Counted from the first letter of the whole stretch, positions 1-63,333 are shown. The stretch: 63,333 nt of DNA, filler included, from Collodictyon triciliatum (GCA_043381765.1; 5 parts of 5 records of this genome joined end to end with filler, not necessarily neighbours in it); one strand, 5' to 3'. A program made the numbers and translations. Notes: generated from the letters alone by a model not told the origin.

Positions 1-3000
1 AAAAAAAAAAAAAACAAAAAAACAAAAAAACAAAAAAACAAAAAAACAAAAAAACAAAAAAACAAAAAAACAAAAAAACAAAAAAACCAAAAATAAAAAA
101 ATGAAATATTGACTAAAATAAACATATTGAATTATCAAAAAGGAAAACGTGTTCAAGGAAAGTATATCCTCTTTATTATGACAATAAATACCATCACATG
201 TTAAAATGTAATGGCGTGTTTTATCGAATTGAATTCCTTTTAGGTATTATGAAATATTAAAAATACTTATTTATCCATATTTTTTTATAATCATCATAGG
301 TATATTAATGGATGTCTATTGATGACATTTGTTTCCTCCAATAATAATGTGTGCGATGCCTAGTTTACTTGCTCCTTATAAGTATGATTTTTTCTCATGA
401 TTAAAATTGGTCTTTCATACTGTGATGGTATCTTCTACAATTTTAATTTTAGGTATCACCAGAGCAAGAATTACATTTAATGAATACGTATATATCCTTC
501 ATTATATAGAAAATCAAAGAGCTCATTCACTGAAACCAATATATCGACAATTTTGATTTAATCCACCATAATTTTTAACATAATAAATTATACGATGAGA
601 ATTTACAGGCCATTATATGAATCTTAAAAAAAAAGTAGTAGCATTCTTGAGGTTTTTTTTATCATAAAGCAAATAATATCATCAAATTAACTTGAAATTC
701 GATCTAATAGAAACATTCAGCTTAATGGAACCTTTTTCTTATCATTTACTCCATATTTAATAGTATATGCTATATTCTGTAGCAATTTTTGAAAATTGCA
801 AGTTTATACGATTTCTTATTTTGTCTGATTAGTTCAAAACTTTATCTTTATGTGAGAGTTATCAACATTTAAGTAGGCAATATCTTACATATATTGAAAT
901 GATGGACAGTATTTACTAAGAATTAATAATTGATTCCTAATTCTTGGAATTCTTCAGTGATACAATTATTCCAGCGAAAGCGATGTATAATAATAATAAT
1001 AATTCATCTCATTATCCTATATTTATTCACAATTATCCATGAAGAAAATGTTGTATAACTTGCTTTATTTCATTGACTCTTGATGATATTTTTAAAAATT
1101 TTTTTATCTAGTAGATTTATCATGTAATCAGCTTATGTACGAATCAATTTTATACAAATTATCTCTAAAATTTATATTTGGATATCAATTTATAACTTAC
1201 CTGTTACATATATGCTTTCACATTCATATTTAACAAATTCTGTGTTTTTATTTTTCCTTTCGGATAGAGCAAGATAGTGGAGGTTTTGGCTTTGATTCGT
1301 TAGCTATCTTAACAAATTCTGTAAATTATTCATCAAGTGAAGTATATCATAATATATCATTGATGAGTTAGCCATCGAGAATTTTCCTTAAATAAGTATA
1401 ATAATTATATTTATTGGTGCCAATATCAGATACCAAGCGAGAATGCGCACTAGTAAGGATTCATTCGATATTCAATCAGAACGTATATTATTCAAGAAAC
1501 TCGTTTGAGACCACGAGCTCTTATGAAACATGTATACTCGATATTTTCAGACTTCATTTTTTTCTGAAATAAGTTGATTTCATTTTGCGGATGAATTTAT
1601 TAAAATTATATCATAGCTTCGTTTTCGTACATAGACTTGGCCAACTTCAGGTATTTTATAACCATTTTACTCCAACCCCTAATAGAAAACGGAGTATCAA
1701 TTGTTGAATCCAATCACAGAGAATATCACTTTTCAATAATTAGCTATCCAAACTATCCTTTAAAGAATACAATATTAAAATCTAAATGTAAATGTATTCC
1801 ATTAACTATGATGGAATGATGATTTTCACTCGAATTAGCGAAATTTAATTAAAATTTTCATCAATAAAAAACCATAAAAACCTCTCGTTATTTTACTAGA
1901 TACAGAATCTGGTGATTTAATTTTGGGTCAGAACGACAAATTATTTAAACAAAATTTTCATTATAAAACTACATAAATCTAAATTATTTTCCATGCCCAA
2001 CTAAATGGTTGTCTTTATCGGCGAGTAAATTTATTGATCTATTAAATTTATAATACTTATCATAAATAAGACAATATGACTAAATAAATTTACATTTTAT
2101 TATTTTCAATAATATTTTGTATTGAATAAAATTACCATATATTTATATTTAAGATATAGTGATTTATAATGACGGTTCCTTTTTATTTTCTCTAACACAA
2201 AATTATTTTTCGAAATATATGAGAAAATAATCGTTTCAAATACTATCTATTGCTTTTTTTGTTGTGGTTATAGCAATTAGATAAATAATTAAAAGCTAAA
2301 AGTATTATAGTCTATTTTAATCATAAATGTGTTAAAACTTGTATTTCTGATAAATTAAAATTCTAAAAAACAAGATTTATTTTTATTTTAACATCTAATA
2401 AATATAAAATTGTGCACGAGAATGATAGTATATAATCTATTATTTTAATGTAAGAAATCAGTTATTTTTTAGAATATTAGATGAAAACAGATTTATCATT
2501 GAAAGCTAATTATTTTAGTTATCATCAATCGCTTAGAAAATAAAAATAATGCATAAACCATCTACACATATGAATTATTTTATGAACTGTTACTTTTTGA
2601 AAAAATAGCAAAAATAATTTTAACTCGATTTTTTTATCATTACATTCTATTCAACCTCGATGCCTTTATTTACAATGTAACTTAATCAGTATTTACGTAG
2701 CGCAGTAAGACACAAAAACTTCAGTCACCAGGACTCACAAAGAGAGATTTCATTCGGCCCTTAAAGGAAAGTAAGAATCAAATAAATTATATCAAATTCA
2801 ATCCTTGCTATGTGTTCCTAGTATGAGTATTACAATTACAATTATTTATATTCATTTAATTATTATATTAATTTAATTATTCATTTAGCTGTATTTCTAT
2901 CAATTTTCTGTTATATTTGAACACCCAATTATTATATAAAGCAAGTAATATTTTCGAATTTTGGGAAAGATAAAAAATCTGAAACAAACGAATTGCTATG

Positions 3001-3106
3001 GGTGGAATTTTTCTAAAGACGAATAATAGGTATTGCTCATTCTTGAGCGAATAAATGCAATATATCTAAAATTTAGGTTGTTCATTTACTTATTCAAACC
3101 ATAGAA

Positions 3107-6100
3107 ATGAGTGCTCATACTTAGTGCTTTCCGCTATTTTGCTCATATTGACATCCTCAGCATACGCGTATCCGGAATTTCAAAGGTTTGTAAATTTAAC
3201 AAAGTTGATTGCAATATATACACATTAATTATAAATGATTAGATGTCAATACTCAAGAGGAGATTTGATGTCTATGAAAGTCGCGGATGCATTTCAAATA
3301 CTCTTGAATCTATACGATGAAGCATGTCCCTCATCTAAAAGCCAACATGATTATCCCTCGCCTGGTGCCCATAACTCTGACGAAAACAAGTTCAGGGAAG
3401 ACGCATTGAATCTTTTCGGTTTTATGAGTGAAAAGAGCAAGAAATTCATAGAAGATTCATATTTCTATGGAAACCCCAACATAATCAAAAATGAGGAGAA
3501 AAACACTCAAAAATTAATTAATGAAGATGACAAGAGCCCGAATAACAAAAATGAAGCAAATCAATATGAGCTTCTTGTTCAGCTATATGATATATTTCGA
3601 GGTGATGACTGGTTCGATAATAGTAGATGGAAAGATGAGAGCATTCCCATTTGCGAATGGCATGGATTGTATTGCCATGAAAACTGTATGGATGAAGATT
3701 ATGAGGTAATTCTTAGAAACAATTTTCAACAAGTAAAGCTTGCTATTAATGTACCTTTGAATAATAGAAAAACACGTGCCCTATTGTTGGATTTCATATG
3801 TCAGGCAATAATATTTATGGGGATATTGAATCGGCATCTTCCATTTTTGAGAAGTTGCCCCTCTTTTCTGAACTGGATCTGAGCTATAATTCTGTGTTTG
3901 GGAATCTTCCAGATTTCAACTTTCCGAGCATTACCTATCTGAATATATACGTGAACCAAATATCAGGAAGCATGCCAAATTTTCAAAAAATTCCGCTGGT
4001 ATCTCACTTGGAGATTGATGGGAATCTATTGGAAGGAAGTGTTCCTAATTTTACAGGAATACCTTATGCAACTACTCTCTGGGTTGGATTGAGTGACAAA
4101 ATTTCGGGTAATCCCCACTTGATCTTTGGAGGATAATTGTACAGATAATTGAGTTATGAATTTTATGCAGGTACTTTGCCAAATTTTACAAAGCTGCCGA
4201 ATATTGAACTTCTTGGTGTTTACGGCAGCAAAATTTATGGTTTGATACTATATTTAAATAATTTATATTCCAAAACTTGCTTCTCTAATAATGAAATTCA
4301 GGAACCATCCCAAACTTTGGCGAAATACCAAATGTCAAAAGTATGCATCTTTATGGGAATGGATTATCTGGTAAAAACTTTTTTATTATTATTATCTGGT
4401 AAATACTGCAATATTTTTACTTAATAATGCTTCAATAATGTCATTTTATAATAGGTACAATCCCAGACTTTGATGGAATTCCAAAAACCAAAGTTATTTA
4501 CCTTGAAAGCAACCGACTTATCGGTATGTTTTTTTTTTAAAAATAAATGAATTGACCAAAAGTAATGTTTCTAATATACTTTGCAGGAACCGTTCCAAAC
4601 TTCTCAAATCTTCCAAATATGATATTTTTTTCGGCTTATGATAATCAAATTGACGGAACTCTTCCCACATTCAACTTTTCAATTGAAATGAAAGAAATAG
4701 TGGTTTTTCGGAACAACATTACCGGTCCATTACCTTCATTAAAGCTTCCATGGCTTAATAGGATAGACTTTAGTGAAAATAAAATAACTGGGTGCATTCC
4801 TAATGACTGGGATATTCCGTTAATTCAATATATAGACTTATCTCGGAACCAGATGCATGGAGACACATGGAATATGTTTCAAAATTTCGCCGGGTTAATA
4901 TCGCTTTCTGTGTCTTACAATCGATTCTCTGGAAATATTCCCTTAAGTATGTGGACTCTGACAAATCTAGTAACTATTGACCTAAGGAACAATTCGTTTT
5001 CTGGAGATGTAGGCCGTTTTATAACTCCAGTTGCGGAATATTACTATTATCACTATGAAAATCTTTTTCTTGATGACAATAATTTGCATGGGGCATTAGA
5101 TTGGTGGATATTTGACTATATGTTCAACGTGAAAAAATTGAGTTTGAGGAACAACAAAATCACAAAGCTTGGTGATCTAACAACTATTTTAAGATGGAAT
5201 TACATCGACCTCTCTGGAAACCCTATTGTTGGAAGTATCCCAGAATCATACAGCGGGTTTAAGAAACTTGAATACTTGGGGTTGAATGTCACCTTGATGA
5301 ATCACGGGAAAGCCAACTTCCTTCCAAATTTTATGAGATATGTGCATCCATTTAGTCTGGAAGATAACTCAAAACTCTACCTATGCCCTTCTATCGTTTC
5401 AAAATCAGGACTGATTAATCTTAAAGTCGACCTTAATCCAAAATATTACAACCATGAATTTTGTACCTGTCTGCCCGGATATTTTGGATTTGGTGATAAT
5501 TGTGTGAAATGTCCAAGAGAATGTGAATGTTTTGATGGATTATCATTGAAATATTGCCATGCTTCTCCTAAAGTTACTTCAGTGAGATCACTTCTGCCAT
5601 GTCCCCGACCTTCATCATGTGAATCTTTGATTCCATACAAGAACCCAAACTCAAGTGAGACCGTCGAGATAACTCGTTTGTGTGCAGAAGGTTACGAAGG
5701 AAGGGGGTGCTCAAAATGCAAGAATGGATATGGAAATCGAGGGTGGTCGTGTGTAAAATGCGATTACCGAAACACTGTTTTGACCTTGATTCTTGGATCT
5801 ATTGGATTCTGCGCGTTCATTGGTTACCTCTACTTCATGGAAACTTCAAAATCAGGTTGTTTAATTTGATTTAATTTTTGCTTTTATAAAAATAATTGAG
5901 AATTAATATCTATTTTACAGCAAAACTTAGGATTACCATGTTTCATATGCAAACACTTTCGATTGTTTCGTCTGGATTAATTCAATCAGAGGATGCAAAT
6001 AGTTTCACATACTTTTCATCATCTATCACCTCGATTCAATTTCCCACCATTTATTGCATCCTCGGAGTAGATCATATATTCAATGAACTCATCCTTAGCT

Positions 6101-7144
6101 TTTCTAGAATACCCATTTTCATTTCTATCGGTGCAATTGCATATGTTTCTGGATACGGTCACCGAAAAAATAAGGTAACGACCAAAAGGAGTCTTCATTT
6201 GATAAAATTCACATTGCATACTTTCTTTTTGAGAAATGATACTGGCCACTTACGAATGTCTAAATATTTCAGGCAATATTCATTACATTGAACCTTTTAT
6301 TCTACATTTACTATTCAATTGCAAGAGAAATCTTTGGCGTTTTTGGTTGCACTATTTATGATGACGGAGAAAAAAAATGGTATCTAAACTACAAACCCTG
6401 GATTCAATGCAGTCCTGGTTCAGATGATTATAAAAAATTGCTCGCAATATCGATACCTGTTTTTTTTCTATTCTTGGTTGGATTGCCAGCTTTTGCGTGG
6501 TGGAAAATCAAAATAATGTTTGAAAAACCGGGATATGAACCAGGAGCACGATATGGGTTCTTGTATCTGCCGTATAAAGAGGTAACTATTAACCTTTATG
6601 TTTGTTTAAGTCACTCAGCATTTGGATAATAATTTTATACTATTCTAACTTAGAGCTTTAAACACTGGGAATTCGTCGTTATTGCACGCCGTATCGCATT
6701 TTCTTTTGTCTTGAGTGTGATTCCATACACTAGGCCCTCTGTGTCATTTTTGCTTCTAGTTGTTATCATTCAGGTTTGAATTCTTACTTTTAATACAAAA
6801 ATTTATCTTGAAATAAAGGAAAATAATACAATCTAAAAACGCAGGGTTCAATCTGGATGCAAAAAGAGTACAAACCATACAACTCGAACATTGAGAATCA
6901 AATGGGTTTATCGAGCCTTTACATCATTTTTGTCTCCTTTTTTCTTGTACTTTTGTCGAGTTTAATAGGCCCCCATGCATGGATAACCGTTTTGTTGATC
7001 GGAATGAACTCTATATGGATTACTTACTTCACATCAATCGCCTTTATCGTTCCCCTTTTCAAAAGCGGTGCGATCAAACAAAAAATTTCTGAGATGAAGA
7101 ATTTGACAAAGAACAAAGAAGTTTTTGACCCTATGTCTCAATGA
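3107..7144 (+). CDS. Multi-exon LRR receptor-like membrane protein: signal peptide, plant-type LRRs, Cys-rich region, multi-pass TM domain; apparent 1-nt frameshift near the start
   Basis: LRR N-cap (LVQLYDIFRGDDWFDNSRWKDESIPICEWHGLYC) and LxxLxLxxNxxxGxIP repeats. Cys-rich CTCLPGYFG...CAEGYEGRGCSKC, then many hydrophobic segments with RYGFLYLPYKE..WEFVVIARR and YKPY..ENQM motifs. GT-AG introns give consistent phases; stop TGA at 7142-7144. The start is uncertain. Confidence 0.85.
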
Positions 7145-8141
7145 AAACCATATTGAAGAAGAAATATAAAACTACTACCGAAGAAAGGTCTAATAAAAGA
7201 ATGACTCCTCCGATTCCTTATTAACACTTGCGGCACTTGACCAAGTGACTCTTTTTTTTTAGGCAAACTCTTTTACATAATTTTCGTTGATGCACATTTA
7301 GTTATTGAATTATTCAATACAGCAAATTGACTGCATGTGAAAGGCAATGATGAATATAATCGGTTCATGTTGGAATCCAAGTAGGCATGTGATCCAATTT
7401 TTGCTCCCGAGTGATTTTTATCTTATTTTTGGTGAATGCAGCGAAAAAAAAATGGAAAGGAATAGCCAAGTAACATGTTTTGCGTGCAGCATATGTCGGT
7501 GTATTCGTTTATCCATACCTCTCCTTACGTGGCAAAAAGTAAAGCTTTATCTAAACTGCCTTTTTAGATGGTTTTGACAAGAGCCACCATTTCGCATGTG
7601 CGTCCTATAATATAAGGTTCGGTGATGAAAGTCTATAGCTCTAGCGCACAAGCCATTCATTTTTTCTGTTATCTCTTGATATCGTGTTCAATTCATGACA
7701 AGGATAGAAACCACCAGCTACGAAGATGCATAAAAGAAATGCTTTGCGCAAGTGTTGAAAAAAAAAAGGAAGGTTGTCTTTTTTTTTTTTCTCTTTTTCC
7801 CAAAAAGCTTGTGACCATGTATCTGCACCACAGTTAAGCCGCCCCCTAAATGCGCACACTGCCAGGTTTTGTGCGAAGCATAATTTGATACTATCGCATC
7901 ATTGCACCCTTGTCACATATATTTTCTTCTCACTTGCAATAATTCGATACACACAAGAAATTATGCATATCTTTTTGTATATTCCACATATATTCCGGGT
8001 AACCACAAAATACAGGCAAACACAAGACACTCAACAACGAACAAAACACAACCACCAAATCGCCCTTCCCTTCCAACCCCCAAATCCATCAGCGCACCCA
8101 CAACACCCTTGCAAACAGACAGACTCCAAGAAACACGTCCG

Positions 8142-10535
8142 ATGCCACCAAAGGATTCCAAGGCAAAGCCGTCCAAGGCCAAAGAGCCCAAGGACAAAGA
8201 CGCCAAAGCCGAGGACACAAAGCGGCCCGATTCGTCCGGCACTGCAGAGGCCAAAGAGGCCGAGCCGAAAGACAGCAAAGCCGCTGCGTCTGAATCTGCT
8301 GCATCCGAACCCGCCTGCATCGGCTGGGGAAACCTGCTGGACAAGTACAAGCCAAAAGAAGGCTCGTGGAAGTGCGATGCGTGCATGCTGATCAACGATC
8401 CAGAGCTTCTCAAGTGCCGCGCCTGCGAACGCGAACGTGAACGTGAACGTGATCGCGACGGCAAACCAAGCAACCCAGTCGCAGGGAACTCCGCGGCAGC
8501 CGATAGCAACTCCGCAGCCGCTTTTCTCTTTGGTGCAAACTCGTCGGCCACAGGCTCCACTTCTCTGGCCTCTGGCCCTCTTGTCTTTGGGACGGTCTCT
8601 GGTGGCTTTGGTTCGGCCGCAAGCCAACCAACCGGCGGGCTTGTTTTCGGCTCATCCTCCAGTGGGTTTGGCTCAGCACCAAGTCAGCCGAGTAGCGGGC
8701 TTGTTTTCGGCTCATCCTCCAGTGGGTTTGGTTCAGCACCTGCATCCACACCCACACCCACACCCGCACCTTCTTCAGCGCCTCCAGCAGACAAACCAAC
8801 AGACTCAAAGACAAGCGAGGCATCGCCAAGCGAGACAAAGAAATCGAAAGGCACCCGCACAAAGCGCAAAGTAAGCGACGAGCAGGCACCAAAAGAAACA
8901 AAGCCGCTCGTTCTGGAGAAGGCAAATCCGGCCATCCAAGCGCGCGTGCCACTCACACGTCTGAGTCCAAAGGGAGTCCCCTGCGATGTCTTTACAGTCG
9001 GCACCAACGAAATCGGCCAGTTGGGCCATGGCGCCCAGCTGAGTGTGGCCAACCGGCCAAAGAAGGTGATGGCAATCTCAAACCAGCTCAAGCTGAAAGC
9101 CTACGATGGAGAATGTGGGACTCTTCATACAATCTTGTTTGCGCTTCCAGCAGAGCCTGCCAACCCGGCCATCCCGACAGTCTCGGACCGGTTTCTGAAC
9201 TCTGTGAAGGCGCTGGAAACAGGCGAGCCATCAGCCGACATACTGGCAAAACCACGCAAGGCAAGAGGACGAAAGCCCGGAACGGAGTCAGCCGAAGCAG
9301 CATGTGCACCGGATGGGACAAAGAAGGAAGAGACGCGGGGCAATGGCTGGGCACTGGTCTCGTGGGGCTGCAATGACGACTTTGCGCTTGGGCGAGTGGA
9401 TGGAGACGAAAACATCCCTGGGATTGTGGCTCTGCCTGCCGAGATACTGAGCGCGGGAATCTCTGTTGTTCAGGTGTCCTGTGGCGATTGCCACAGCGCG
9501 CTGCTTACAGACAGCGGAGCCGTGTATTCGTGGGGGGCGTATCGCAACGCACAGGGACACATCGGATACTCTGCAGACATCTCGCACCAAAAGACACCGC
9601 GCCTTGTGGAGGGAGGGCTGAAGGGCCGCCACATTGTGCAGATTGCCAGCGGAGGGAACCACACGCTGGCCCTGACAGTGGACGGAGAAGTCTTTGCATG
9701 GGGCGACGGACAACACGGGCAGCTCGGACGGCACATGGCGTTGCGCGTAAAGGGCGGACCAAAGGACTTTTTAACACCAAAGTACAACATCGAGTTCCCG
9801 TCTGCCGCGATGAAGGCTGCAGACGAAGGCCAGGACGAGCACAATGCCAAACGCACGCGCTCGGAGTCGGGCAGGTCTGTGCGGAAAACACAGCGTGTGC
9901 CGATTGTGCGAATCTACGCAGGCGCTTATCACAATATGGCGATTGCCCGCAACGGAGCGGTCTTTGGGTGGGGGCTCAACAACCACGGCCAACTTGGGCT
10001 CGGCCACCATGAGTCTGTCAATATCCCTACGCGTGTTGAGCCTGTGGAAGAGCTGAAGCCCGTCCACATGGCACTTGGCAACTACACATCCGCATGGCTT
10101 TCCAGCACGGGCGAGGTCTTTACCGCTGGACGCGGCGATTGCGGGCAACTCGGGTGCGGAGATATGCGGGAAAAGACCAATCCGCAGTTGACTCCGATTC
10201 GTGTCAAGTTTGCCGAGTTCCGGTACAGCGAGGGCGATGCAGAACCCTTGAGCGCAGGCAGCCCGATTGACTGGGTCGAGTATGTGCACACAAGAGGAGA
10301 CCACTTTCTTGCCGTCACAAACAAAGGGAATCTCTACGCCTGGGGCGCGGGCGACATGAGCCAACTGGCAAACGCATCCGGTGATGCAGACTCCAATGAT
10401 GTCATGCAGGAAGGCCGCGATGCCCCGGTTCCAATCCCCATCGCGTCTCGCAATCGCCGCATCCCGATGGCGCTCGGTGGCTCCATGCACACAGTCATCT
10501 TGGCTTCTGCTGCTGAGGCCGACAAGGCCGAATAG
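8142..10535 (+). CDS. RCC1: RCC1 (Ran guanine-nucleotide exchange factor) family protein with N-terminal RanBP2-type zinc finger and FG-repeat region; intronless, 797 aa
   Basis: RCC1 blades resembling true RCC1/Prp20: SWGCNDDFALGR, VVQVSCGDCHSALLTDSGAVYSWGAYRNAQGHIG, IASGGNHTLALTVDGEVFAWGDGQHGQLGR, GAYHNMAI..GAVFGWGLNNHGQLG. Likely start is ATG 8142 (MPPK), where the GC-rich coding character begins. Zinc finger WKCDACMLINDPELLKCRAC. Confidence 0.88.
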   Translation: MPPKDSKAKPSKAKEPKDKDAKAEDTKRPDSSGTAEAKEAEPKDSKAAASESAASEPACIGWGNLLDKYKPKEGSWKCDACMLINDPELLKCRACERERERERDRDGKPSNPVAGNSAAADSNSAAAFLFGANSSATGSTSLASGPLVFGTVSGGFGSAASQPTGGLVFGSSSSGFGSAPSQPSSGLVFGSSSSGFGSAPASTPTPTPAPSSAPPADKPTDSKTSEASPSETKKSKGTRTKRKVSDEQAPKETKPLVLEKANPAIQARVPLTRLSPKGVPCDVFTVGTNEIGQLGHGAQLSVANRPKKVMAISNQLKLKAYDGECGTLHTILFALPAEPANPAIPTVSDRFLNSVKALETGEPSADILAKPRKARGRKPGTESAEAACAPDGTKKEETRGNGWALVSWGCNDDFALGRVDGDENIPGIVALPAEILSAGISVVQVSCGDCHSALLTDSGAVYSWGAYRNAQGHIGYSADISHQKTPRLVEGGLKGRHIVQIASGGNHTLALTVDGEVFAWGDGQHGQLGRHMALRVKGGPKDFLTPKYNIEFPSAAMKAADEGQDEHNAKRTRSESGRSVRKTQRVPIVRIYAGAYHNMAIARNGAVFGWGLNNHGQLGLGHHESVNIPTRVEPVEELKPVHMALGNYTSAWLSSTGEVFTAGRGDCGQLGCGDMREKTNPQLTPIRVKFAEFRYSEGDAEPLSAGSPIDWVEYVHTRGDHFLAVTNKGNLYAWGAGDMSQLANASGDADSNDVMQEGRDAPVPIPIASRNRRIPMALGGSMHTVILASAAEADKAE

Positions 10536-10589
10536 CCCGCGGCTTCCTTTGCTTCTTGGAAGGGAAATCAGAATAAATCATATCTACCT

Positions 10590-10897
10590 TTTTCTTTTTT
10601 TTCTCTTTTTTCTCTCTTTTTTTCTCTCTTTTTTTCTCTCTTTTTTTCTCTCTTTTTTTCTCTCTTTTTTTCTCTCTTTTTTTCTCTCTTTTTTTCTCTC
10701 TTTTNTTTTTTTTTCTCTCTTTTTTCTCTCTTTTTTCTCTCTTTTTTTCTCTCTTTTTTTCTCTCTTTTTTTCTCTCTTTTTTTCTCTCTTTTTTTCTCT
10801 CTTTTTTTCTCTCTTTTTTTCTCTCTTTTTTTTCTCTTTTTCTCTCTTTTTTTCTCTCTTTTTTTCTCTCTTTTTTTCTCTCTTTTTTTCTCTTTTT
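10590..10897. repeat. Pyrimidine-rich tandem repeat, approximately (TTTTTTTCTCTC)n
   Basis: Directly visible; produces spurious F/S/L and K/E/R ORFs. Confidence 0.95.
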
Positions 10898-11953
10898 AGG
10901 ACACATCTCCGAGTTCACAACAGACAAGGAAGTTTGCGGCGACTCTCCTCGCAGAAGCGGCCGTTGGGACGAAAGCGAAGAGGACGAAGAGCGTGTCCAA
11001 CGAACTGCGCTTCAAGCAAAAAGACGGGATGAACGAACACATTAAGCGACGAAGAAGTAAAGCGTAAAGAAACGATTGGAACCAACTGCAAAGCACACGC
11101 GGCTTCGTCGAGCGGTTTCCAGCCCGGAGTCATGGACGTTTGGTCAATAATAAAAGAAATAAGAGATCCTGCCCAGTAGTACAGACTGGCAGACTTTCAG
11201 GCGACTTCGGCCTTGTTTTACCACTCTGCTATCTTCTACCTTGTCTTTTCGGTCTTCCTCTTACCGTCTGATGTTTCATCCTGTCATTCACTCTGAACGC
11301 CGCAGTTGCCGCATGTCGCAGGTTTCTGGTCGGNNNNNNNNNNNNNNNNNNNNNNNNNNNNNNNNNNNNNNNNNNNNNNNNNNNNNNNNNNNNNNNNNNN
11401 NNNNNNNNNNNNNNNNNNNNNNNNNNNNNNNNNNNNNNNNNNNNNNNNNNNNNNNNNNNNNNNNNNNNNNNNNNNNNNNNNNNNNNNNNNNNNNNNNNNN
11501 NNNNNNNNNNNNNNNNNNNNNNNNNNNNNNNNNNNNNNNNNNNNNNNNNNNNNNNNNNNNNNNNNNNNNNNNNNNNNNNNNNNNNNNNNNNNNNNNNNNN
11601 NNNNNNNNNNNNNNNNNNNNNNNNNNNNNNNNNNNNNNNNNNNNNNNNNNNNNNNNNNNNNNNNNNNNNNNNNNNNNNNNNNNNNNNNNNNNNNNNNNNN
11701 NNNNNNNNNNNNNNNNNNNNNNNNNNNNNNNNNNNNNNNNNNNNNNNNNNNNNNNNNNNNNNNNNNNNNNNNNNNNNNNNNNNNNNTCGGGACAGAAGTA
11801 AGCGTTTGTCTATCCCTCCTCTAGCGGTGTTGATCCTGCTAGGTCTCATCACGCATCAGCGCATACTCCAAACTCTTTGCTGGAAACAAAACGGCAAAGT
11901 CGCATGAGTGAGAGAAGATGTTGTGGATGTAACATGAATAATCTCGTATGAAG

Positions 11954-14900
11954 GGCAAGTCAGAAGAAAAGGTGACTCTACCGCGGCTGAATCTCCATTC
12001 CAGACAGCGCTTCGGCTCCTCGTTTGATGGTATAGCTTCCCATAGCATCTCAGTAGAATTACTTTTTGTAATATCTGTTGAGGCAATGAGAAACAATTCA
12101 AAAGATAAATAAGTAAAAGAATATAGAATTGATGCATTCAATATTCCCGTTTCTTTAAAGTCAGGTGGTTTTTTTTATCATGTTTAAATTGTGGTATTAT
12201 GATAATTATAATGGAAAAAGGACCCGTTCAATTATGATGAACTTTTATTCTTTTCAGGAGAAAGCCACAATACCATCCTCTTTAATACTTAGCCTGTAAC
12301 GCATAAATAGATTCCTTACTTTCGCGTCCGAGGAGTAAAGATGAATTGAACATAATTGTTCAAAGGTAACAAATTTTGAAATCTTTAAGAAATGTTATAA
12401 TAAGTCACCTCATTCAGTGTTTATAGGGAAGAGTTATATGCGCAACGATGAGACCTTGTTTGTTTTTGTAACCCCATTTTTACCTCAGAGGCTTTTCTAC
12501 CGAGAGACGGCCTTATTCGAGAGAGGTCGGGGCTTTGCTTCAAGCTGAGAGGGTGTATTCAAGATTCCAATCACAAGCCAAAACGGTATTAATGTTAAAA
12601 AAATGCATGTGGTACAAAGATTGTAACCAATACCTCCAGTCTTTCTTCAACTATACCGTATCATATGAAAGAGAGAATTATGTTAAACACTTTTGTAAAT
12701 AAAGCTCTAAAAACAGCACGTTTTTTTTCTTCCATTTAACATCGTTTGATATGCCCTGATGATGCGTACTATGATACATTTCCTCTTCAAAGGCCACAAA
12801 GATTAGCGGTTATCGAGAGTCTATCAAGATGAAACCTCGACCTCCTCGAGGTCCCAAAAAACTTCCTCCGATGCAAACCTTTTCCTTAACCGATGTTCCT
12901 GTCGATCGCAGTGAAGGCGAGGTTTTTTTATTTTATTTTTTTTTTAGAAATTTTCCCTTTTTTTTTTTGTAGAAAATATTTTAAGTGAATCTAGGTGTGC
13001 GGATATACTTATCTTAACTTTCGTTTTCCCGTGTGGTGCTGACCTTATTTTTTATGAAAAGGAATCTGACCTATCCAGCGACTCGGAAGATTCGGAAGAT
13101 GTTGATGGTGCTGAGAGCATCGTTTCGATAGTCAATTCTCAGTTTCATGAAAACTGGACAAGGCTTTCTCATCAAATGGTTGACATATATGAAAATTTGC
13201 TCCATTTACATATGATATCTCAAGCTTTGCAAAGTCTTAGAACTCATAAAGATAACTGAAATAAATGTTAATATATCGATCATATCCTATTTTTCGAATT
13301 TTCTGAACTGTCATTTGTGTCATTGGAATCAATTAAGATGAAAAGTGACATGTCTGGTGAGGTTTACTCCAAAGAGGACAAAGAAAAGGAAAAATATGAA
13401 CCTCCTCGCCTGTTCGATAAAACATTTCAAGAAGCTGTTCAAATGCTTAGTAATTCATCTGATATAATCTATTTAAATAAAAAAAAATTAGCAACACTTT
13501 CCACAGATTATACTTTATAATTTATATATGTTTAGCTAGGAATTTCCTAATTATATGTATTAGATGGTCTCAAGACCAACCATACAACGCAGTCGGCCCA
13601 TATGCTAGAATCAAACTTAAACCTAACACTGGAAAAATCAAGAAAAATAAATGGCAAAAAAATGGTTTGGATAATTAAGATGATTTTTTCCTTTGTAATG
13701 ATTTGTTATATAATTTTAGAACCTCCTGCATTATTTTCATAATTAATTCAATTTATAAAGTTATTTTCATACATTTTTCATAGCCCCGACGAAGAAAGTC
13801 AAAAGGAACTATGCAATATCTTGATGTGAAGGAAATCAAAGCACTAATAAATAGGCAGATATCCATGGGATTGTTGGACCCGAATGAGGGTTAACATCAA
13901 TCAAGATAGTCACCTATCATGAATAGCTTAATCCTAAAATAGATTATAAGAAATGTTATGTATAAAATATTGACAATCCTATTTTTATGTATGTAGCACC
14001 AGTTTTGAACGACAGTATACCCATGAATAATAAAATAGCCGAGGTAATAAATAGAAAGTCTGGACTGCTCTTTTTCTGACAGATATCAGATCAGAAATAT
14101 AATAATAATGCACCCCATTTATTTTCGTACTTTTTCTTGACTAATACACCATTCCAGCTTCTGTTGACACTGACATCGCCACTGACCATGAAAATTAACA
14201 CCCGCTATGAACATATGCTCGGTAGTGAAGAGTGGAATAGTCTCCACCACCATGGTAATATTTATTTGAAGTTTCTACACACATGCGCTCCATATGAACA
14301 TTTCATAAGCCATCATCAACTTAAAAAATTAGAGGATGAAAAGATGAAATAAATGACTTTCAGCCATTAATAAGCATTATTATCGAGGTAGAATCTGCTG
14401 ATAAAGAAAAGATGAAAGATTTTATATCGCATAATGTTGCCAGTATTCCAGGTCATTGCGATAGAGAGGAAAGAGTAAGATTAATGGTAGGTTTGATAGA
14501 TTCACAGTCGCCTATCAACAAGTGATTTCTTCGGTTCTTCGACTTGCATTTAAAAAAATATAGGCTTTGCGCCATCAAAACAGAGTCTCTGCGGTGCTCC
14601 AGCATCACAACCATCTCATGGAAGAGTATAGAATAAGGTAAATATATCAGTTCATCGGCATTCACCCTAATATGTCTTCTTTTTTTAAAAAAAAATAAAT
14701 CGTTTAAAGCGCTCCAAATACTACTGTGTTGTGAAACGCTTCGATAATCATTTGCGATTCATTCTATAACGAGATATTTTTCTAACCAGAATGGAGAACC
14801 TCCCCAAAAGAAGAGAAATGATGAGACAACAAAAATATTATGAGGTTAGTACCTCTATGTTAACCCCATTTTCAATTTTTTTTTTCCCCATTATTTCAAT

Positions 14901-17662
14901 CTATCCTACTCTGCGTGGCCTACGCCTGAAACATATCATAGTAATAAACCCCATTGTTTCATTCAATAGGAGTTTATCATCCCGAAACAGGAAATGTGGT
15001 TGGCCGTCATTTCAGTCGTGAAGTTCAATAGGTTCATCTTGAGATTTCTGATGGTAGTTTCAACTTCCATTACTTTTTATTGATTAATTTTCGTAATCAT
15101 AATCACTCTTGGCTTTTTTTGTGCTACATTTTTTTTATTTTTTATCTTTGCTGTAGTGTTAATTCTCGCCAAATTATAAAAATAACTATGAGTGAAAATG
15201 TTCGAATCCATTTTGATCCAAATTTAATGAACTATGCAGGAAATGAGAAGACAAGTCTTTGATTTTCATCAAATAACGCAAGCAGCCATCTTGATTCAGA
15301 GATTCTATCGCTATTACCGGAATGAAAGAATCAAGAGAATAGTTGTAGCCAAGATGAAGATATCCATGTATGCTATTCCCACCATATTATTCTTTTTCGT
15401 ATAAAATATAAAAGAATCTGGAAGCTGGATAGAATGTTGTGTTCATGCTATTTTGAATTGTTTCGAAAAAAAAACCTTTAGGTTTCTTACGCGTGTGATA
15501 CGCAGAGTTAAGAGGGCAAGAGTTCACCAATCTATTCGCCTTCTTCAGTTGTTTTTAACAAACAATCTCAAATGTGCCAAGACTAAAATTGTAATACATG
15601 CGTACATTTCGAGATGTAAGTCCACTGGGTAAATTGTTTGTTGATTTGTATCGTTGAAAGTCCTATTTTCTCCCCGAAAAATACATATAAAATAAAATGG
15701 TTCTCACAGGCTAACCGAAAAAAAATTCGCCGATCTTTCGCAATTAATAGGTATCAAGATACAGCGTTGGTGGAGGGCATGTCTACAAACAAAGAACGCC
15801 CAAATAGAACTGGTTTCCCATCAATACATACAAGGGGAGATGGACTTGTTCAAGCAACTTAGCTCAAAGGACAGACAAGTTTGTGGATCACTTTGCCAAA
15901 AAAAAAAATAGAAGTGCTTTTTGTAGTATTACCATTTCAGAAAAAAACAAGATTTTTTTAAAGTTCTTCAATTTATCAATAGGAGATGATTAGACTCAGT
16001 ACCGAACGAAAGAGAATGCTCGTTTTACAAACCGCTCCGACATTGACCGCCCCAAAACAGAAATAGTATACAAAAATATTTGTTATTATTAGCATATATT
16101 TTTTCTATCAGGAAAAGTTGCACTACCAAAAAATCGGCAAAAATGTGTGAGAGTATTTAGACTTTGCCTCAACCCACTCATATTATCTTATCTTATTATT
16201 GCATCTAATGTATTGACTTTTGCTTTGATTTTATGATTCTTGTATTTTACTGTATTTTACTGTATTTTACTGTATTTTACTGTATTTTACTGTATTTTAC
16301 TGTATTTTACTGTATTTTACTGTATTTTACTGTATTTTACTGTATTTTACTGTAGTTCCGGTCGTCGAGCATCTTCCTTGTCTGAAACGTCAACAGCTAA
16401 CTCATCAGGAGTTTCACCTGCACCCCCACCAAAGCAAGGCACCCCGTAATGATGCTGATGACACATATCTCTTATCTACGTTCTGCCATGAATAGATTTC
16501 CTGGCTCTTTAATTATTGAATATATATATTAAACCTTACCATTTTATGTACAATCGAATCAGAAAACTCGCAACCATCTCCGAGAGCAACACTTTAGAAT
16601 ACACTCCTGAAAATACTTGTTGGATTTAGATTTTCTTCGAAAATGATGAATGGAGGGCTTACCCTGCTATAAATTAAACTAATCACAAACTTCTCTAATG
16701 AAGCCACAAAACAGCAATCTAAGAAGAGTTTGAAGAAGACTGCAGATATGTACCCAACCACTGATGGCTCTTTGCTGGACAAGTACTCCTCCTTCAAGCT
16801 TACAAAACCACCACACCAACTTAAGATATTGAATTACACATTAAGATTTCTTACTCATGATATTGCATCTAAAATCAGCCACCAATTATGCCCATATACT
16901 CCGTAAATATGTAGTGAACTGAAAATGGAGGTTGTCTCTGCGGATTGGAGAATCCGAAGAAAATTTTATTTGAGAGAAATGGCCCAGTATATATTAATGG
17001 CCAATGCTTTCAAACAATGTCGGGTGCGTCAGTTGGTTATTTGTCTTTGTAAAAAAAAAAATTCTGAAACAGCATACTTCGATTCCGCAACTTTTTTTTT
17101 TCTGGACTCTTAATTTTCAAATTGAATGATTTGCGCTCCAAAGATGAACCCTTTTCATTCATCCACAGACACACTGTGAAATCTACGACTTCTCAACTAA
17201 TCCCGCTTCCCGTAAACAAGTCGAAATCCTTGAGGAACCCACAAAGCCGACATTTAGTGTTGTATTATCCCCTAAGGAAATGCACGACCTGACAACTCTC
17301 GCTTTCTATCGATTAAAGTAAGCGTTTCTCGAATAATTGCTTCATTTGGTTTAGTAAAATTCACTTGCTTGCGTTCTCCAAACAATACCTTTGCTCTGTG
17401 ATGTTCTTTTCTCCAATGTTCAGGTCTGGAATACCTTTGGCAAGTGTCGATGACTATTATGACCAGTGGCTGTGGAACAGTGAACTTATCCCTGAACTGC
17501 ATTCGCAAGATGGAGATGAAGAGCGAGTGCGAAAGGTCACAAAAAAAAAAAACATACGTCTAATTTACTCTTCAAACGTTAAGTAGATGTTTATTTGCAG
17601 CAAAATACTCAATGCTTGAACATTTGCAGCGCCGCTCGAAGAATGCCAAGAAGGTGGCCTGA
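11954..17662 (+). CDS. Large multi-exon IQ-motif/helical protein of unknown function; 5' end unresolved near the gap
   Basis: More than 20 exons join in frame through GT-AG introns. IQ-like motifs AAILIQRFYRYYRNER and CIKIQRWWRACLQTK. Last exon RRSKNAKKVA* ends at TGA 17660-17662. Confidence 0.72.
16242..16353. repeat. Intronic (TGTATTTTAC)n decamer tandem repeat
   Basis: About 11 perfect copies ending at the acceptor TGTAG. Confidence 0.95.
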
Positions 17663-17906
17663 ATATGGCAGTATCTGTATATACACAACTGGGTATTTCG
17701 AAGCCTCTCTCAGAACGGCTCATCTCTAATGTCTCACCCTTCTCCATGAAAATACTCCAAAGGCATATGTATTGCTCACTAGAGTCNNNNNNNNNNNNNN
17801 NNNNNNNNNNNNNNNNNNNNNNNNNNNNNNTTAATTAATTAANNNNNNNNNNNNNNNNNNNNNNNNNNNNNNNNNNNNNNNNNNNNTGGTGTGTGGTTCT
17901 AGACAA

Positions 17907-18033
<127 letters not shown>

Positions 18034-18046
18034 AATATTCACACAG

Positions 18047-18610
18047 GTCAGACATCACGCAGGATACATTGTCCCTCAAGTCAGTAATTATATGTATATA
18101 AAAAAAGAGGCGTAAGGAGAATGAGAAAGTTCACTAGGGTGGCTCAAATATGGCAATACTCTTTGGAGGCGGAGCGGAAGCAATAGACTGGGGCATTTGT
18201 GGATGAGCAGATACGAGCAACCCGTCGTTGTTATAAGGAGGATGTCCATTCGGATTCATATCTGCCTATCTATTTGTATTGCCCTGTTTGCACAGCTGTT
18301 AATGTTGGTGTCTTCTCTGCTTCCGATATCTGCAAGAACGGCACGCTCAGCGTTGAAGGATATGAATTATGTAAGAAGCTAATTGCGCGAGTTATGGAAA
18401 GGAAATCACATCTGCGAGTATTCTCATGTGAGTTCAGGCTCACTCAAAGGTAGAAAGAGCATATCTCTGTATGTGATAATAAATATGTTTTTTCTCTCTC
18501 TCTCTTTGAAATGAGAGATAAATGTAATTATGAAGGCGGAAGCTGCATAAAAAAAAAAACCAAGAGCGAGATACTGGCTTTCTTAGTTATTGAATGGCCT
18601 GGTGTTATGA
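18047..18610 (+). CDS. 3' exons of an unidentified gene whose 5' part is lost in the gap
   Basis: Four phase-0 GT-AG-bounded exons join to VRHHAGYIVPQ/GGSNMAILFGGGAEAIDWAFVDEQIRATRRCYKED/LLMLVSSLLPISARTARSALKDMNY/LLNGLVL*. No family recognised. Confidence 0.5.
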
Positions 18611-19399
18611 AAATGCAGCGACAAAGAAATAAATGTCCAAGCGTAGGCGAGGGAGGTCTGTAAGACAGCACAACATCGATACGTGAATAGGTAAGCATTG
18701 TCGCTGGAGCGGATAATTACCATCGATTCGCTTTGTTTTTATTGATTTATTCCTAAAAATAAAAAAATATAAAAAAAAAAAGGAGGCCAAGGAAATGGAG
18801 GTTTGCATGATGACTGCTTCCCAACCTCTCCATCCGATTCTTTTTGAAGGAGACTTGCAACTATCCGTTTTAATAATCAGTTATAATTTTTATATTTTGG
18901 CCTTCGCTTTTAGTTTTGCTTTTGACCATGACTGTGACTATGACTTTTCATATATATCATTTGCGCCTTTGCTTCCTCGAAACACTTTCCCCCTTACAAA
19001 AAAGACAAACCAGTGATTCTTTAAAATTTCAAATTTTCAAAAGCAGCCCCACAACTTTTTACAATATTCTGCACGCTAAATGGACAGAAATCATTGCAAA
19101 CAAACTCAACAGAACTCGATGTATCGTCGTTCATAATCATTTGAAATGCATTTGACCTGTTTTATATTTATACAAATATAATAATTTTTTTAAATAATAA
19201 TAATAATAATAATTAATAATAAAACTAAATCATGTCGGTATCTCAATCAATGGCGGATTCCTACCCGCAAAGAGCAGTTTGAAAGTTTGTAATTGCCAGA
19301 AAGGGCGCTGGGATTGGCGGTTGGATAGTCGCTTTGGTGGTGGTGAGGCCAAACGTATCTATGGCATCACCACATGGCACAAGACTTGCAACAGATGAG

Positions 19400-21162
19400 T
19401 CAAAGGATTCTGTTCGGTGGAGATGAGCATGAACAGTCAATTATACTGTGCACTTTCCTTTTTCCTTTGTCTTTTTTTTTAATCCACATATCACTGGGAA
19501 AAGACGGATGGTTGGCGTGAGAATCTCCATGGCGATGACAAGATACAACATCACACAGATGGACGAATTTGTTTTGCGTCGAACTGAGTGTTTTTTTTTT
19601 TATTTTTATATTTATTATTATTATCATCTTTCATTTACATCAAGGATAAAAATAAAAAAGAGAGAAAAAAAGGAGAAAAATAAGAGTCTTCTGTCTGGTG
19701 GATTTTCAAAATTAGTGCGTGCTGGGTCACATCTACGACCGTAGGCGGACGACGACGATGGAGATATTGTCTGTGCTTTCAGATAGAAAAGCCATATCTT
19801 TAAGAATCAAAGCTGCAGCACGACAGCTTTCGCACCCTTCAATCATTTTGGCAGCATCCTCATCACTCACGGTGTCCCACAGACCATCTGACGCCACGAT
19901 GAGCCATTCATCCTTCTCCGACCTGAAGTGATTTCCATCGGAATTTGAGGATATAAGGTTCAGTATACGTACATGCAGACAAGTGCGTGTTTGTAGCATC
20001 GTCGCGAGGAAATAAATAGATAAATGAGGAACATCGCTATCATAATCAAAGGGGCAAGATTGCCTGTTCAGTTCAAGAAGGAAAGGCTCTGGTGTGACGG
20101 ACGGTTGTAGATGCAGGTCACCAAACGAGCGAGAGACTGCAAGGACACCAGAGATGCGCCCGTCTTCAGTAACAAATCCTCCCATGTCGCGAATTCGCCC
20201 GTGTTCATCAGGATTCTGCCAACATTTTAAATCGCAACCAGAGGTTTGAAGGATTAGTTCACAATACACATAAAAAATGAAAGGGACAGAGGAATAAACA
20301 GCTAACTTAAAAAAAAAAAGAGACATAAAAATTGTGCGCATGTATGTAATTTAATAAAGTTAAGTAAAACAATAATAATGAAATTAAATAGAATGAATGT
20401 ATAAATTACAAACATATGGTTTGTGGTCGACAGACACGCGCTCCACTTGACCCCCTCTGCGACAAATAATTGCTCGAGAGTCACCGGCATTTGCAACAAA
20501 TATTTGTGTTTTGGTAATCTGATGCATACCAACGTTTGTTGTGTGTAGGTGGCAAATATTGAAGAAATAAGAGAAGCAAAATGAAACAGCAGTATCTCAA
20601 AACATATTTGAAAAAATAATTACAAGTATGAGATGATTTGGTCTGAAAAGTTCATAAAGGTATTTCCTTTTGTTTTTTCTTCAATTTTTTAAATAGAGTA
20701 CCAAAACAGTTGATGATGTACTTCCGGATGCTATCGATGTAGACTCCTTGAGATTTGAGTCCATATCGATATATGTTCTAAATATTCGCAAAAAGAAAGA
20801 AAGAAAGAAACAGCAAAGTAGAAATTTTGATTTAGAAGGGCAGTTGTGTAAGACACGGTGTTGAACCACATAAAGCTGTACTTTTTCAAAGCGTCCGTAG
20901 GTTTTGACGTTTCAAGATGTTTTTTGAGTGCCTACAACGTTCAAAAAGACTTAAAATCTGTGAAAATAAAAAAAAGGAAGAGGGAGCTACTGAGATGTCC
21001 AAAGAAAGGTGCTTGAAATCGAGTCCATATCAAAAGCATTACAATGGGAAAGGCATCCTTCAAATGTTGGGCAGTCGACACTCCGTCATGACCTACATTA
21101 AGAGTGGTTCATATTTAACTGAGAAATTCTATTCAAAACAGTATCTACTTAAGCGATGACTA

Positions 21163-21257
<95 letters not shown>

Positions 21258-24200
21258 TAATAATCCTGCCATCAAAAACCGCCACCAGGACTTGAAGACC
21301 AGGTATGTCATGACATATGCATATTTGATCTTCCATGTCATTTCTTCTTCCTAAATATGTCGAGAACCCCACCTATGATATTTATATTGATACAAAATGT
21401 TACAAAAGCTCAAGAGCATAGATATTGAAGGAAATTAATAACCTGAGAGAAACAGAAAATAAATAATTTGAACAGCGAGCAATTTATATGATTATCGCAT
21501 TTTAAAGAATACCTCAATACCAAGACTTTCTGGCACTGTTTCGGCCAAACGCATCAGCTCAAAAGAATACTAAAAAAAAAAGTTATACGACTATTGCCAA
21601 CACTAGACCAGTATTAGTTTTCAGATTATGCCCTTTTTATTTTTATACTTTGTTCAACGTTGCTATTTTTTCGCTCATAGAAGCCAGTTCTCCGATTCGG
21701 AGCTCACGGCTAGTCAGATCAAAGACCCTACCGTGCTCTTTCGTTACTTATGACTTTATAATGAACACATATTATCAACATATAGAATTATTGGTGTGGA
21801 AAATAAATTATTATTATTACTTCAGTCGCGAACTTGTGGCAAAGTCCTGGGGGATAGATGTGACTCTGTTCTCAGATAAATCCTATGAATGTTTATGAAG
21901 TTTTACCAATTATAATAACAATAATAAATGCTCATCACAAAAAATGGAAGAACGAAAACAAATGGATGTTTGGAATGAAGCGGAGGCTCTTTGCTATTAT
22001 CAGATGCTTGAATAATTACCAAAATATGAAGTTGTCTTGTATTTAGCAAAAATCCAGCTGGCAGTTCCTCGAGTTTATTGTTTGATATATCAAGTACTGT
22101 ATATTACAAAACATTCCATTAAACTTATGTGGCGATGGATGTTAAAAGAGTGTCTATCACATTATGCATTTCGCAAATATTATTTGTATTTTGTTTTTAT
22201 TTGTTTTTGGACAGTAAAAAAAAAAAATCCATCAAGGTTGAAATCGTACCAGATATGCAAGACATCCCATTAATTACATCAAGATATGACCTATCTGAGA
22301 AGTCGCATGAGCCCTGCATTATGGATATAATATATTCATGTTCGAGTATGAGTGACCAGCCGATTACAATACGAACGAGGGTATAAGCAAGGAAATAGCA
22401 TCACGATACCATCCACAAGCATTTCAGCGTCGTCATAGATGAATATTCGGCAGGAATTTCAGTAATCGGATTGTGGGCTATTTGAAGACACCAGAGACCA
22501 TTATGTTCATTCGCGAATAAGAAAAGTTCGACAGCAGAATTGCATATTATTAGAAAAAAAAACAATAAGAGGCATACATGCGTGAATCTCAATCAGATTT
22601 TTCAAGCTTGTAACACTCGAGGGGAGAGACTTGATTCGATTGTAAGCAATAAAGAGCTTCTTCAGCTTAGAGAACCTGTTTCAGATGTTAATTAAACAGT
22701 AGTATTCTATTGAAATAAAAAAGAAACGTGTACGTGTTCATTTGATTGATCTTCATAACTGTTCATTGGTGGCAGATAATAAGACCCTCCCTCAAAAAAA
22801 AAAATTAAATTGAAAAAAAAAGAAGAAAACCTTTGGAACAGATCAGGAAGGGATTCAATTTGGTTGCTGTGGATATTCAATAATTGCAAATTGGTCAAAT
22901 GGGAGAGCGTTTGTGGCAAACCAGTCAGACGGTTTCGGAATAATTTGAGTTCCTATATAAATGCAATGCTCCATGTAAAAAATTACAAAGAATATACAAA
23001 CGCTGCTGTCAGAAAAAAAGACACGCAATAATCTCAGTAGATAAAATCATGTATTATTACTATTACTATTACTATTGGTTTACCTGAAGATTTGCTAATC
23101 CCTCACAAACTTCAGGAAATTCAGCAATATTATTGTTCGAAAGGTCCAGCTTACAAATTCGTTCAAGCGAGACGGTGAAACTGTTTGGAATGCGTTCTAT
23201 ATTGTGATAAACATGTAAATATGTGATGTATATTGAGGGAACGGCATATATTCATAGTAAGGAAATATAAGCCCAATCATTAAATAACCAGAGGTCACCT
23301 ATGGCCCCATTTGTAAGGTATACAGTAGAGAGATTTTTTGCGTTTACAATAGCCTCAGGGATGTCTACATATTTGTGCCCTCTTGTATGAATGGTAGCGA
23401 GTAAAGGTGCAGAAAAAATATCTTCACAAAGATTTGTCAATGGATTGCCATCAAGAAGTATTAAGTTCAGGCTTCGAATATGTCCCATCTTGGGGGGCAG
23501 GTCTATCAACTACAATATGATGTTGAAAAAAATAGTGATTATTTCTGATAACAAAAGATTATCCATATCAAAATTTCACATGGCAGAAGAAGATATTATT
23601 ATGATGAGGTCTTTTCTGTTTTGAGGCAAATCGTACCTTGTTATCTGTCAATATTAGTCTTTTCAAGACTGGCATTTCGCAAACAGAAGAGGGTAAGTGC
23701 GATAACTCGTTCCCCAAGAGATTAAGTTCTGCCAGATGGACTAATTTTTCCATGGAATTGGGAAGCTCGCTAATTATGTTTCTTTTTAAATTCAGCTTTA
23801 CGAGAGAGCCGCAGTTGCAGAGTTCGACGGGAATGCTGACAAGATTGTTGTTTGACAAATCCAAGTGAAACAAGGAAACAAGACTGCTCACAGTTCGCGG
23901 AAGGCTTCTGATACAATTTCCCACCAACTTCAACTCCTATATATATTAACGTTTATGAACTACGAAGGTGCAGTATTTAACTTTTTGATGCAAATGGTCA
24001 ACAAATAAACGTCTTAGTATTAACCTGCAATTGAGATAAACCTCCGATGCCAGAGGTCACATCGTCGAGTTTGTTGAACGATATGTCCAACAAAAATAGT
24101 TTTGAAAGGTTCTGTATTTCGTCGGGGAGCTTGACTAGTTTATTCCCCCATAAGAGAAGCTCTGTCAACCCTGTGAGGTTTCCAATCTCTTTTGGAATGA

Positions 24201-25283
24201 ATGTGATTGAATTGTTGCTTAGGTTTAAAATCTGCAGCCGCACAAGAAACCCTATTTGGCCTGGTATGCTGCGCAGTTTATTGTCGAAAATCTGCTCAGG
24301 AAAATAGGATATCGATTGTAGTCAGCACATCATAGAGTACATGTGGATTGACTTGTTTAATAGGTAGAATCAGACACCTCTATCGCCTTGCACAAGTTGA
24401 AAGGAAAAATAAAGTAAAAAAAAGTATAATCAAAAGAGTGTAAGATTTAAGATTAAATGTTAACGAAGATGGACATGTAATATCACATATATATAAGTAG
24501 AATAGGAAACAAATCATCATGTTTCAACGTCTTTCCATGTTTTGAATACCGGTGCGAAATGATGAACCCTAACCTGAAATTCCTCGAGGTTTGTAAGCGC
24601 AGAAACTGTAGGAGGGATTTCTGTAATAACGTTTGAATTGAAGACAAAGATTCTCAGATGAACAGCGCCAAATACTTCGCGAGGCACAGCACTGAGAGAT
24701 TCCTTCTGCATGTCAAACTATACAGTTTTTTCGAAACAAAAATCAAAGAAAAAGAAGATATATTTTATGAGAGTTAACTTGCAAAAAAAAAAAAAAGTGA
24801 TGTAATAGGTTATGAAAACATCTCGATCGCACATATTTTGGTTCGACAAAAAGTTTAGAAGTAAATATAAGCGAAAGAAGACTTTAGAAAATTATTGGTT
24901 TCTGGGAAAATATGTCGATGTTTTATAGCATCGACCTGATCCCTTGTTTGAGAATACACGCGAATTAAATACAAAAACAAAAATAACAACAAAAATAACA
25001 AAAAAATATCAATAAAAACAAAAAACAAAAACAATACCAAAAAAAATAATGGAAAAGAAACAGCAAAAGCAAAAACATATGCGTGCCAAAATATAAAAGT
25101 TTGCCAAAAGTCAAAAAAGTAGTGCAGTGGTGTGTATCCATTTACGATCGAGGGTGAAAAAGAATAACTTTATGAGCATACCTTCCTTGTCAACTTTGAC
25201 GACTCGATTCGACTTGCGATGGAGTCCGGGTCATCAATAACAGCAACGGACGATCGCTTGCTCATGCTGCAAGAGCCTCCCAT
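19400..25283 (-). CDS. Leucine-rich-repeat PP2C (PPM) protein phosphatase (LRR-PP2C architecture as in PHLPP or the Cyr1 regulatory region) with N-terminal acylation motif
   Basis: Start MGGSCS at 25283, followed by many LxxLxLxxNxLxxLP repeats. PP2C motifs GRRNDMED, FDGH, GST, ANAGDSRA, DHKP, GVLAVSRSFGD, IVASDGLWD, STDNIS. It stops at 19733 if unspliced there, or at 19400 through two more phase-compatible exons. Confidence 0.92.
21162..21253. repeat. Intronic (TAA)n microsatellite
   Basis: Directly visible inside a GC-AG intron of the PP2C gene. Confidence 0.97.
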
Positions 25284-25830
25284 TTGCACCTCCTATTCGT
25301 GCGGGTTCCTTCTTTCTTTTCTTCTTTTCTTCTTTTCTTCTTTTCTTCTTTTCTTTCTTTCCTTTGACCTCTGAGCTTGTCTCTCTGCTCCAATGAATAT
25401 CGGGGTGCCTTTTGCGAGTGGAAAACTAAATTGTTGCTTCTTTTCGAAAAAAACTAAAAACCTTTGCAGGTGGAAATATCTGTTCTGCACAAAATTGGAA
25501 AACCCGGCAAAACTAATGAAGAAACGGTTAATATTATATCTGGAAAATAAAGAATTGTTTTTGTTACCTTCGCAAGTCGTGGGAAAACGGTAAACAAAGC
25601 CGGCGGCGTGTTGACACAAAAAAAAAAAGGGGAGAAAAAACCAAGAAGGCAAGAGGCGATAAGTAGGAAATATTCTTGTATAATTGTGAGACATTTGCGC
25701 TGCGTTTGTTGATGAAGATTAATGTGTTTGTGGTTTATCGGCTGGTTTGCGAGTCAGGAATTTAGATTGTGGCAGTAGTTGTCAAACAGATTCATTTTGT
25801 ATTTTCCCATTACTTTCTCTTTTAATATTA

Positions 25831-28800
25831 CTATTCATTGGTGACAGATGAGTGGATAAATGTTCTCAAGGATTCTATGATGGCAGTGAATGGGGGGCGA
25901 TCGGTTGGCTCTGGGCTCCAACAGCAACTGACAAAGAGGCAAGATTTGTAAGCATACAAATTAGTCGCGCTGTGAGTGCATGTTTCGTTTTGATATTAAG
26001 ATGCATAAAACTGAAAATACGGTTTGGCAAAGTTAAGAATGACTCCACTACGTGATAAGATTGCCAAGCTGCGAGTCGATTCCAGAAGGGATAGGAGGTC
26101 GTGCGTTCTTGGATATGACGCTCACAACAATCTGAGTTTGTGTAAATGATATCTTAACACTAAATTTTTAACTACACGGAGTAGAAGAAAAAAAGCAGGT
26201 AATTTGCTGTTTGTTGAAATATATGTTATGGAAGCAACTTGAAAGGGTGGCTGGTTTTGGTAAGGTTTTTTCCGTGTCATTAGCTCCCAAAGAATAATAC
26301 CGAAACTAGGTTTCATTGATCATTCGTCAGTTAAAAATGGAGACATTTGATATTTTTTTCCCCCTTAATTCGATTCAAAGAAAAGGAGATATTTGATATT
26401 AACATACTGTTGAAATAAAGCAATCGCGAATAGTTTAAATGGCCTAAGATATTATACTGCCCATCAACTCTGTTGAAAAAACCAAAAAAAAAAATACTGC
26501 CCATCACCTGTACACATCAACTTTCTCGTCGAATGCATCCCCTCTAATAATCTCTGGTGCCATCCATTCGGGCGTCCCTGCAATATTTTTCTGTGATGTT
26601 CCAGTGGCCTTTGTCTGGGACAAACCAAAATCACCAACTTTTACTGTCCAGTCATTTGCAACCTTACCAAAAAAAAAACCTTTTAATTAACTTTCCTTAC
26701 AATTCGAATAAACTCATTTTGACTGTATACTCACAAATAGATTGGGGCTCTTCAGGTCACAATGGATGATGATGGGAGTTCTTTGATGTAGGTATATCAT
26801 TCCAGAAACGATGTCCAAAGCCATTTTCATTTTGGTTTTCATCGTCAAATCTACCGCCGTGTCGTGCAGATTGTGATATAAACTATTGGGCACATTAATC
26901 CACTTGGCGTAAATTTTCTTTACAAAACATGTTTGATAGTACGAGATAAAGCCAACCTCGTCATTGTTGTAAAAAGGAAAGTAAATAGCAATTTAAATTT
27001 CATACACCAGTCAATCAGTCTCATATGAAAGCTACTTTATTACCACAAATTATGAACAAACAAAAAAAAATTAATATTTGTTCTTCATGCCTGCCTCTAC
27101 TAGCGTGTTCTGTTAGGATGTAGAGAAAACCGTCGGATACCCCAGCACCCAAGAAAGCAACTGCAAAAAAGATTATTTTTTTAAGCAAAAAATTTAAGCA
27201 GCATACCATCTCCCAAAGCAAAATAAAGGGGGAGCTGGTCAATTTTCCCATATTAAAAAAGAAAAGAAAAAGTACTAACCTATGTTGTCATGCTGCAGTT
27301 CCCTTATCAAAAAATATTTGATAAGGTGAATGAAGTTTAATTTAAAAATTAGACTCTTATTATAATCGCTACTGAGTGTATAAAAAAGTAAACCTGAGCG
27401 TATATACTTCTTGGAGCATGGACCAACAGTTTTCCGCATGCGCAGAGAAATTTAATAGCTTCTTAATTACTATTGTTTGTTCCTTCCATATCCCCTGAAA
27501 CATGCCAGATGAAAGAGATTTTACGATTGTTAACTTTGTTTTCTTTCTTTCGCTTTTCAAATTTTTAAATATTCATCGGTTCGACGTGAAAATCAAAAAT
27601 ATAAACGCTTAGAACTGGGCAGTATGCAAGGTATACGTTATTTCATACAAAATAACATAAAAATAAAGTGAACAGTACCAAGTAAACTTCTGAATAAGCT
27701 CCTCTGTCTAACAATTCCCCTCGAACGATAGGAGAGAAATATGAGTCGGTTAATAATTCTCTATGGCTTGAATCCCCATCGATTGCAGGTACATTAAGTT
27801 TTTCCATAACCAACATGTCAGGAAATGTAGCTGTATTTTTTTCTGGTAATTCGGTAGTGTTCATGTCGGGGTGTAATAAATAAGAGTTTGATGCAGAACA
27901 GCATCCCATTGTCAGAGTGATGACCGAATTTGCTGAACTACTTGTCTCACTATGGCGCTCTTGTGGTTTCAAGATAAGACGTAAAGTGTTTGAAACCATG
28001 TCCTTGCAAGTGATTTGAATGGATTGGTCCAAGTCTCTTTGGTTCATAATAGTTATGAGATCACCTAATTATATATTATAATTCTAACCGTCACCTCGGT
28101 GGCTTTCCAATGTTTAACACGGTTATTAATAAATATTGGAACTAATGTTCGACATGAAACAAAATCAGGATTCATATCATACCTTCTTCGTCATAGTAGC
28201 CGATTTTCATTTCAGTCTGAAAATCAACAGTCAGCTTGTCACTCAACTCATCAAATTGAATGGGATGAACAAATCGATAGTGCTTCTCCGTATCGCCAGA
28301 ATCACATATAACCAAAATCTAGATGTCCAAAATTTGATATGTTAAAAATGTAGGAATATGTGCGAATAATAAATACAAAAAAATTACACAAATTTACTTT
28401 GTTTTCAGACACATTTGATGCTTCTGCATATTTAAAAGAAAGAACTGTATCAGATAGCGGTCCGTCTAGTTGTTGTGTTATTAAGATACATATAGAGTTA
28501 AGTATTTGTATATATTACATTTTTTTTTAAAAAAAAAAACCAATTTTGAGCATGTAACACTATTGTAGACATTACCAGACAATGTGAGTTGTCGAAGACA
28601 TTCTAATGCAACCGATGTAATATCTTTATCCATCCAAGCAGCAACTCTAATAATCTCCGAAACAAACCCCATTGATGTGATAACATTTCGGTACGCAACT
28701 GTATTTCATGAAATTATTAGGTATCGAGTAAGTTATGCCCATAGAGAAGCATAAATAGCACTGAAATGTATCAAATATAATACGATTTGAGATGTAGGGC

Positions 28801-31800
28801 AACAAAAGCTTTGTCGTAAGTCTAACGCAGATAATCTTCTCCATTTCGAGCTCTGCAACTTTGATGCATTCCTCCTTCAAAAGGCAATTATGTAACATTT
28901 GCAGGTAGTCCTCTTCAAATGGCTTGATATCAAACGATTCTGTCATAATAAAGGATATGACAATATTTCAATAAGTTTGAATAAAATTGTAACTGTTTAT
29001 ACCACAAAATTTTATCCTGTGAAATAAAAAAAAAACCTGATTGAGAAAACGCATACATCGCCGATAAAATATTATATCTGACTTTCTCGTTTCCAATACG
29101 GCAATAGCCACATGCTTTTTTTAAAAAATGGCTATATTTGCATATTTTCTCTTTTAAATTGAGTTCACCTATATAATAAAAAAATGCATCTAACTCATCC
29201 TTTGTTTCAACGTAACCGAATCAGAATAACTTGACGATATTGAAGGCATCAAATTAGGAATTAAATAGCATCTTATCTCTCTCAAATTGAGCGACAGAAC
29301 AGAAAGATACATATATAATTAATTTTTCAATTTAAAATGCAAACCAGGTTTCGAAAAGTTAATAAGAATGCCAGATACATTCTCGATGCATTTGATATTT
29401 GTCAGTGTGCGTTGACCAAGAACGTTAAGAATACCAGATGAAATCATTCTGTCTCTTTCATAAAATGATAAGTTGTGTAATATTTTCGATGCACTCAACA
29501 AAATTCTTTCATCTGTGGATAGCATTTGGGACAGGGCTACATGAAACCCTCCATTATTAGCGAACAGGCTTGCTTCCTTTTCATCACCTATGGATTTTAA
29601 TCAGAATGAAAAAAAATAATCAAGTGGCTACTGTTTCATGTTTCTAAAGTACAATACAGAATACTTACGAAATTTTGATAGGTTTTCAAGCGATGCTAGG
29701 CTAAGAGCTTGCAAGTTATAATCGTCTTTTGATGCAAGAAAGGAAGTAGCTTTCAGCAGTCCATCCTCATCCCACAGTCTGTACTCACCCTCTTTTATGA
29801 GTATAATTAAGGCAAATCGCCAACAATCTCGTTTAAATATTATTAAAAAAAATCGCTCAAAGAATTTTCAAAGCTAAATAAATAAATGCATCATAGTCAT
29901 ATAGATAACCTTCTACACATCTGGAAAGCTGGTAAATTGCATTGGATGCTCGATACTGCATACGAATATCTGTAGAGGCGCTCATAGACGAAAATATACT
30001 CCAGTATCGATGATTTACTATATATTCTCTAAATTGCTCTGAGGAGAATTAGAATTTCATTTTTTTTCCATATACGCTCGTATGTGGGATACTTACTTTG
30101 GTAGCACAAGGAGCACATAATCCGCACAGAAACTTGCTGAACAAATTCTATCTTGCTATCACAAAGCTTGTAAATTGTATCGACGAAATCGCTACGACAC
30201 AATTTCTCCATGATGGTTTCTATGATTACAATTACAAAAATATGAAGATGAATAGATAATATCATTAAAGATGAAATTGGATATATCTCATCGAAAATGT
30301 TGTGCCTTTGCAGTACCATAAATCACCAAGTTGCTTATCATAGTAAGACTGCTGAAGCATAGTATTTTATCGTCACTCATGCAAAATTTTATCAGAAGTT
30401 CAACCAATTCAGAATCGCCGAATATCTCCCAGACTTTTTCATCAAAAGCACCTATTTTAACTGATTACATCATTAGTATAAGAGGGCAAGAATGAATCAC
30501 GTTTATGGTGGAATTGATTCTTCTTTTGTATGTGTTTTTTTTTAAAAAAAAATAAAAATAATCAGAGATACAGATAACCTGTAGAATTTTTTTCTAGATC
30601 ACTAGCCAGTCCTTCAGTGGTTCTCAAAAATGTACTTTTATCCTCGAAGCATCTGAGACACTGAAATAGCGTCAAAGTAATATTTTAAAGAAAAAGCATA
30701 TATAAGGCATATGATTAATTGAAATAATAAAAGGAACAAGAAATTTTTTTGCTTACAAGCTTTAGTCTCCTCTCTGGCAAAGATACGGATATTAAAGTAT
30801 CCTCGATTCTTTTCAAGCAATTTTCGCACTGAAATCCGCTAAATCCTGATAATGAACATAATGTTGACACTGCAAACCTTTGGTATCCTACGTATTAACT
30901 ATTCATTTATAATCTGGGTTTATCATTAATATTGGAATGTACGGTGAGAAAAGAATAAAATGTATCAGATATACAATCAGCAACAATAATATGATACCTA
31001 GGTTGTTAGACTTCCAAAGCAATACAAATACTCTAAGGCTATTTCCCTTCAAGAATAAATCAATCAATTCTTTTTCTAGGGTTAAACTACAAATAATCTC
31101 CGAAAAGCTTGTCGATTTGGATTGCATCCCATTGTTCACTGTTAAAATCAAGAATTAGATATGAAATAATGAAATGCGGCAATATTAAACCCAAAAATTA
31201 TCATTTACCAATTTTCTCGATGAATTCAGATGATTTAGGATGCTGCAGTATCAATCTTGGAACTCCATCTACCCAGGAGAGACATAAAGGAAAGATTCAC
31301 ATGAAACCAATTGACGAGTTTATGTCAAAATTTGTTTTCATTTTATTACCTTGACCGCAGAGATTTTGGATTATTTCAATGACATTCATGGTCAATGTTA
31401 GATCGCCAGCCAAACAATTTTCAATTAGGTTATGAATCGACCTTTCGGTGCTCAGAATAGAACAAACTTGATCTGGGTATATATGAGTAAAATTAGAATG
31501 ATAAAGCATTAGATGTTTGACTGTAAAAAATGACGATTTAATTTTCTGCTCATTAAGACTCAAGTGAAATCATTCTATCGAGTCGGATACATACCAGTGC
31601 ATAGTAAAGGCAAAATAAATTGAGATGCGATTCTTCGAAGTCCGATGGGTACTTCAGCATCAAAGAGGGAGCCGATAGGGCCGAAAATCAAAGAAGTATC
31701 GAATAGTACTTGTTCTCTTATGCAAAATTTAGGTATCACTCAAATATTTTTGAAGAAAAATTGAGAGAATTTAATAAAAGAACAAGATTACCCTTCTATA

Positions 31801-32880
31801 TATACCGATGCCAGACGAGCAAGACAAAACGCTCCCAGCCAACGAACACTATTGTTTTCTGAACAACTCCATATGCAAAGCAGCTGATAGTATCGAAATT
31901 ATTTTAGAAAAGATATAAATTGTAGAAAATATGAAAAATACACAACTTAAGCTTGGCTTCATTGATGGAATTAATCACGTTAGTAACATAAATTTCTAAA
32001 GTATTGATAATACCCCAAGACCAGCCTCCGATTTGAAAGCTTGTTGAATTACTACGTATTCAAACAAATCCAATGATATTCTAGCGACACCAAACTGTAT
32101 TACAGGATTTGGATATCCCCCAGCAATTAAAAGTGCCTGAGCCCCATCTTGAAGTAAAAACTCTCCTACTCTACTCGGGCAGGTCTCAAGTGTGTATGCC
32201 ACATCGTTCACCGCATTTGATAAAACAGAGAACTGAGAACTTGAATTTTTCATTATCTCGATAGATTCCAGAAAACCTTAGAGGATTAGGTGTAAGAAAT
32301 ATTAAAGAAATAAATAAAAAATAAAAAAAAGGGAAAAGAAAAGAATATACATTTATTCGGTAACATGCGATAGTCCAACATATGAGTTTTTTTTCTTCTT
32401 CTAGAATTCCGATAATGAGACGTTCATACTAAATAGCGGGACTGGTGAGCGTCTCGAACCCGGACTGTATGTAAAATTCGCCGGATAGGTTGAACTGGAT
32501 GGAGAATACTCTGGTAGATACGCAGTAAATACGCCGAGCAATCCACTGATGCTCTTTCCAATCTGCTCGATCACTCCACGGCCTATACCATTACGGATGC
32601 TATCTTTCCTTCCTATGGGGGTGGATTCTGGACCAGGTGGAGACAGCCTGCTGGGTACTTGAATCGATGGACTTAAGAGCTGAGAAGTAAAACTTAAACT
32701 AGGGGTGAAACTCTGGCCAGAATGAGAGGCCATGGCAGGAGACGCAGTGGAGGAACTGTATGACGAGTTTGACCCCGAGAATGAATTCAGCGAAGGACTC
32801 TGCTGCAGACCGGATGATTCTCCCAGGTGCTCGCGGCTGGAGCGCAGGGCTCGGGAAAACGAATCCTGCGTGGGATCCAT
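25831..32880 (-). CDS. Ser-rich N-terminus + armadillo/HEAT-like helical repeats + PB1 domain + TKL (Raf-like) protein kinase
   Basis: Kinase motifs [57 protein letters not shown]; stop TAG at 25831-25833. The PB1 OPCA motif [24 protein letters not shown] spans an intron near 28064-28183. The upstream helical units (e.g. [22 protein letters not shown]) are ARM-like, with lower certainty. Confidence 0.9.
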
Positions 32881-33360
32881 TCGCCAATAAAAGGAGGGAA
32901 GATCGCCTTAGCGCTCCTATATCATGATAGTCTAGTTCAGATCGGCACGAGGAGTTTGTAATGATTGTCGTAAACTTCTTGCTTCCTGATTTTTATTGGG
33001 GTAGATTGGTTTTTTGATTGGTTTTTATCGTTTTTTTTTTTTATTATTATTACTATTGTTTTTATTGGATTCTCCATTGGATTCTTCATTGGATTCCTTG
33101 GATTCCTCTAAATCATCACCCTGGTTATTGATATCGCGCGCAGACTTACGAATGTGTAGAGTGGTGAAAAAAAAACTGACCATAATTCCTTAGTAATGTG
33201 ATCTCCCTAAGAGCGGGGACAACTCTGTTGAGTACAAACATCTATATGGATTCTCATCCCAAATAGATGTGACACCAGGGCGAGGTTCTGTGGTGAACTC
33301 TCGAGAGTAGTGAGCTCTTCGATCTCGGCTGGTTTAGTTCAACCATCGATGGACTTCAGT

Positions 33361-34265
33361 GAGACCAGAAGTATGATGGCGCCAGTCAGCCTCGTGCAGG
33401 GTCGAGCTTGCATCGGGAAACGGAACCTCCCGATCGATCATTTGTTGCTGACGTACCGCGATCGAAAAGTGCGATTGAGAACGAACTCTTCAAAGACAAA
33501 GACTGCTTTGTCCGCCTTTGGGGCAAGCCATAGCTGGTTCTCTCTTTCGCAAACCGTAGTAACATGTGCAAGCAACTGCGGGAGGTTATGGAAGCCCGGG
33601 AGTGCTACGAGAAAGACGTGACACTAATGGTGGACAGACCCTGCCCTTGGACTCAGGATCGCCTTCCAGAAAAGAANNNNNNNNNNNNNNNNNNNNNNNN
33701 NNNNNNNNNNNNNNNNNNNNNNNNNNNNNNNNNNNNNNNNNNNNNNNNNNNNNNNNNNNNNNNNNNNNNNNNNNNNNNNNNNNNNNNNNNNNNNNNNNNN
33801 NNNNNNNNNNNNNNNNNNNNNNNNNNNNNNNNNNNNNNNNNNNNNNNNNNNNNNNNNNNNNNNNNNNNNNNNNNNNNNNNNNNNNNNNNNNNNNNNNNNN
33901 NNNNNNNNNNNNNNNNNNNNNNNNNNNNNNNNNNNNNNNNNNNNNNNNNNNNNNNNNNNNNNNNNNNNNNNNNNNNNNNNNNNNNNNNNTGTCCACCATT
34001 AGTGTCACGTCTTTCTCGTAGCACTCCCGGGCTTCCATAACCTCCCGCAGTTGCTTGCACATGTTACTACGGTTTGCGAAAGAGAGAACCAGCTATGGCT
34101 TGCCCCAAAGGCGGACAAAGCAGTCTTTGTCTTTGAAGAGTTCGTTCTCAATCGCACTTTTCGATCGCGGTACGTCAGCAACAAATGATCGATCGGGAGG
34201 TTCCGTTTCCCGATGCAAGCTCGACCCTGCACGAGGCTGACTGGCGCCATCATACTTCTGGTCTC
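33361..34265. repeat. Inner arms of a large inverted repeat: 33361-33636 and 33990-34265 (276 bp, identical by eye) around an N-gap
   Basis: Reverse-complement match; the ORF track gives identical peptides on opposite strands. Confidence 0.95.
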
Positions 34266-34878
34266 NNNNNNNNNNNNNNNNNNNNNNNNNNNNNNNNNNN
34301 NNNNNNNNNNNNNNNNNNNNNNNNNNNNNNNNNNNNNNNNNNNNNNNNNNNNNNNNNNNNNNNNNNNNNNNNNNNNNNNNNNNNNNNNNNNNNNNNNNNN
34401 NNNNNNNNNNNNNNNNNNNNNNNNNNNNNNNNNNNNNNNNNNNNNNNNNNNNNNNNNNNNNNNNNNNNNNNNNNNNNNNNNNNNNNNNNNNNNNNNNNNN
34501 NNNNNNNNNNNNNNNNNNNNNNNNNNNNNNNNNNNNNNNNNNNNNNNNNNNNNNNNNNNNNNNNNNNNNNNNNNNNNNNNNNNNNNNNNNNNNNNNNNNN
34601 NNNNNNNNNNNNNNNNNNNNNNNNNNNNNNNNNNNNNNNNNNNNNNNNNNNNNNNNNNNNNNNNNNNNNNNNNNNNNNNNNNNNNNNNNNNNNNNNNNNN
34701 NNNNNNNNNNNNNNNNNNNNNNNNNNNNNNNNNNNNNNNNNNNNNNNNNNNNNNNNNNNNNNNNNNNNNNNNNNNNNNNNNNNNNNNNNNNNNNNNNNNN
34801 NNNNNNNNNNNNNNNNNNNNNNNNNNNNNNNNNNNNNNNNNNNNNNNNNNNNNNNNNNNNNNNNNNNNNNNNNNNNNN

Positions 34879-35575
34879 CTGCCATGGCCTCTCATTCTGG
34901 CCAAAGTTTCACCCCAAGTTTAAGTTTTACTTCTCAGCTCTTAAGTCCATCGATTCAAGTACCCAGCATGCTGTCTCCACCTGGTCCAGAATCCACCCCC
35001 ATAGGGAGGAAAGACAGCATCCGTAATGGTATAGGCCGTGGAGTGATCGAGCAGATAGGCAATAGTATCAGTGGATTCCTCGGTGTATTTACTGCGTATC
35101 TACCAGAACACTCTGTCTCCGGTTCAACTTTCTCACCTTCTTTTAAGCACAGCTCGAATACCAATGGTTTGTCCAGTTTTTTTTTTTTAAAAAAAAAAGG
35201 GGTTCAATATCACACCATAAATAAAACAATCATGTTTATATTCTTTTTCTGGAGAGTATGATTCATACATATACTGATTGATTTACTCATATTTCTCTTT
35301 CCCCTTACTAAGGCTTTCTAGAGTCTATCGAGATAATGAAAAATTCAAGTTCTCAGTTCTCTGTTTTATCAAATGCGGTGAACGATGTGAGTTATGTGTT
35401 GGAAAGGAGCCCACGGAAGACGGGGGAGTTTTTACTTCAAGATGGGGCTCAGGCACTTTTAATTGCTGGGGGATATCCAAATCCTGAGATACAACTTGAG
35501 ATCGCAAGAATATCACTTGAATTATCCGATTACATAGCAGTTCAGCAAGTTTTCCTTTCAGAGGCTGGTCTTGAG
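34879..35575 (+). CDS. Partial inverted paralog (exons 1-2) of the ARM-PB1-kinase gene, truncated by gaps on both sides
   Basis: [16 protein letters not shown]...GVFTAYLPE and [18 protein letters not shown]...SEAGL match the gene at 32005-32738 (-). Frames are open and splice sites are retained. Confidence 0.85.
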
Positions 35576-35788
35576 GTATCATCGATACTTTAGAAATTTA
35601 TGTTACTAACGTGATTAATTCCATCAATGAAGCCAAGCTTAAGTTGTGTATTTTTCATATTTTCTACAATTTATATCTTTTCTAAAATNNNNNNNNNNNN
35701 NNNNNNNNNNNNNNNNNNNNNNNNNNNNNNNNTTAATTAATTAANNNNNNNNNNNNNNNNNNNNNNNNNNNNNNNNNNNNNNNNNNNN

Positions 35789-36201
35789 CTCCCTTTTCCT
35801 CTTTTCTCTTTTTTCTCTTTTTTCTCTCTTTTTCTCTCTTTTTCTCTCTTTTTCTCTCTTTTTCTCTCTTTTTCTCTCTTTTTCTTTCTTTTTTCTCTTC
35901 TTTCTCTCTCTTTTTTCTCTCTCTTTTTTCTCTTCTTTTTCTTCTTTCTCTTCTTTCTCTTTTTTTCTCTTTTTTTCTCTTTTTCTCTTTTTTCTCTTCT
36001 TTCTCTTCTTTTCTCTTCTTTCTCTTCTTTCTCTTCTTTCTCTTCTTTCTCTTCTTTCTCTTTTTTTTCTCTCTCTTTTCTCTCTCTTTTCTCTTTTTTT
36101 CTCTTTTTTTCTCTTTTTTTCTCTTTTTTTCTCTTTTTTTCTCTTTTTTTCTCTTTTTTTTCTCTCTTTTTTCTTCTTTTTTCTTTTTTCTCTTTTCTCT
36201 T
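35789..36201. repeat. CT-rich low-complexity tract
   Basis: Directly visible at a contig edge. Confidence 0.95.
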
Positions 36202-36265
36202 CGGTACGATCACGTTTTAAAATGCTTATTATTTCAACCATTTTTAATTTTGCAGGGCTTTCGTC

Positions 36266-39200
36266 ATGGGAAACAAGCCGGCGCGACCTGTCCAGCCTTC
36301 AAAGAATCCTACTGTTTCGGTATAATATTTTGCAGGATACATATATCAACTTTCTTTGCCTTTGCCTTTGCCTTTGCCTTTGCCTTTGCCTTTGTTTTGT
36401 TTTTGTCTTTGTTTTTGTCTTTGTTTTTGTCTTTGTTTTTGTCTTTGTTTTTGTTTTATTTTTATTTTTCTTATTTACTTTGAAATGAAAGAAATCATAT
36501 TAATTCTTGTAGAAATGGAAAACAACGGCTTCTAGTGTAAGGCTCGTTATACGCTGCCAAGCAAGGGTGCGTGGCTTCCTGGCTCGAAAGCGGTTCAAAA
36601 GGATGAAAGAAGGTTTCTGTCTTGACTGGTCCTATCCTTTCTTTCTTCTTTATTCTGTTTGACGTCGTCTCATCGCAAGAAATCATTTACAGAAAACAAG
36701 TTCCGAAGATCAATCATGAGTGAGATTGTCAACACAGAGAGGGGATATCTTCAACACTTGGAGGCGATGGTCAAGGTTTGTGATGTGGAGCATTAAGCCT
36801 TTTTTTCTTTTTTCTTTTTTTTCTTTTTTCTTTTTTTCTTTTTTTCTTTTTTTCTTTTTTTCTTTTTTTCTTTTTTCTTTTTCTTTTCTTTTTCTTTTTC
36901 TTTTTCTTTTTCTTTTTCTTTTTCTTTTTCTTTTTCTTTGTTTCATCAGGCCGGGCTATATATCCTTTCTATAAGATTATTTAGTGGTAGTTACTATGCT
37001 ATTCTTTACCATGCGAATTCTTCTCAAATGGTTCCTATACATCGATTCTCATTCTGACAATTAATATAGAATTATATGGATCCTATGTCGGAACCAAGCT
37101 CCTGCCTCAACAGAGAAGAAGTTGAGCTAATTTTCTCCAGGAATATACCGATTATCATGAGACTGCATGCGGTAGTTTTATCAACCACCTTCCTGAAATT
37201 TTTGTTTGGTGAGGTTTATCTATCATAAATCATGAATGTTATCACAAGCTTTGATTTCGGTTAGGATATTCTTAAGCAACTGGAAGTAAAATGGAAATCT
37301 TGGAGATATACATCCACTGTTGGAGATGTATTTAATTATGTGGTTGGTGGATTCATTAATTCTAATCTAATTGGCTTTTTTAAAATAGTAAAATATACGT
37401 TTTATGACTGATGGCCTTAATATTCTCCATGTTTTTTTTCTTTATGCGATGTGTAAATTGACCAAAAACTGAGAATAATGCTAACGATTTATCCTTTTTT
37501 TTTTTAAAAAAAAAAAAACTCACACAAACAGGCACCTTTTCTTAAATGTCACTCAGAATATGTGAACCAATATCAGAGATCCATCTCAACACTGGTGACA
37601 GCACAGGTTCATCTCATACCTGATCCGAAAAAAAAAACTTATTTTTATGATTAAGTTGAATTATTCTGATTTTAAATATAACCACCTGACCTTTTTTCCT
37701 CAAAAATGATTAAAATTGTCTTCAGAAACGAACTGCGGTTAAAAACTTCCTGAAGGTGTGTTAGTAGCACAAATATGCTTAAGGCATGAACACCGCTGTT
37801 GCTTCGATTTTACAAACAGTAATTAATCTGTAAAAAAAAATTAAATAAATTAAAAAAAATAGAAAGTCAGAGACCAAGGCTTCATGGATCTTCCATCGTA
37901 TTTGATTATGCCTGTGCAACGTGTTCCTAGATATGAACTCCTTTTACGTGTATGTTTTTGCAGAAAACTCCACTAGCTTTGGACTAATTTGTTTGTGTTA
38001 TACGATTTTGTTGCAGGATCTTTTAAACAATCAATAATACTTTATTAATTTTTAAGGAAATGCTGAAGTTTACCCCCAAGTCACACCCTGATTTCGCCTT
38101 GGTTGACAAAGCACTCGAACAAGGTTTTTTTGCGGATTTTATAATTCACTCTATGCCCGAATGACCATATTCTTATTTCTTGATAATTGATTGCATATGT
38201 GCCTTTTTTTAATCTTATTTTAATACAGTCAAGCAAGCTGCATCCGTTATCAATGAAAAGAATCGTGAAGCTGAGAGCCAAACTAAAATGATTGAAATAC
38301 AACAACTTTATCCAAATATTGAGGTTTTTTTTACAAGACTTTGGCACCCATATGTGCTTTTCATATTCTAATCACCTATAATTTCCAAAAATCTTTACCT
38401 CTTAATTAGATTCTTGCAGCACACCGCAGATTCGTCAAACAAGGAGAGTTTGAACAGGTTACACGTGCCTCACAGATATTCAGGAACACACGCACTGTTT
38501 TCCTCTGCAATGACGCATTCATCATAACTTTCCCCAGAGCACTCAATCAAGTTTGTACTTTTTTTTTTTAAGAAAAAATTATGTATTCGATTCATGAATC
38601 ATGATTACATATTTATATTTACAACAAATGCCATTTTCTCTATTTCCTGTTCAAATGTATCATTATTTTTACTTTGTTTTAAAATTTAAGCGTCTCACTT
38701 TTCTTATATTCCTTTTTAATTCCTTTTATATCAGGACGATGTTTTAATTATCTCGCTTGAAAAGTTTGCCATTTTTCCGTGCTACTCGTCCGATCCGAGT
38801 TCAAGTATGATACTTTTATGGGAGTTATGGTTTTATACCTGTTCTTGCAGTATTCGCTCTGACATGTCTCCCACTATCGATATATATATATATATTAATT
38901 ATATGCAATATGTTGATACTTTCTGCGTCATATACCCATTCAGACGTGTTTCGCCAAGTTGAAATACATGCTAGGGAGATTTCCACGTATCTGAACAATC
39001 CAAAGACCGCACTTGTGCTTGAGTCAAAAGAAAATGTCATGGAATGGTACGAGCTGATCAAGGCAACCACAACAAGCTGGATTCAGAGCATCATGAAACC
39101 CCAACGAGGTGCGGTTCAGCAGTTTACTGCATCACAGCAAATTATAGCACAATGAATCTCTCATTCTAGTACAATTCATTCTTACTAGTTCCATTTTTAA

Positions 39201-40134
39201 TGAAGAAAAAAAGAAAAAAAACATTTTCAAGAGTGATGAAAAATGTAAATGGGACAATATACCGCAGGTGTGCATCCAGTTTTCCATGCATGCGGCCCTG
39301 CTGGCGACCTTGTCTTTGTCAAGTATTACACCGGTTTGTAGCATCCAACAGACATAGACACGCATAGCTTCTTTGCCATTAGCTGTCACATCCATCAATA
39401 TCACTGAATAAATAGGTCTCTCCAAGTGTGATGATGTCACTGATGCGAGTGGGAATTTGCCCATTCATATTGCGGCCATGAATGGGAAAGTGGATATACT
39501 GACCTTCTTCCTTCAAAGGGTTTTTATTGATTTTTATTTTATTCTTACGTATATTACTGCCTTTTTCCTGGGGTTCCTTCTCCGTGGTTATTACCTTTGT
39601 ACAATTACTCACTCTACTGAACCTCTCTTAGGGTATCTCACCAAATGCTTCGAATCTCGCTGGCCAAACTCCACTGCACCTATCCATCCGCAAAAGATCT
39701 AGCGTAAGTGACCATTGACATATTTCACAATCCTAAAATATCAAGGCAAAGTAGAAAAGATAAGTCATATAAAATTGTAAAAAAAAAAAAAATGTAACTA
39801 GCAATGCGTCTTGAGTTGTGTCGAATATGGGGCTTATGTAAATGTACCTGATGGAAATGGAAAGACTCCCCTTGTGCATGCTTTAGAAGTGAAGGACGAG
39901 AAGGTTTCTCTATCGCCTTACAAAAAAAAAAAAAAAAAAACGCAATCGTAAAGAAATCGTTTGCTGAGCTTTCCAGCGCGAGTGATTTGTTAACATTTCG
40001 TTAATCAAACCAGATATCGCTCTACTTATGCGACCACGGAGCCAGGCTCATCAGTCCACAGCATATTCCACAAGAATCGCGTCTTTACCTTGAGAAAGCT
40101 ATTAGAGGTTCGATGGGCCTTTATTTTTAATTTT

Positions 40135-40173
<39 letters not shown>

Positions 40174-40871
40174 TTTTTTTTTTTTTTTTTTTTTTTTGTT
40201 TTTTTTTTTTTTTTTTTTTTTTTNNNNNNNNNNNNNNNNNNNNNNNNNNNNNNNNNNNNNNNNNNNNNNNNNNNNNNNNNNNNNNNNNNNNNNNNNNNNN
40301 NNNNNNNNNNNNNNNNNNNNNNNNNNNNNNNNNNNNNNNNNNNNNNNNNNNNNNNNNNNNNNNNNNNNNNNNNNNNNNNNNNNNNNNNNNNNNNNNNNNN
40401 NNNNNNNNNNNNNNNNNNNNNNNNNNNNNNNNNNNNNNNNNNNNNNNNNNNNNNNNNNNNNNNNNNNNNNNNNNNNNNNNNNNNNNNNNNNNNNNNNNNN
40501 NNNNNNNNNNNNNNNNNNNNNNNNNNNNNNNNNNNNNNNNNNNNNNNNNNNNNNNNNNNNNNNNNNNNNNNNNNNNNNNNNNNNNNNNNNNTTTTTTTGG
40601 GTGTGTGTGTGTGTGTGTTTTCTGCTGGTCATTTCACAACTTCTTATCTTGCGCAGAGAGCCAAAAACAATATGGCACTGTGTTTCCTATGTGGCACGAT
40701 GCCTTTCTTCTTGAAGGTTTGGATGCAAGGAACATTTGCAAGCATATCTGCAGAATTGTGATTGAGGATAGTTTAGAACTAGAAATTGACTTTGTGAACG
40801 CATCCATTGCCAGATTTATTGCCTCAAGTGCCAAGCGCTTTGCTGCCAACGATGCGCAGTCAAGAAAATAG
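36266..40871 (+). CDS. RhoGEF: IQ motif + DH + PH + ankyrin repeats
   Basis: Start MGNKPA; IQ motif IRCQARVRGFLARKRF. DH motifs EIVNTERGYLQHL, LPSYLIMPVQRVPRYELLLREMLKFTPKSHPD, VINEKNRE. PH motifs HRRFVKQG..VFLCND..EWYELI. Ankyrins GNLPIHIAAMNG, GQTPLHLS, GKTPLVHA. Stop TAG at 40869-40871. Confidence 0.92.
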
Positions 40872-41646
40872 CCCATCCCGACCATCCGCGTATGTACGGA
40901 CAGGCATGCGACAGTTGCTTCACAATCCTCACAAAATACCGACCATCAAACGCCTCTTTCCAAGGATCGATTCTTGCGTGAGAAAACAGAACGCGCCTCT
41001 GAAACTATCGAATCCGCCAACACATCTTACTCGTTGCTGTGGTTTGGTGCAAGCACTTTGCAATAGATTTTTTTCTTCTCTTCTCTGAAATATGTCGACA
41101 GCATCGTAACTTTAATCGGGAAAACCTGAAATACGTAATGGCTTTTCTCTTCGGCACATTTATGCGTCCTGGTCTTATCCTCCACAACTCAAATGGCTCA
41201 GATTCATATGTCACTATCAAATTCTTTTTTTTCTATTTTTTTTATAAAAATAAAAATAGAAGAAGAAAAAAAGACAATGTGCCCAAGTTTTAAAATAGGG
41301 ACATGAAAACTACTTCCAAGGAAACCCTTTACTTGAATGGACAGTTTTAATACCTTAAAATATGAGTGGTTGGGTGGGTAGGTCTGAGTGCGATATTCTT
41401 TTTGATTGTACAAGACCGATGGCAATACTGAAAGAAGAAAGACTGGATGTTGTTGTATAGCAAAGCTAAGATTCCAAATATTAAAACGAGAGAGCCCCGA
41501 TTGGCGTTTGCCTTGCAAGTTTGGTGGGAATCGCATTATATGGCAGTATGAGAGATGCCAATAAATATATTGTGTGTATCAAGGTATAAAGTCAAGAAAA
41601 AAAAAACGTCCCAATCTTTCAAACGAAGGAGTCAGCTGGGTTTCCC

Positions 41647-44286
41647 TCAAGCAAACGGTAGCGCACAGGGACTCCGTATATTGTCCACGGCATCTCCTTC
41701 CAAAAGTGCGTGCGGTTCGTTTTGACGTCTCCTCTACGGGATAGCAAGACATTAATTCATAGCTTTACTTATATGCAGCGCTTTCTTTCAAAATCTATGA
41801 GCAGCACACAGAATATATAGACGATGACATAGTCTCTGCTCGCACCAAAGATGATATTTAGGTCAACATTCAAATTAGGAAAAACCTACGCGTCATATGG
41901 ATTTTCCACGAGTCTGTTCTTTGTCATGTGAGGCAACTGGAACCCACGCAAAACTTCATATGTAGTGCAGTTGTGGTCGATATCTATGAAGAGTGGCGAA
42001 CAGAGAGGATTGATACACAACTTACAAGATATACTTGATGGCATGGTAACATGAATACATTAACACACACAAAAAGAAAATGGCGTTGATTGCTCACAGT
42101 TAAGATGCATGGTCAGGAGCATCACAGTGAAGATGAGAAATGGGACACAGAGAATAAGCAACACCACAGGGGCGATAAGCCACGGCCTCTCCGGTTTCCT
42201 TCCGATTGATTCGCATGCCTAAAACTAAGCTCGTTACTCATGGGTGGCAGAAGAAAATAATTAAGCTGAATAGGTAGATTGAGGATTAAAATTAAGTGAG
42301 GAAACCATTCTAATTTTATTTTCCAATTAAAAAGAAAGGAGAGGGAATGAAAGATGATTATGATCGAAGGAGCTTGTACGGAAAAAAAAAGAGTAAAGTG
42401 TAAGAGTATGAATCGGGAAGTAATAAATCCATCTATACCAATGTCATGCTCATTATGAAAAAGACGATTTGGCAGGATACATATATAATGAAGGAGCGAT
42501 GATTTCCTTGCCCGATGCAGTTGGCGACCCATCTGGTTATGATATATATTCAGAGGTAGGTCATATGAGTATTTATGTGATTGAAAAAATATATTATTAT
42601 ATCAACACACATAAATAAATTTTTATGACGAATCAACATACGGGCAATGATGATCAAATCTGCGAACGCAATGACCGCAATAGTGACAATGCTTAGAGCG
42701 TAAGAACTAGCGACAAAAATCATATTTATAAATTCATAACATGTATGCTCTTTAGTGGGAATTAACAACGGACATAACGAAAAAAGTCAATACAAAGACA
42801 TGTCAAACAAGTGGCAGTAATACTGACTTTAAGATTTCCGCACGTCTTGCAGATCCCACATGTATATATTTGGTTTGGGAGTTTGTTTCCAATATGATAC
42901 TGGCTATTTTGTGGTTTCGATCCAGGCATAGGCTCATCTATATATAATACTTTTTTTTAAAAAAAAAGGATAGAATGCAAAAGGAAAGAGGAGAGGGAAA
43001 GAGGAGAGGGAAAGAGGAAAGAGGAAAGAGGAAAGAGGAAAGAGGAAAGAGGAAAGAGGAAAGAGGAAAGAGGAAAGAGGAAAGAGGAAAGAGGAAAGAG
43101 GAAAGAGGAAAGAGTATCATCTCATTGGTGTCATCAATAGCTGGAAATACACGAAAAGATGCTTTTGCATGATATACTTTGATGTCTGAATATGAAGGGA
43201 GGTGGGATATAATGGCACAAAAGAGCTATAGAAATAGCATTATACCGGCATATCCTGGGTTTGACCAGGATACAACCATGTAAAAGCCCAATGTGATCGC
43301 CCACGTGATCCAAAAGAGCAGAATGACAGGTGGGTACTGGTGCCGCGGTTCTACATTAGTGCGACTCTCAAACACTCCCAGTGATACTGCATTGTATGGA
43401 TGAACTGACAAAATCCCAGCCACAGCTGCATGAAGACCAGCGTAGAGCACGATCGTAGTTGTATGTATTGCAGCTCGCCTATGCATGAAATGAAATCGAA
43501 TCAAACACAGACTGAGCAAAGTGTGCTTGATACTGCATTTTTTTTCCTTTCAGATTCAAAGTGTGTTTGATACTGCATAAGACAGCATGTCGATTCTTAG
43601 TAAAGGAAAATATTTAATTTGAATCATATAAAGGAATATGTGATGCGATAAATAGATATGAAATAATGCGTGAAGTGAAGTCAGATGTGATGTGATGTGA
43701 TGTGATGTGATGTGATGTGATGTGATGTGATGTGATGTGATGTGATGTGAAGTGATATGATGTGATGTGATGTGATGTGATGTGAAGTGATATGATGTGA
43801 TGTGATGTGAAGTGATGTGATGTGATGTGATGTGATGTGATGTGATGTGATGTGATGTGATGTGATGTGATGTGATGTGATGTGATGTGATGTGATGTGA
43901 TGTGATGTGATGAGATATTATATGATGCGATGTAATGTGAAGTGAAGTCAGATAACAAACCATTTAAACAAGGGACTACGTGAAACACCCGATGCGTATC
44001 TGTGTCTCACATCATGCTTGCCCTTCCCCGATGAAAACGAGGTGTGAATCCCCCATGTAGACTCCGCTTTGTCGAGAGGCTTTTTCGACGGGATGATTAC
44101 AACGTCTGGGCGAGAGGGACACGGATCCAAACGTGCTGCTTTGAGGGGATCGACTGCACCGTGTGATGTGCACGAAACAGTTTGCGGGCCGATGCGATTT
44201 CGCTTTCCTTCTGGTTTCCCCGTGGGATTTCCGGCCGTGTCTCTTGGCTGCGCGCGATCGAGGCCATTGCCTGCTTCAAGGTCCAT
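41647..44286 (-). CDS. DHHC-type protein S-palmitoyltransferase
   Basis: SNPG, CKTCGNLK/FLRSKHCHYCGHCVRRFDHHCP/WVANCIGQGNHRSF, TTYE and NPYD..N motifs, with four TM segments. The last splice junction is ambiguous. Confidence 0.92.
42982..43112. repeat. Intronic (GAGGAAA)n repeat
   Basis: Directly visible. Confidence 0.95.
43684..43912. repeat. Intronic (GATGT)n pentamer repeat
   Basis: Directly visible; source of the spurious ITSHH ORFs. Confidence 0.97.
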
Positions 44287-44884
44287 AGCCTGCGGCAGAA
44301 AGTGCGGTGCGCTGTGTCTGCTTTCGGGGTTGTGTGCTAAACTGAGAGACGCAATATTTGAGACCTGGTTATTTGGACGATATATGAACTATCCTGTAAG
44401 TACACGGCCCACTGGTTTGCTGCAACTCTTTGTTTCTTTTGCTTGGCCGATTCTTTGCAGCCCGGCTTTGTTCATGCCTCCAGAAGCACGGGAAGGCAAA
44501 GACTCGTGAATTGGGAATAACGAGTAAGGTTTCTGTTGGGAGAGAAAAAGAAGAGGAATGAGTTTCTGGTGTGGGAATTCATGTCAATTGTGGAAAATCT
44601 GCAGCTGTGTGCTGTACTTCGTTACGAAGGTTGTTAATCATCTTAATTAGGAATCATTCAATGAATGAAGCAGAGGAAAATGATCAAATCAGAATCAGCA
44701 ATAATCAACACGAATCAGCGCGAAAGAAGCAGCTTCGAGCGAGAGAAGCCTCAAAGCAGGCTAATGTGTTGTAAATCGCTGAGGGAAACTCTCACAAACG
44801 TCATCCTCAACACCGTAGAACAACACGTTCTAGGGAAGAGCGAAATATCATCAGATAAGTTGTTTTTTGTTTTATGTATCAGAA

Positions 44885-46482
44885 ATGACGGGCTCAAACG
44901 ACCACGCCGCACCAAACACCGATCTTGAGGCATATCAAAGCATCGTTTACAAGACTGGCTCTGCCTTGGGCGTAATTTACTCTCGCTTTTCTCTTTTCTT
45001 TCTTTCCTTTATTTTCATTCTTTTCTTTCTTTTCTTTCTTTTTTCTTTTCTTTTTTCTTTCTTTTCTTTTTTCTTTCTTTTCTTTTTTCTTTCTTTTCTT
45101 TTTTCTTTCTTTTTCTTTTCTTACTTTTCTTACTTTTCTTACTTTTCTTACTTTTCTTACTTTTCTTACTTTTCTTACTTTTCTTACTTTTCTTACTTTT
45201 CTTACTTTTCTTACTTTTCTTACTTTCTTACTTTCTTTCTTTTTNNNNNNNNNNNNNNNNNNNNNNNNNNNNNNNNNNNNNNNNNNNNNNNNNNNNNNNN
45301 NNNNNNNNNNNNNNNNNNNNNNNNNNNNNNNNNNNNNNNNNNNNNNNNNNNNNNNNNNNNNNNNNNNNNNNNNNNNNNNNNNNNNNNNNNNNNNNNNNNN
45401 NNNNNNNNNNNNNNNNNNNNNNNNNNNNNNNNNNNNNNNNNNNNNNNCTTTTCTTACTTTTCTTTCTGGGGCGCAAACTTGCCCACGCATTAACCATCCG
45501 AAACCAATCGACACAGTACGGCTTTGTGGCCGGAGTCATTTCAGGCTCCCTTCGCGCTTCATGGTACGACCCACCCACGCAAACAGGAACCATGGCCCTT
45601 TTCGAGTCGCGTCGCGAAGCCGTCCGCGAATATCGCAGCGGCAGAGTGGCAGAATCTCTGGCCACAAACACTGCCACAACTGTAGAGCAGCTCGCAAAGA
45701 AGGCCGGTGTCGGGTAATCCCTTTATAAAAAAAAAAAAAGCATCAATATCAAAGAAAAATACTTAAGAGAGTGGCCAAACATATATATGTATATAATCGC
45801 CTTAAATCAACACTGATGATGTGGGACATCATACTCCGTATGACATATTGACCGCAAGGTTTCAGCTCAACCAAAGACTGGGGCACTCACTTACCAGGAA
45901 ACGCATATTGACAGACACACAGAGACATCATTCTTCCGCAGCTCCTTCCAGATTGTCAAGAGCCAGGCTTTCCTTGTCTCTGCTGCAGCAGGCACATATG
46001 CGCTCGTAGAAGGCCTCGCAGGTCTGATTTCATCGCATCCAATCAAACAATCAGATAACTCGACAATCTTTATACATGTCCGACTGCTGATTATGCCTCT
46101 TTTTCTCTTTTCACAAACAGAAAACTTCCGTGGCGAAAAGGACACATGGAATCACGCTCTGGGTGCTTGCAGCAGCGGCCTTGTCCTCGGCGCACGTGGT
46201 GAGTTTAGCAGACAGACTAGATTATCTACACAGATGATATATCAACAACCGAGTATACGTACTCTATGACTCACCAGCACCATGCGCAATCTGAATATTT
46301 TCATACTTTCTTCCCTTTCTTTTCTTCTTCTTTTCCTTGGCTATTATTTGTGTCTATCTGATTTTCGGACTAAAAAAAAACGTGTAGCTGGGAATCTGTC
46401 GCTAGGGCTGGGAAGCTGCCTGGGTTTCTCGGCATTCATCTCGGCCATGGACCTTGCACGCAAGGCTGCATCTGATGATTAA
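44885..46482 (+). CDS. Tim17/Tim22/Tim23-family membrane protein (NDUFA11/B14.7-like or Tim22-like)
   Basis: GSALG/YGFVAGVISG and AAAGTYALVEGLA/ENFRGEKDTWNHALGACSSGLVLGAR/AGNLSLGLGSCLGFSAF. The R-x-K-D-x-W-N plus GxxxG signature is present; stop TAA at 46480-46482. Confidence 0.85.
45116..45231. repeat. Intronic (TTTTCTTAC)n nonamer repeat running into a gap
   Basis: Directly visible; the motif resumes after the gap at 45448. Confidence 0.93.
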
Positions 46483-46758
46483 GCAACTTGCTTGTCATTG
46501 TGTTTGCTGCTCGCAGCACCCGCATTATAAAATTGGACACATCGTAGAAGCTCCGTTCTGACAGTTTTCTGTTGGGAGTGATATAAGGTTTTAATCCGTG
46601 GCTGCAGTTTAGACGGCAGATTTGGTGGTGATGCGAATACATAGAACGTAGCGCGAGGCCACTGGGAAGTAAAAGTCGAAAAGGGGGGAAGGAAAAGATA
46701 TAGAGGAGACGAGACGAGAAGAGAAGCAAAAAATAATAATAATAAAGAGTAGAAAACG

Positions 46759-47399
46759 TTATGCATCATCGTTCGCAAAAGCAAAATAGGAACATGCGAG
46801 AGAAGAAGTCGGCGAACGCGGAGCAAAAAGCAGAAACTCAGATTCCCCCGTGAATGGTGAGAGAGTGAATGCAGTGTTATCCGCACTCACAGATTCGGTT
46901 TTGGCTGGGCTGAAGCTGTCATTGAAGCTGTCATTGAAGCCAAACGGGTCTGACAGTGTGGCTGAAAAGGTTGAGTCTGGGGGCGAGGTCGGCTTCTGTG
47001 GCTGCGGCTGTGGCTGTGGCTGTGGCAGCCCGTGTGTGGCAGCGCGCATGATGACCACACGCACGTCATGCAGCTGCTCCTTGAGAGTGGCGTTCTCGGC
47101 CTCCAAGACATAAAGCTGCTTCTCCAGTCGCGCGCGCAACTCCAGCATAACTTTCGCCTTCTGCTCCAGACTTGACACATAGACCTGCACAAAAGTAATT
47201 TCCTCTGTTAGTCTCTGCTGTCCAGCTGCTTTGCCACGGGAACATCCGAAAGAGGTATCTATTTCGGTCTCAATTGTCATAAATTCCACATATATGTGAA
47301 AATAAGCTATGTTTGCTCCGTCTTCCACTCTTTATCACGCTTCTATGCAATATGTAGATACACGGCCATCTCATTTTTCTCTTTCTTTGTATATTTTTA

Positions 47400-47439
<40 letters not shown>

Positions 47440-47785
47440 CAATACAAATTATATCGGTATGGCCAGTGAATAGTATGGGTGCGTGTAATTCAGTCACCTT
47501 CTTGCGCAGACGCGACCGGCGTGACGCCTCGCGACTCTTCGTGTCCGTGGCGACTTCGCTGCGGGGCGCTCTTTTTGGTGCGGCCTTTGAGGGGAGAGCC
47601 GCCAGGCCAGTCGGAATAGTCGCCAGGCCAGTCGGAATAGTCGCCGACATCTCAGTGGGTGGGGCGTAGGCGCAGGGTTCCACAAAGGGCAGCCCAAAGG
47701 GGAAGGCAAAGGCGAACGGCGTCCCCGTCTGCGGAAAAGTCGTGGCTGCGGCTTCGCTCTGCCGTGCGGTGTCTCCAAAACACAT
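46759..47785 (-). CDS. bZIP transcription factor, two exons (intron 47185-47497)
   Basis: Basic region KSREASRRSRLRKK spliced to VYVSSLEQKAKVMLELRARLEKQLYVLEAENATLKEQL (heptad zipper), then a PQ-rich tail. The start could also be ATG 47650. Confidence 0.88.
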
Positions 47786-48369
47786 TGCGTGTCTGCGTGC
47801 GTGTGTGGGGCTGCTGTGTGGGGTTCTCCTGGAGATTAGTCGGCTGAATAGTCGTCGTGGGATGCACCCTGGTTTGCTGGGAGAATTCTCCTGTTGATGG
47901 CGACTTGTCTTCGTCTTCTTGCACTGGCCTTGCGGCTGCTTTATACCCTTTCGCGGCCCCTGTTTGCAAGCCGCCGCCGGCCAAACGCTTTTGTTCAATT
48001 AGCCTAGTTATTTCTCTCTTTCCCAAAAAGAACAAAGTGGTGTTCAAAGTGATAATCGAACGCTAAAAAAAAAATAAATGATGAAAAAATAATTGTGAGG
48101 GTGAAGGAAATTCCTTGGAAATGCAGAATTCACCAATATTTCTGAACCACTGCAGAATGACCACCGAATTTCCTTCCACGTATGTGCAAATATCCGCATT
48201 CGTCGACTTCTGAAGCTTTCGGGATATCGTTTTCTCCTCTCTTTCCAATTGTCTGGTCATTCGCTCACGCGCTCTCTTCCTCTTATGGGCAAACAACACA
48301 TAGAGAGATGCTTCCATATCTGAATTAGTACTCACGCTGCGTCGACTTCCTTTCCTTTTCCAGAGTCGA

Positions 48370-48487
48370 TGACGTAATTGCCGGTCACTTGCTGACAAAT
48401 GCCACGTCGACCCCTTCTCTTTTTGGATTTGCTTCGCTGTCACCGCTCTTACGCAACCGCGGCTAATAAGTGCGTGGCGTGACGTCA
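48370..48487. promoter_or_regulatory. Cluster of ACGT-core (CRE/G-box-like) elements upstream of the bZIP gene
   Basis: TGACGTAA 48370-48377, GCCACGTC 48401-48408 and palindromic TGACGTCA 48480-48487. A TATAAA lies on the minus strand near 47940-47945. Confidence 0.35.
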
Positions 48488-49247
48488 TGATTCGTCGGAT
48501 CAGGTTTCCTTACGAGGTAATGTTGTCTAGTCAAATGTGGAAAAGAGCCGCGGTCTTTATTGTGTGCTGTATCTTTTCGTCGGCTGCTAATCGTCGCTGC
48601 TGATATCGATGTTATCGGTATATACTCAAAAACGATAAGCAAAATGCAAGAATTTCCCCAGGAAACAGCGACATGATACGATTAGAGCCGCAGTAATGAA
48701 ACTGGTATATGTCACCGGTTTTCTCAACTCTTTTTTTCAAGATATGAACATACAATGAAGTCTGATGCAGAGTTTTTATCAGTTTATTGCATCTTTCTTA
48801 AAAGTTTTTTTTATTTTACTCGAGCATTAAAGCTCCTTTAAGATATTGTGTAAACAAAAACGAAGGAAAGAGATACTTGGTGACCTTGCTCTGGTCTTTG
48901 GTATCACAGTCTTTAGAATTATGCCATTTCGATAGTTGAATCAGGGTATGAAGAAATAAATAGTGGACTTTCATTCGATCACCATATCTATATTTATGCC
49001 CTTTATCAAATAAATAAAAATAAGAATTGTTCTTTTCTTTAGAACAGAAAATACGAAGCAAATCAAGAAAACAAAAGCAGAAGATGAAAAAAGAAAAAAA
49101 AACAGAATCAGAAACAAAATGGATTATTATTTCGGAAGTTTCTTTTCTTTTTCATAGCATTTATTTGCTTAACGTCACGACGGTGATTCGGTTGTTGTTT
49201 TTTTTCGGCTCCTCTATAGAATTTTTGTGCGGATGACTATGAGAGTA

Positions 49248-50819
49248 TTACGAATCAGACTTAATCGATTCCGCGCCGTCTGTGTTCTTTTTAGTTTGTT
49301 GGCCTCCTTCGATTCGTGTCATCAAGCTCTCCATTCTGCTTTTCGCTATTCCCAGCGATGGTCTTCTATTTTCCATCGCACGACGAAGCTGTAGATAATC
49401 AATTATTGTAAGTTAACAATCCAGTTAAGAAAAAAATTGAATAGGCTATAGGACCAAAAGTGAAAACGATGGATGTTGGCTATTTTGATATATACGCGCA
49501 ATGTATTTGATATGTGCTCCAATAGTAAGGGTAGGTATGATATACATGCCCATTAATAAAATTGCTACCATGAATAAAAATCATGATAACTTCTGTTGTA
49601 GACATACAACATGCTTATGTTACTTCAGGTCTTATAAAAGATTGTATGAATCAAAAGAAACACTTTCTTTTTTTTGAAAGACCAAGTCGTCTATTTCTTC
49701 TTTGTTGTTTGTTTGTTTGTTTGTTTGTTTGTTTGTTTGTTTGTTTGTTTGTTTGTTTGTTTGTTTGTTTGTTTGTTTGTTTGTTTGTTTGTTTGTTTGG
49801 TAAGGTATTTGTACTTCTTTACTAGATGATCAAGCAAAAATTACCCTGTCCTCCGCAGATGTTTGTGTTGTGTTTTGATCCTCTGCTCTAGCAGTAGTGT
49901 CTTCCCCAGTTTCTTTCGAGCTTTGGTCAACTAATCTACCTCGCCTATAGGAGAAATTTGTGGTTTAGTAATGCAGCATTAACATCTAGTTTGCCATATT
50001 GTTTTGCCCTAGAATGAAACTTTGTGAATAAACTATTTCGGATCAATATAAGTGACATATTTAAGATTGGTGAATTTGAATTGGCCAGTGAAGTAATCGA
50101 ATTTCAATCCATTACGTTTTCAACCATTCTCGGTCTTGGTGAATATTCCCTACAGTATTTTCTTGAGGATATCCCTTGTTCTCCTCCGGTTTTTCAGGAG
50201 TGCTATCAAGCTTTTGCTTGACTGACAATCCTTGAACCCTTTCCAGAGCCTTGCTCAGGTTTTTAGCTCGAGTCTAAATAATTATTGTATCATTTCTATA
50301 AAGAGGTATGTGTATTCAAGATTAAAAAAAAATAATGATTGCACACGTAGAAAAATTCTAGCAATATCGGAAAAGAGTGGGCTTTTTTTTTTTTTTGCTA
50401 CTATTATTGTGGTCTTTATTTCGGCCAATTACGTTTGGGCTCATTGTCAGGGACTTGAAGGAGATTCCGGTTCCACTTTGTTTGGGTGAGTCTTTGGGCT
50501 TGGGCACGTCGCGTAATTGAGTGGGATTATGGCTCAGCTACCAACATTATTTGATCAGATGTTAAATTCGTAGATAGAAAAAAATTATAACTGTAGTAAT
50601 TATTTATGGAAGAGGGTTCCTATCGTCTTGGGCATGAGAATAAGGTAATATTTGAATAAATGTGTGTCTATCAGAACATGCAGAATATCTCCAAAAAATA
50701 TGAATTGTTTATTATTTTTATGGAGCCATGTTTTTAGCATGTAGTAATCAATAAAATGATTAGTGAATACCAAGTCTGTTTTTGGATGACTTTCAGTCTT
50801 AATATGGCCGTTTACATCA

Positions 50820-50871
<52 letters not shown>

Positions 50872-52920
50872 GTGAGGTTATGATTCATATTTTTATACGA
50901 AAAGTTGCGTTAGCAACAATAAATATCTAACAAAAAGGAATTTTCTTGGAATAATCATATATGTACACGAACCATACAGTTCGTTACCATAGCAGAAAAA
51001 GATTTAGGGACAACATTGAACTGGAGCGAAGTGTAGCACAGGTGCTTAGAATTCGATAAATGGGTCTCACCTTCAATCGTGGTTGCACTGACCTCAGTAT
51101 GTCTGACATTGGAGAGAGGGTTGCTGGTAATAGTTTCTTCGGTATCTGGATTAATTACGTTAATAAATACCAAATTGTAATGGATGAATGGCCACACAGA
51201 CTATCATTTAATAAGAAAAGGATAATAAATTGATCCCAAATTTGAGACTTTACCAACAAGGTTGGCTCTCTCTTGAATTTTGATTGCATACATTAAATGA
51301 ATAAAAAGTAATTTTAATTTAAATGCATGATTGCAAGAAAACGAGTTCTTGCAAGATGGAAATGAAAAGGAAAAATAAGAACCTAGACGGTTTCTTTCGA
51401 AAAAATTAAATGGAATAGTACGAGGCAAAATTATTCAAAATAAAAAGAAATTATTCAGAGAAATGTGCGCTGCAGTGATTTAATAACTCTTAACATCAGA
51501 TAAGACACAAAGCAAAGTTGTTGATTTTTTATTTCAGGTTTTTTTGTTTGTTACTGTAAAAAAAAAAACCTGTTTCAAAACTGTCTTCCTCTAATAAAGA
51601 CCCTATGGTCTCGAATAAATTTCCATTATTTGCAAGATCTACTTTCAATATAGTATTTTCGGCGATGGCACAACCGTCAATATTATCAGATGATTTTGGC
51701 AAATCACTTTCCTTGACTTTACTTAATTGCGTGGTTTCATGATTTCCCTCAAATCTATTTTCGGGAAAAAACAAACTTTCTTCTAAATTTCCGTCTGTAT
51801 TTTTTGAATTCTTAGTAACGATATTATCACCGATTGTGACATTGGGACAACCATCTGTTGCATCTTTTGCATTCTCATTGTTTTCCAATTGCAGTTGTGA
51901 TGATGATTCACTTGAAATACTTCCGCTTCGATTTCCATCCGTCTTCGATTGTGGCGATCTTCCAACATGACTTTTGCGACGTATTTCGTCCTGATTTTGC
52001 TCGGTGCTCTTTGTTGTGGTCACTTTCATTAAGGAGCTTGCTGTATGCTCATAAATACTAGGTCTGTATCATTTTTTAATTTATCATTATTCATATAATC
52101 ACCCACGTATAATAAACAGTCAAAAAATGAGATGATTTTACACTTGCTTATCTTTTTAAGATAAATGCTTTAAACTTTTAGATATTTTACAAAAAAAAAC
52201 ATATTAGCAATAGAATCGAACCTCCAGTTCATATTTTCTCTAGACTTTGGGTGCGTTTCTTGTTGTTTATGTTCCTAAACGTGAAATGGGAGAGGAACAA
52301 AATGTCGTTTGTGTGCAAATAAGCATGAATATTGAAAAAAATATATGTAATGATTGATTCTCAATTTTATGGATATGTAAATGAATCATAAATAACTGAG
52401 AAAGGAAATTAAAATTGACCAAAAAAAAAGGATACAAAAGAAAATAAATTGATATATAAGCAAGTATAGTGGCCACAACAGAATGCCATATGGCGACAAA
52501 CCTCTTGTATCTGAGTGTGTAGATCTGAGACGTAATCGTGTACTTTCTGCTCAATACTTTTTCGAGTCTGAATGCATTTTTTGCTTTCTTCCCTCTGCTG
52601 CTCCCATTTCTTACTCGGGTCTAAATATCTTGGGCGGATGAAAACGCCTCTGTTCTCATATTGGACATATAATGTGCTGATATTAGCAATACAGTTTTTT
52701 AAAAAAGGCAAAAAAAGGCAAAAAAGAAAAGCAAAAAGGAAAAGAAAAGAAGAAAAGGAAAAAGGAAAAAAGAAAAAGAAAAAGAAAAGAAGAAAAGAAA
52801 GAATAATTTTCACAAGTGTGAAGAAAAAAACATCAAAAAAGTTAGAGAGGTACACATCAAAAGGGAGAATACTTCATCTATGCCGCACTTGGGTTAAAAA
52901 GGAACTCACTCTTCATCCAT
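49248..52920 (-). CDS. Multi-exon hydrophilic, largely disordered protein of unknown function
   Basis: MDEE/GVFIRPRYLDPSKKWEQQREESKK... through about ten phase-consistent GT-AG exons to LRRAMENRRPSLG...SIKSDS* (TAA 49248-49250). Confidence 0.7.
49707..49799. repeat. Intronic (TTTG)n microsatellite
   Basis: Directly visible. Confidence 0.95.
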
Positions 52921-53641
52921 GTTGCCAGTAGGAGCGAAGAAACTCTCGGACGATCGGCGAAGGAGCGATCCAAAAGATAGACAGAGATTTACCACGGAAT
53001 ACTAGTGCAGAGTTCGGTTCTTCGTCCCTTCCGATCGCTCCACCCCGTGCAGCTTGTGCTATCCTGTGAAGCAGGTCAGGAAGGCAAGCGGAGAAAAACT
53101 GAGTATGACTGCATGGCGGCTTCATTCTTTTCGATGGAGCTGAAAGACGTTCATTGGTTCAGTCGGACAGCGCGCGCTGGGAATTACACAATTTAAAGTA
53201 TACTATTTAGCGTACTTTTTATAGTATGAATAAGAATTATTAGCTACAAAATCGGCCTTTGCATAATTATATATAAATTCCAGAATTATATGACTGATAC
53301 TTTGCTCTTTGGGTGGGCAAGAGAAAAGGGTGTTTTTTTTTATTATTCTAAAAGTCTTGGCTGTTGAGCCCGTCCCAACAATCTTTCATCCAACCACCAG
53401 GCAAGTAGTTCCAAAGTAGGTGGGTGATGTGTGGGAGATAGAAAAAGAAAAACAGGGATAAAGATAAAAGAAAAAAGGGAAAAGAGAGGTCCTTGAGGCT
53501 TGATAAGAGACGCATGGATTTCTTTTGGGGACGCGTGATAGNNNNNNNNNNNNNNNNNNNNNNNNNNNNNNNNNNNNNNNNNNNNTTAATTAATTAANNN
53601 NNNNNNNNNNNNNNNNNNNNNNNNNNNNNNNNNNNNNNNNN

Positions 53642-53738
53642 ATAATCATAATCATAATCATAATCATAATCATAATCATAATCATAATCATAATCATAAT
53701 CATAATCATAATCATAATCATAATCATAATCATAATCA
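53642..53738. repeat. (ATAATC)n hexamer repeat at a contig edge
   Basis: Directly visible. Confidence 0.95.
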
Positions 53739-54564
53739 TTGCGATGTCAATTGGTGGTCGTGGCATTATCGATGTCGTAACCATCAGCCTAACCCGATAA
53801 CCCCTCCACACTTGAGTCTCAAATTAGTCAACCCCATAGTGCAAAATCCACTTTCATGTCCACAACTTTAATGACCACCAACCTAATCACAACAGAGGGC
53901 TACCTCTCATGCGACGATGACGCAGATGCAGCTGGCAATTAAACTCGGGAATCAGCAGACATATGAACCCACAGAGGCCTGCGACTCATTAGCCACATCC
54001 CTAATCACCCAAACACAAGACAAGAAATGTTCACCCAGAATTTATATTTCCTTGCAAACTCCACCACCCAACCCATCTACGAGCAGACAACGCAAGCGCG
54101 TCCATAAAAATGAGACATTATTTCCAGTATCTGCGGTGATGTTTCAATGCTGATTATTTTTCTCTCCTCCTTTTTTTTTTAACCTCACAAGACTCACTTT
54201 GTTATTTCTTTCACGTCTGGTGTGATTCGTTTCAATTTGATTCAAAGCTGTCGTAGATGACGGCTTATTGAAATCAACAGTATTTTTATCTGTATACATA
54301 AATACTCACGATAAACATTCAATGAAAGGACACCAACTTCTGAAACTATGCTTTGGATAACCCTTTTCCTCTGCAAAATCACATGTTTTCTCTCCACAAA
54401 GCCTTTCTGCGCCCCCGCAAAGGAGAATGACTATTACACACACTTGCACAGAAGAAAAAAGAAGAGGGAGGGAGGGAGAGAAAGCTGAAGTATGCATCAT
54501 TGAAAAGAAAAACATGTAAAGAATATCCCTCCCTACAGTTTCCTCCAAGCTCCCTCTTGGTTGC

Positions 54565-55154
54565 ATGGCACAATCATCATCTTCGAGCCCAACAGCGATG
54601 GCACCTTTTCGCAGCGCCCAATCGAGCGGGTCACTTTCCCATGGAATGCCTCCAGGCCAAAGGCAGACTCAGCCAATATCTCCGCTCCACGCACTCGCAA
54701 TTACTCTGAATCGAACGCAGCATCGTTCGCAGTCGGCTGATCAGTCTCCACAGTTGGCAGCAGATGCCGCAAACCCAGTCCTTGTTGGCCGTGCAACCGA
54801 ACTTCCGACGATTCACTCGACAAGGAGCCTGCATTCGTTTGAAGCGCATGAGTCCGCACCGATATCGTCGAAGATTCAAAAGCATGTCAAAGTAAGTGTG
54901 GAAGACGACCCAGTGCTGCAGCGCGTCCTTCGTGGGAGAAGCTCCCTGTCTCATTCTCTGCAGCACACATTCTCAAACATTTTGCATCCGTCAAGTCTGG
55001 CTGGAAGAGGCTCTATCATAGAGGGGAACTCCGTGGTGGAGTTTGCATCAATACCAGAGTCTATATCGTCAGATGCACTAGATGATGAGGAGGATATGAA
55101 TCCGTACACAATCGAGTTTATCAACAAAACCATGGAAGAAACGTAAAAAAACTA

Positions 55155-55239
<85 letters not shown>

Positions 55240-58200
55240 TGCGTACAGAGATGAGTGTCTGATAAGATGTATTTTTCCCATCTGCTCTAGCTTTCATGAG
55301 TATTATTGGGATATATACTATGCGGACATTAAAACATTCTGGATTGTGTGTAAGTAATAGTTTTTTTAACTATCCTTTATTACTTCTACTATAGCTATTA
55401 AATTTTTTTACTCCTTTTTATTTATTTATGGTTAATTTTTGTTGATATTGGTCTTTAAGAAAATATTTTTTTGACATATGTGGTATTTCTTTTCATTTTT
55501 TTTAAAAAAACAAAAGGAAAAATGCAAAAGGAAACACTATTATTAGTTGGTTTTTTTTTTTGATAAAAGAAAACTACTGAGACAAACGTTTTAACATAGC
55601 TTCAATCATTTCAACCCTATTTACCGTGGTGTTTGCGTCACTGGCCAATGATCACAACCTCTATATCGCCATCATCAATTTTTTGTCTTTCATTCTCCCT
55701 TGTATTATATGCCTAAAGTTTGGAACCAACCAGAGCATGAGCCATGCAAAATGCATGATGCTGTTTTCAACCACCATATTACTATCTGTAATCGGACCTA
55801 TCATCTTGGTTTCTCAAATTCTCACCCAAACAATAATAAATCCCGAATCAACGGCTGCGTTTGTGCTTATCATGAGTGGTCTCCTACCAAACGTGAGGTA
55901 ACCGACTATTTTATCACATAAATCCAAAAAAAAAAAAAAGACGATTCGTATTGTGATAACAAGAATCTGTCTCATCCTCGGTTTATTCTATTTCATTTCA
56001 TCATGAGCACTAAAAAAAATATATGTTTCTAGATTACCTTTGAAATATGTGTCGATGGTGAACATACTTGCGTATATTTCATTCCTAGCTGCTTGCCTAT
56101 CTGTACACAAATATACTGAACCACCTCGAAGAGTTGTTCTCCCGCTATTGATATTGCTGGTCTCTATATGTGTTAATGTTCGAAACGGTTATTTGGTCAG
56201 TCTTAAAATCATGAATGAGTATATTGCTATTTGCATTTGCACTTCTTTACTTCTTTAGCATTGGTCCTTGTTGAGAACGTCCTCATTTGAAAACCATATT
56301 GCAACTTAGAGCGAGATGCACATACGAATGGGGTTTATGTACTCTAGGAGAATGACTGGAGAGAACGAAGCACTTCGAAAAAAAGTTCTTAATAATTTGT
56401 TATTTTCCCCCTTTTTGCATTTTCCTGCAAATTTATATAAGGGCATTCCATTTACGAAAACAAAATAAATCCAAATATTATTAGATATGGTCCATGGAAA
56501 GAACAGGACGTTCTCATGAAGCTGCAGAACAGTTAGATTTAGTATCACCAATGGAAACTGTGATAAGGACGCTAAAAGAAATATCCCTGGGCCCGTGTTT
56601 GTATTTCATAGCCATATTTTTGTTGTGTTTGTAAATGATACACATTCATCAGCTGAATTACTCACTCTTTTTTTTTTAAAAAAAAAAATGAAATGTACGC
56701 ATTATTCAAACTTTATGGCAAAATTTTAGATGCGGAGAGTGTCAAGTCAAAGATAGAGAGTATCATCTCTCTTATATCCGAATATGAGACACTTTTACAT
56801 CCAAACATATCATCTCAATTGCAGAATAAAGAAGGTTCCCGACATTACAACCCTAGAATATTCAATATTTCTGTTAATGTGTCTTCTTATTCACTCGTAT
56901 TGGCCATCGTAAATATAGGTATTGATGATGATATGAGCAATTGGCTTTTCTATGAGCTCGCCTCGAAAGAGAAGAGAATACTAGACAATCAGAAATCTTT
57001 TCGAAGAACGAAGCATTCCATCGCATCGTAAATGATTTATTTCTCAGATCTATCAATTCACATGGTCAATTGATTGTGATATTCATCCGAATCACAAATA
57101 TGCAGAACAAACTTCTCTTCGATGTCACATACGAATAAGCTGTCCAAAGGGTACCCTTTTCATTTATTCAAAATGTAAACAAACGAATTTTCAAAAATGT
57201 GTTCCCCCTTTTTTATTTTATTTTTTAATATAACAATAAGTGTAATGTTTCTACATAAAAAAGAGAGGAATCAGACGTGGAAAGTTACATAATGAAGAAC
57301 TTTCCATGGAGCTGGGACACATATGAAATTGACCGACTTTCGAAAGGTTAAGTTTCGACGTTATTTTTTTTTGTTTTTTTTTGTTTTGTTTGATGAAGCT
57401 TCGTTCTCTTCGTACATCTTTGTTCCAAACATAATCAAAATCATTATTCTTCTAGGACATGCCCTTTTATATACTACTACATATATTTTGAAGGCGTACG
57501 GATGTCTCGATAGACTTAAGATTGATGAGTCAAAACTGCGCCATTTTTTAAAGGACATTGAGGCGGGTTACTCTCTAGAGGCAAAATATCATAACCAGCT
57601 TCATGCGACTGACGTAAGTCCTATTCTAAATATGAAATAAAGTACTAGAAATTTTTTTATTTTAACCTGCAAATTTTCAACCGAAATCATAAACATAGGT
57701 TGTTTTAAGCCTGTTTTCTTTAATATCAAGTGGAAAAATTTCAAGGTTTGTTCCAATTTACACTACTATATATGATATTAGTCTAATAATTAACCATTTT
57801 AATACACTATATCTGCTTTCTATCCCACTCATCTATAATCATGATTTTCTAATCAAAAATAATGCATCGTGTGATGAAGCTTTATGAGCGACTTCGATAT
57901 ATTCACTTGTGTTATTACCGCTGCTATTCATGATTTTGGACACCCTGGCCTCAATAACGCATTTCAGGTTCTAGTCCTACATAATTATGAAAAAAATGCA
58001 TTTGTTTCCATCTTAGAGGATATTTGTTTATCACAAAAAAAAACATTTTATCAGATCAACACGGAATCCGAAAAAGCTGTGATATATAATGACCGATCCG
58101 TAATATACTTTATAATATTTCCTATATTAATATTATGATTTATAATTTTTTACATCGTTCTTTAGATTATAAGTATCATATTTTCTTTCTCTCTTACGCT

Positions 58201-58331
58201 AATATTCCATGAAATTTATTTTTATCTCATCGCATTGTGAGTAGGTATTAGAGAGTTTTCATATATCAGCTTCATGGCAACTATTAAAACAACCACAAAA
58301 CAATTTCATGGATACCTTCGATTCCTCTCGG

Positions 58332-58391
<60 letters not shown>

Positions 58392-60005
58392 ATACTATTG
58401 AATTTGCAATAGTTGCGTCTATAAACAATGTGGTGATAATGAATTCCTTCTTTTTCTCCCCATTTCCTATTTCCTCTTTTTATACTATTTTTAAATGCAT
58501 ATTTTTAGAAAGAAAGAGTTTCGGTCGACAATTATAGATTTGGTCCTTGCCACTGATATGGCACAAGTGACTTTTCTACATTTTTATTTTTCATATGTTG
58601 TATTTCTTTGTGTATGTCTTTGTCTTTGTCTTTGTCTTTGTCTTTGTCTTTGTCTTTGTCTTTGTCTTTGTCTTTGTCTTTGTCTTTGTCTTTGTCTTTA
58701 TCTTTATCTTTATCTTTATCGTTGTATACCACTATATAAATGCCTTACAAGTATCAATCCTTTGCAGCATTTTGAAATACTTTCCGAATTCAAAGCCAAG
58801 ATGGCAGGAAACAGTATGATTATTTAGTTCCATCGCACACGCATGAAATACCTAGACGATGACTTCTTTTTCTCTGTCTGATAAAACTTATAAGAATCTT
58901 AATGATACCACCAGCGTTCGACCTCTCTGATGTGAGGAATAAAATGTTGCTGCTTAAACTAGCCATCAAAGTGTCGGATTGTAAGTGAATTAGCTCCACG
59001 AATTCAATACAAAACATTCATATAAAACTATCACATCAGACTATAGCTGACAATAATTATTCACTATAATAATAATTAGTGAGCCACGCTGCAAAACCCA
59101 TCGGAATTCATGAAAAATGGGCCTTGCAAGTTCAAGAAGAATTTTTCAACCAAGTCTATTGATTATCTTCTATTTGAGCACTTGATACATTGCCATATCG
59201 AAAAATCTCGCGTACATTTATCATTAGGTTTGATACCAATCTGTCCCATTTAAAATAATTCTCAGGGTGATAAGGAGCGCTCTATTGGAATTCCCATCTC
59301 GCCTTTCATGGACAGATCTAATACTTTTATTCCAAAGTCACAGGTATTTTCCGTTCTCTTCTCTCCATCCCTTTTTGTTTTTTGTTTTTTTAAAAAAAAC
59401 CACTTTATTATGTAAATTATTTTTATTCTTCACCGAATGCTCACTTCAATCAAATTCCTATTTATAATTCTGTGTCGCTTGCTACTTACGCGGGTCTGAT
59501 GGAAAATAAAGGTAGGTTTTATGAATTTTGTGGCACTTCCTCTGTACGAAGCCTTCAACTACAATGGAGAGTATCTGGACATGGTTAATCAAGTCAAGGC
59601 GAATACAAAATATTGGGAGAGGAAGTATTTTTCTCTTTCATGTTGCTGATAGCGAGTTGAAGACAAAATTCTTTCATGCGGCTGGCTAAATCATCTTTTA
59701 ACGTATTGATGTTCTCTGATTTTAGGATTGCAAATGAAGTTGTTCCTATCACAAGCGGACCTTTGGGCTCGGTAAGGTCGATGGTGCCTTCGCTGGTCAA
59801 CATGTCAGAACAAACGACTACGAAAACTATGAACTCCAAAAATGAAAAGATCGACAAACAAGAAACATCGGAGAAGTATCAACAGCCTAAAAGAAGGAAA
59901 GGTAACTTTTTAGCTAGAAAATCAGATTGTCTGCAAACCTTACATTCCCGAATGCATGAATCATACAATAAGGAACCATATGGACATGTCTGCAGAATTA
60001 AATAG
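54565..60005 (+). CDS. Class I 3',5'-cyclic nucleotide phosphodiesterase with N-terminal multi-TM anchor
   Basis: YHNQLHATDV, AAIHDFGHPGLNNAF, YNDRSVLESFH, LVLATDMAQHFE, KVSDLSH, EEFFNQGDKER, SQVGFMNFVALPLY. Several hydrophobic segments are encoded at 55300-56200. Exon phases are consistent. Confidence 0.94.
58616..58720. repeat. Intronic (GTCTTT)n grading into (ATCTTT)n
   Basis: Directly visible. Confidence 0.95.
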
Positions 60006-60890
60006 GATGCCTTTTTTTTCTTTTTTTTGTTGCTTTTATTAATATTTCTTTTGGATTTTCATTTGGGCAAGGTGAGGTAAACACTCTCGCAACTAATTAT
60101 TTGTTGCCACAGGTGATTCATAATTCCCACTTCGTGGTTCATGGCATCGCCACCCGGTTATTCTCAAGCCCTCTTGGGGAGCAAGCTCTTCTCTTTTTCT
60201 TCTCTTTTTCTTCTCTTTTTCTTCTCTTTTTCTTCTCTTTTTCTTCTCTTTTTCTTCTCTTTTTCTTCTCTTTTTCTTCTCTTTTCTTCTCTTTTTCTTT
60301 TTCTTTTTTCTTTTTCTTTTTCTTTTTCTTTTTCTTTTTCTTTTTCTTTTTCTTTTTCTTTTTCTTTTTCTTTTTTCTTCCATCAACCATCACTCGCAGT
60401 TAGCTTCCTTTCCCCTTTCTCTCTTTGAAGATATTCGCATGCGCCTCTTAATATCCCATCGCTGCATGTAGTATATATAAATACCGCAAAAGAATCGCAA
60501 CGAAAGACAAGCAAGCGATATTGAAGGAGAGGGAGAGAGAAAGATAGGACAAGAAAGATCATGAAAGATGAGAAAGAAAGAAAAAATAATGATTTAATGC
60601 AAAGAAACAACCGACCGAGGCAAAATGCCACCGCTTTCAGCAAACGTTGTGGAAGTCTTTGGAAACTTGTTTCGGGGGGTTTGTAAACTCCGTTTTCTTC
60701 CTCTGTGGCGATCGATCCCTTTCAACCAAAGCCTTCATCAAAAGCGCACAAAGCGTTAAACACCAGGAAGAAAGAGAAAAATAAGGAAAAAAAAAAAAGT
60801 TAGGGTAAGAATAAGAATCCCCAAAGTCCGCTAGAACCCCGCATTGTCTATTTAACAGGCAGGCAGGCAGGCAGCCAGACTTGATCGCTG

Positions 60891-61145
60891 ATGGACTCTG
60901 CAGCGGCATTGAGAAGTCAGGAGAGGCGAAGAGGAAGCGCACCGGCGTGGAAGAGTGGACTTGGCCAAGTTGGAGCCGAGCCTCCTGCAGTTCTTGGACG
61001 GAGTCGCAACATCAGCTCCACGCAGAGACTGTCAGAGCCCACCTCAAAGGGATCAAACACGAGGCTGTCAGACGAAGGACGACTTGACTTTGCGCCGCAA
61101 AGCAACGATGACATCGAATATGCTAAGAAAGTGATGCAGAGGAAG
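60891..61145 (+). CDS. Probable first exon of an unidentified gene interrupted by the gap at 61458
   Basis: GC-rich ORF MDSAAALRSQERRRGSAP...IEYAKKVMQRK ending at an AAG|GTATT donor. Confidence 0.5.
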
Positions 61146-61319
61146 GTATTTTGGGTCTCGGGAAAACGAGACTGATATAATGTAAAATATGTATTTATAT
61201 ATTCCATACAAAGCGAATATTACATATGGTATAATATTCATGGATTTCTTCTACAATAACGGATAGTCTCATGAGTTTTATTTTATACATATTTGTTTAT
61301 GTCTTTATGTCTTTATGCC

Positions 61320-61457
61320 TTTATGCCTTTATATAATTGTGTATGTATGTANGTATGTATGTATGTATGTATGTATGTATGTATGTATGTATGTATGTAT
61401 GTATGTATGTATGTATGTATGTATGTATGTATGTATGTATGTATGTATGTATGTATG
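61320..61457. repeat. (GTAT)n microsatellite running into a gap
   Basis: Directly visible. Confidence 0.96.
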
Positions 61458-61824
61458 NNNNNNNNNNNNNNNNNNNNNNNNNNNNNNNNNNNNNNNNNNN
61501 NTTAATTAATTAANNNNNNNNNNNNNNNNNNNNNNNNNNNNNNNNNNNNNNNNNNNNCAAAATATGCATACACTTCCTCTAAAAAATAGGCTGTTGGGTC
61601 TTTCCTGGCAGGCTGCACCACTACACGACCCTTTGTGAAAAAAGTGGCGAGACCTTTGATACTTGCGGACCAGGTTTACCAATCTTTCGATTGGTATAAT
61701 CTTCCAGTATACCAAAATAGAATCGAAAGGGTATCAATTAAACCATAAAAAAGAAAGAGGGGAGGGTACACTCAGAAAAAGAAAAAGAAAAAGAAAAAGG
61801 GGACGATGAGATCTAGAATTTAAT

Positions 61825-62805
61825 CTACAAATCTTCATAAAAAGTCAGGGTTTCAAGCATTTTGCGAATGTAGCGAGCGTAGACATACCTATATATTCAT
61901 CCAAATGCTTAGCGATTATACTTGCAAAGACAAGATATATATATATATGGTGACTTTTCAATTCCAAGCACAATACACTTACTCTGATAGTCTAAGAAAG
62001 AAAAGTAAGAAGCCGATGCGATTAAAGTAGGTGATTGCCATGAGCACAAACAACCCGATCAAGGATAGATGGATAAATCGTGCCAAAAGTGAGAGCCGAC
62101 GCTTCACTATTCCCATAAACCCGCAATAATATAATGCGATACAGTAAACGATATAAACAAAGACCACACCCCAATATAGCCCTTTGATTGTGTAATCTCC
62201 AGACATTTTCGACTGTTTTGAAATCTGGAGCACGATTCAGATAGTCACGATGATGTGGGAATTCAGAAATAGAAAACGACATGTGTGCGAATGACCGATT
62301 ATTATATCGAGAGGCATGGTATGAGGAGGTTAATTCATCATAAGTATATAGTTACATCGTTAACAATCGCATCAACTTGAAGGATCCAGTAGGAAACGAA
62401 GGCAACGTTCGATAAGGCATCCATTGACAAGAGAATAAGGAAGAAAGTTTTGTTCCTCGAATATATAACCATGGCATCGCCCTGAAAAAATAACTGTGGC
62501 TCCTGAGAATTTTGCATTGATTCGGGGTGGAACGGGCTGAAGTTCTATGAATCAAAAACATTCATCGTTATTCTTTTACATTTTTTTCAACAATGAAATA
62601 GTACATAATCGGACGATGTACCACAAAATGGTAATCATATTCAATGAACCATTACATTAAATACACATTTTGGCTATGAAATGATTTATTTTATTTTTTT
62701 ATTCTTCCTTTCAACTTTTGTGCAGGGCCGAGGGTTTGGCTATGAAATGATAAAAAGATCGATCGAAGTTACGGACGATTGTTTGGTATTCACCCAAGAA
62801 TTCAT
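61825..62805 (-). CDS. Small membrane protein of unknown function with about four TM segments
   Basis: Four exons join in phase: MNSWVNTKQSS/NFSPFH...TFFLILLSMDALSNVAFVSYWILQVDAIVND/ISKQ...YWGVVFVYIVYCIALYYCGFMG...LLFFLRLSE/YVYARYIRKMLETLTFYEDL*. Confidence 0.68.
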
Positions 62806-63333
62806 CCTTGGCCGGAATCGCACTTATGAGGGTTCCTTTTGGAGGTAATATGTAAACAAAATCGAAAATCGAAAAGAAGACAAATTCAAAATAAAATCTG
62901 TTTTACTTCTCACACAGCCCCATGATACTAGGAGAAGCATGTCTAAACGTTACTCTGTCCTTATCATCGGGTATGAATGGTATTACCGTCCGGATTCTCT
63001 AGAACGATGGGGACATTATCGGGCAAGCTCTGAGAACGAGGCACCCTCCCGATGTGATCCTTCATACTCAATAACAATACCACACAAACGCTCCCTAGGC
63101 TAAAGAACTTAAAAAAAAAAAGGAAAAGAACTCGGCAGGGTCGCAACCCTCAAGTGCTTGCAAGTATTTCTATTCGTCAAAAAAAAAAAAAAAAGGAAGA
63201 AAAATCGGATTTATAGCCACCAACAGTTCTTTTCCTTTTTTTTTCTTGACCTATATTTCCCCCTTTTTTTCTTTTTTTCTTTTTTTTTGTTTTTTTTTGT
63301 TTTTTTTTGTTTTTTTTGTTTTTTTTTTGTTTT

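What the first reader, a model, noticed from the sequence alone, without database searches (positions are those of the whole stretch)
8142..10535. RCC1 (RanGEF) fused to a nucleoporin-like module: RanBP2 zinc finger plus FG repeats
Seen: one uninterrupted ORF has, in order, MPPK, a K/E/D-rich linker, GWGNLLDKYKPKEGSWKCDACMLINDPELLKCRAC (about 8322-8426), and a Ser/Gly-rich tract of FG dipeptides (FLFG, LVFG x3, GFGS x3; about 8521-8740). A basic KKSKGTRTKRK patch and a full RCC1 propeller follow. Known: W-x-C-x2-C-x3-N-x6-C-x2-C fingers with KPKEGSW-like lead-ins occur in Nup153 and RanBP2/Nup358 and bind Ran, and FG repeats bind karyopherins and NTF2. Human, mouse and yeast RCC1/Prp20 have only a short tail before the propeller. 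Inference: this may be a RanGEF that captures RanGDP or NTF2-RanGDP itself, or docks at the nuclear basket, so that import and nucleotide exchange are coupled in one polypeptide. I do not know a characterised RCC1 with this architecture.
Basis: partly seen in the sequence, partly recalled or inferred. Interest (0 to 1): 0.82.

Follow-up and report, generated by a model that had tools for sequence, protein, structure and literature searches.

The report
RanGEF fused to nucleoporin-like finger and FG
This gene encodes an RCC1-type exchange factor for the nuclear GTPase Ran carrying a nuclear-pore-style Ran-binding zinc finger and FG repeats at its front end, a layout shared by several protist lineages but apparently never studied.

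Summary
One uninterrupted 797-codon ORF (8142-10535, +) encodes an MPPK start and K/E/D-rich tail, a Nup153/RanBP2-type zinc finger with its lead-in, seven FG motifs in an uncharged disordered tract, a basic patch, and a seven-blade RCC1 propeller.

The propeller is RanGEF-type. It aligns collinearly with human RCC1, keeps the beta-wedge, and its ten best fold matches are all true RCC1s. In trees it lies on the RCC1 side of the split, but as a long basal branch, so the trees alone do not settle its place.

The layout is not unique. Finger and/or FG repeats ahead of an RCC1 propeller recur in Cafeteria, in haptophytes (where a Cys-less segment replaces the finger) and in many environmental protist proteins. 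Oomycete-type relatives may carry a Nup50-like segment instead.

I found no paper describing this. The best reading is the organism's RanGEF with a built-in module that captures Ran or karyopherins. That mechanism is inferred, not shown.

Three caveats:
- The conserved His-His pair of blade 6 (human H304/H305) is uniquely Tyr-Thr here.
- No transcript was shown to span the whole gene.
- No genome was held, so a second RCC1 could not be looked for.

The parts
8142..10535 (+). Complete intronless CDS, 797 codons plus stop. GC is 0.58 against about 0.33-0.40 in the flanks.
   Evidence: GC3 0.62
8142..8306 (+). N-terminal tail, residues 1-55. It starts MPPK, the same start as several animal and chytrid RCC1s, and is rich in K/E/D/A. 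The model predicts it disordered.
   Evidence: M[SPAG]PK starts 8 of 272 retrieved proteins. Six of the other seven are named or tree-placed RCC1s, and P0131 was judged RCC1-like by eye only.
8322..8348 (+). Lead-in GWGNLLDKY, residues 61-69. The model makes it a short helix (62-68). It is shared with Nup153 fingers and with the other finger/FG-RCC1 proteins.
8355..8429 (+). RanBP2-type C4 zinc ribbon, residues 72-96 (W76, C78, C81, N85, C92, C95). The hydrophobic pair before the Asn is M-L.
   Evidence: pLDDT about 84
8430..8459 (+). Short (ER)n/RD run that follows the finger.
8460..8786 (+). Uncharged S/G/A/T/P-rich disordered tract, residues 107-215. It holds seven FG motifs (residues 130-197, nt 8529-8735) and two 20-residue units that are 52/60 nt identical.
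8838..8870 (+). Basic patch KKSKGTRTKRK, residues 233-243. It is a candidate NLS and lies where the relatives have their KR-rich stretch just before the propeller.
   Evidence: In the A1 profile search one match to human RCC1 (5tbk_I) starts at chain residue 8, within its N-terminal tail.
8985..10517 (+). Seven-blade RCC1 propeller, residues 282-792. It has lineage-specific loops of low confidence at about 337-400, 557-582 and 694-709.
9531..9569 (+). WGAYRNAQGHIGY, residues 464-476. It aligns without a gap to the human RCC1 beta-wedge stretch. The model shows strands at 461-465, 467-469 and 472-475.
10083..10088 (+). Y648-T649 at the position of human RCC1 H304-H305. These substitutions are unique among the 47 RCC1-clade rows.
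10590..10897 (+). Polypyrimidine (T5-8 CTCTC)n repeat directly downstream of the stop codon. It is context, not part of the protein.

Best explanation
The ORF most likely encodes this organism's RCC1-family guanine-nucleotide exchange factor for Ran. It belongs to a protist subfamily in which the catalytic propeller is preceded by a module otherwise found on nuclear-basket nucleoporins.

Shown:
- The domain order.
- The Nup153/RanBP2-type finger.
- A genuine FG tract in a disordered, uncharged segment.
- A RanGEF-type propeller with the beta-wedge.
- Recurrence of the same layout in independent lineages.

Inferred mechanism:
- The basic tail and patch bring the protein into the nucleus and onto chromatin, as in canonical RCC1.
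- The finger holds Ran (preferentially Ran-GDP, as Nup153 fingers do) next to the catalytic face. This would raise the local substrate concentration.
- The FG motifs transiently bind NTF2 or importin-beta type carriers. Incoming Ran-GDP or import complexes would then be handed to the exchange factor.

In animals these jobs are split between RCC1, Nup153 and Nup50. Here they would sit on one chain.
For: Gene and modules:
- Single ORF containing all modules.
- The only Met residues before the propeller are M1 and M82, which lies inside the finger. The next is M310, inside blade 1. No downstream AUG could therefore give a complete propeller without the FG tract.

Finger:
- The best PDB matches are RanBP2/Nup358 (1e-31, summed over its fingers) and Nup153 (3gj7_B 1.6e-13; 37.6 bits for one finger plus lead-in).
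- TAB2 scores 26.5 bits, Npl4 13.5 and RBM5 13.
- The Ran-binding fingers in that output read C-x-x-C-[LC]-[VL]-x-N. The query reads C-D-A-C-M-L-I-N.

FG tract:
- 1 of 100000 shuffles reaches 7 FG, and only 2 of the 109 residues are charged.
- pLDDT is below 50 across residues 111-277.

Propeller:
- It aligns collinearly with human RCC1: propeller-segment positions 145-423 (residues 405-683) match RCC1 residues 88-340. There is no gap at FRDNNGVI versus YRNAQGHI, and the D128 equivalent is kept.
- Foldseek ranks 1-10 are all true RCC1/Prp20/Drosophila RCC1 (7e-35 to 1e-30). UVR8 and HERC2 follow at 8e-27 and weaker.
- The wedge motif occurs in 35 of 47 RCC1-clade rows and 0 of 12 other RCC1-like domains. 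WGCNDD..LGR likewise occurs in 35 of 47 against 0 of 12. The query has both. These motifs were defined after seeing the data.
- The trees put the query on the RCC1 side of a split with SH-aLRT 99 (59 rows) and 99/97 (34 rows, careful search).

Recurrence:
- A finger precedes the propeller in P0005, P0019 (Cafeteria), P0120, P0313, P0325 (two fingers), P0337 and P0338. That is 8 of 164 motif-defined RCC1-type proteins counting the query. P0129 also passed the regex but is a bacterial-type false positive.
- Three or more N-terminal FG motifs occur in 15 of 164.
- The lead-in GWG(N/D)LL.K(Y/F) is shared with P0313, P0337, P0338 and haptophyte-type proteins.

Presence and variation in the environment:
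- In the 4 runs laid, out of 21 listed, 9 of 12 pieces match the CDS at 99% or more. These include RNA-library contigs at 8128-8266 and 10271-10541.
- All 3 differences within the propeller are synonymous third-position changes.

Functional precedent:
- An N-terminal fragment of Nup50 stimulates RCC1 (PMC8634129, abstract and outline seen).
- Nup153 presents four fingers able to bind Ran(GDP) at the basket (PMC13242641, passages seen).
Against: - The His-His pair of blade 6 is Tyr-Thr only in the query. It is H in 46 of 47 and 43 of 47 RCC1-clade rows. From memory of the alanine-scan literature, H304 contributes to catalysis, so exchange activity may be weakened.
- The D182 equivalent is Asn. 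That is common in the clade: N in 19 and D in 21 of 47.
- The query is a long branch (1.35-1.42). In the careful tree it is the first branch on the RCC1 side. An AU test does not reject holding it together with the 12 non-RanGEF rows (p 0.553, lnL +0.95).
- By summed sequence score against the PDB, HERC2 RLD3 ranks above RCC1, through repeated non-collinear partial matches.
- The finger scores 0.1 bit under Pfam's cut-off. Its hydrophobic pair is M-L, not L-V.
- Seven FG motifs are few for a nucleoporin, and Pfam Nucleoporin_FG gave no hit at E up to 0.1.
- No binding, localisation or activity was tested.
- No contig bridges the N-terminal module and the propeller in RNA libraries.
- No genome was held, so a second, canonical RCC1 in the same organism cannot be excluded.
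Confidence: 0.6

Rival explanations
1. It is a divergent RCC1 paralogue rather than the main RanGEF. On this reading it is a catalytically weakened or dead propeller that, with the finger and FG motifs, serves as a Ran/karyopherin scaffold or regulator. A canonical RCC1 elsewhere in the genome would do the exchange.
For: - The H304/H305 equivalents are uniquely Y/T among 47 RCC1-clade rows.
- The end branch is long (1.35-1.42) and the placement basal.
- The AU test is undecided.
- The propeller carries large lineage-specific loops.
- No genome was available to count RCC1 genes.
Against: - The D128 and H410 equivalents, the beta-wedge and the WGCNDD..LGR motif are kept.
- The N-terminal module is shared with proteins that nest firmly among RCC1 orthologues, such as P0337/P0338 next to the oomycete RCC1s at 100/100.
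- All 3 propeller differences in environmental reads are synonymous.
- A highly divergent RCC1 in Toxoplasma is reported to act as a Ran GEF all the same (PMC5785795, passages seen).
Confidence: 0.2
2. It is the RanGEF, but the N-terminal module does not handle Ran or carriers. The finger would bind another ligand (ubiquitin, RNA or DNA, as other RanBP2-type fingers do). The FG tract would be only a flexible linker or an aid to the protein's own passage through the pore.
For: - RanBP2-type fingers of TAB2, Npl4, ZRANB1 and RBM5 bind other ligands and also appear among the matches.
- The hydrophobic pair is M-L rather than L-V.
- Cafeteria (K-A) and P0120 (no Asn) diverge there.
- Haptophyte relatives have lost all four Cys yet keep the FG repeats.
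- There are only seven FG motifs.
Against: - The finger with its lead-in scores far better against Nup153 and RanBP2 than against any other subclass: 37.6 bits against 26.5 or less.
- [LM][VL]xN is present in 7 of 10 RCC1-linked fingers seen.
- The same finger and FG pairing occurs in a nucleoporin-like protein of other protists (L006, L007).
- The partner domain on the same chain acts on Ran.
Confidence: 0.12
3. It is an artefact. The reading frame would join two genes, or an assembly chimera would put a GC-rich foreign gene into AT-rich DNA.
For: - The gene has 0.58 GC against about 0.33-0.40 around it, and the change coincides with the ORF ends.
- An assembly gap lies 800 nt downstream, at 11334-11786.
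- Neighbouring ORFs have GC3 of 0.34-0.53 against 0.62 here.
Against: - The sequence is contiguous, with no N run of 5 or more bases, from position 1 to 11333.
- There is no stop and no internal Met that could start a separate propeller gene.
- The same domain order occurs in at least 7 independent proteins from other sources.
- Other ORFs in the window are also GC-richer than the intergenic DNA (0.51 at 46759-47331 and at 54520-55146).
Confidence: 0.03

Closest known systems
RCC1 / Prp20 (Srm1) / Pim1, the chromatin-bound RanGEF of animals and fungi
   Same: - Seven-blade propeller.
- Collinear alignment with human RCC1.
- Beta-wedge of the same length.
- D128 and H410 equivalents.
- A basic stretch just before the propeller.
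- The MPPK start seen in mouse-type RCC1s.
- Foldseek ranks 1-10.
   Different: - About 260 extra N-terminal residues carrying a zinc finger and FG repeats.
- Large loops inserted in blades 1, 5 and 7.
- H304/H305 equivalents are Tyr-Thr.
- The D182 equivalent is Asn.
Ran-binding zinc fingers of Nup153 and RanBP2/Nup358
   Same: - W-x-C-x2-C-x3-N-x6-C-x2-C ribbon.
- The DK(F/Y)KP..G(S/T)W lead-in.
- A hydrophobic pair before the Asn.
- FG repeats adjacent.
- Best PDB matches.
   Different: - There is a single finger, not 4 to 8.
- The pair is M-L instead of L-V.
- No pore-anchoring region or RanBD was found by Pfam.
- The finger sits on the exchange factor itself.
The Nup50/Nup2 partnership with RCC1 (Nup50 N-terminus stimulates RCC1)
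   Same: A basket-nucleoporin element works together with RCC1. In oomycete-type relatives a Nup50-like segment may even be fused to RCC1. The Pfam NUP50 match is 12.7-16.6 bits in 4 of 4 such proteins scanned, all below the 22.5 cut-off.
   Different: - In animals the two are separate proteins.
- The window's protein gave no NUP50 match at E up to 0.1.
- The Nup50 likeness of the relatives is sub-threshold. A profile search of the PDB did not confirm it.
Uncharacterised finger/FG-RCC1 proteins: Cafeteria roenbergensis P0019, Prymnesium parvum P0092, environmental P0005, P0313, P0325, P0337, P0338
   Same: The order is the same: lead-in, finger (or a Cys-less segment in its place), FG repeats, basic stretch, then RanGEF-type propeller. 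Identity over the propeller is 28-37%.
   Different: None is closer than 40% identity over the kept tree columns (the closest is env_P0111). The query has the longest propeller loops, the unique Tyr-Thr, and an additional K/E/D-rich MPPK tail ahead of the finger.
TgRCC1 of Toxoplasma gondii (divergent RCC1 shown to act on Ran)
   Same: It is a protist RCC1 that is highly divergent yet reported as a functional GEF (PMC5785795, passages seen).
   Different: I did not have its sequence and could not compare architectures. Whether it carries a finger or FG repeats is unknown to me.

Membership tests
RCC1 / RanGEF | Seven-blade RCC1-repeat propeller | tested here: met
   Pfam RCC1 in 7 stretches and WD40_RLD at 6e-83. 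The model has pLDDT 80-95 over the blades. TM-score to 1a12/1i2m is 0.85-0.87 normalised to the target.
RCC1 / RanGEF | Beta-wedge hairpin in blade 3 that inserts into Ran (human residues 146-153; role recalled from the Ran-RCC1 structure paper) | tested here: met
   YRNAQGHI aligns without a gap to FRDNNGVI. The motif is present in 35 of 47 RCC1-clade rows and 0 of 12 other RCC1-like domains. Strands lie at 461-475 in the model. Contact with Ran was not tested.
RCC1 / RanGEF | Catalytically important residues D128, D182, H304, H410 (list recalled from the alanine-scan literature, not from a call) | tested here: inconclusive
   D449 corresponds to D128 and is kept. N506 is at D182 (N in 19 of 47 rows). 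Y648 is at H304 (H in 46 of 47 rows; the query is the only exception). H783 is at H410 and is kept.
RCC1 / RanGEF | Branches within the RCC1/Prp20/Pim1 clade rather than with HERC, RCBTB, IBtk, PRAF or other RCC1-like domains | tested here: inconclusive
   The query is on the RCC1 side of a split with SH-aLRT 99 and 99/97, but as the first, long branch. The AU test does not reject grouping it with the outgroup (p 0.553). RCC2, UVR8, RPGR and HERC1/2 were not in the tree.
RCC1 / RanGEF | Nucleotide exchange on Ran; binding to nucleosomes | not testable with these tools
RanBP2-type zinc finger, Ran-binding subclass | C4 ribbon W-x-C-x2-C-x3-N-x6-C-x2-C | tested here: met
   The regex matches at residue 76. 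Pfam gives 26.9 bits against a cut-off of 27. 3gj7_B matches at E 1.6e-13. pLDDT is about 84.
RanBP2-type zinc finger, Ran-binding subclass | Hydrophobic pair before the Asn (C-L-V-x-N in the Nup153 and RanBP2 fingers shown) | tested here: inconclusive
   The query has C-M-L-I-N, a conservative variant. Relatives P0005, P0313 and P0325 have L-V, P0337 has M-V and P0338 has L-V.
RanBP2-type zinc finger, Ran-binding subclass | Binds Ran, with preference for the GDP form | not testable with these tools
The paper with the determinants (PMC2716403) is not held.
FG nucleoporin | FG repeats in a disordered segment poor in charged residues | tested here: met
   7 FG and 2 charged residues in 109 residues. 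1 of 100000 shuffles reaches 7 FG. pLDDT is below 50.
FG nucleoporin | A domain that anchors the protein in the pore scaffold | tested here: not met
   Pfam finds nothing besides the finger and the RCC1 repeats at E up to 0.1. I therefore do not file it as a nucleoporin. It may still work like a mobile, basket-associated one.
NUP50 / Nup2 | NUP50 N-terminal domain (PF08911) | tested here: not met
   The window's protein has no match at E up to 0.1. Only the relatives P0337, P0338, P0373 and P0375 have matches, all sub-threshold.

The most novel reading that the evidence does not exclude
A broad set of protists (stramenopiles, haptophytes and this organism's lineage) may run the Ran cycle with a RanGEF that is itself a mobile basket-type nucleoporin. 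Its finger would take Ran-GDP, and its FG repeats would take NTF2 or importin-beta, straight off the pore. Nucleotide exchange would then be physically coupled to import. The finger/FG fusion, and possibly the Nup50-like fusion of oomycete-type relatives, would be a natural Rosetta-stone record of the RCC1-Nup153-Nup50 partnership that animals keep on separate chains. The Tyr-Thr replacement of the His-His pair would then mark a variant of the catalytic face that depends on this tethering.
Probability: 0.3. Interest if true: 0.8.

Novelty: new variant of a known kind. Interest (0 to 1): 0.55.

Why it matters
RCC1 is the only known RanGEF. In the textbook picture it generates Ran-GTP on chromatin, away from the pore.

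A conserved natural fusion of RCC1 to a Ran-binding nucleoporin finger and FG repeats has two implications:
- It argues that handing Ran-GDP and carriers directly to the exchange factor is selectively valuable.
- It gives independent, comparative support to the recent finding that basket nucleoporins (Nup50) activate RCC1.

It also offers a compact, single-chain system for testing how substrate tethering changes GEF kinetics. Finally, it widens what to look for in lineages where no RanGEF has been recognised. A trypanosome pore paper states that none has been identified there (PMC11825100, passages seen).

Tried and rejected
- Whole-genome search: no genome is held for this window. Paralogue counts and organism identity stayed open.
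- Exhaustive representative search with profile A1: 148 of the 150 best hits were proteins of 897-7235 residues matching the profile in 8-39 separate stretches, ranked by summed scores. Only P0089 and P0249 matched it collinearly and were useful. It gave no census.
- First word-index search with the full protein: it gave only 45 hits among 7999 candidates, probably because low-complexity words swamped it. The propeller alone and P0005 worked.
- Organism identification from a neighbouring LRR protein in the protein atlas gave no score of 0.9 or more and mixed taxa. Rfam found nothing in the window. I leave the organism unnamed.
- Earlier findings of this scan: three look-ups, nothing held.
- Metagenome scan: it found no near-identical locus, only distant RCC1s (L001-L005) and a finger/FG nucleoporin-like protein (L006, L007).
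- Reads: none of the four runs covers 7600-8127 or most of 8770-9046, and no contig bridges the N-terminal module to the propeller. With only 12 short pieces this says nothing either way.
- Nup50 likeness of the oomycete-type N-termini: a profile (A2) search of the PDB found only RCC1-like chains. It remains a sub-threshold Pfam lead.
- Ranking by summed HMMER score against the PDB puts HERC2 first. I rejected this as a guide to family because those matches are overlapping, non-collinear repeats of two or three blades.
- Complex prediction with Ran or NTF2 was not run, because no Ran or NTF2 sequence was obtainable inside the session.
- Partridge and Schwartz 2009 (PMC2716403) could not be read.
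Full report
**What is there**

The window is AT-rich (GC 0.25-0.40 in most 2-kb bins). It has a sharp GC-rich block at 8100-10500 (0.55-0.61), which coincides with one ORF.

That ORF runs from 8142 to 10535 on the + strand. It has 797 codons under the standard code and no interruption. The frame is closed by a stop at 7881-7883, and there is no in-frame ATG before 8142.

The protein reads in this order:
- MPPK and a K/E/D/A-rich tail (residues 1-55).
- The lead-in GWGNLLDKY (61-69).
- A C4 zinc ribbon (72-96).
- A short ER/RD run.
- An uncharged S/G/A/T/P-rich tract (107-215) with seven FG motifs.
- The basic patch KKSKGTRTKRK (233-243).
- A seven-blade RCC1 propeller (282-792).

**Is it more than chance**

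- Pfam gives WD40_RLD at 6e-83 and seven RCC1 repeats. Zn_ribbon_RanBP scores 26.9 bits, a hair under the 27-bit cut-off.
- Searched alone against the PDB, the 56-residue finger segment hits RanBP2/Nup358 (1e-31, summed over its fingers) and Nup153 (3gj7_B at 1.6e-13; 37.6 bits for one finger including the lead-in).
- Fingers with other ligands score lower: TAB2 26.5 bits, Npl4 13.5, RBM5 13.
- In that output the Ran-binding fingers read C-x-x-C-[LC]-[VL]-x-N. The query reads C-D-A-C-M-L-I-N.
- In the FG tract, 7 of 8 Phe are followed by Gly. Only 1 of 100000 shuffles of the 109 residues reaches seven FG, and only two residues are charged.
- The two 20-residue FG units are 52/60 identical at the DNA level. 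Six of the 8 differing bases are at third codon positions.

**Structure**

An AlphaFold2 model was built with a 12-row alignment. Its mean pLDDT is 63 and pTM 0.60.
- The finger has pLDDT about 84, preceded by a helix at 62-68.
- Residues 111-277 are below pLDDT 50.
- The blades mostly score 80-95.
- Low-confidence loops lie at 341-348, 367-400, 557-582 and 694-709.

The first ten Foldseek matches in the PDB are all genuine RanGEFs: human RCC1, the Ran-RCC1 complex, RCC1 on the nucleosome, yeast Prp20 and Drosophila RCC1. Their E-values run from 7e-35 to 1e-30. UVR8 and HERC2 follow at 8e-27 and weaker.

**Which RCC1-like family**

phmmer aligns propeller-segment positions 145-423 (residues 405-683 of the protein) collinearly with human RCC1 residues 88-340. 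There is no gap at the beta-wedge stretch (FRDNNGVI against YRNAQGHI). HERC2 needs a two-residue gap there and matches only as overlapping two- or three-blade pieces.

A profile of the propeller columns of alignment A1 gives these results:
- It matches the query in one piece (1-416 of 417 positions, 478 bits).
- It matches a vertebrate RCC1 in one piece.
- It matches fungal Pim1 and oomycete RCC1 collinearly in two pieces.
- It matches RCBTB, IBtk, PRAF, the 800-residue algal proteins and the bacterial proteins only as repeated partial hits.

Two motifs separate the groups. I defined them after seeing the alignment.
- The wedge motif is in 35 of 47 RCC1-clade rows and 0 of 12 others.
- WGCNDD..LGR is also in 35 of 47 and 0 of 12.
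- The query has both.

**Trees**

The quick tree has 59 rows.
- It separates 47 RCC1-type rows, the query among them, from 12 other RCC1-like domains (HERC3/4, RCBTB1, BTB-RCC1, IBtk, PRAF and four unnamed).
- The split has SH-aLRT 99.
- The query is on a long branch (1.42), near haptophyte-type proteins (support 89).

The careful tree has 34 rows and five shorter outgroups.
- It again puts the query on the RCC1 side of a 99/97 split.
- This time the query is the first branch, sister to the other 28 rows (89/82).

An AU test on the 59-row set does not reject holding the query together with the 12 outgroup rows (p 0.553; that tree is 0.95 log-likelihood units better). This is the same attachment point seen from the other side.

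The trees therefore say two things. The query nests in none of the sampled non-RanGEF families. They cannot tell a fast-evolving RCC1 pulled to the base from a separate deep lineage. RCC2, UVR8, RPGR and HERC1/2 were not in the tree, because I had no named sequences for them.

**Catalytic residues**

I used a 421-residue vertebrate RCC1 from the session as a ruler. The list of important residues is recalled from the alanine-scan literature, not taken from a call.
- The D128 equivalent is kept (D in 46 of 47 rows).
- The H410 equivalent is kept (H in 45 of 47 rows).
- D44 is Glu.
- D182 is Asn, which 19 of 47 rows share.
- The H304-H305 pair is Tyr-Thr. The query is the only row of 47 without H at the first position and the only one with T at the second.

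No environmental read covers that site. This is the main point against full catalytic competence.

**The layout is shared**

I scanned the 272 proteins returned. The 149 proteins new were left out. Of the 272, 164 are RCC1-type by the two motifs.

Nine of the 164 have a CxxC...CxxC pair before the propeller.
- One of them, P0129, is a bacterial-type membrane protein. I drop it as a false positive.
- The other eight are the query, P0005, P0019 (Cafeteria roenbergensis), P0120, P0313, P0325 (two fingers), P0337 and P0338.

Fifteen of the 164 have three or more FG motifs before the propeller. These include P0092 from Prymnesium parvum and P0354, which has eleven.

Other shared features:
- The lead-in recurs almost word for word: GWGDLLKKY in P0313, GWGNLLQKF in P0337 and GWGNLLDKF in P0338.
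- Haptophyte-type proteins keep the lead-in, the FG repeats and the basic stretch. At the position of the finger they have a conserved Cys-less segment. That this segment is a relic of the finger is my inference.
- P0249, carries a finger, FG repeats and a propeller inside a 2325-residue model that has three propeller copies.
- A nucleoporin-like protein on two marine metagenome contigs repeats the same kind of finger (GEGWG...EEGSWKCDACMVRN) next to GGFSFG repeats, without any RCC1 domain (L006, L007). This shows that the module also exists in a nucleoporin-like setting in protists.

**A related lead**

Oomycete RCC1s, and P0337/P0338, have a segment before the propeller that Pfam matches to NUP50. 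The scores are 12.7-16.6 bits in all four proteins of that type that I scanned, all under the 22.5 cut-off. A profile search of the PDB did not confirm the match. The window's protein has no such match.

**Expression and population data**

No genome is held for the window. Twenty of 21 listed runs hold small shares of the gene's words. I laid four of them.
- Nine of 12 pieces match at 99% or more. All lie inside or at the edges of the CDS.
- In RNA libraries, pieces cover 8128-8266, 9047-9330, 9162-9935 (in parts) and 10271-10541.
- None bridges the N-terminal module and the propeller. RNA libraries can also contain DNA, so a single transcript is not shown.
- The three differences inside the propeller are synonymous.
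- Two differences in the tail swap P10/S11.

Independently of transcripts, the only Met residues before the propeller are M1 and M82. The next is M310, inside blade 1. A complete propeller therefore cannot be translated from this locus without the FG tract.

**How it most likely works**

Shown:
- A RanGEF-type propeller.
- A Nup153/RanBP2-type finger.
- A real FG tract.
- A basic patch on the same chain.
- Conservation of this order across lineages.

Inferred:
- The basic elements give nuclear import and chromatin contact, as in canonical RCC1. The MPPK start is shared with seven other retrieved proteins, six of them named or tree-placed RCC1s. In animals that motif is the substrate of the N-terminal methyltransferase; this is recalled, not from a call.
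- The finger tethers Ran next to the catalytic face.
- The FG motifs catch NTF2 or importin-beta type carriers.

This matches what is reported for separate proteins in animals:
- Nup153 offers four fingers able to bind Ran(GDP) at the basket (PMC13242641, passages seen).
- An N-terminal fragment of Nup50 stimulates RCC1 (PMC8634129, abstract and outline seen; also stated in PMC11825100, passages seen).

I put 0.6 on this reading. I put 0.2 on a weakened paralogue acting as a scaffold, 0.12 on a module with another ligand, and 0.03 on an artefact.

**Novelty**

Seven full-text searches found no paper that describes an RCC1 with a RanBP2-type finger or FG repeats.
- The only two papers holding both 'RCC1' and 'zf-RanBP' concern HECT ligases and FYVE/PX proteins. 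I saw passages of each.
- Databases already annotate some members automatically. Cafeteria P0019 is named a RanBP2-type domain-containing protein, and P0325 is named regulator of chromosome condensation.
- Subscription papers and supplements were out of reach.

I therefore rate it a new variant of a known kind. It is real, conserved and uncharacterised, but not unique to this genome.

Noticed in passing
P0375, P0350, P0373, P0370 (oomycete RCC1s); P0337, P0338; L003:346-1482: Oomycete-type RCC1s carry an N-terminal segment (KR...VSKE.Y, then ...ALN.AF...W...Y..Y) before the propeller. Pfam matches it weakly to NUP50, at 12.7-16.6 bits against a 22.5 cut-off. P0337 and P0338 combine finger, FG repeats, this segment and RCC1. 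This may be a second nucleoporin-RCC1 fusion.
   Followed up: partly
L006:2-3199 and L007:3-2510: Marine metagenome contigs encode a long protein that repeats a unit made of a Nup153-like finger (GEGWG..EEGSWKCDACMVRN), GGFSFG repeats and a conserved acidic segment. It has no RCC1 domain. It looks like a protist Nup153-type FG nucleoporin.
   Followed up: no
P0249 (2325 aa): This protein model contains three full RCC1-type propellers (11-473, 740-1202, 1587-2055). At least one is preceded by a finger and FG repeats. It may be a tandem gene array merged by gene prediction, or a true triple protein.
   Followed up: no
window 8100-10500 against its flanks; ORFs at 3235-5869, 19733-20350, 46759-47331, 54520-55146: GC content is strongly heterogeneous among genes of one window. 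The RCC1 gene has GC 0.58 and GC3 0.62. The LRR gene has GC3 0.34-0.36, the PP2C exon 0.42, and two other ORFs about 0.49-0.53. Intergenic DNA is about 0.33.
   Followed up: partly
window 10590-10897; also 35789-36480, 44950-45240, 60200-60400: There are long polypyrimidine and polypurine simple repeats of (T5-8 CTCTC)n type. One lies directly after the RCC1 stop codon.
   Followed up: no
window 11334-11786, 33677-33989, 34266-34878, 40224-40591, 45245-45447 and eight 44-base N runs: There are many assembly gaps, so this is a draft assembly. The sequences on either side of the 33.7-34.9 kb gaps are inverted copies of each other, which suggests an unresolved inverted repeat.
   Followed up: no
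window 3235-6629 (+): This is an LRR receptor-like gene in several frames. It has LRR_8, LRR_4 and LRR_1 matches, a Cys-rich EGF-like stretch and hydrophobic segments downstream. It is split either by introns or by frame errors.
   Followed up: partly
window 19733-20350 (-) and 46759-47998 (-): There is a PP2C phosphatase exon (Pfam 6e-22). A GC-richer gene shows a basic region followed by a leucine-zipper-like heptad stretch. I read it as bZIP-like by eye only.
   Followed up: partly
window 8169, 8172 and 8737: Environmental reads carry P10S and S11P in the tail. One contig of run X2 matches only from 8737 onward and is unlike the window for the 118 bases before it. This suggests length or sequence variation in the FG / Pro-Thr linker among strains.
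   Followed up: no
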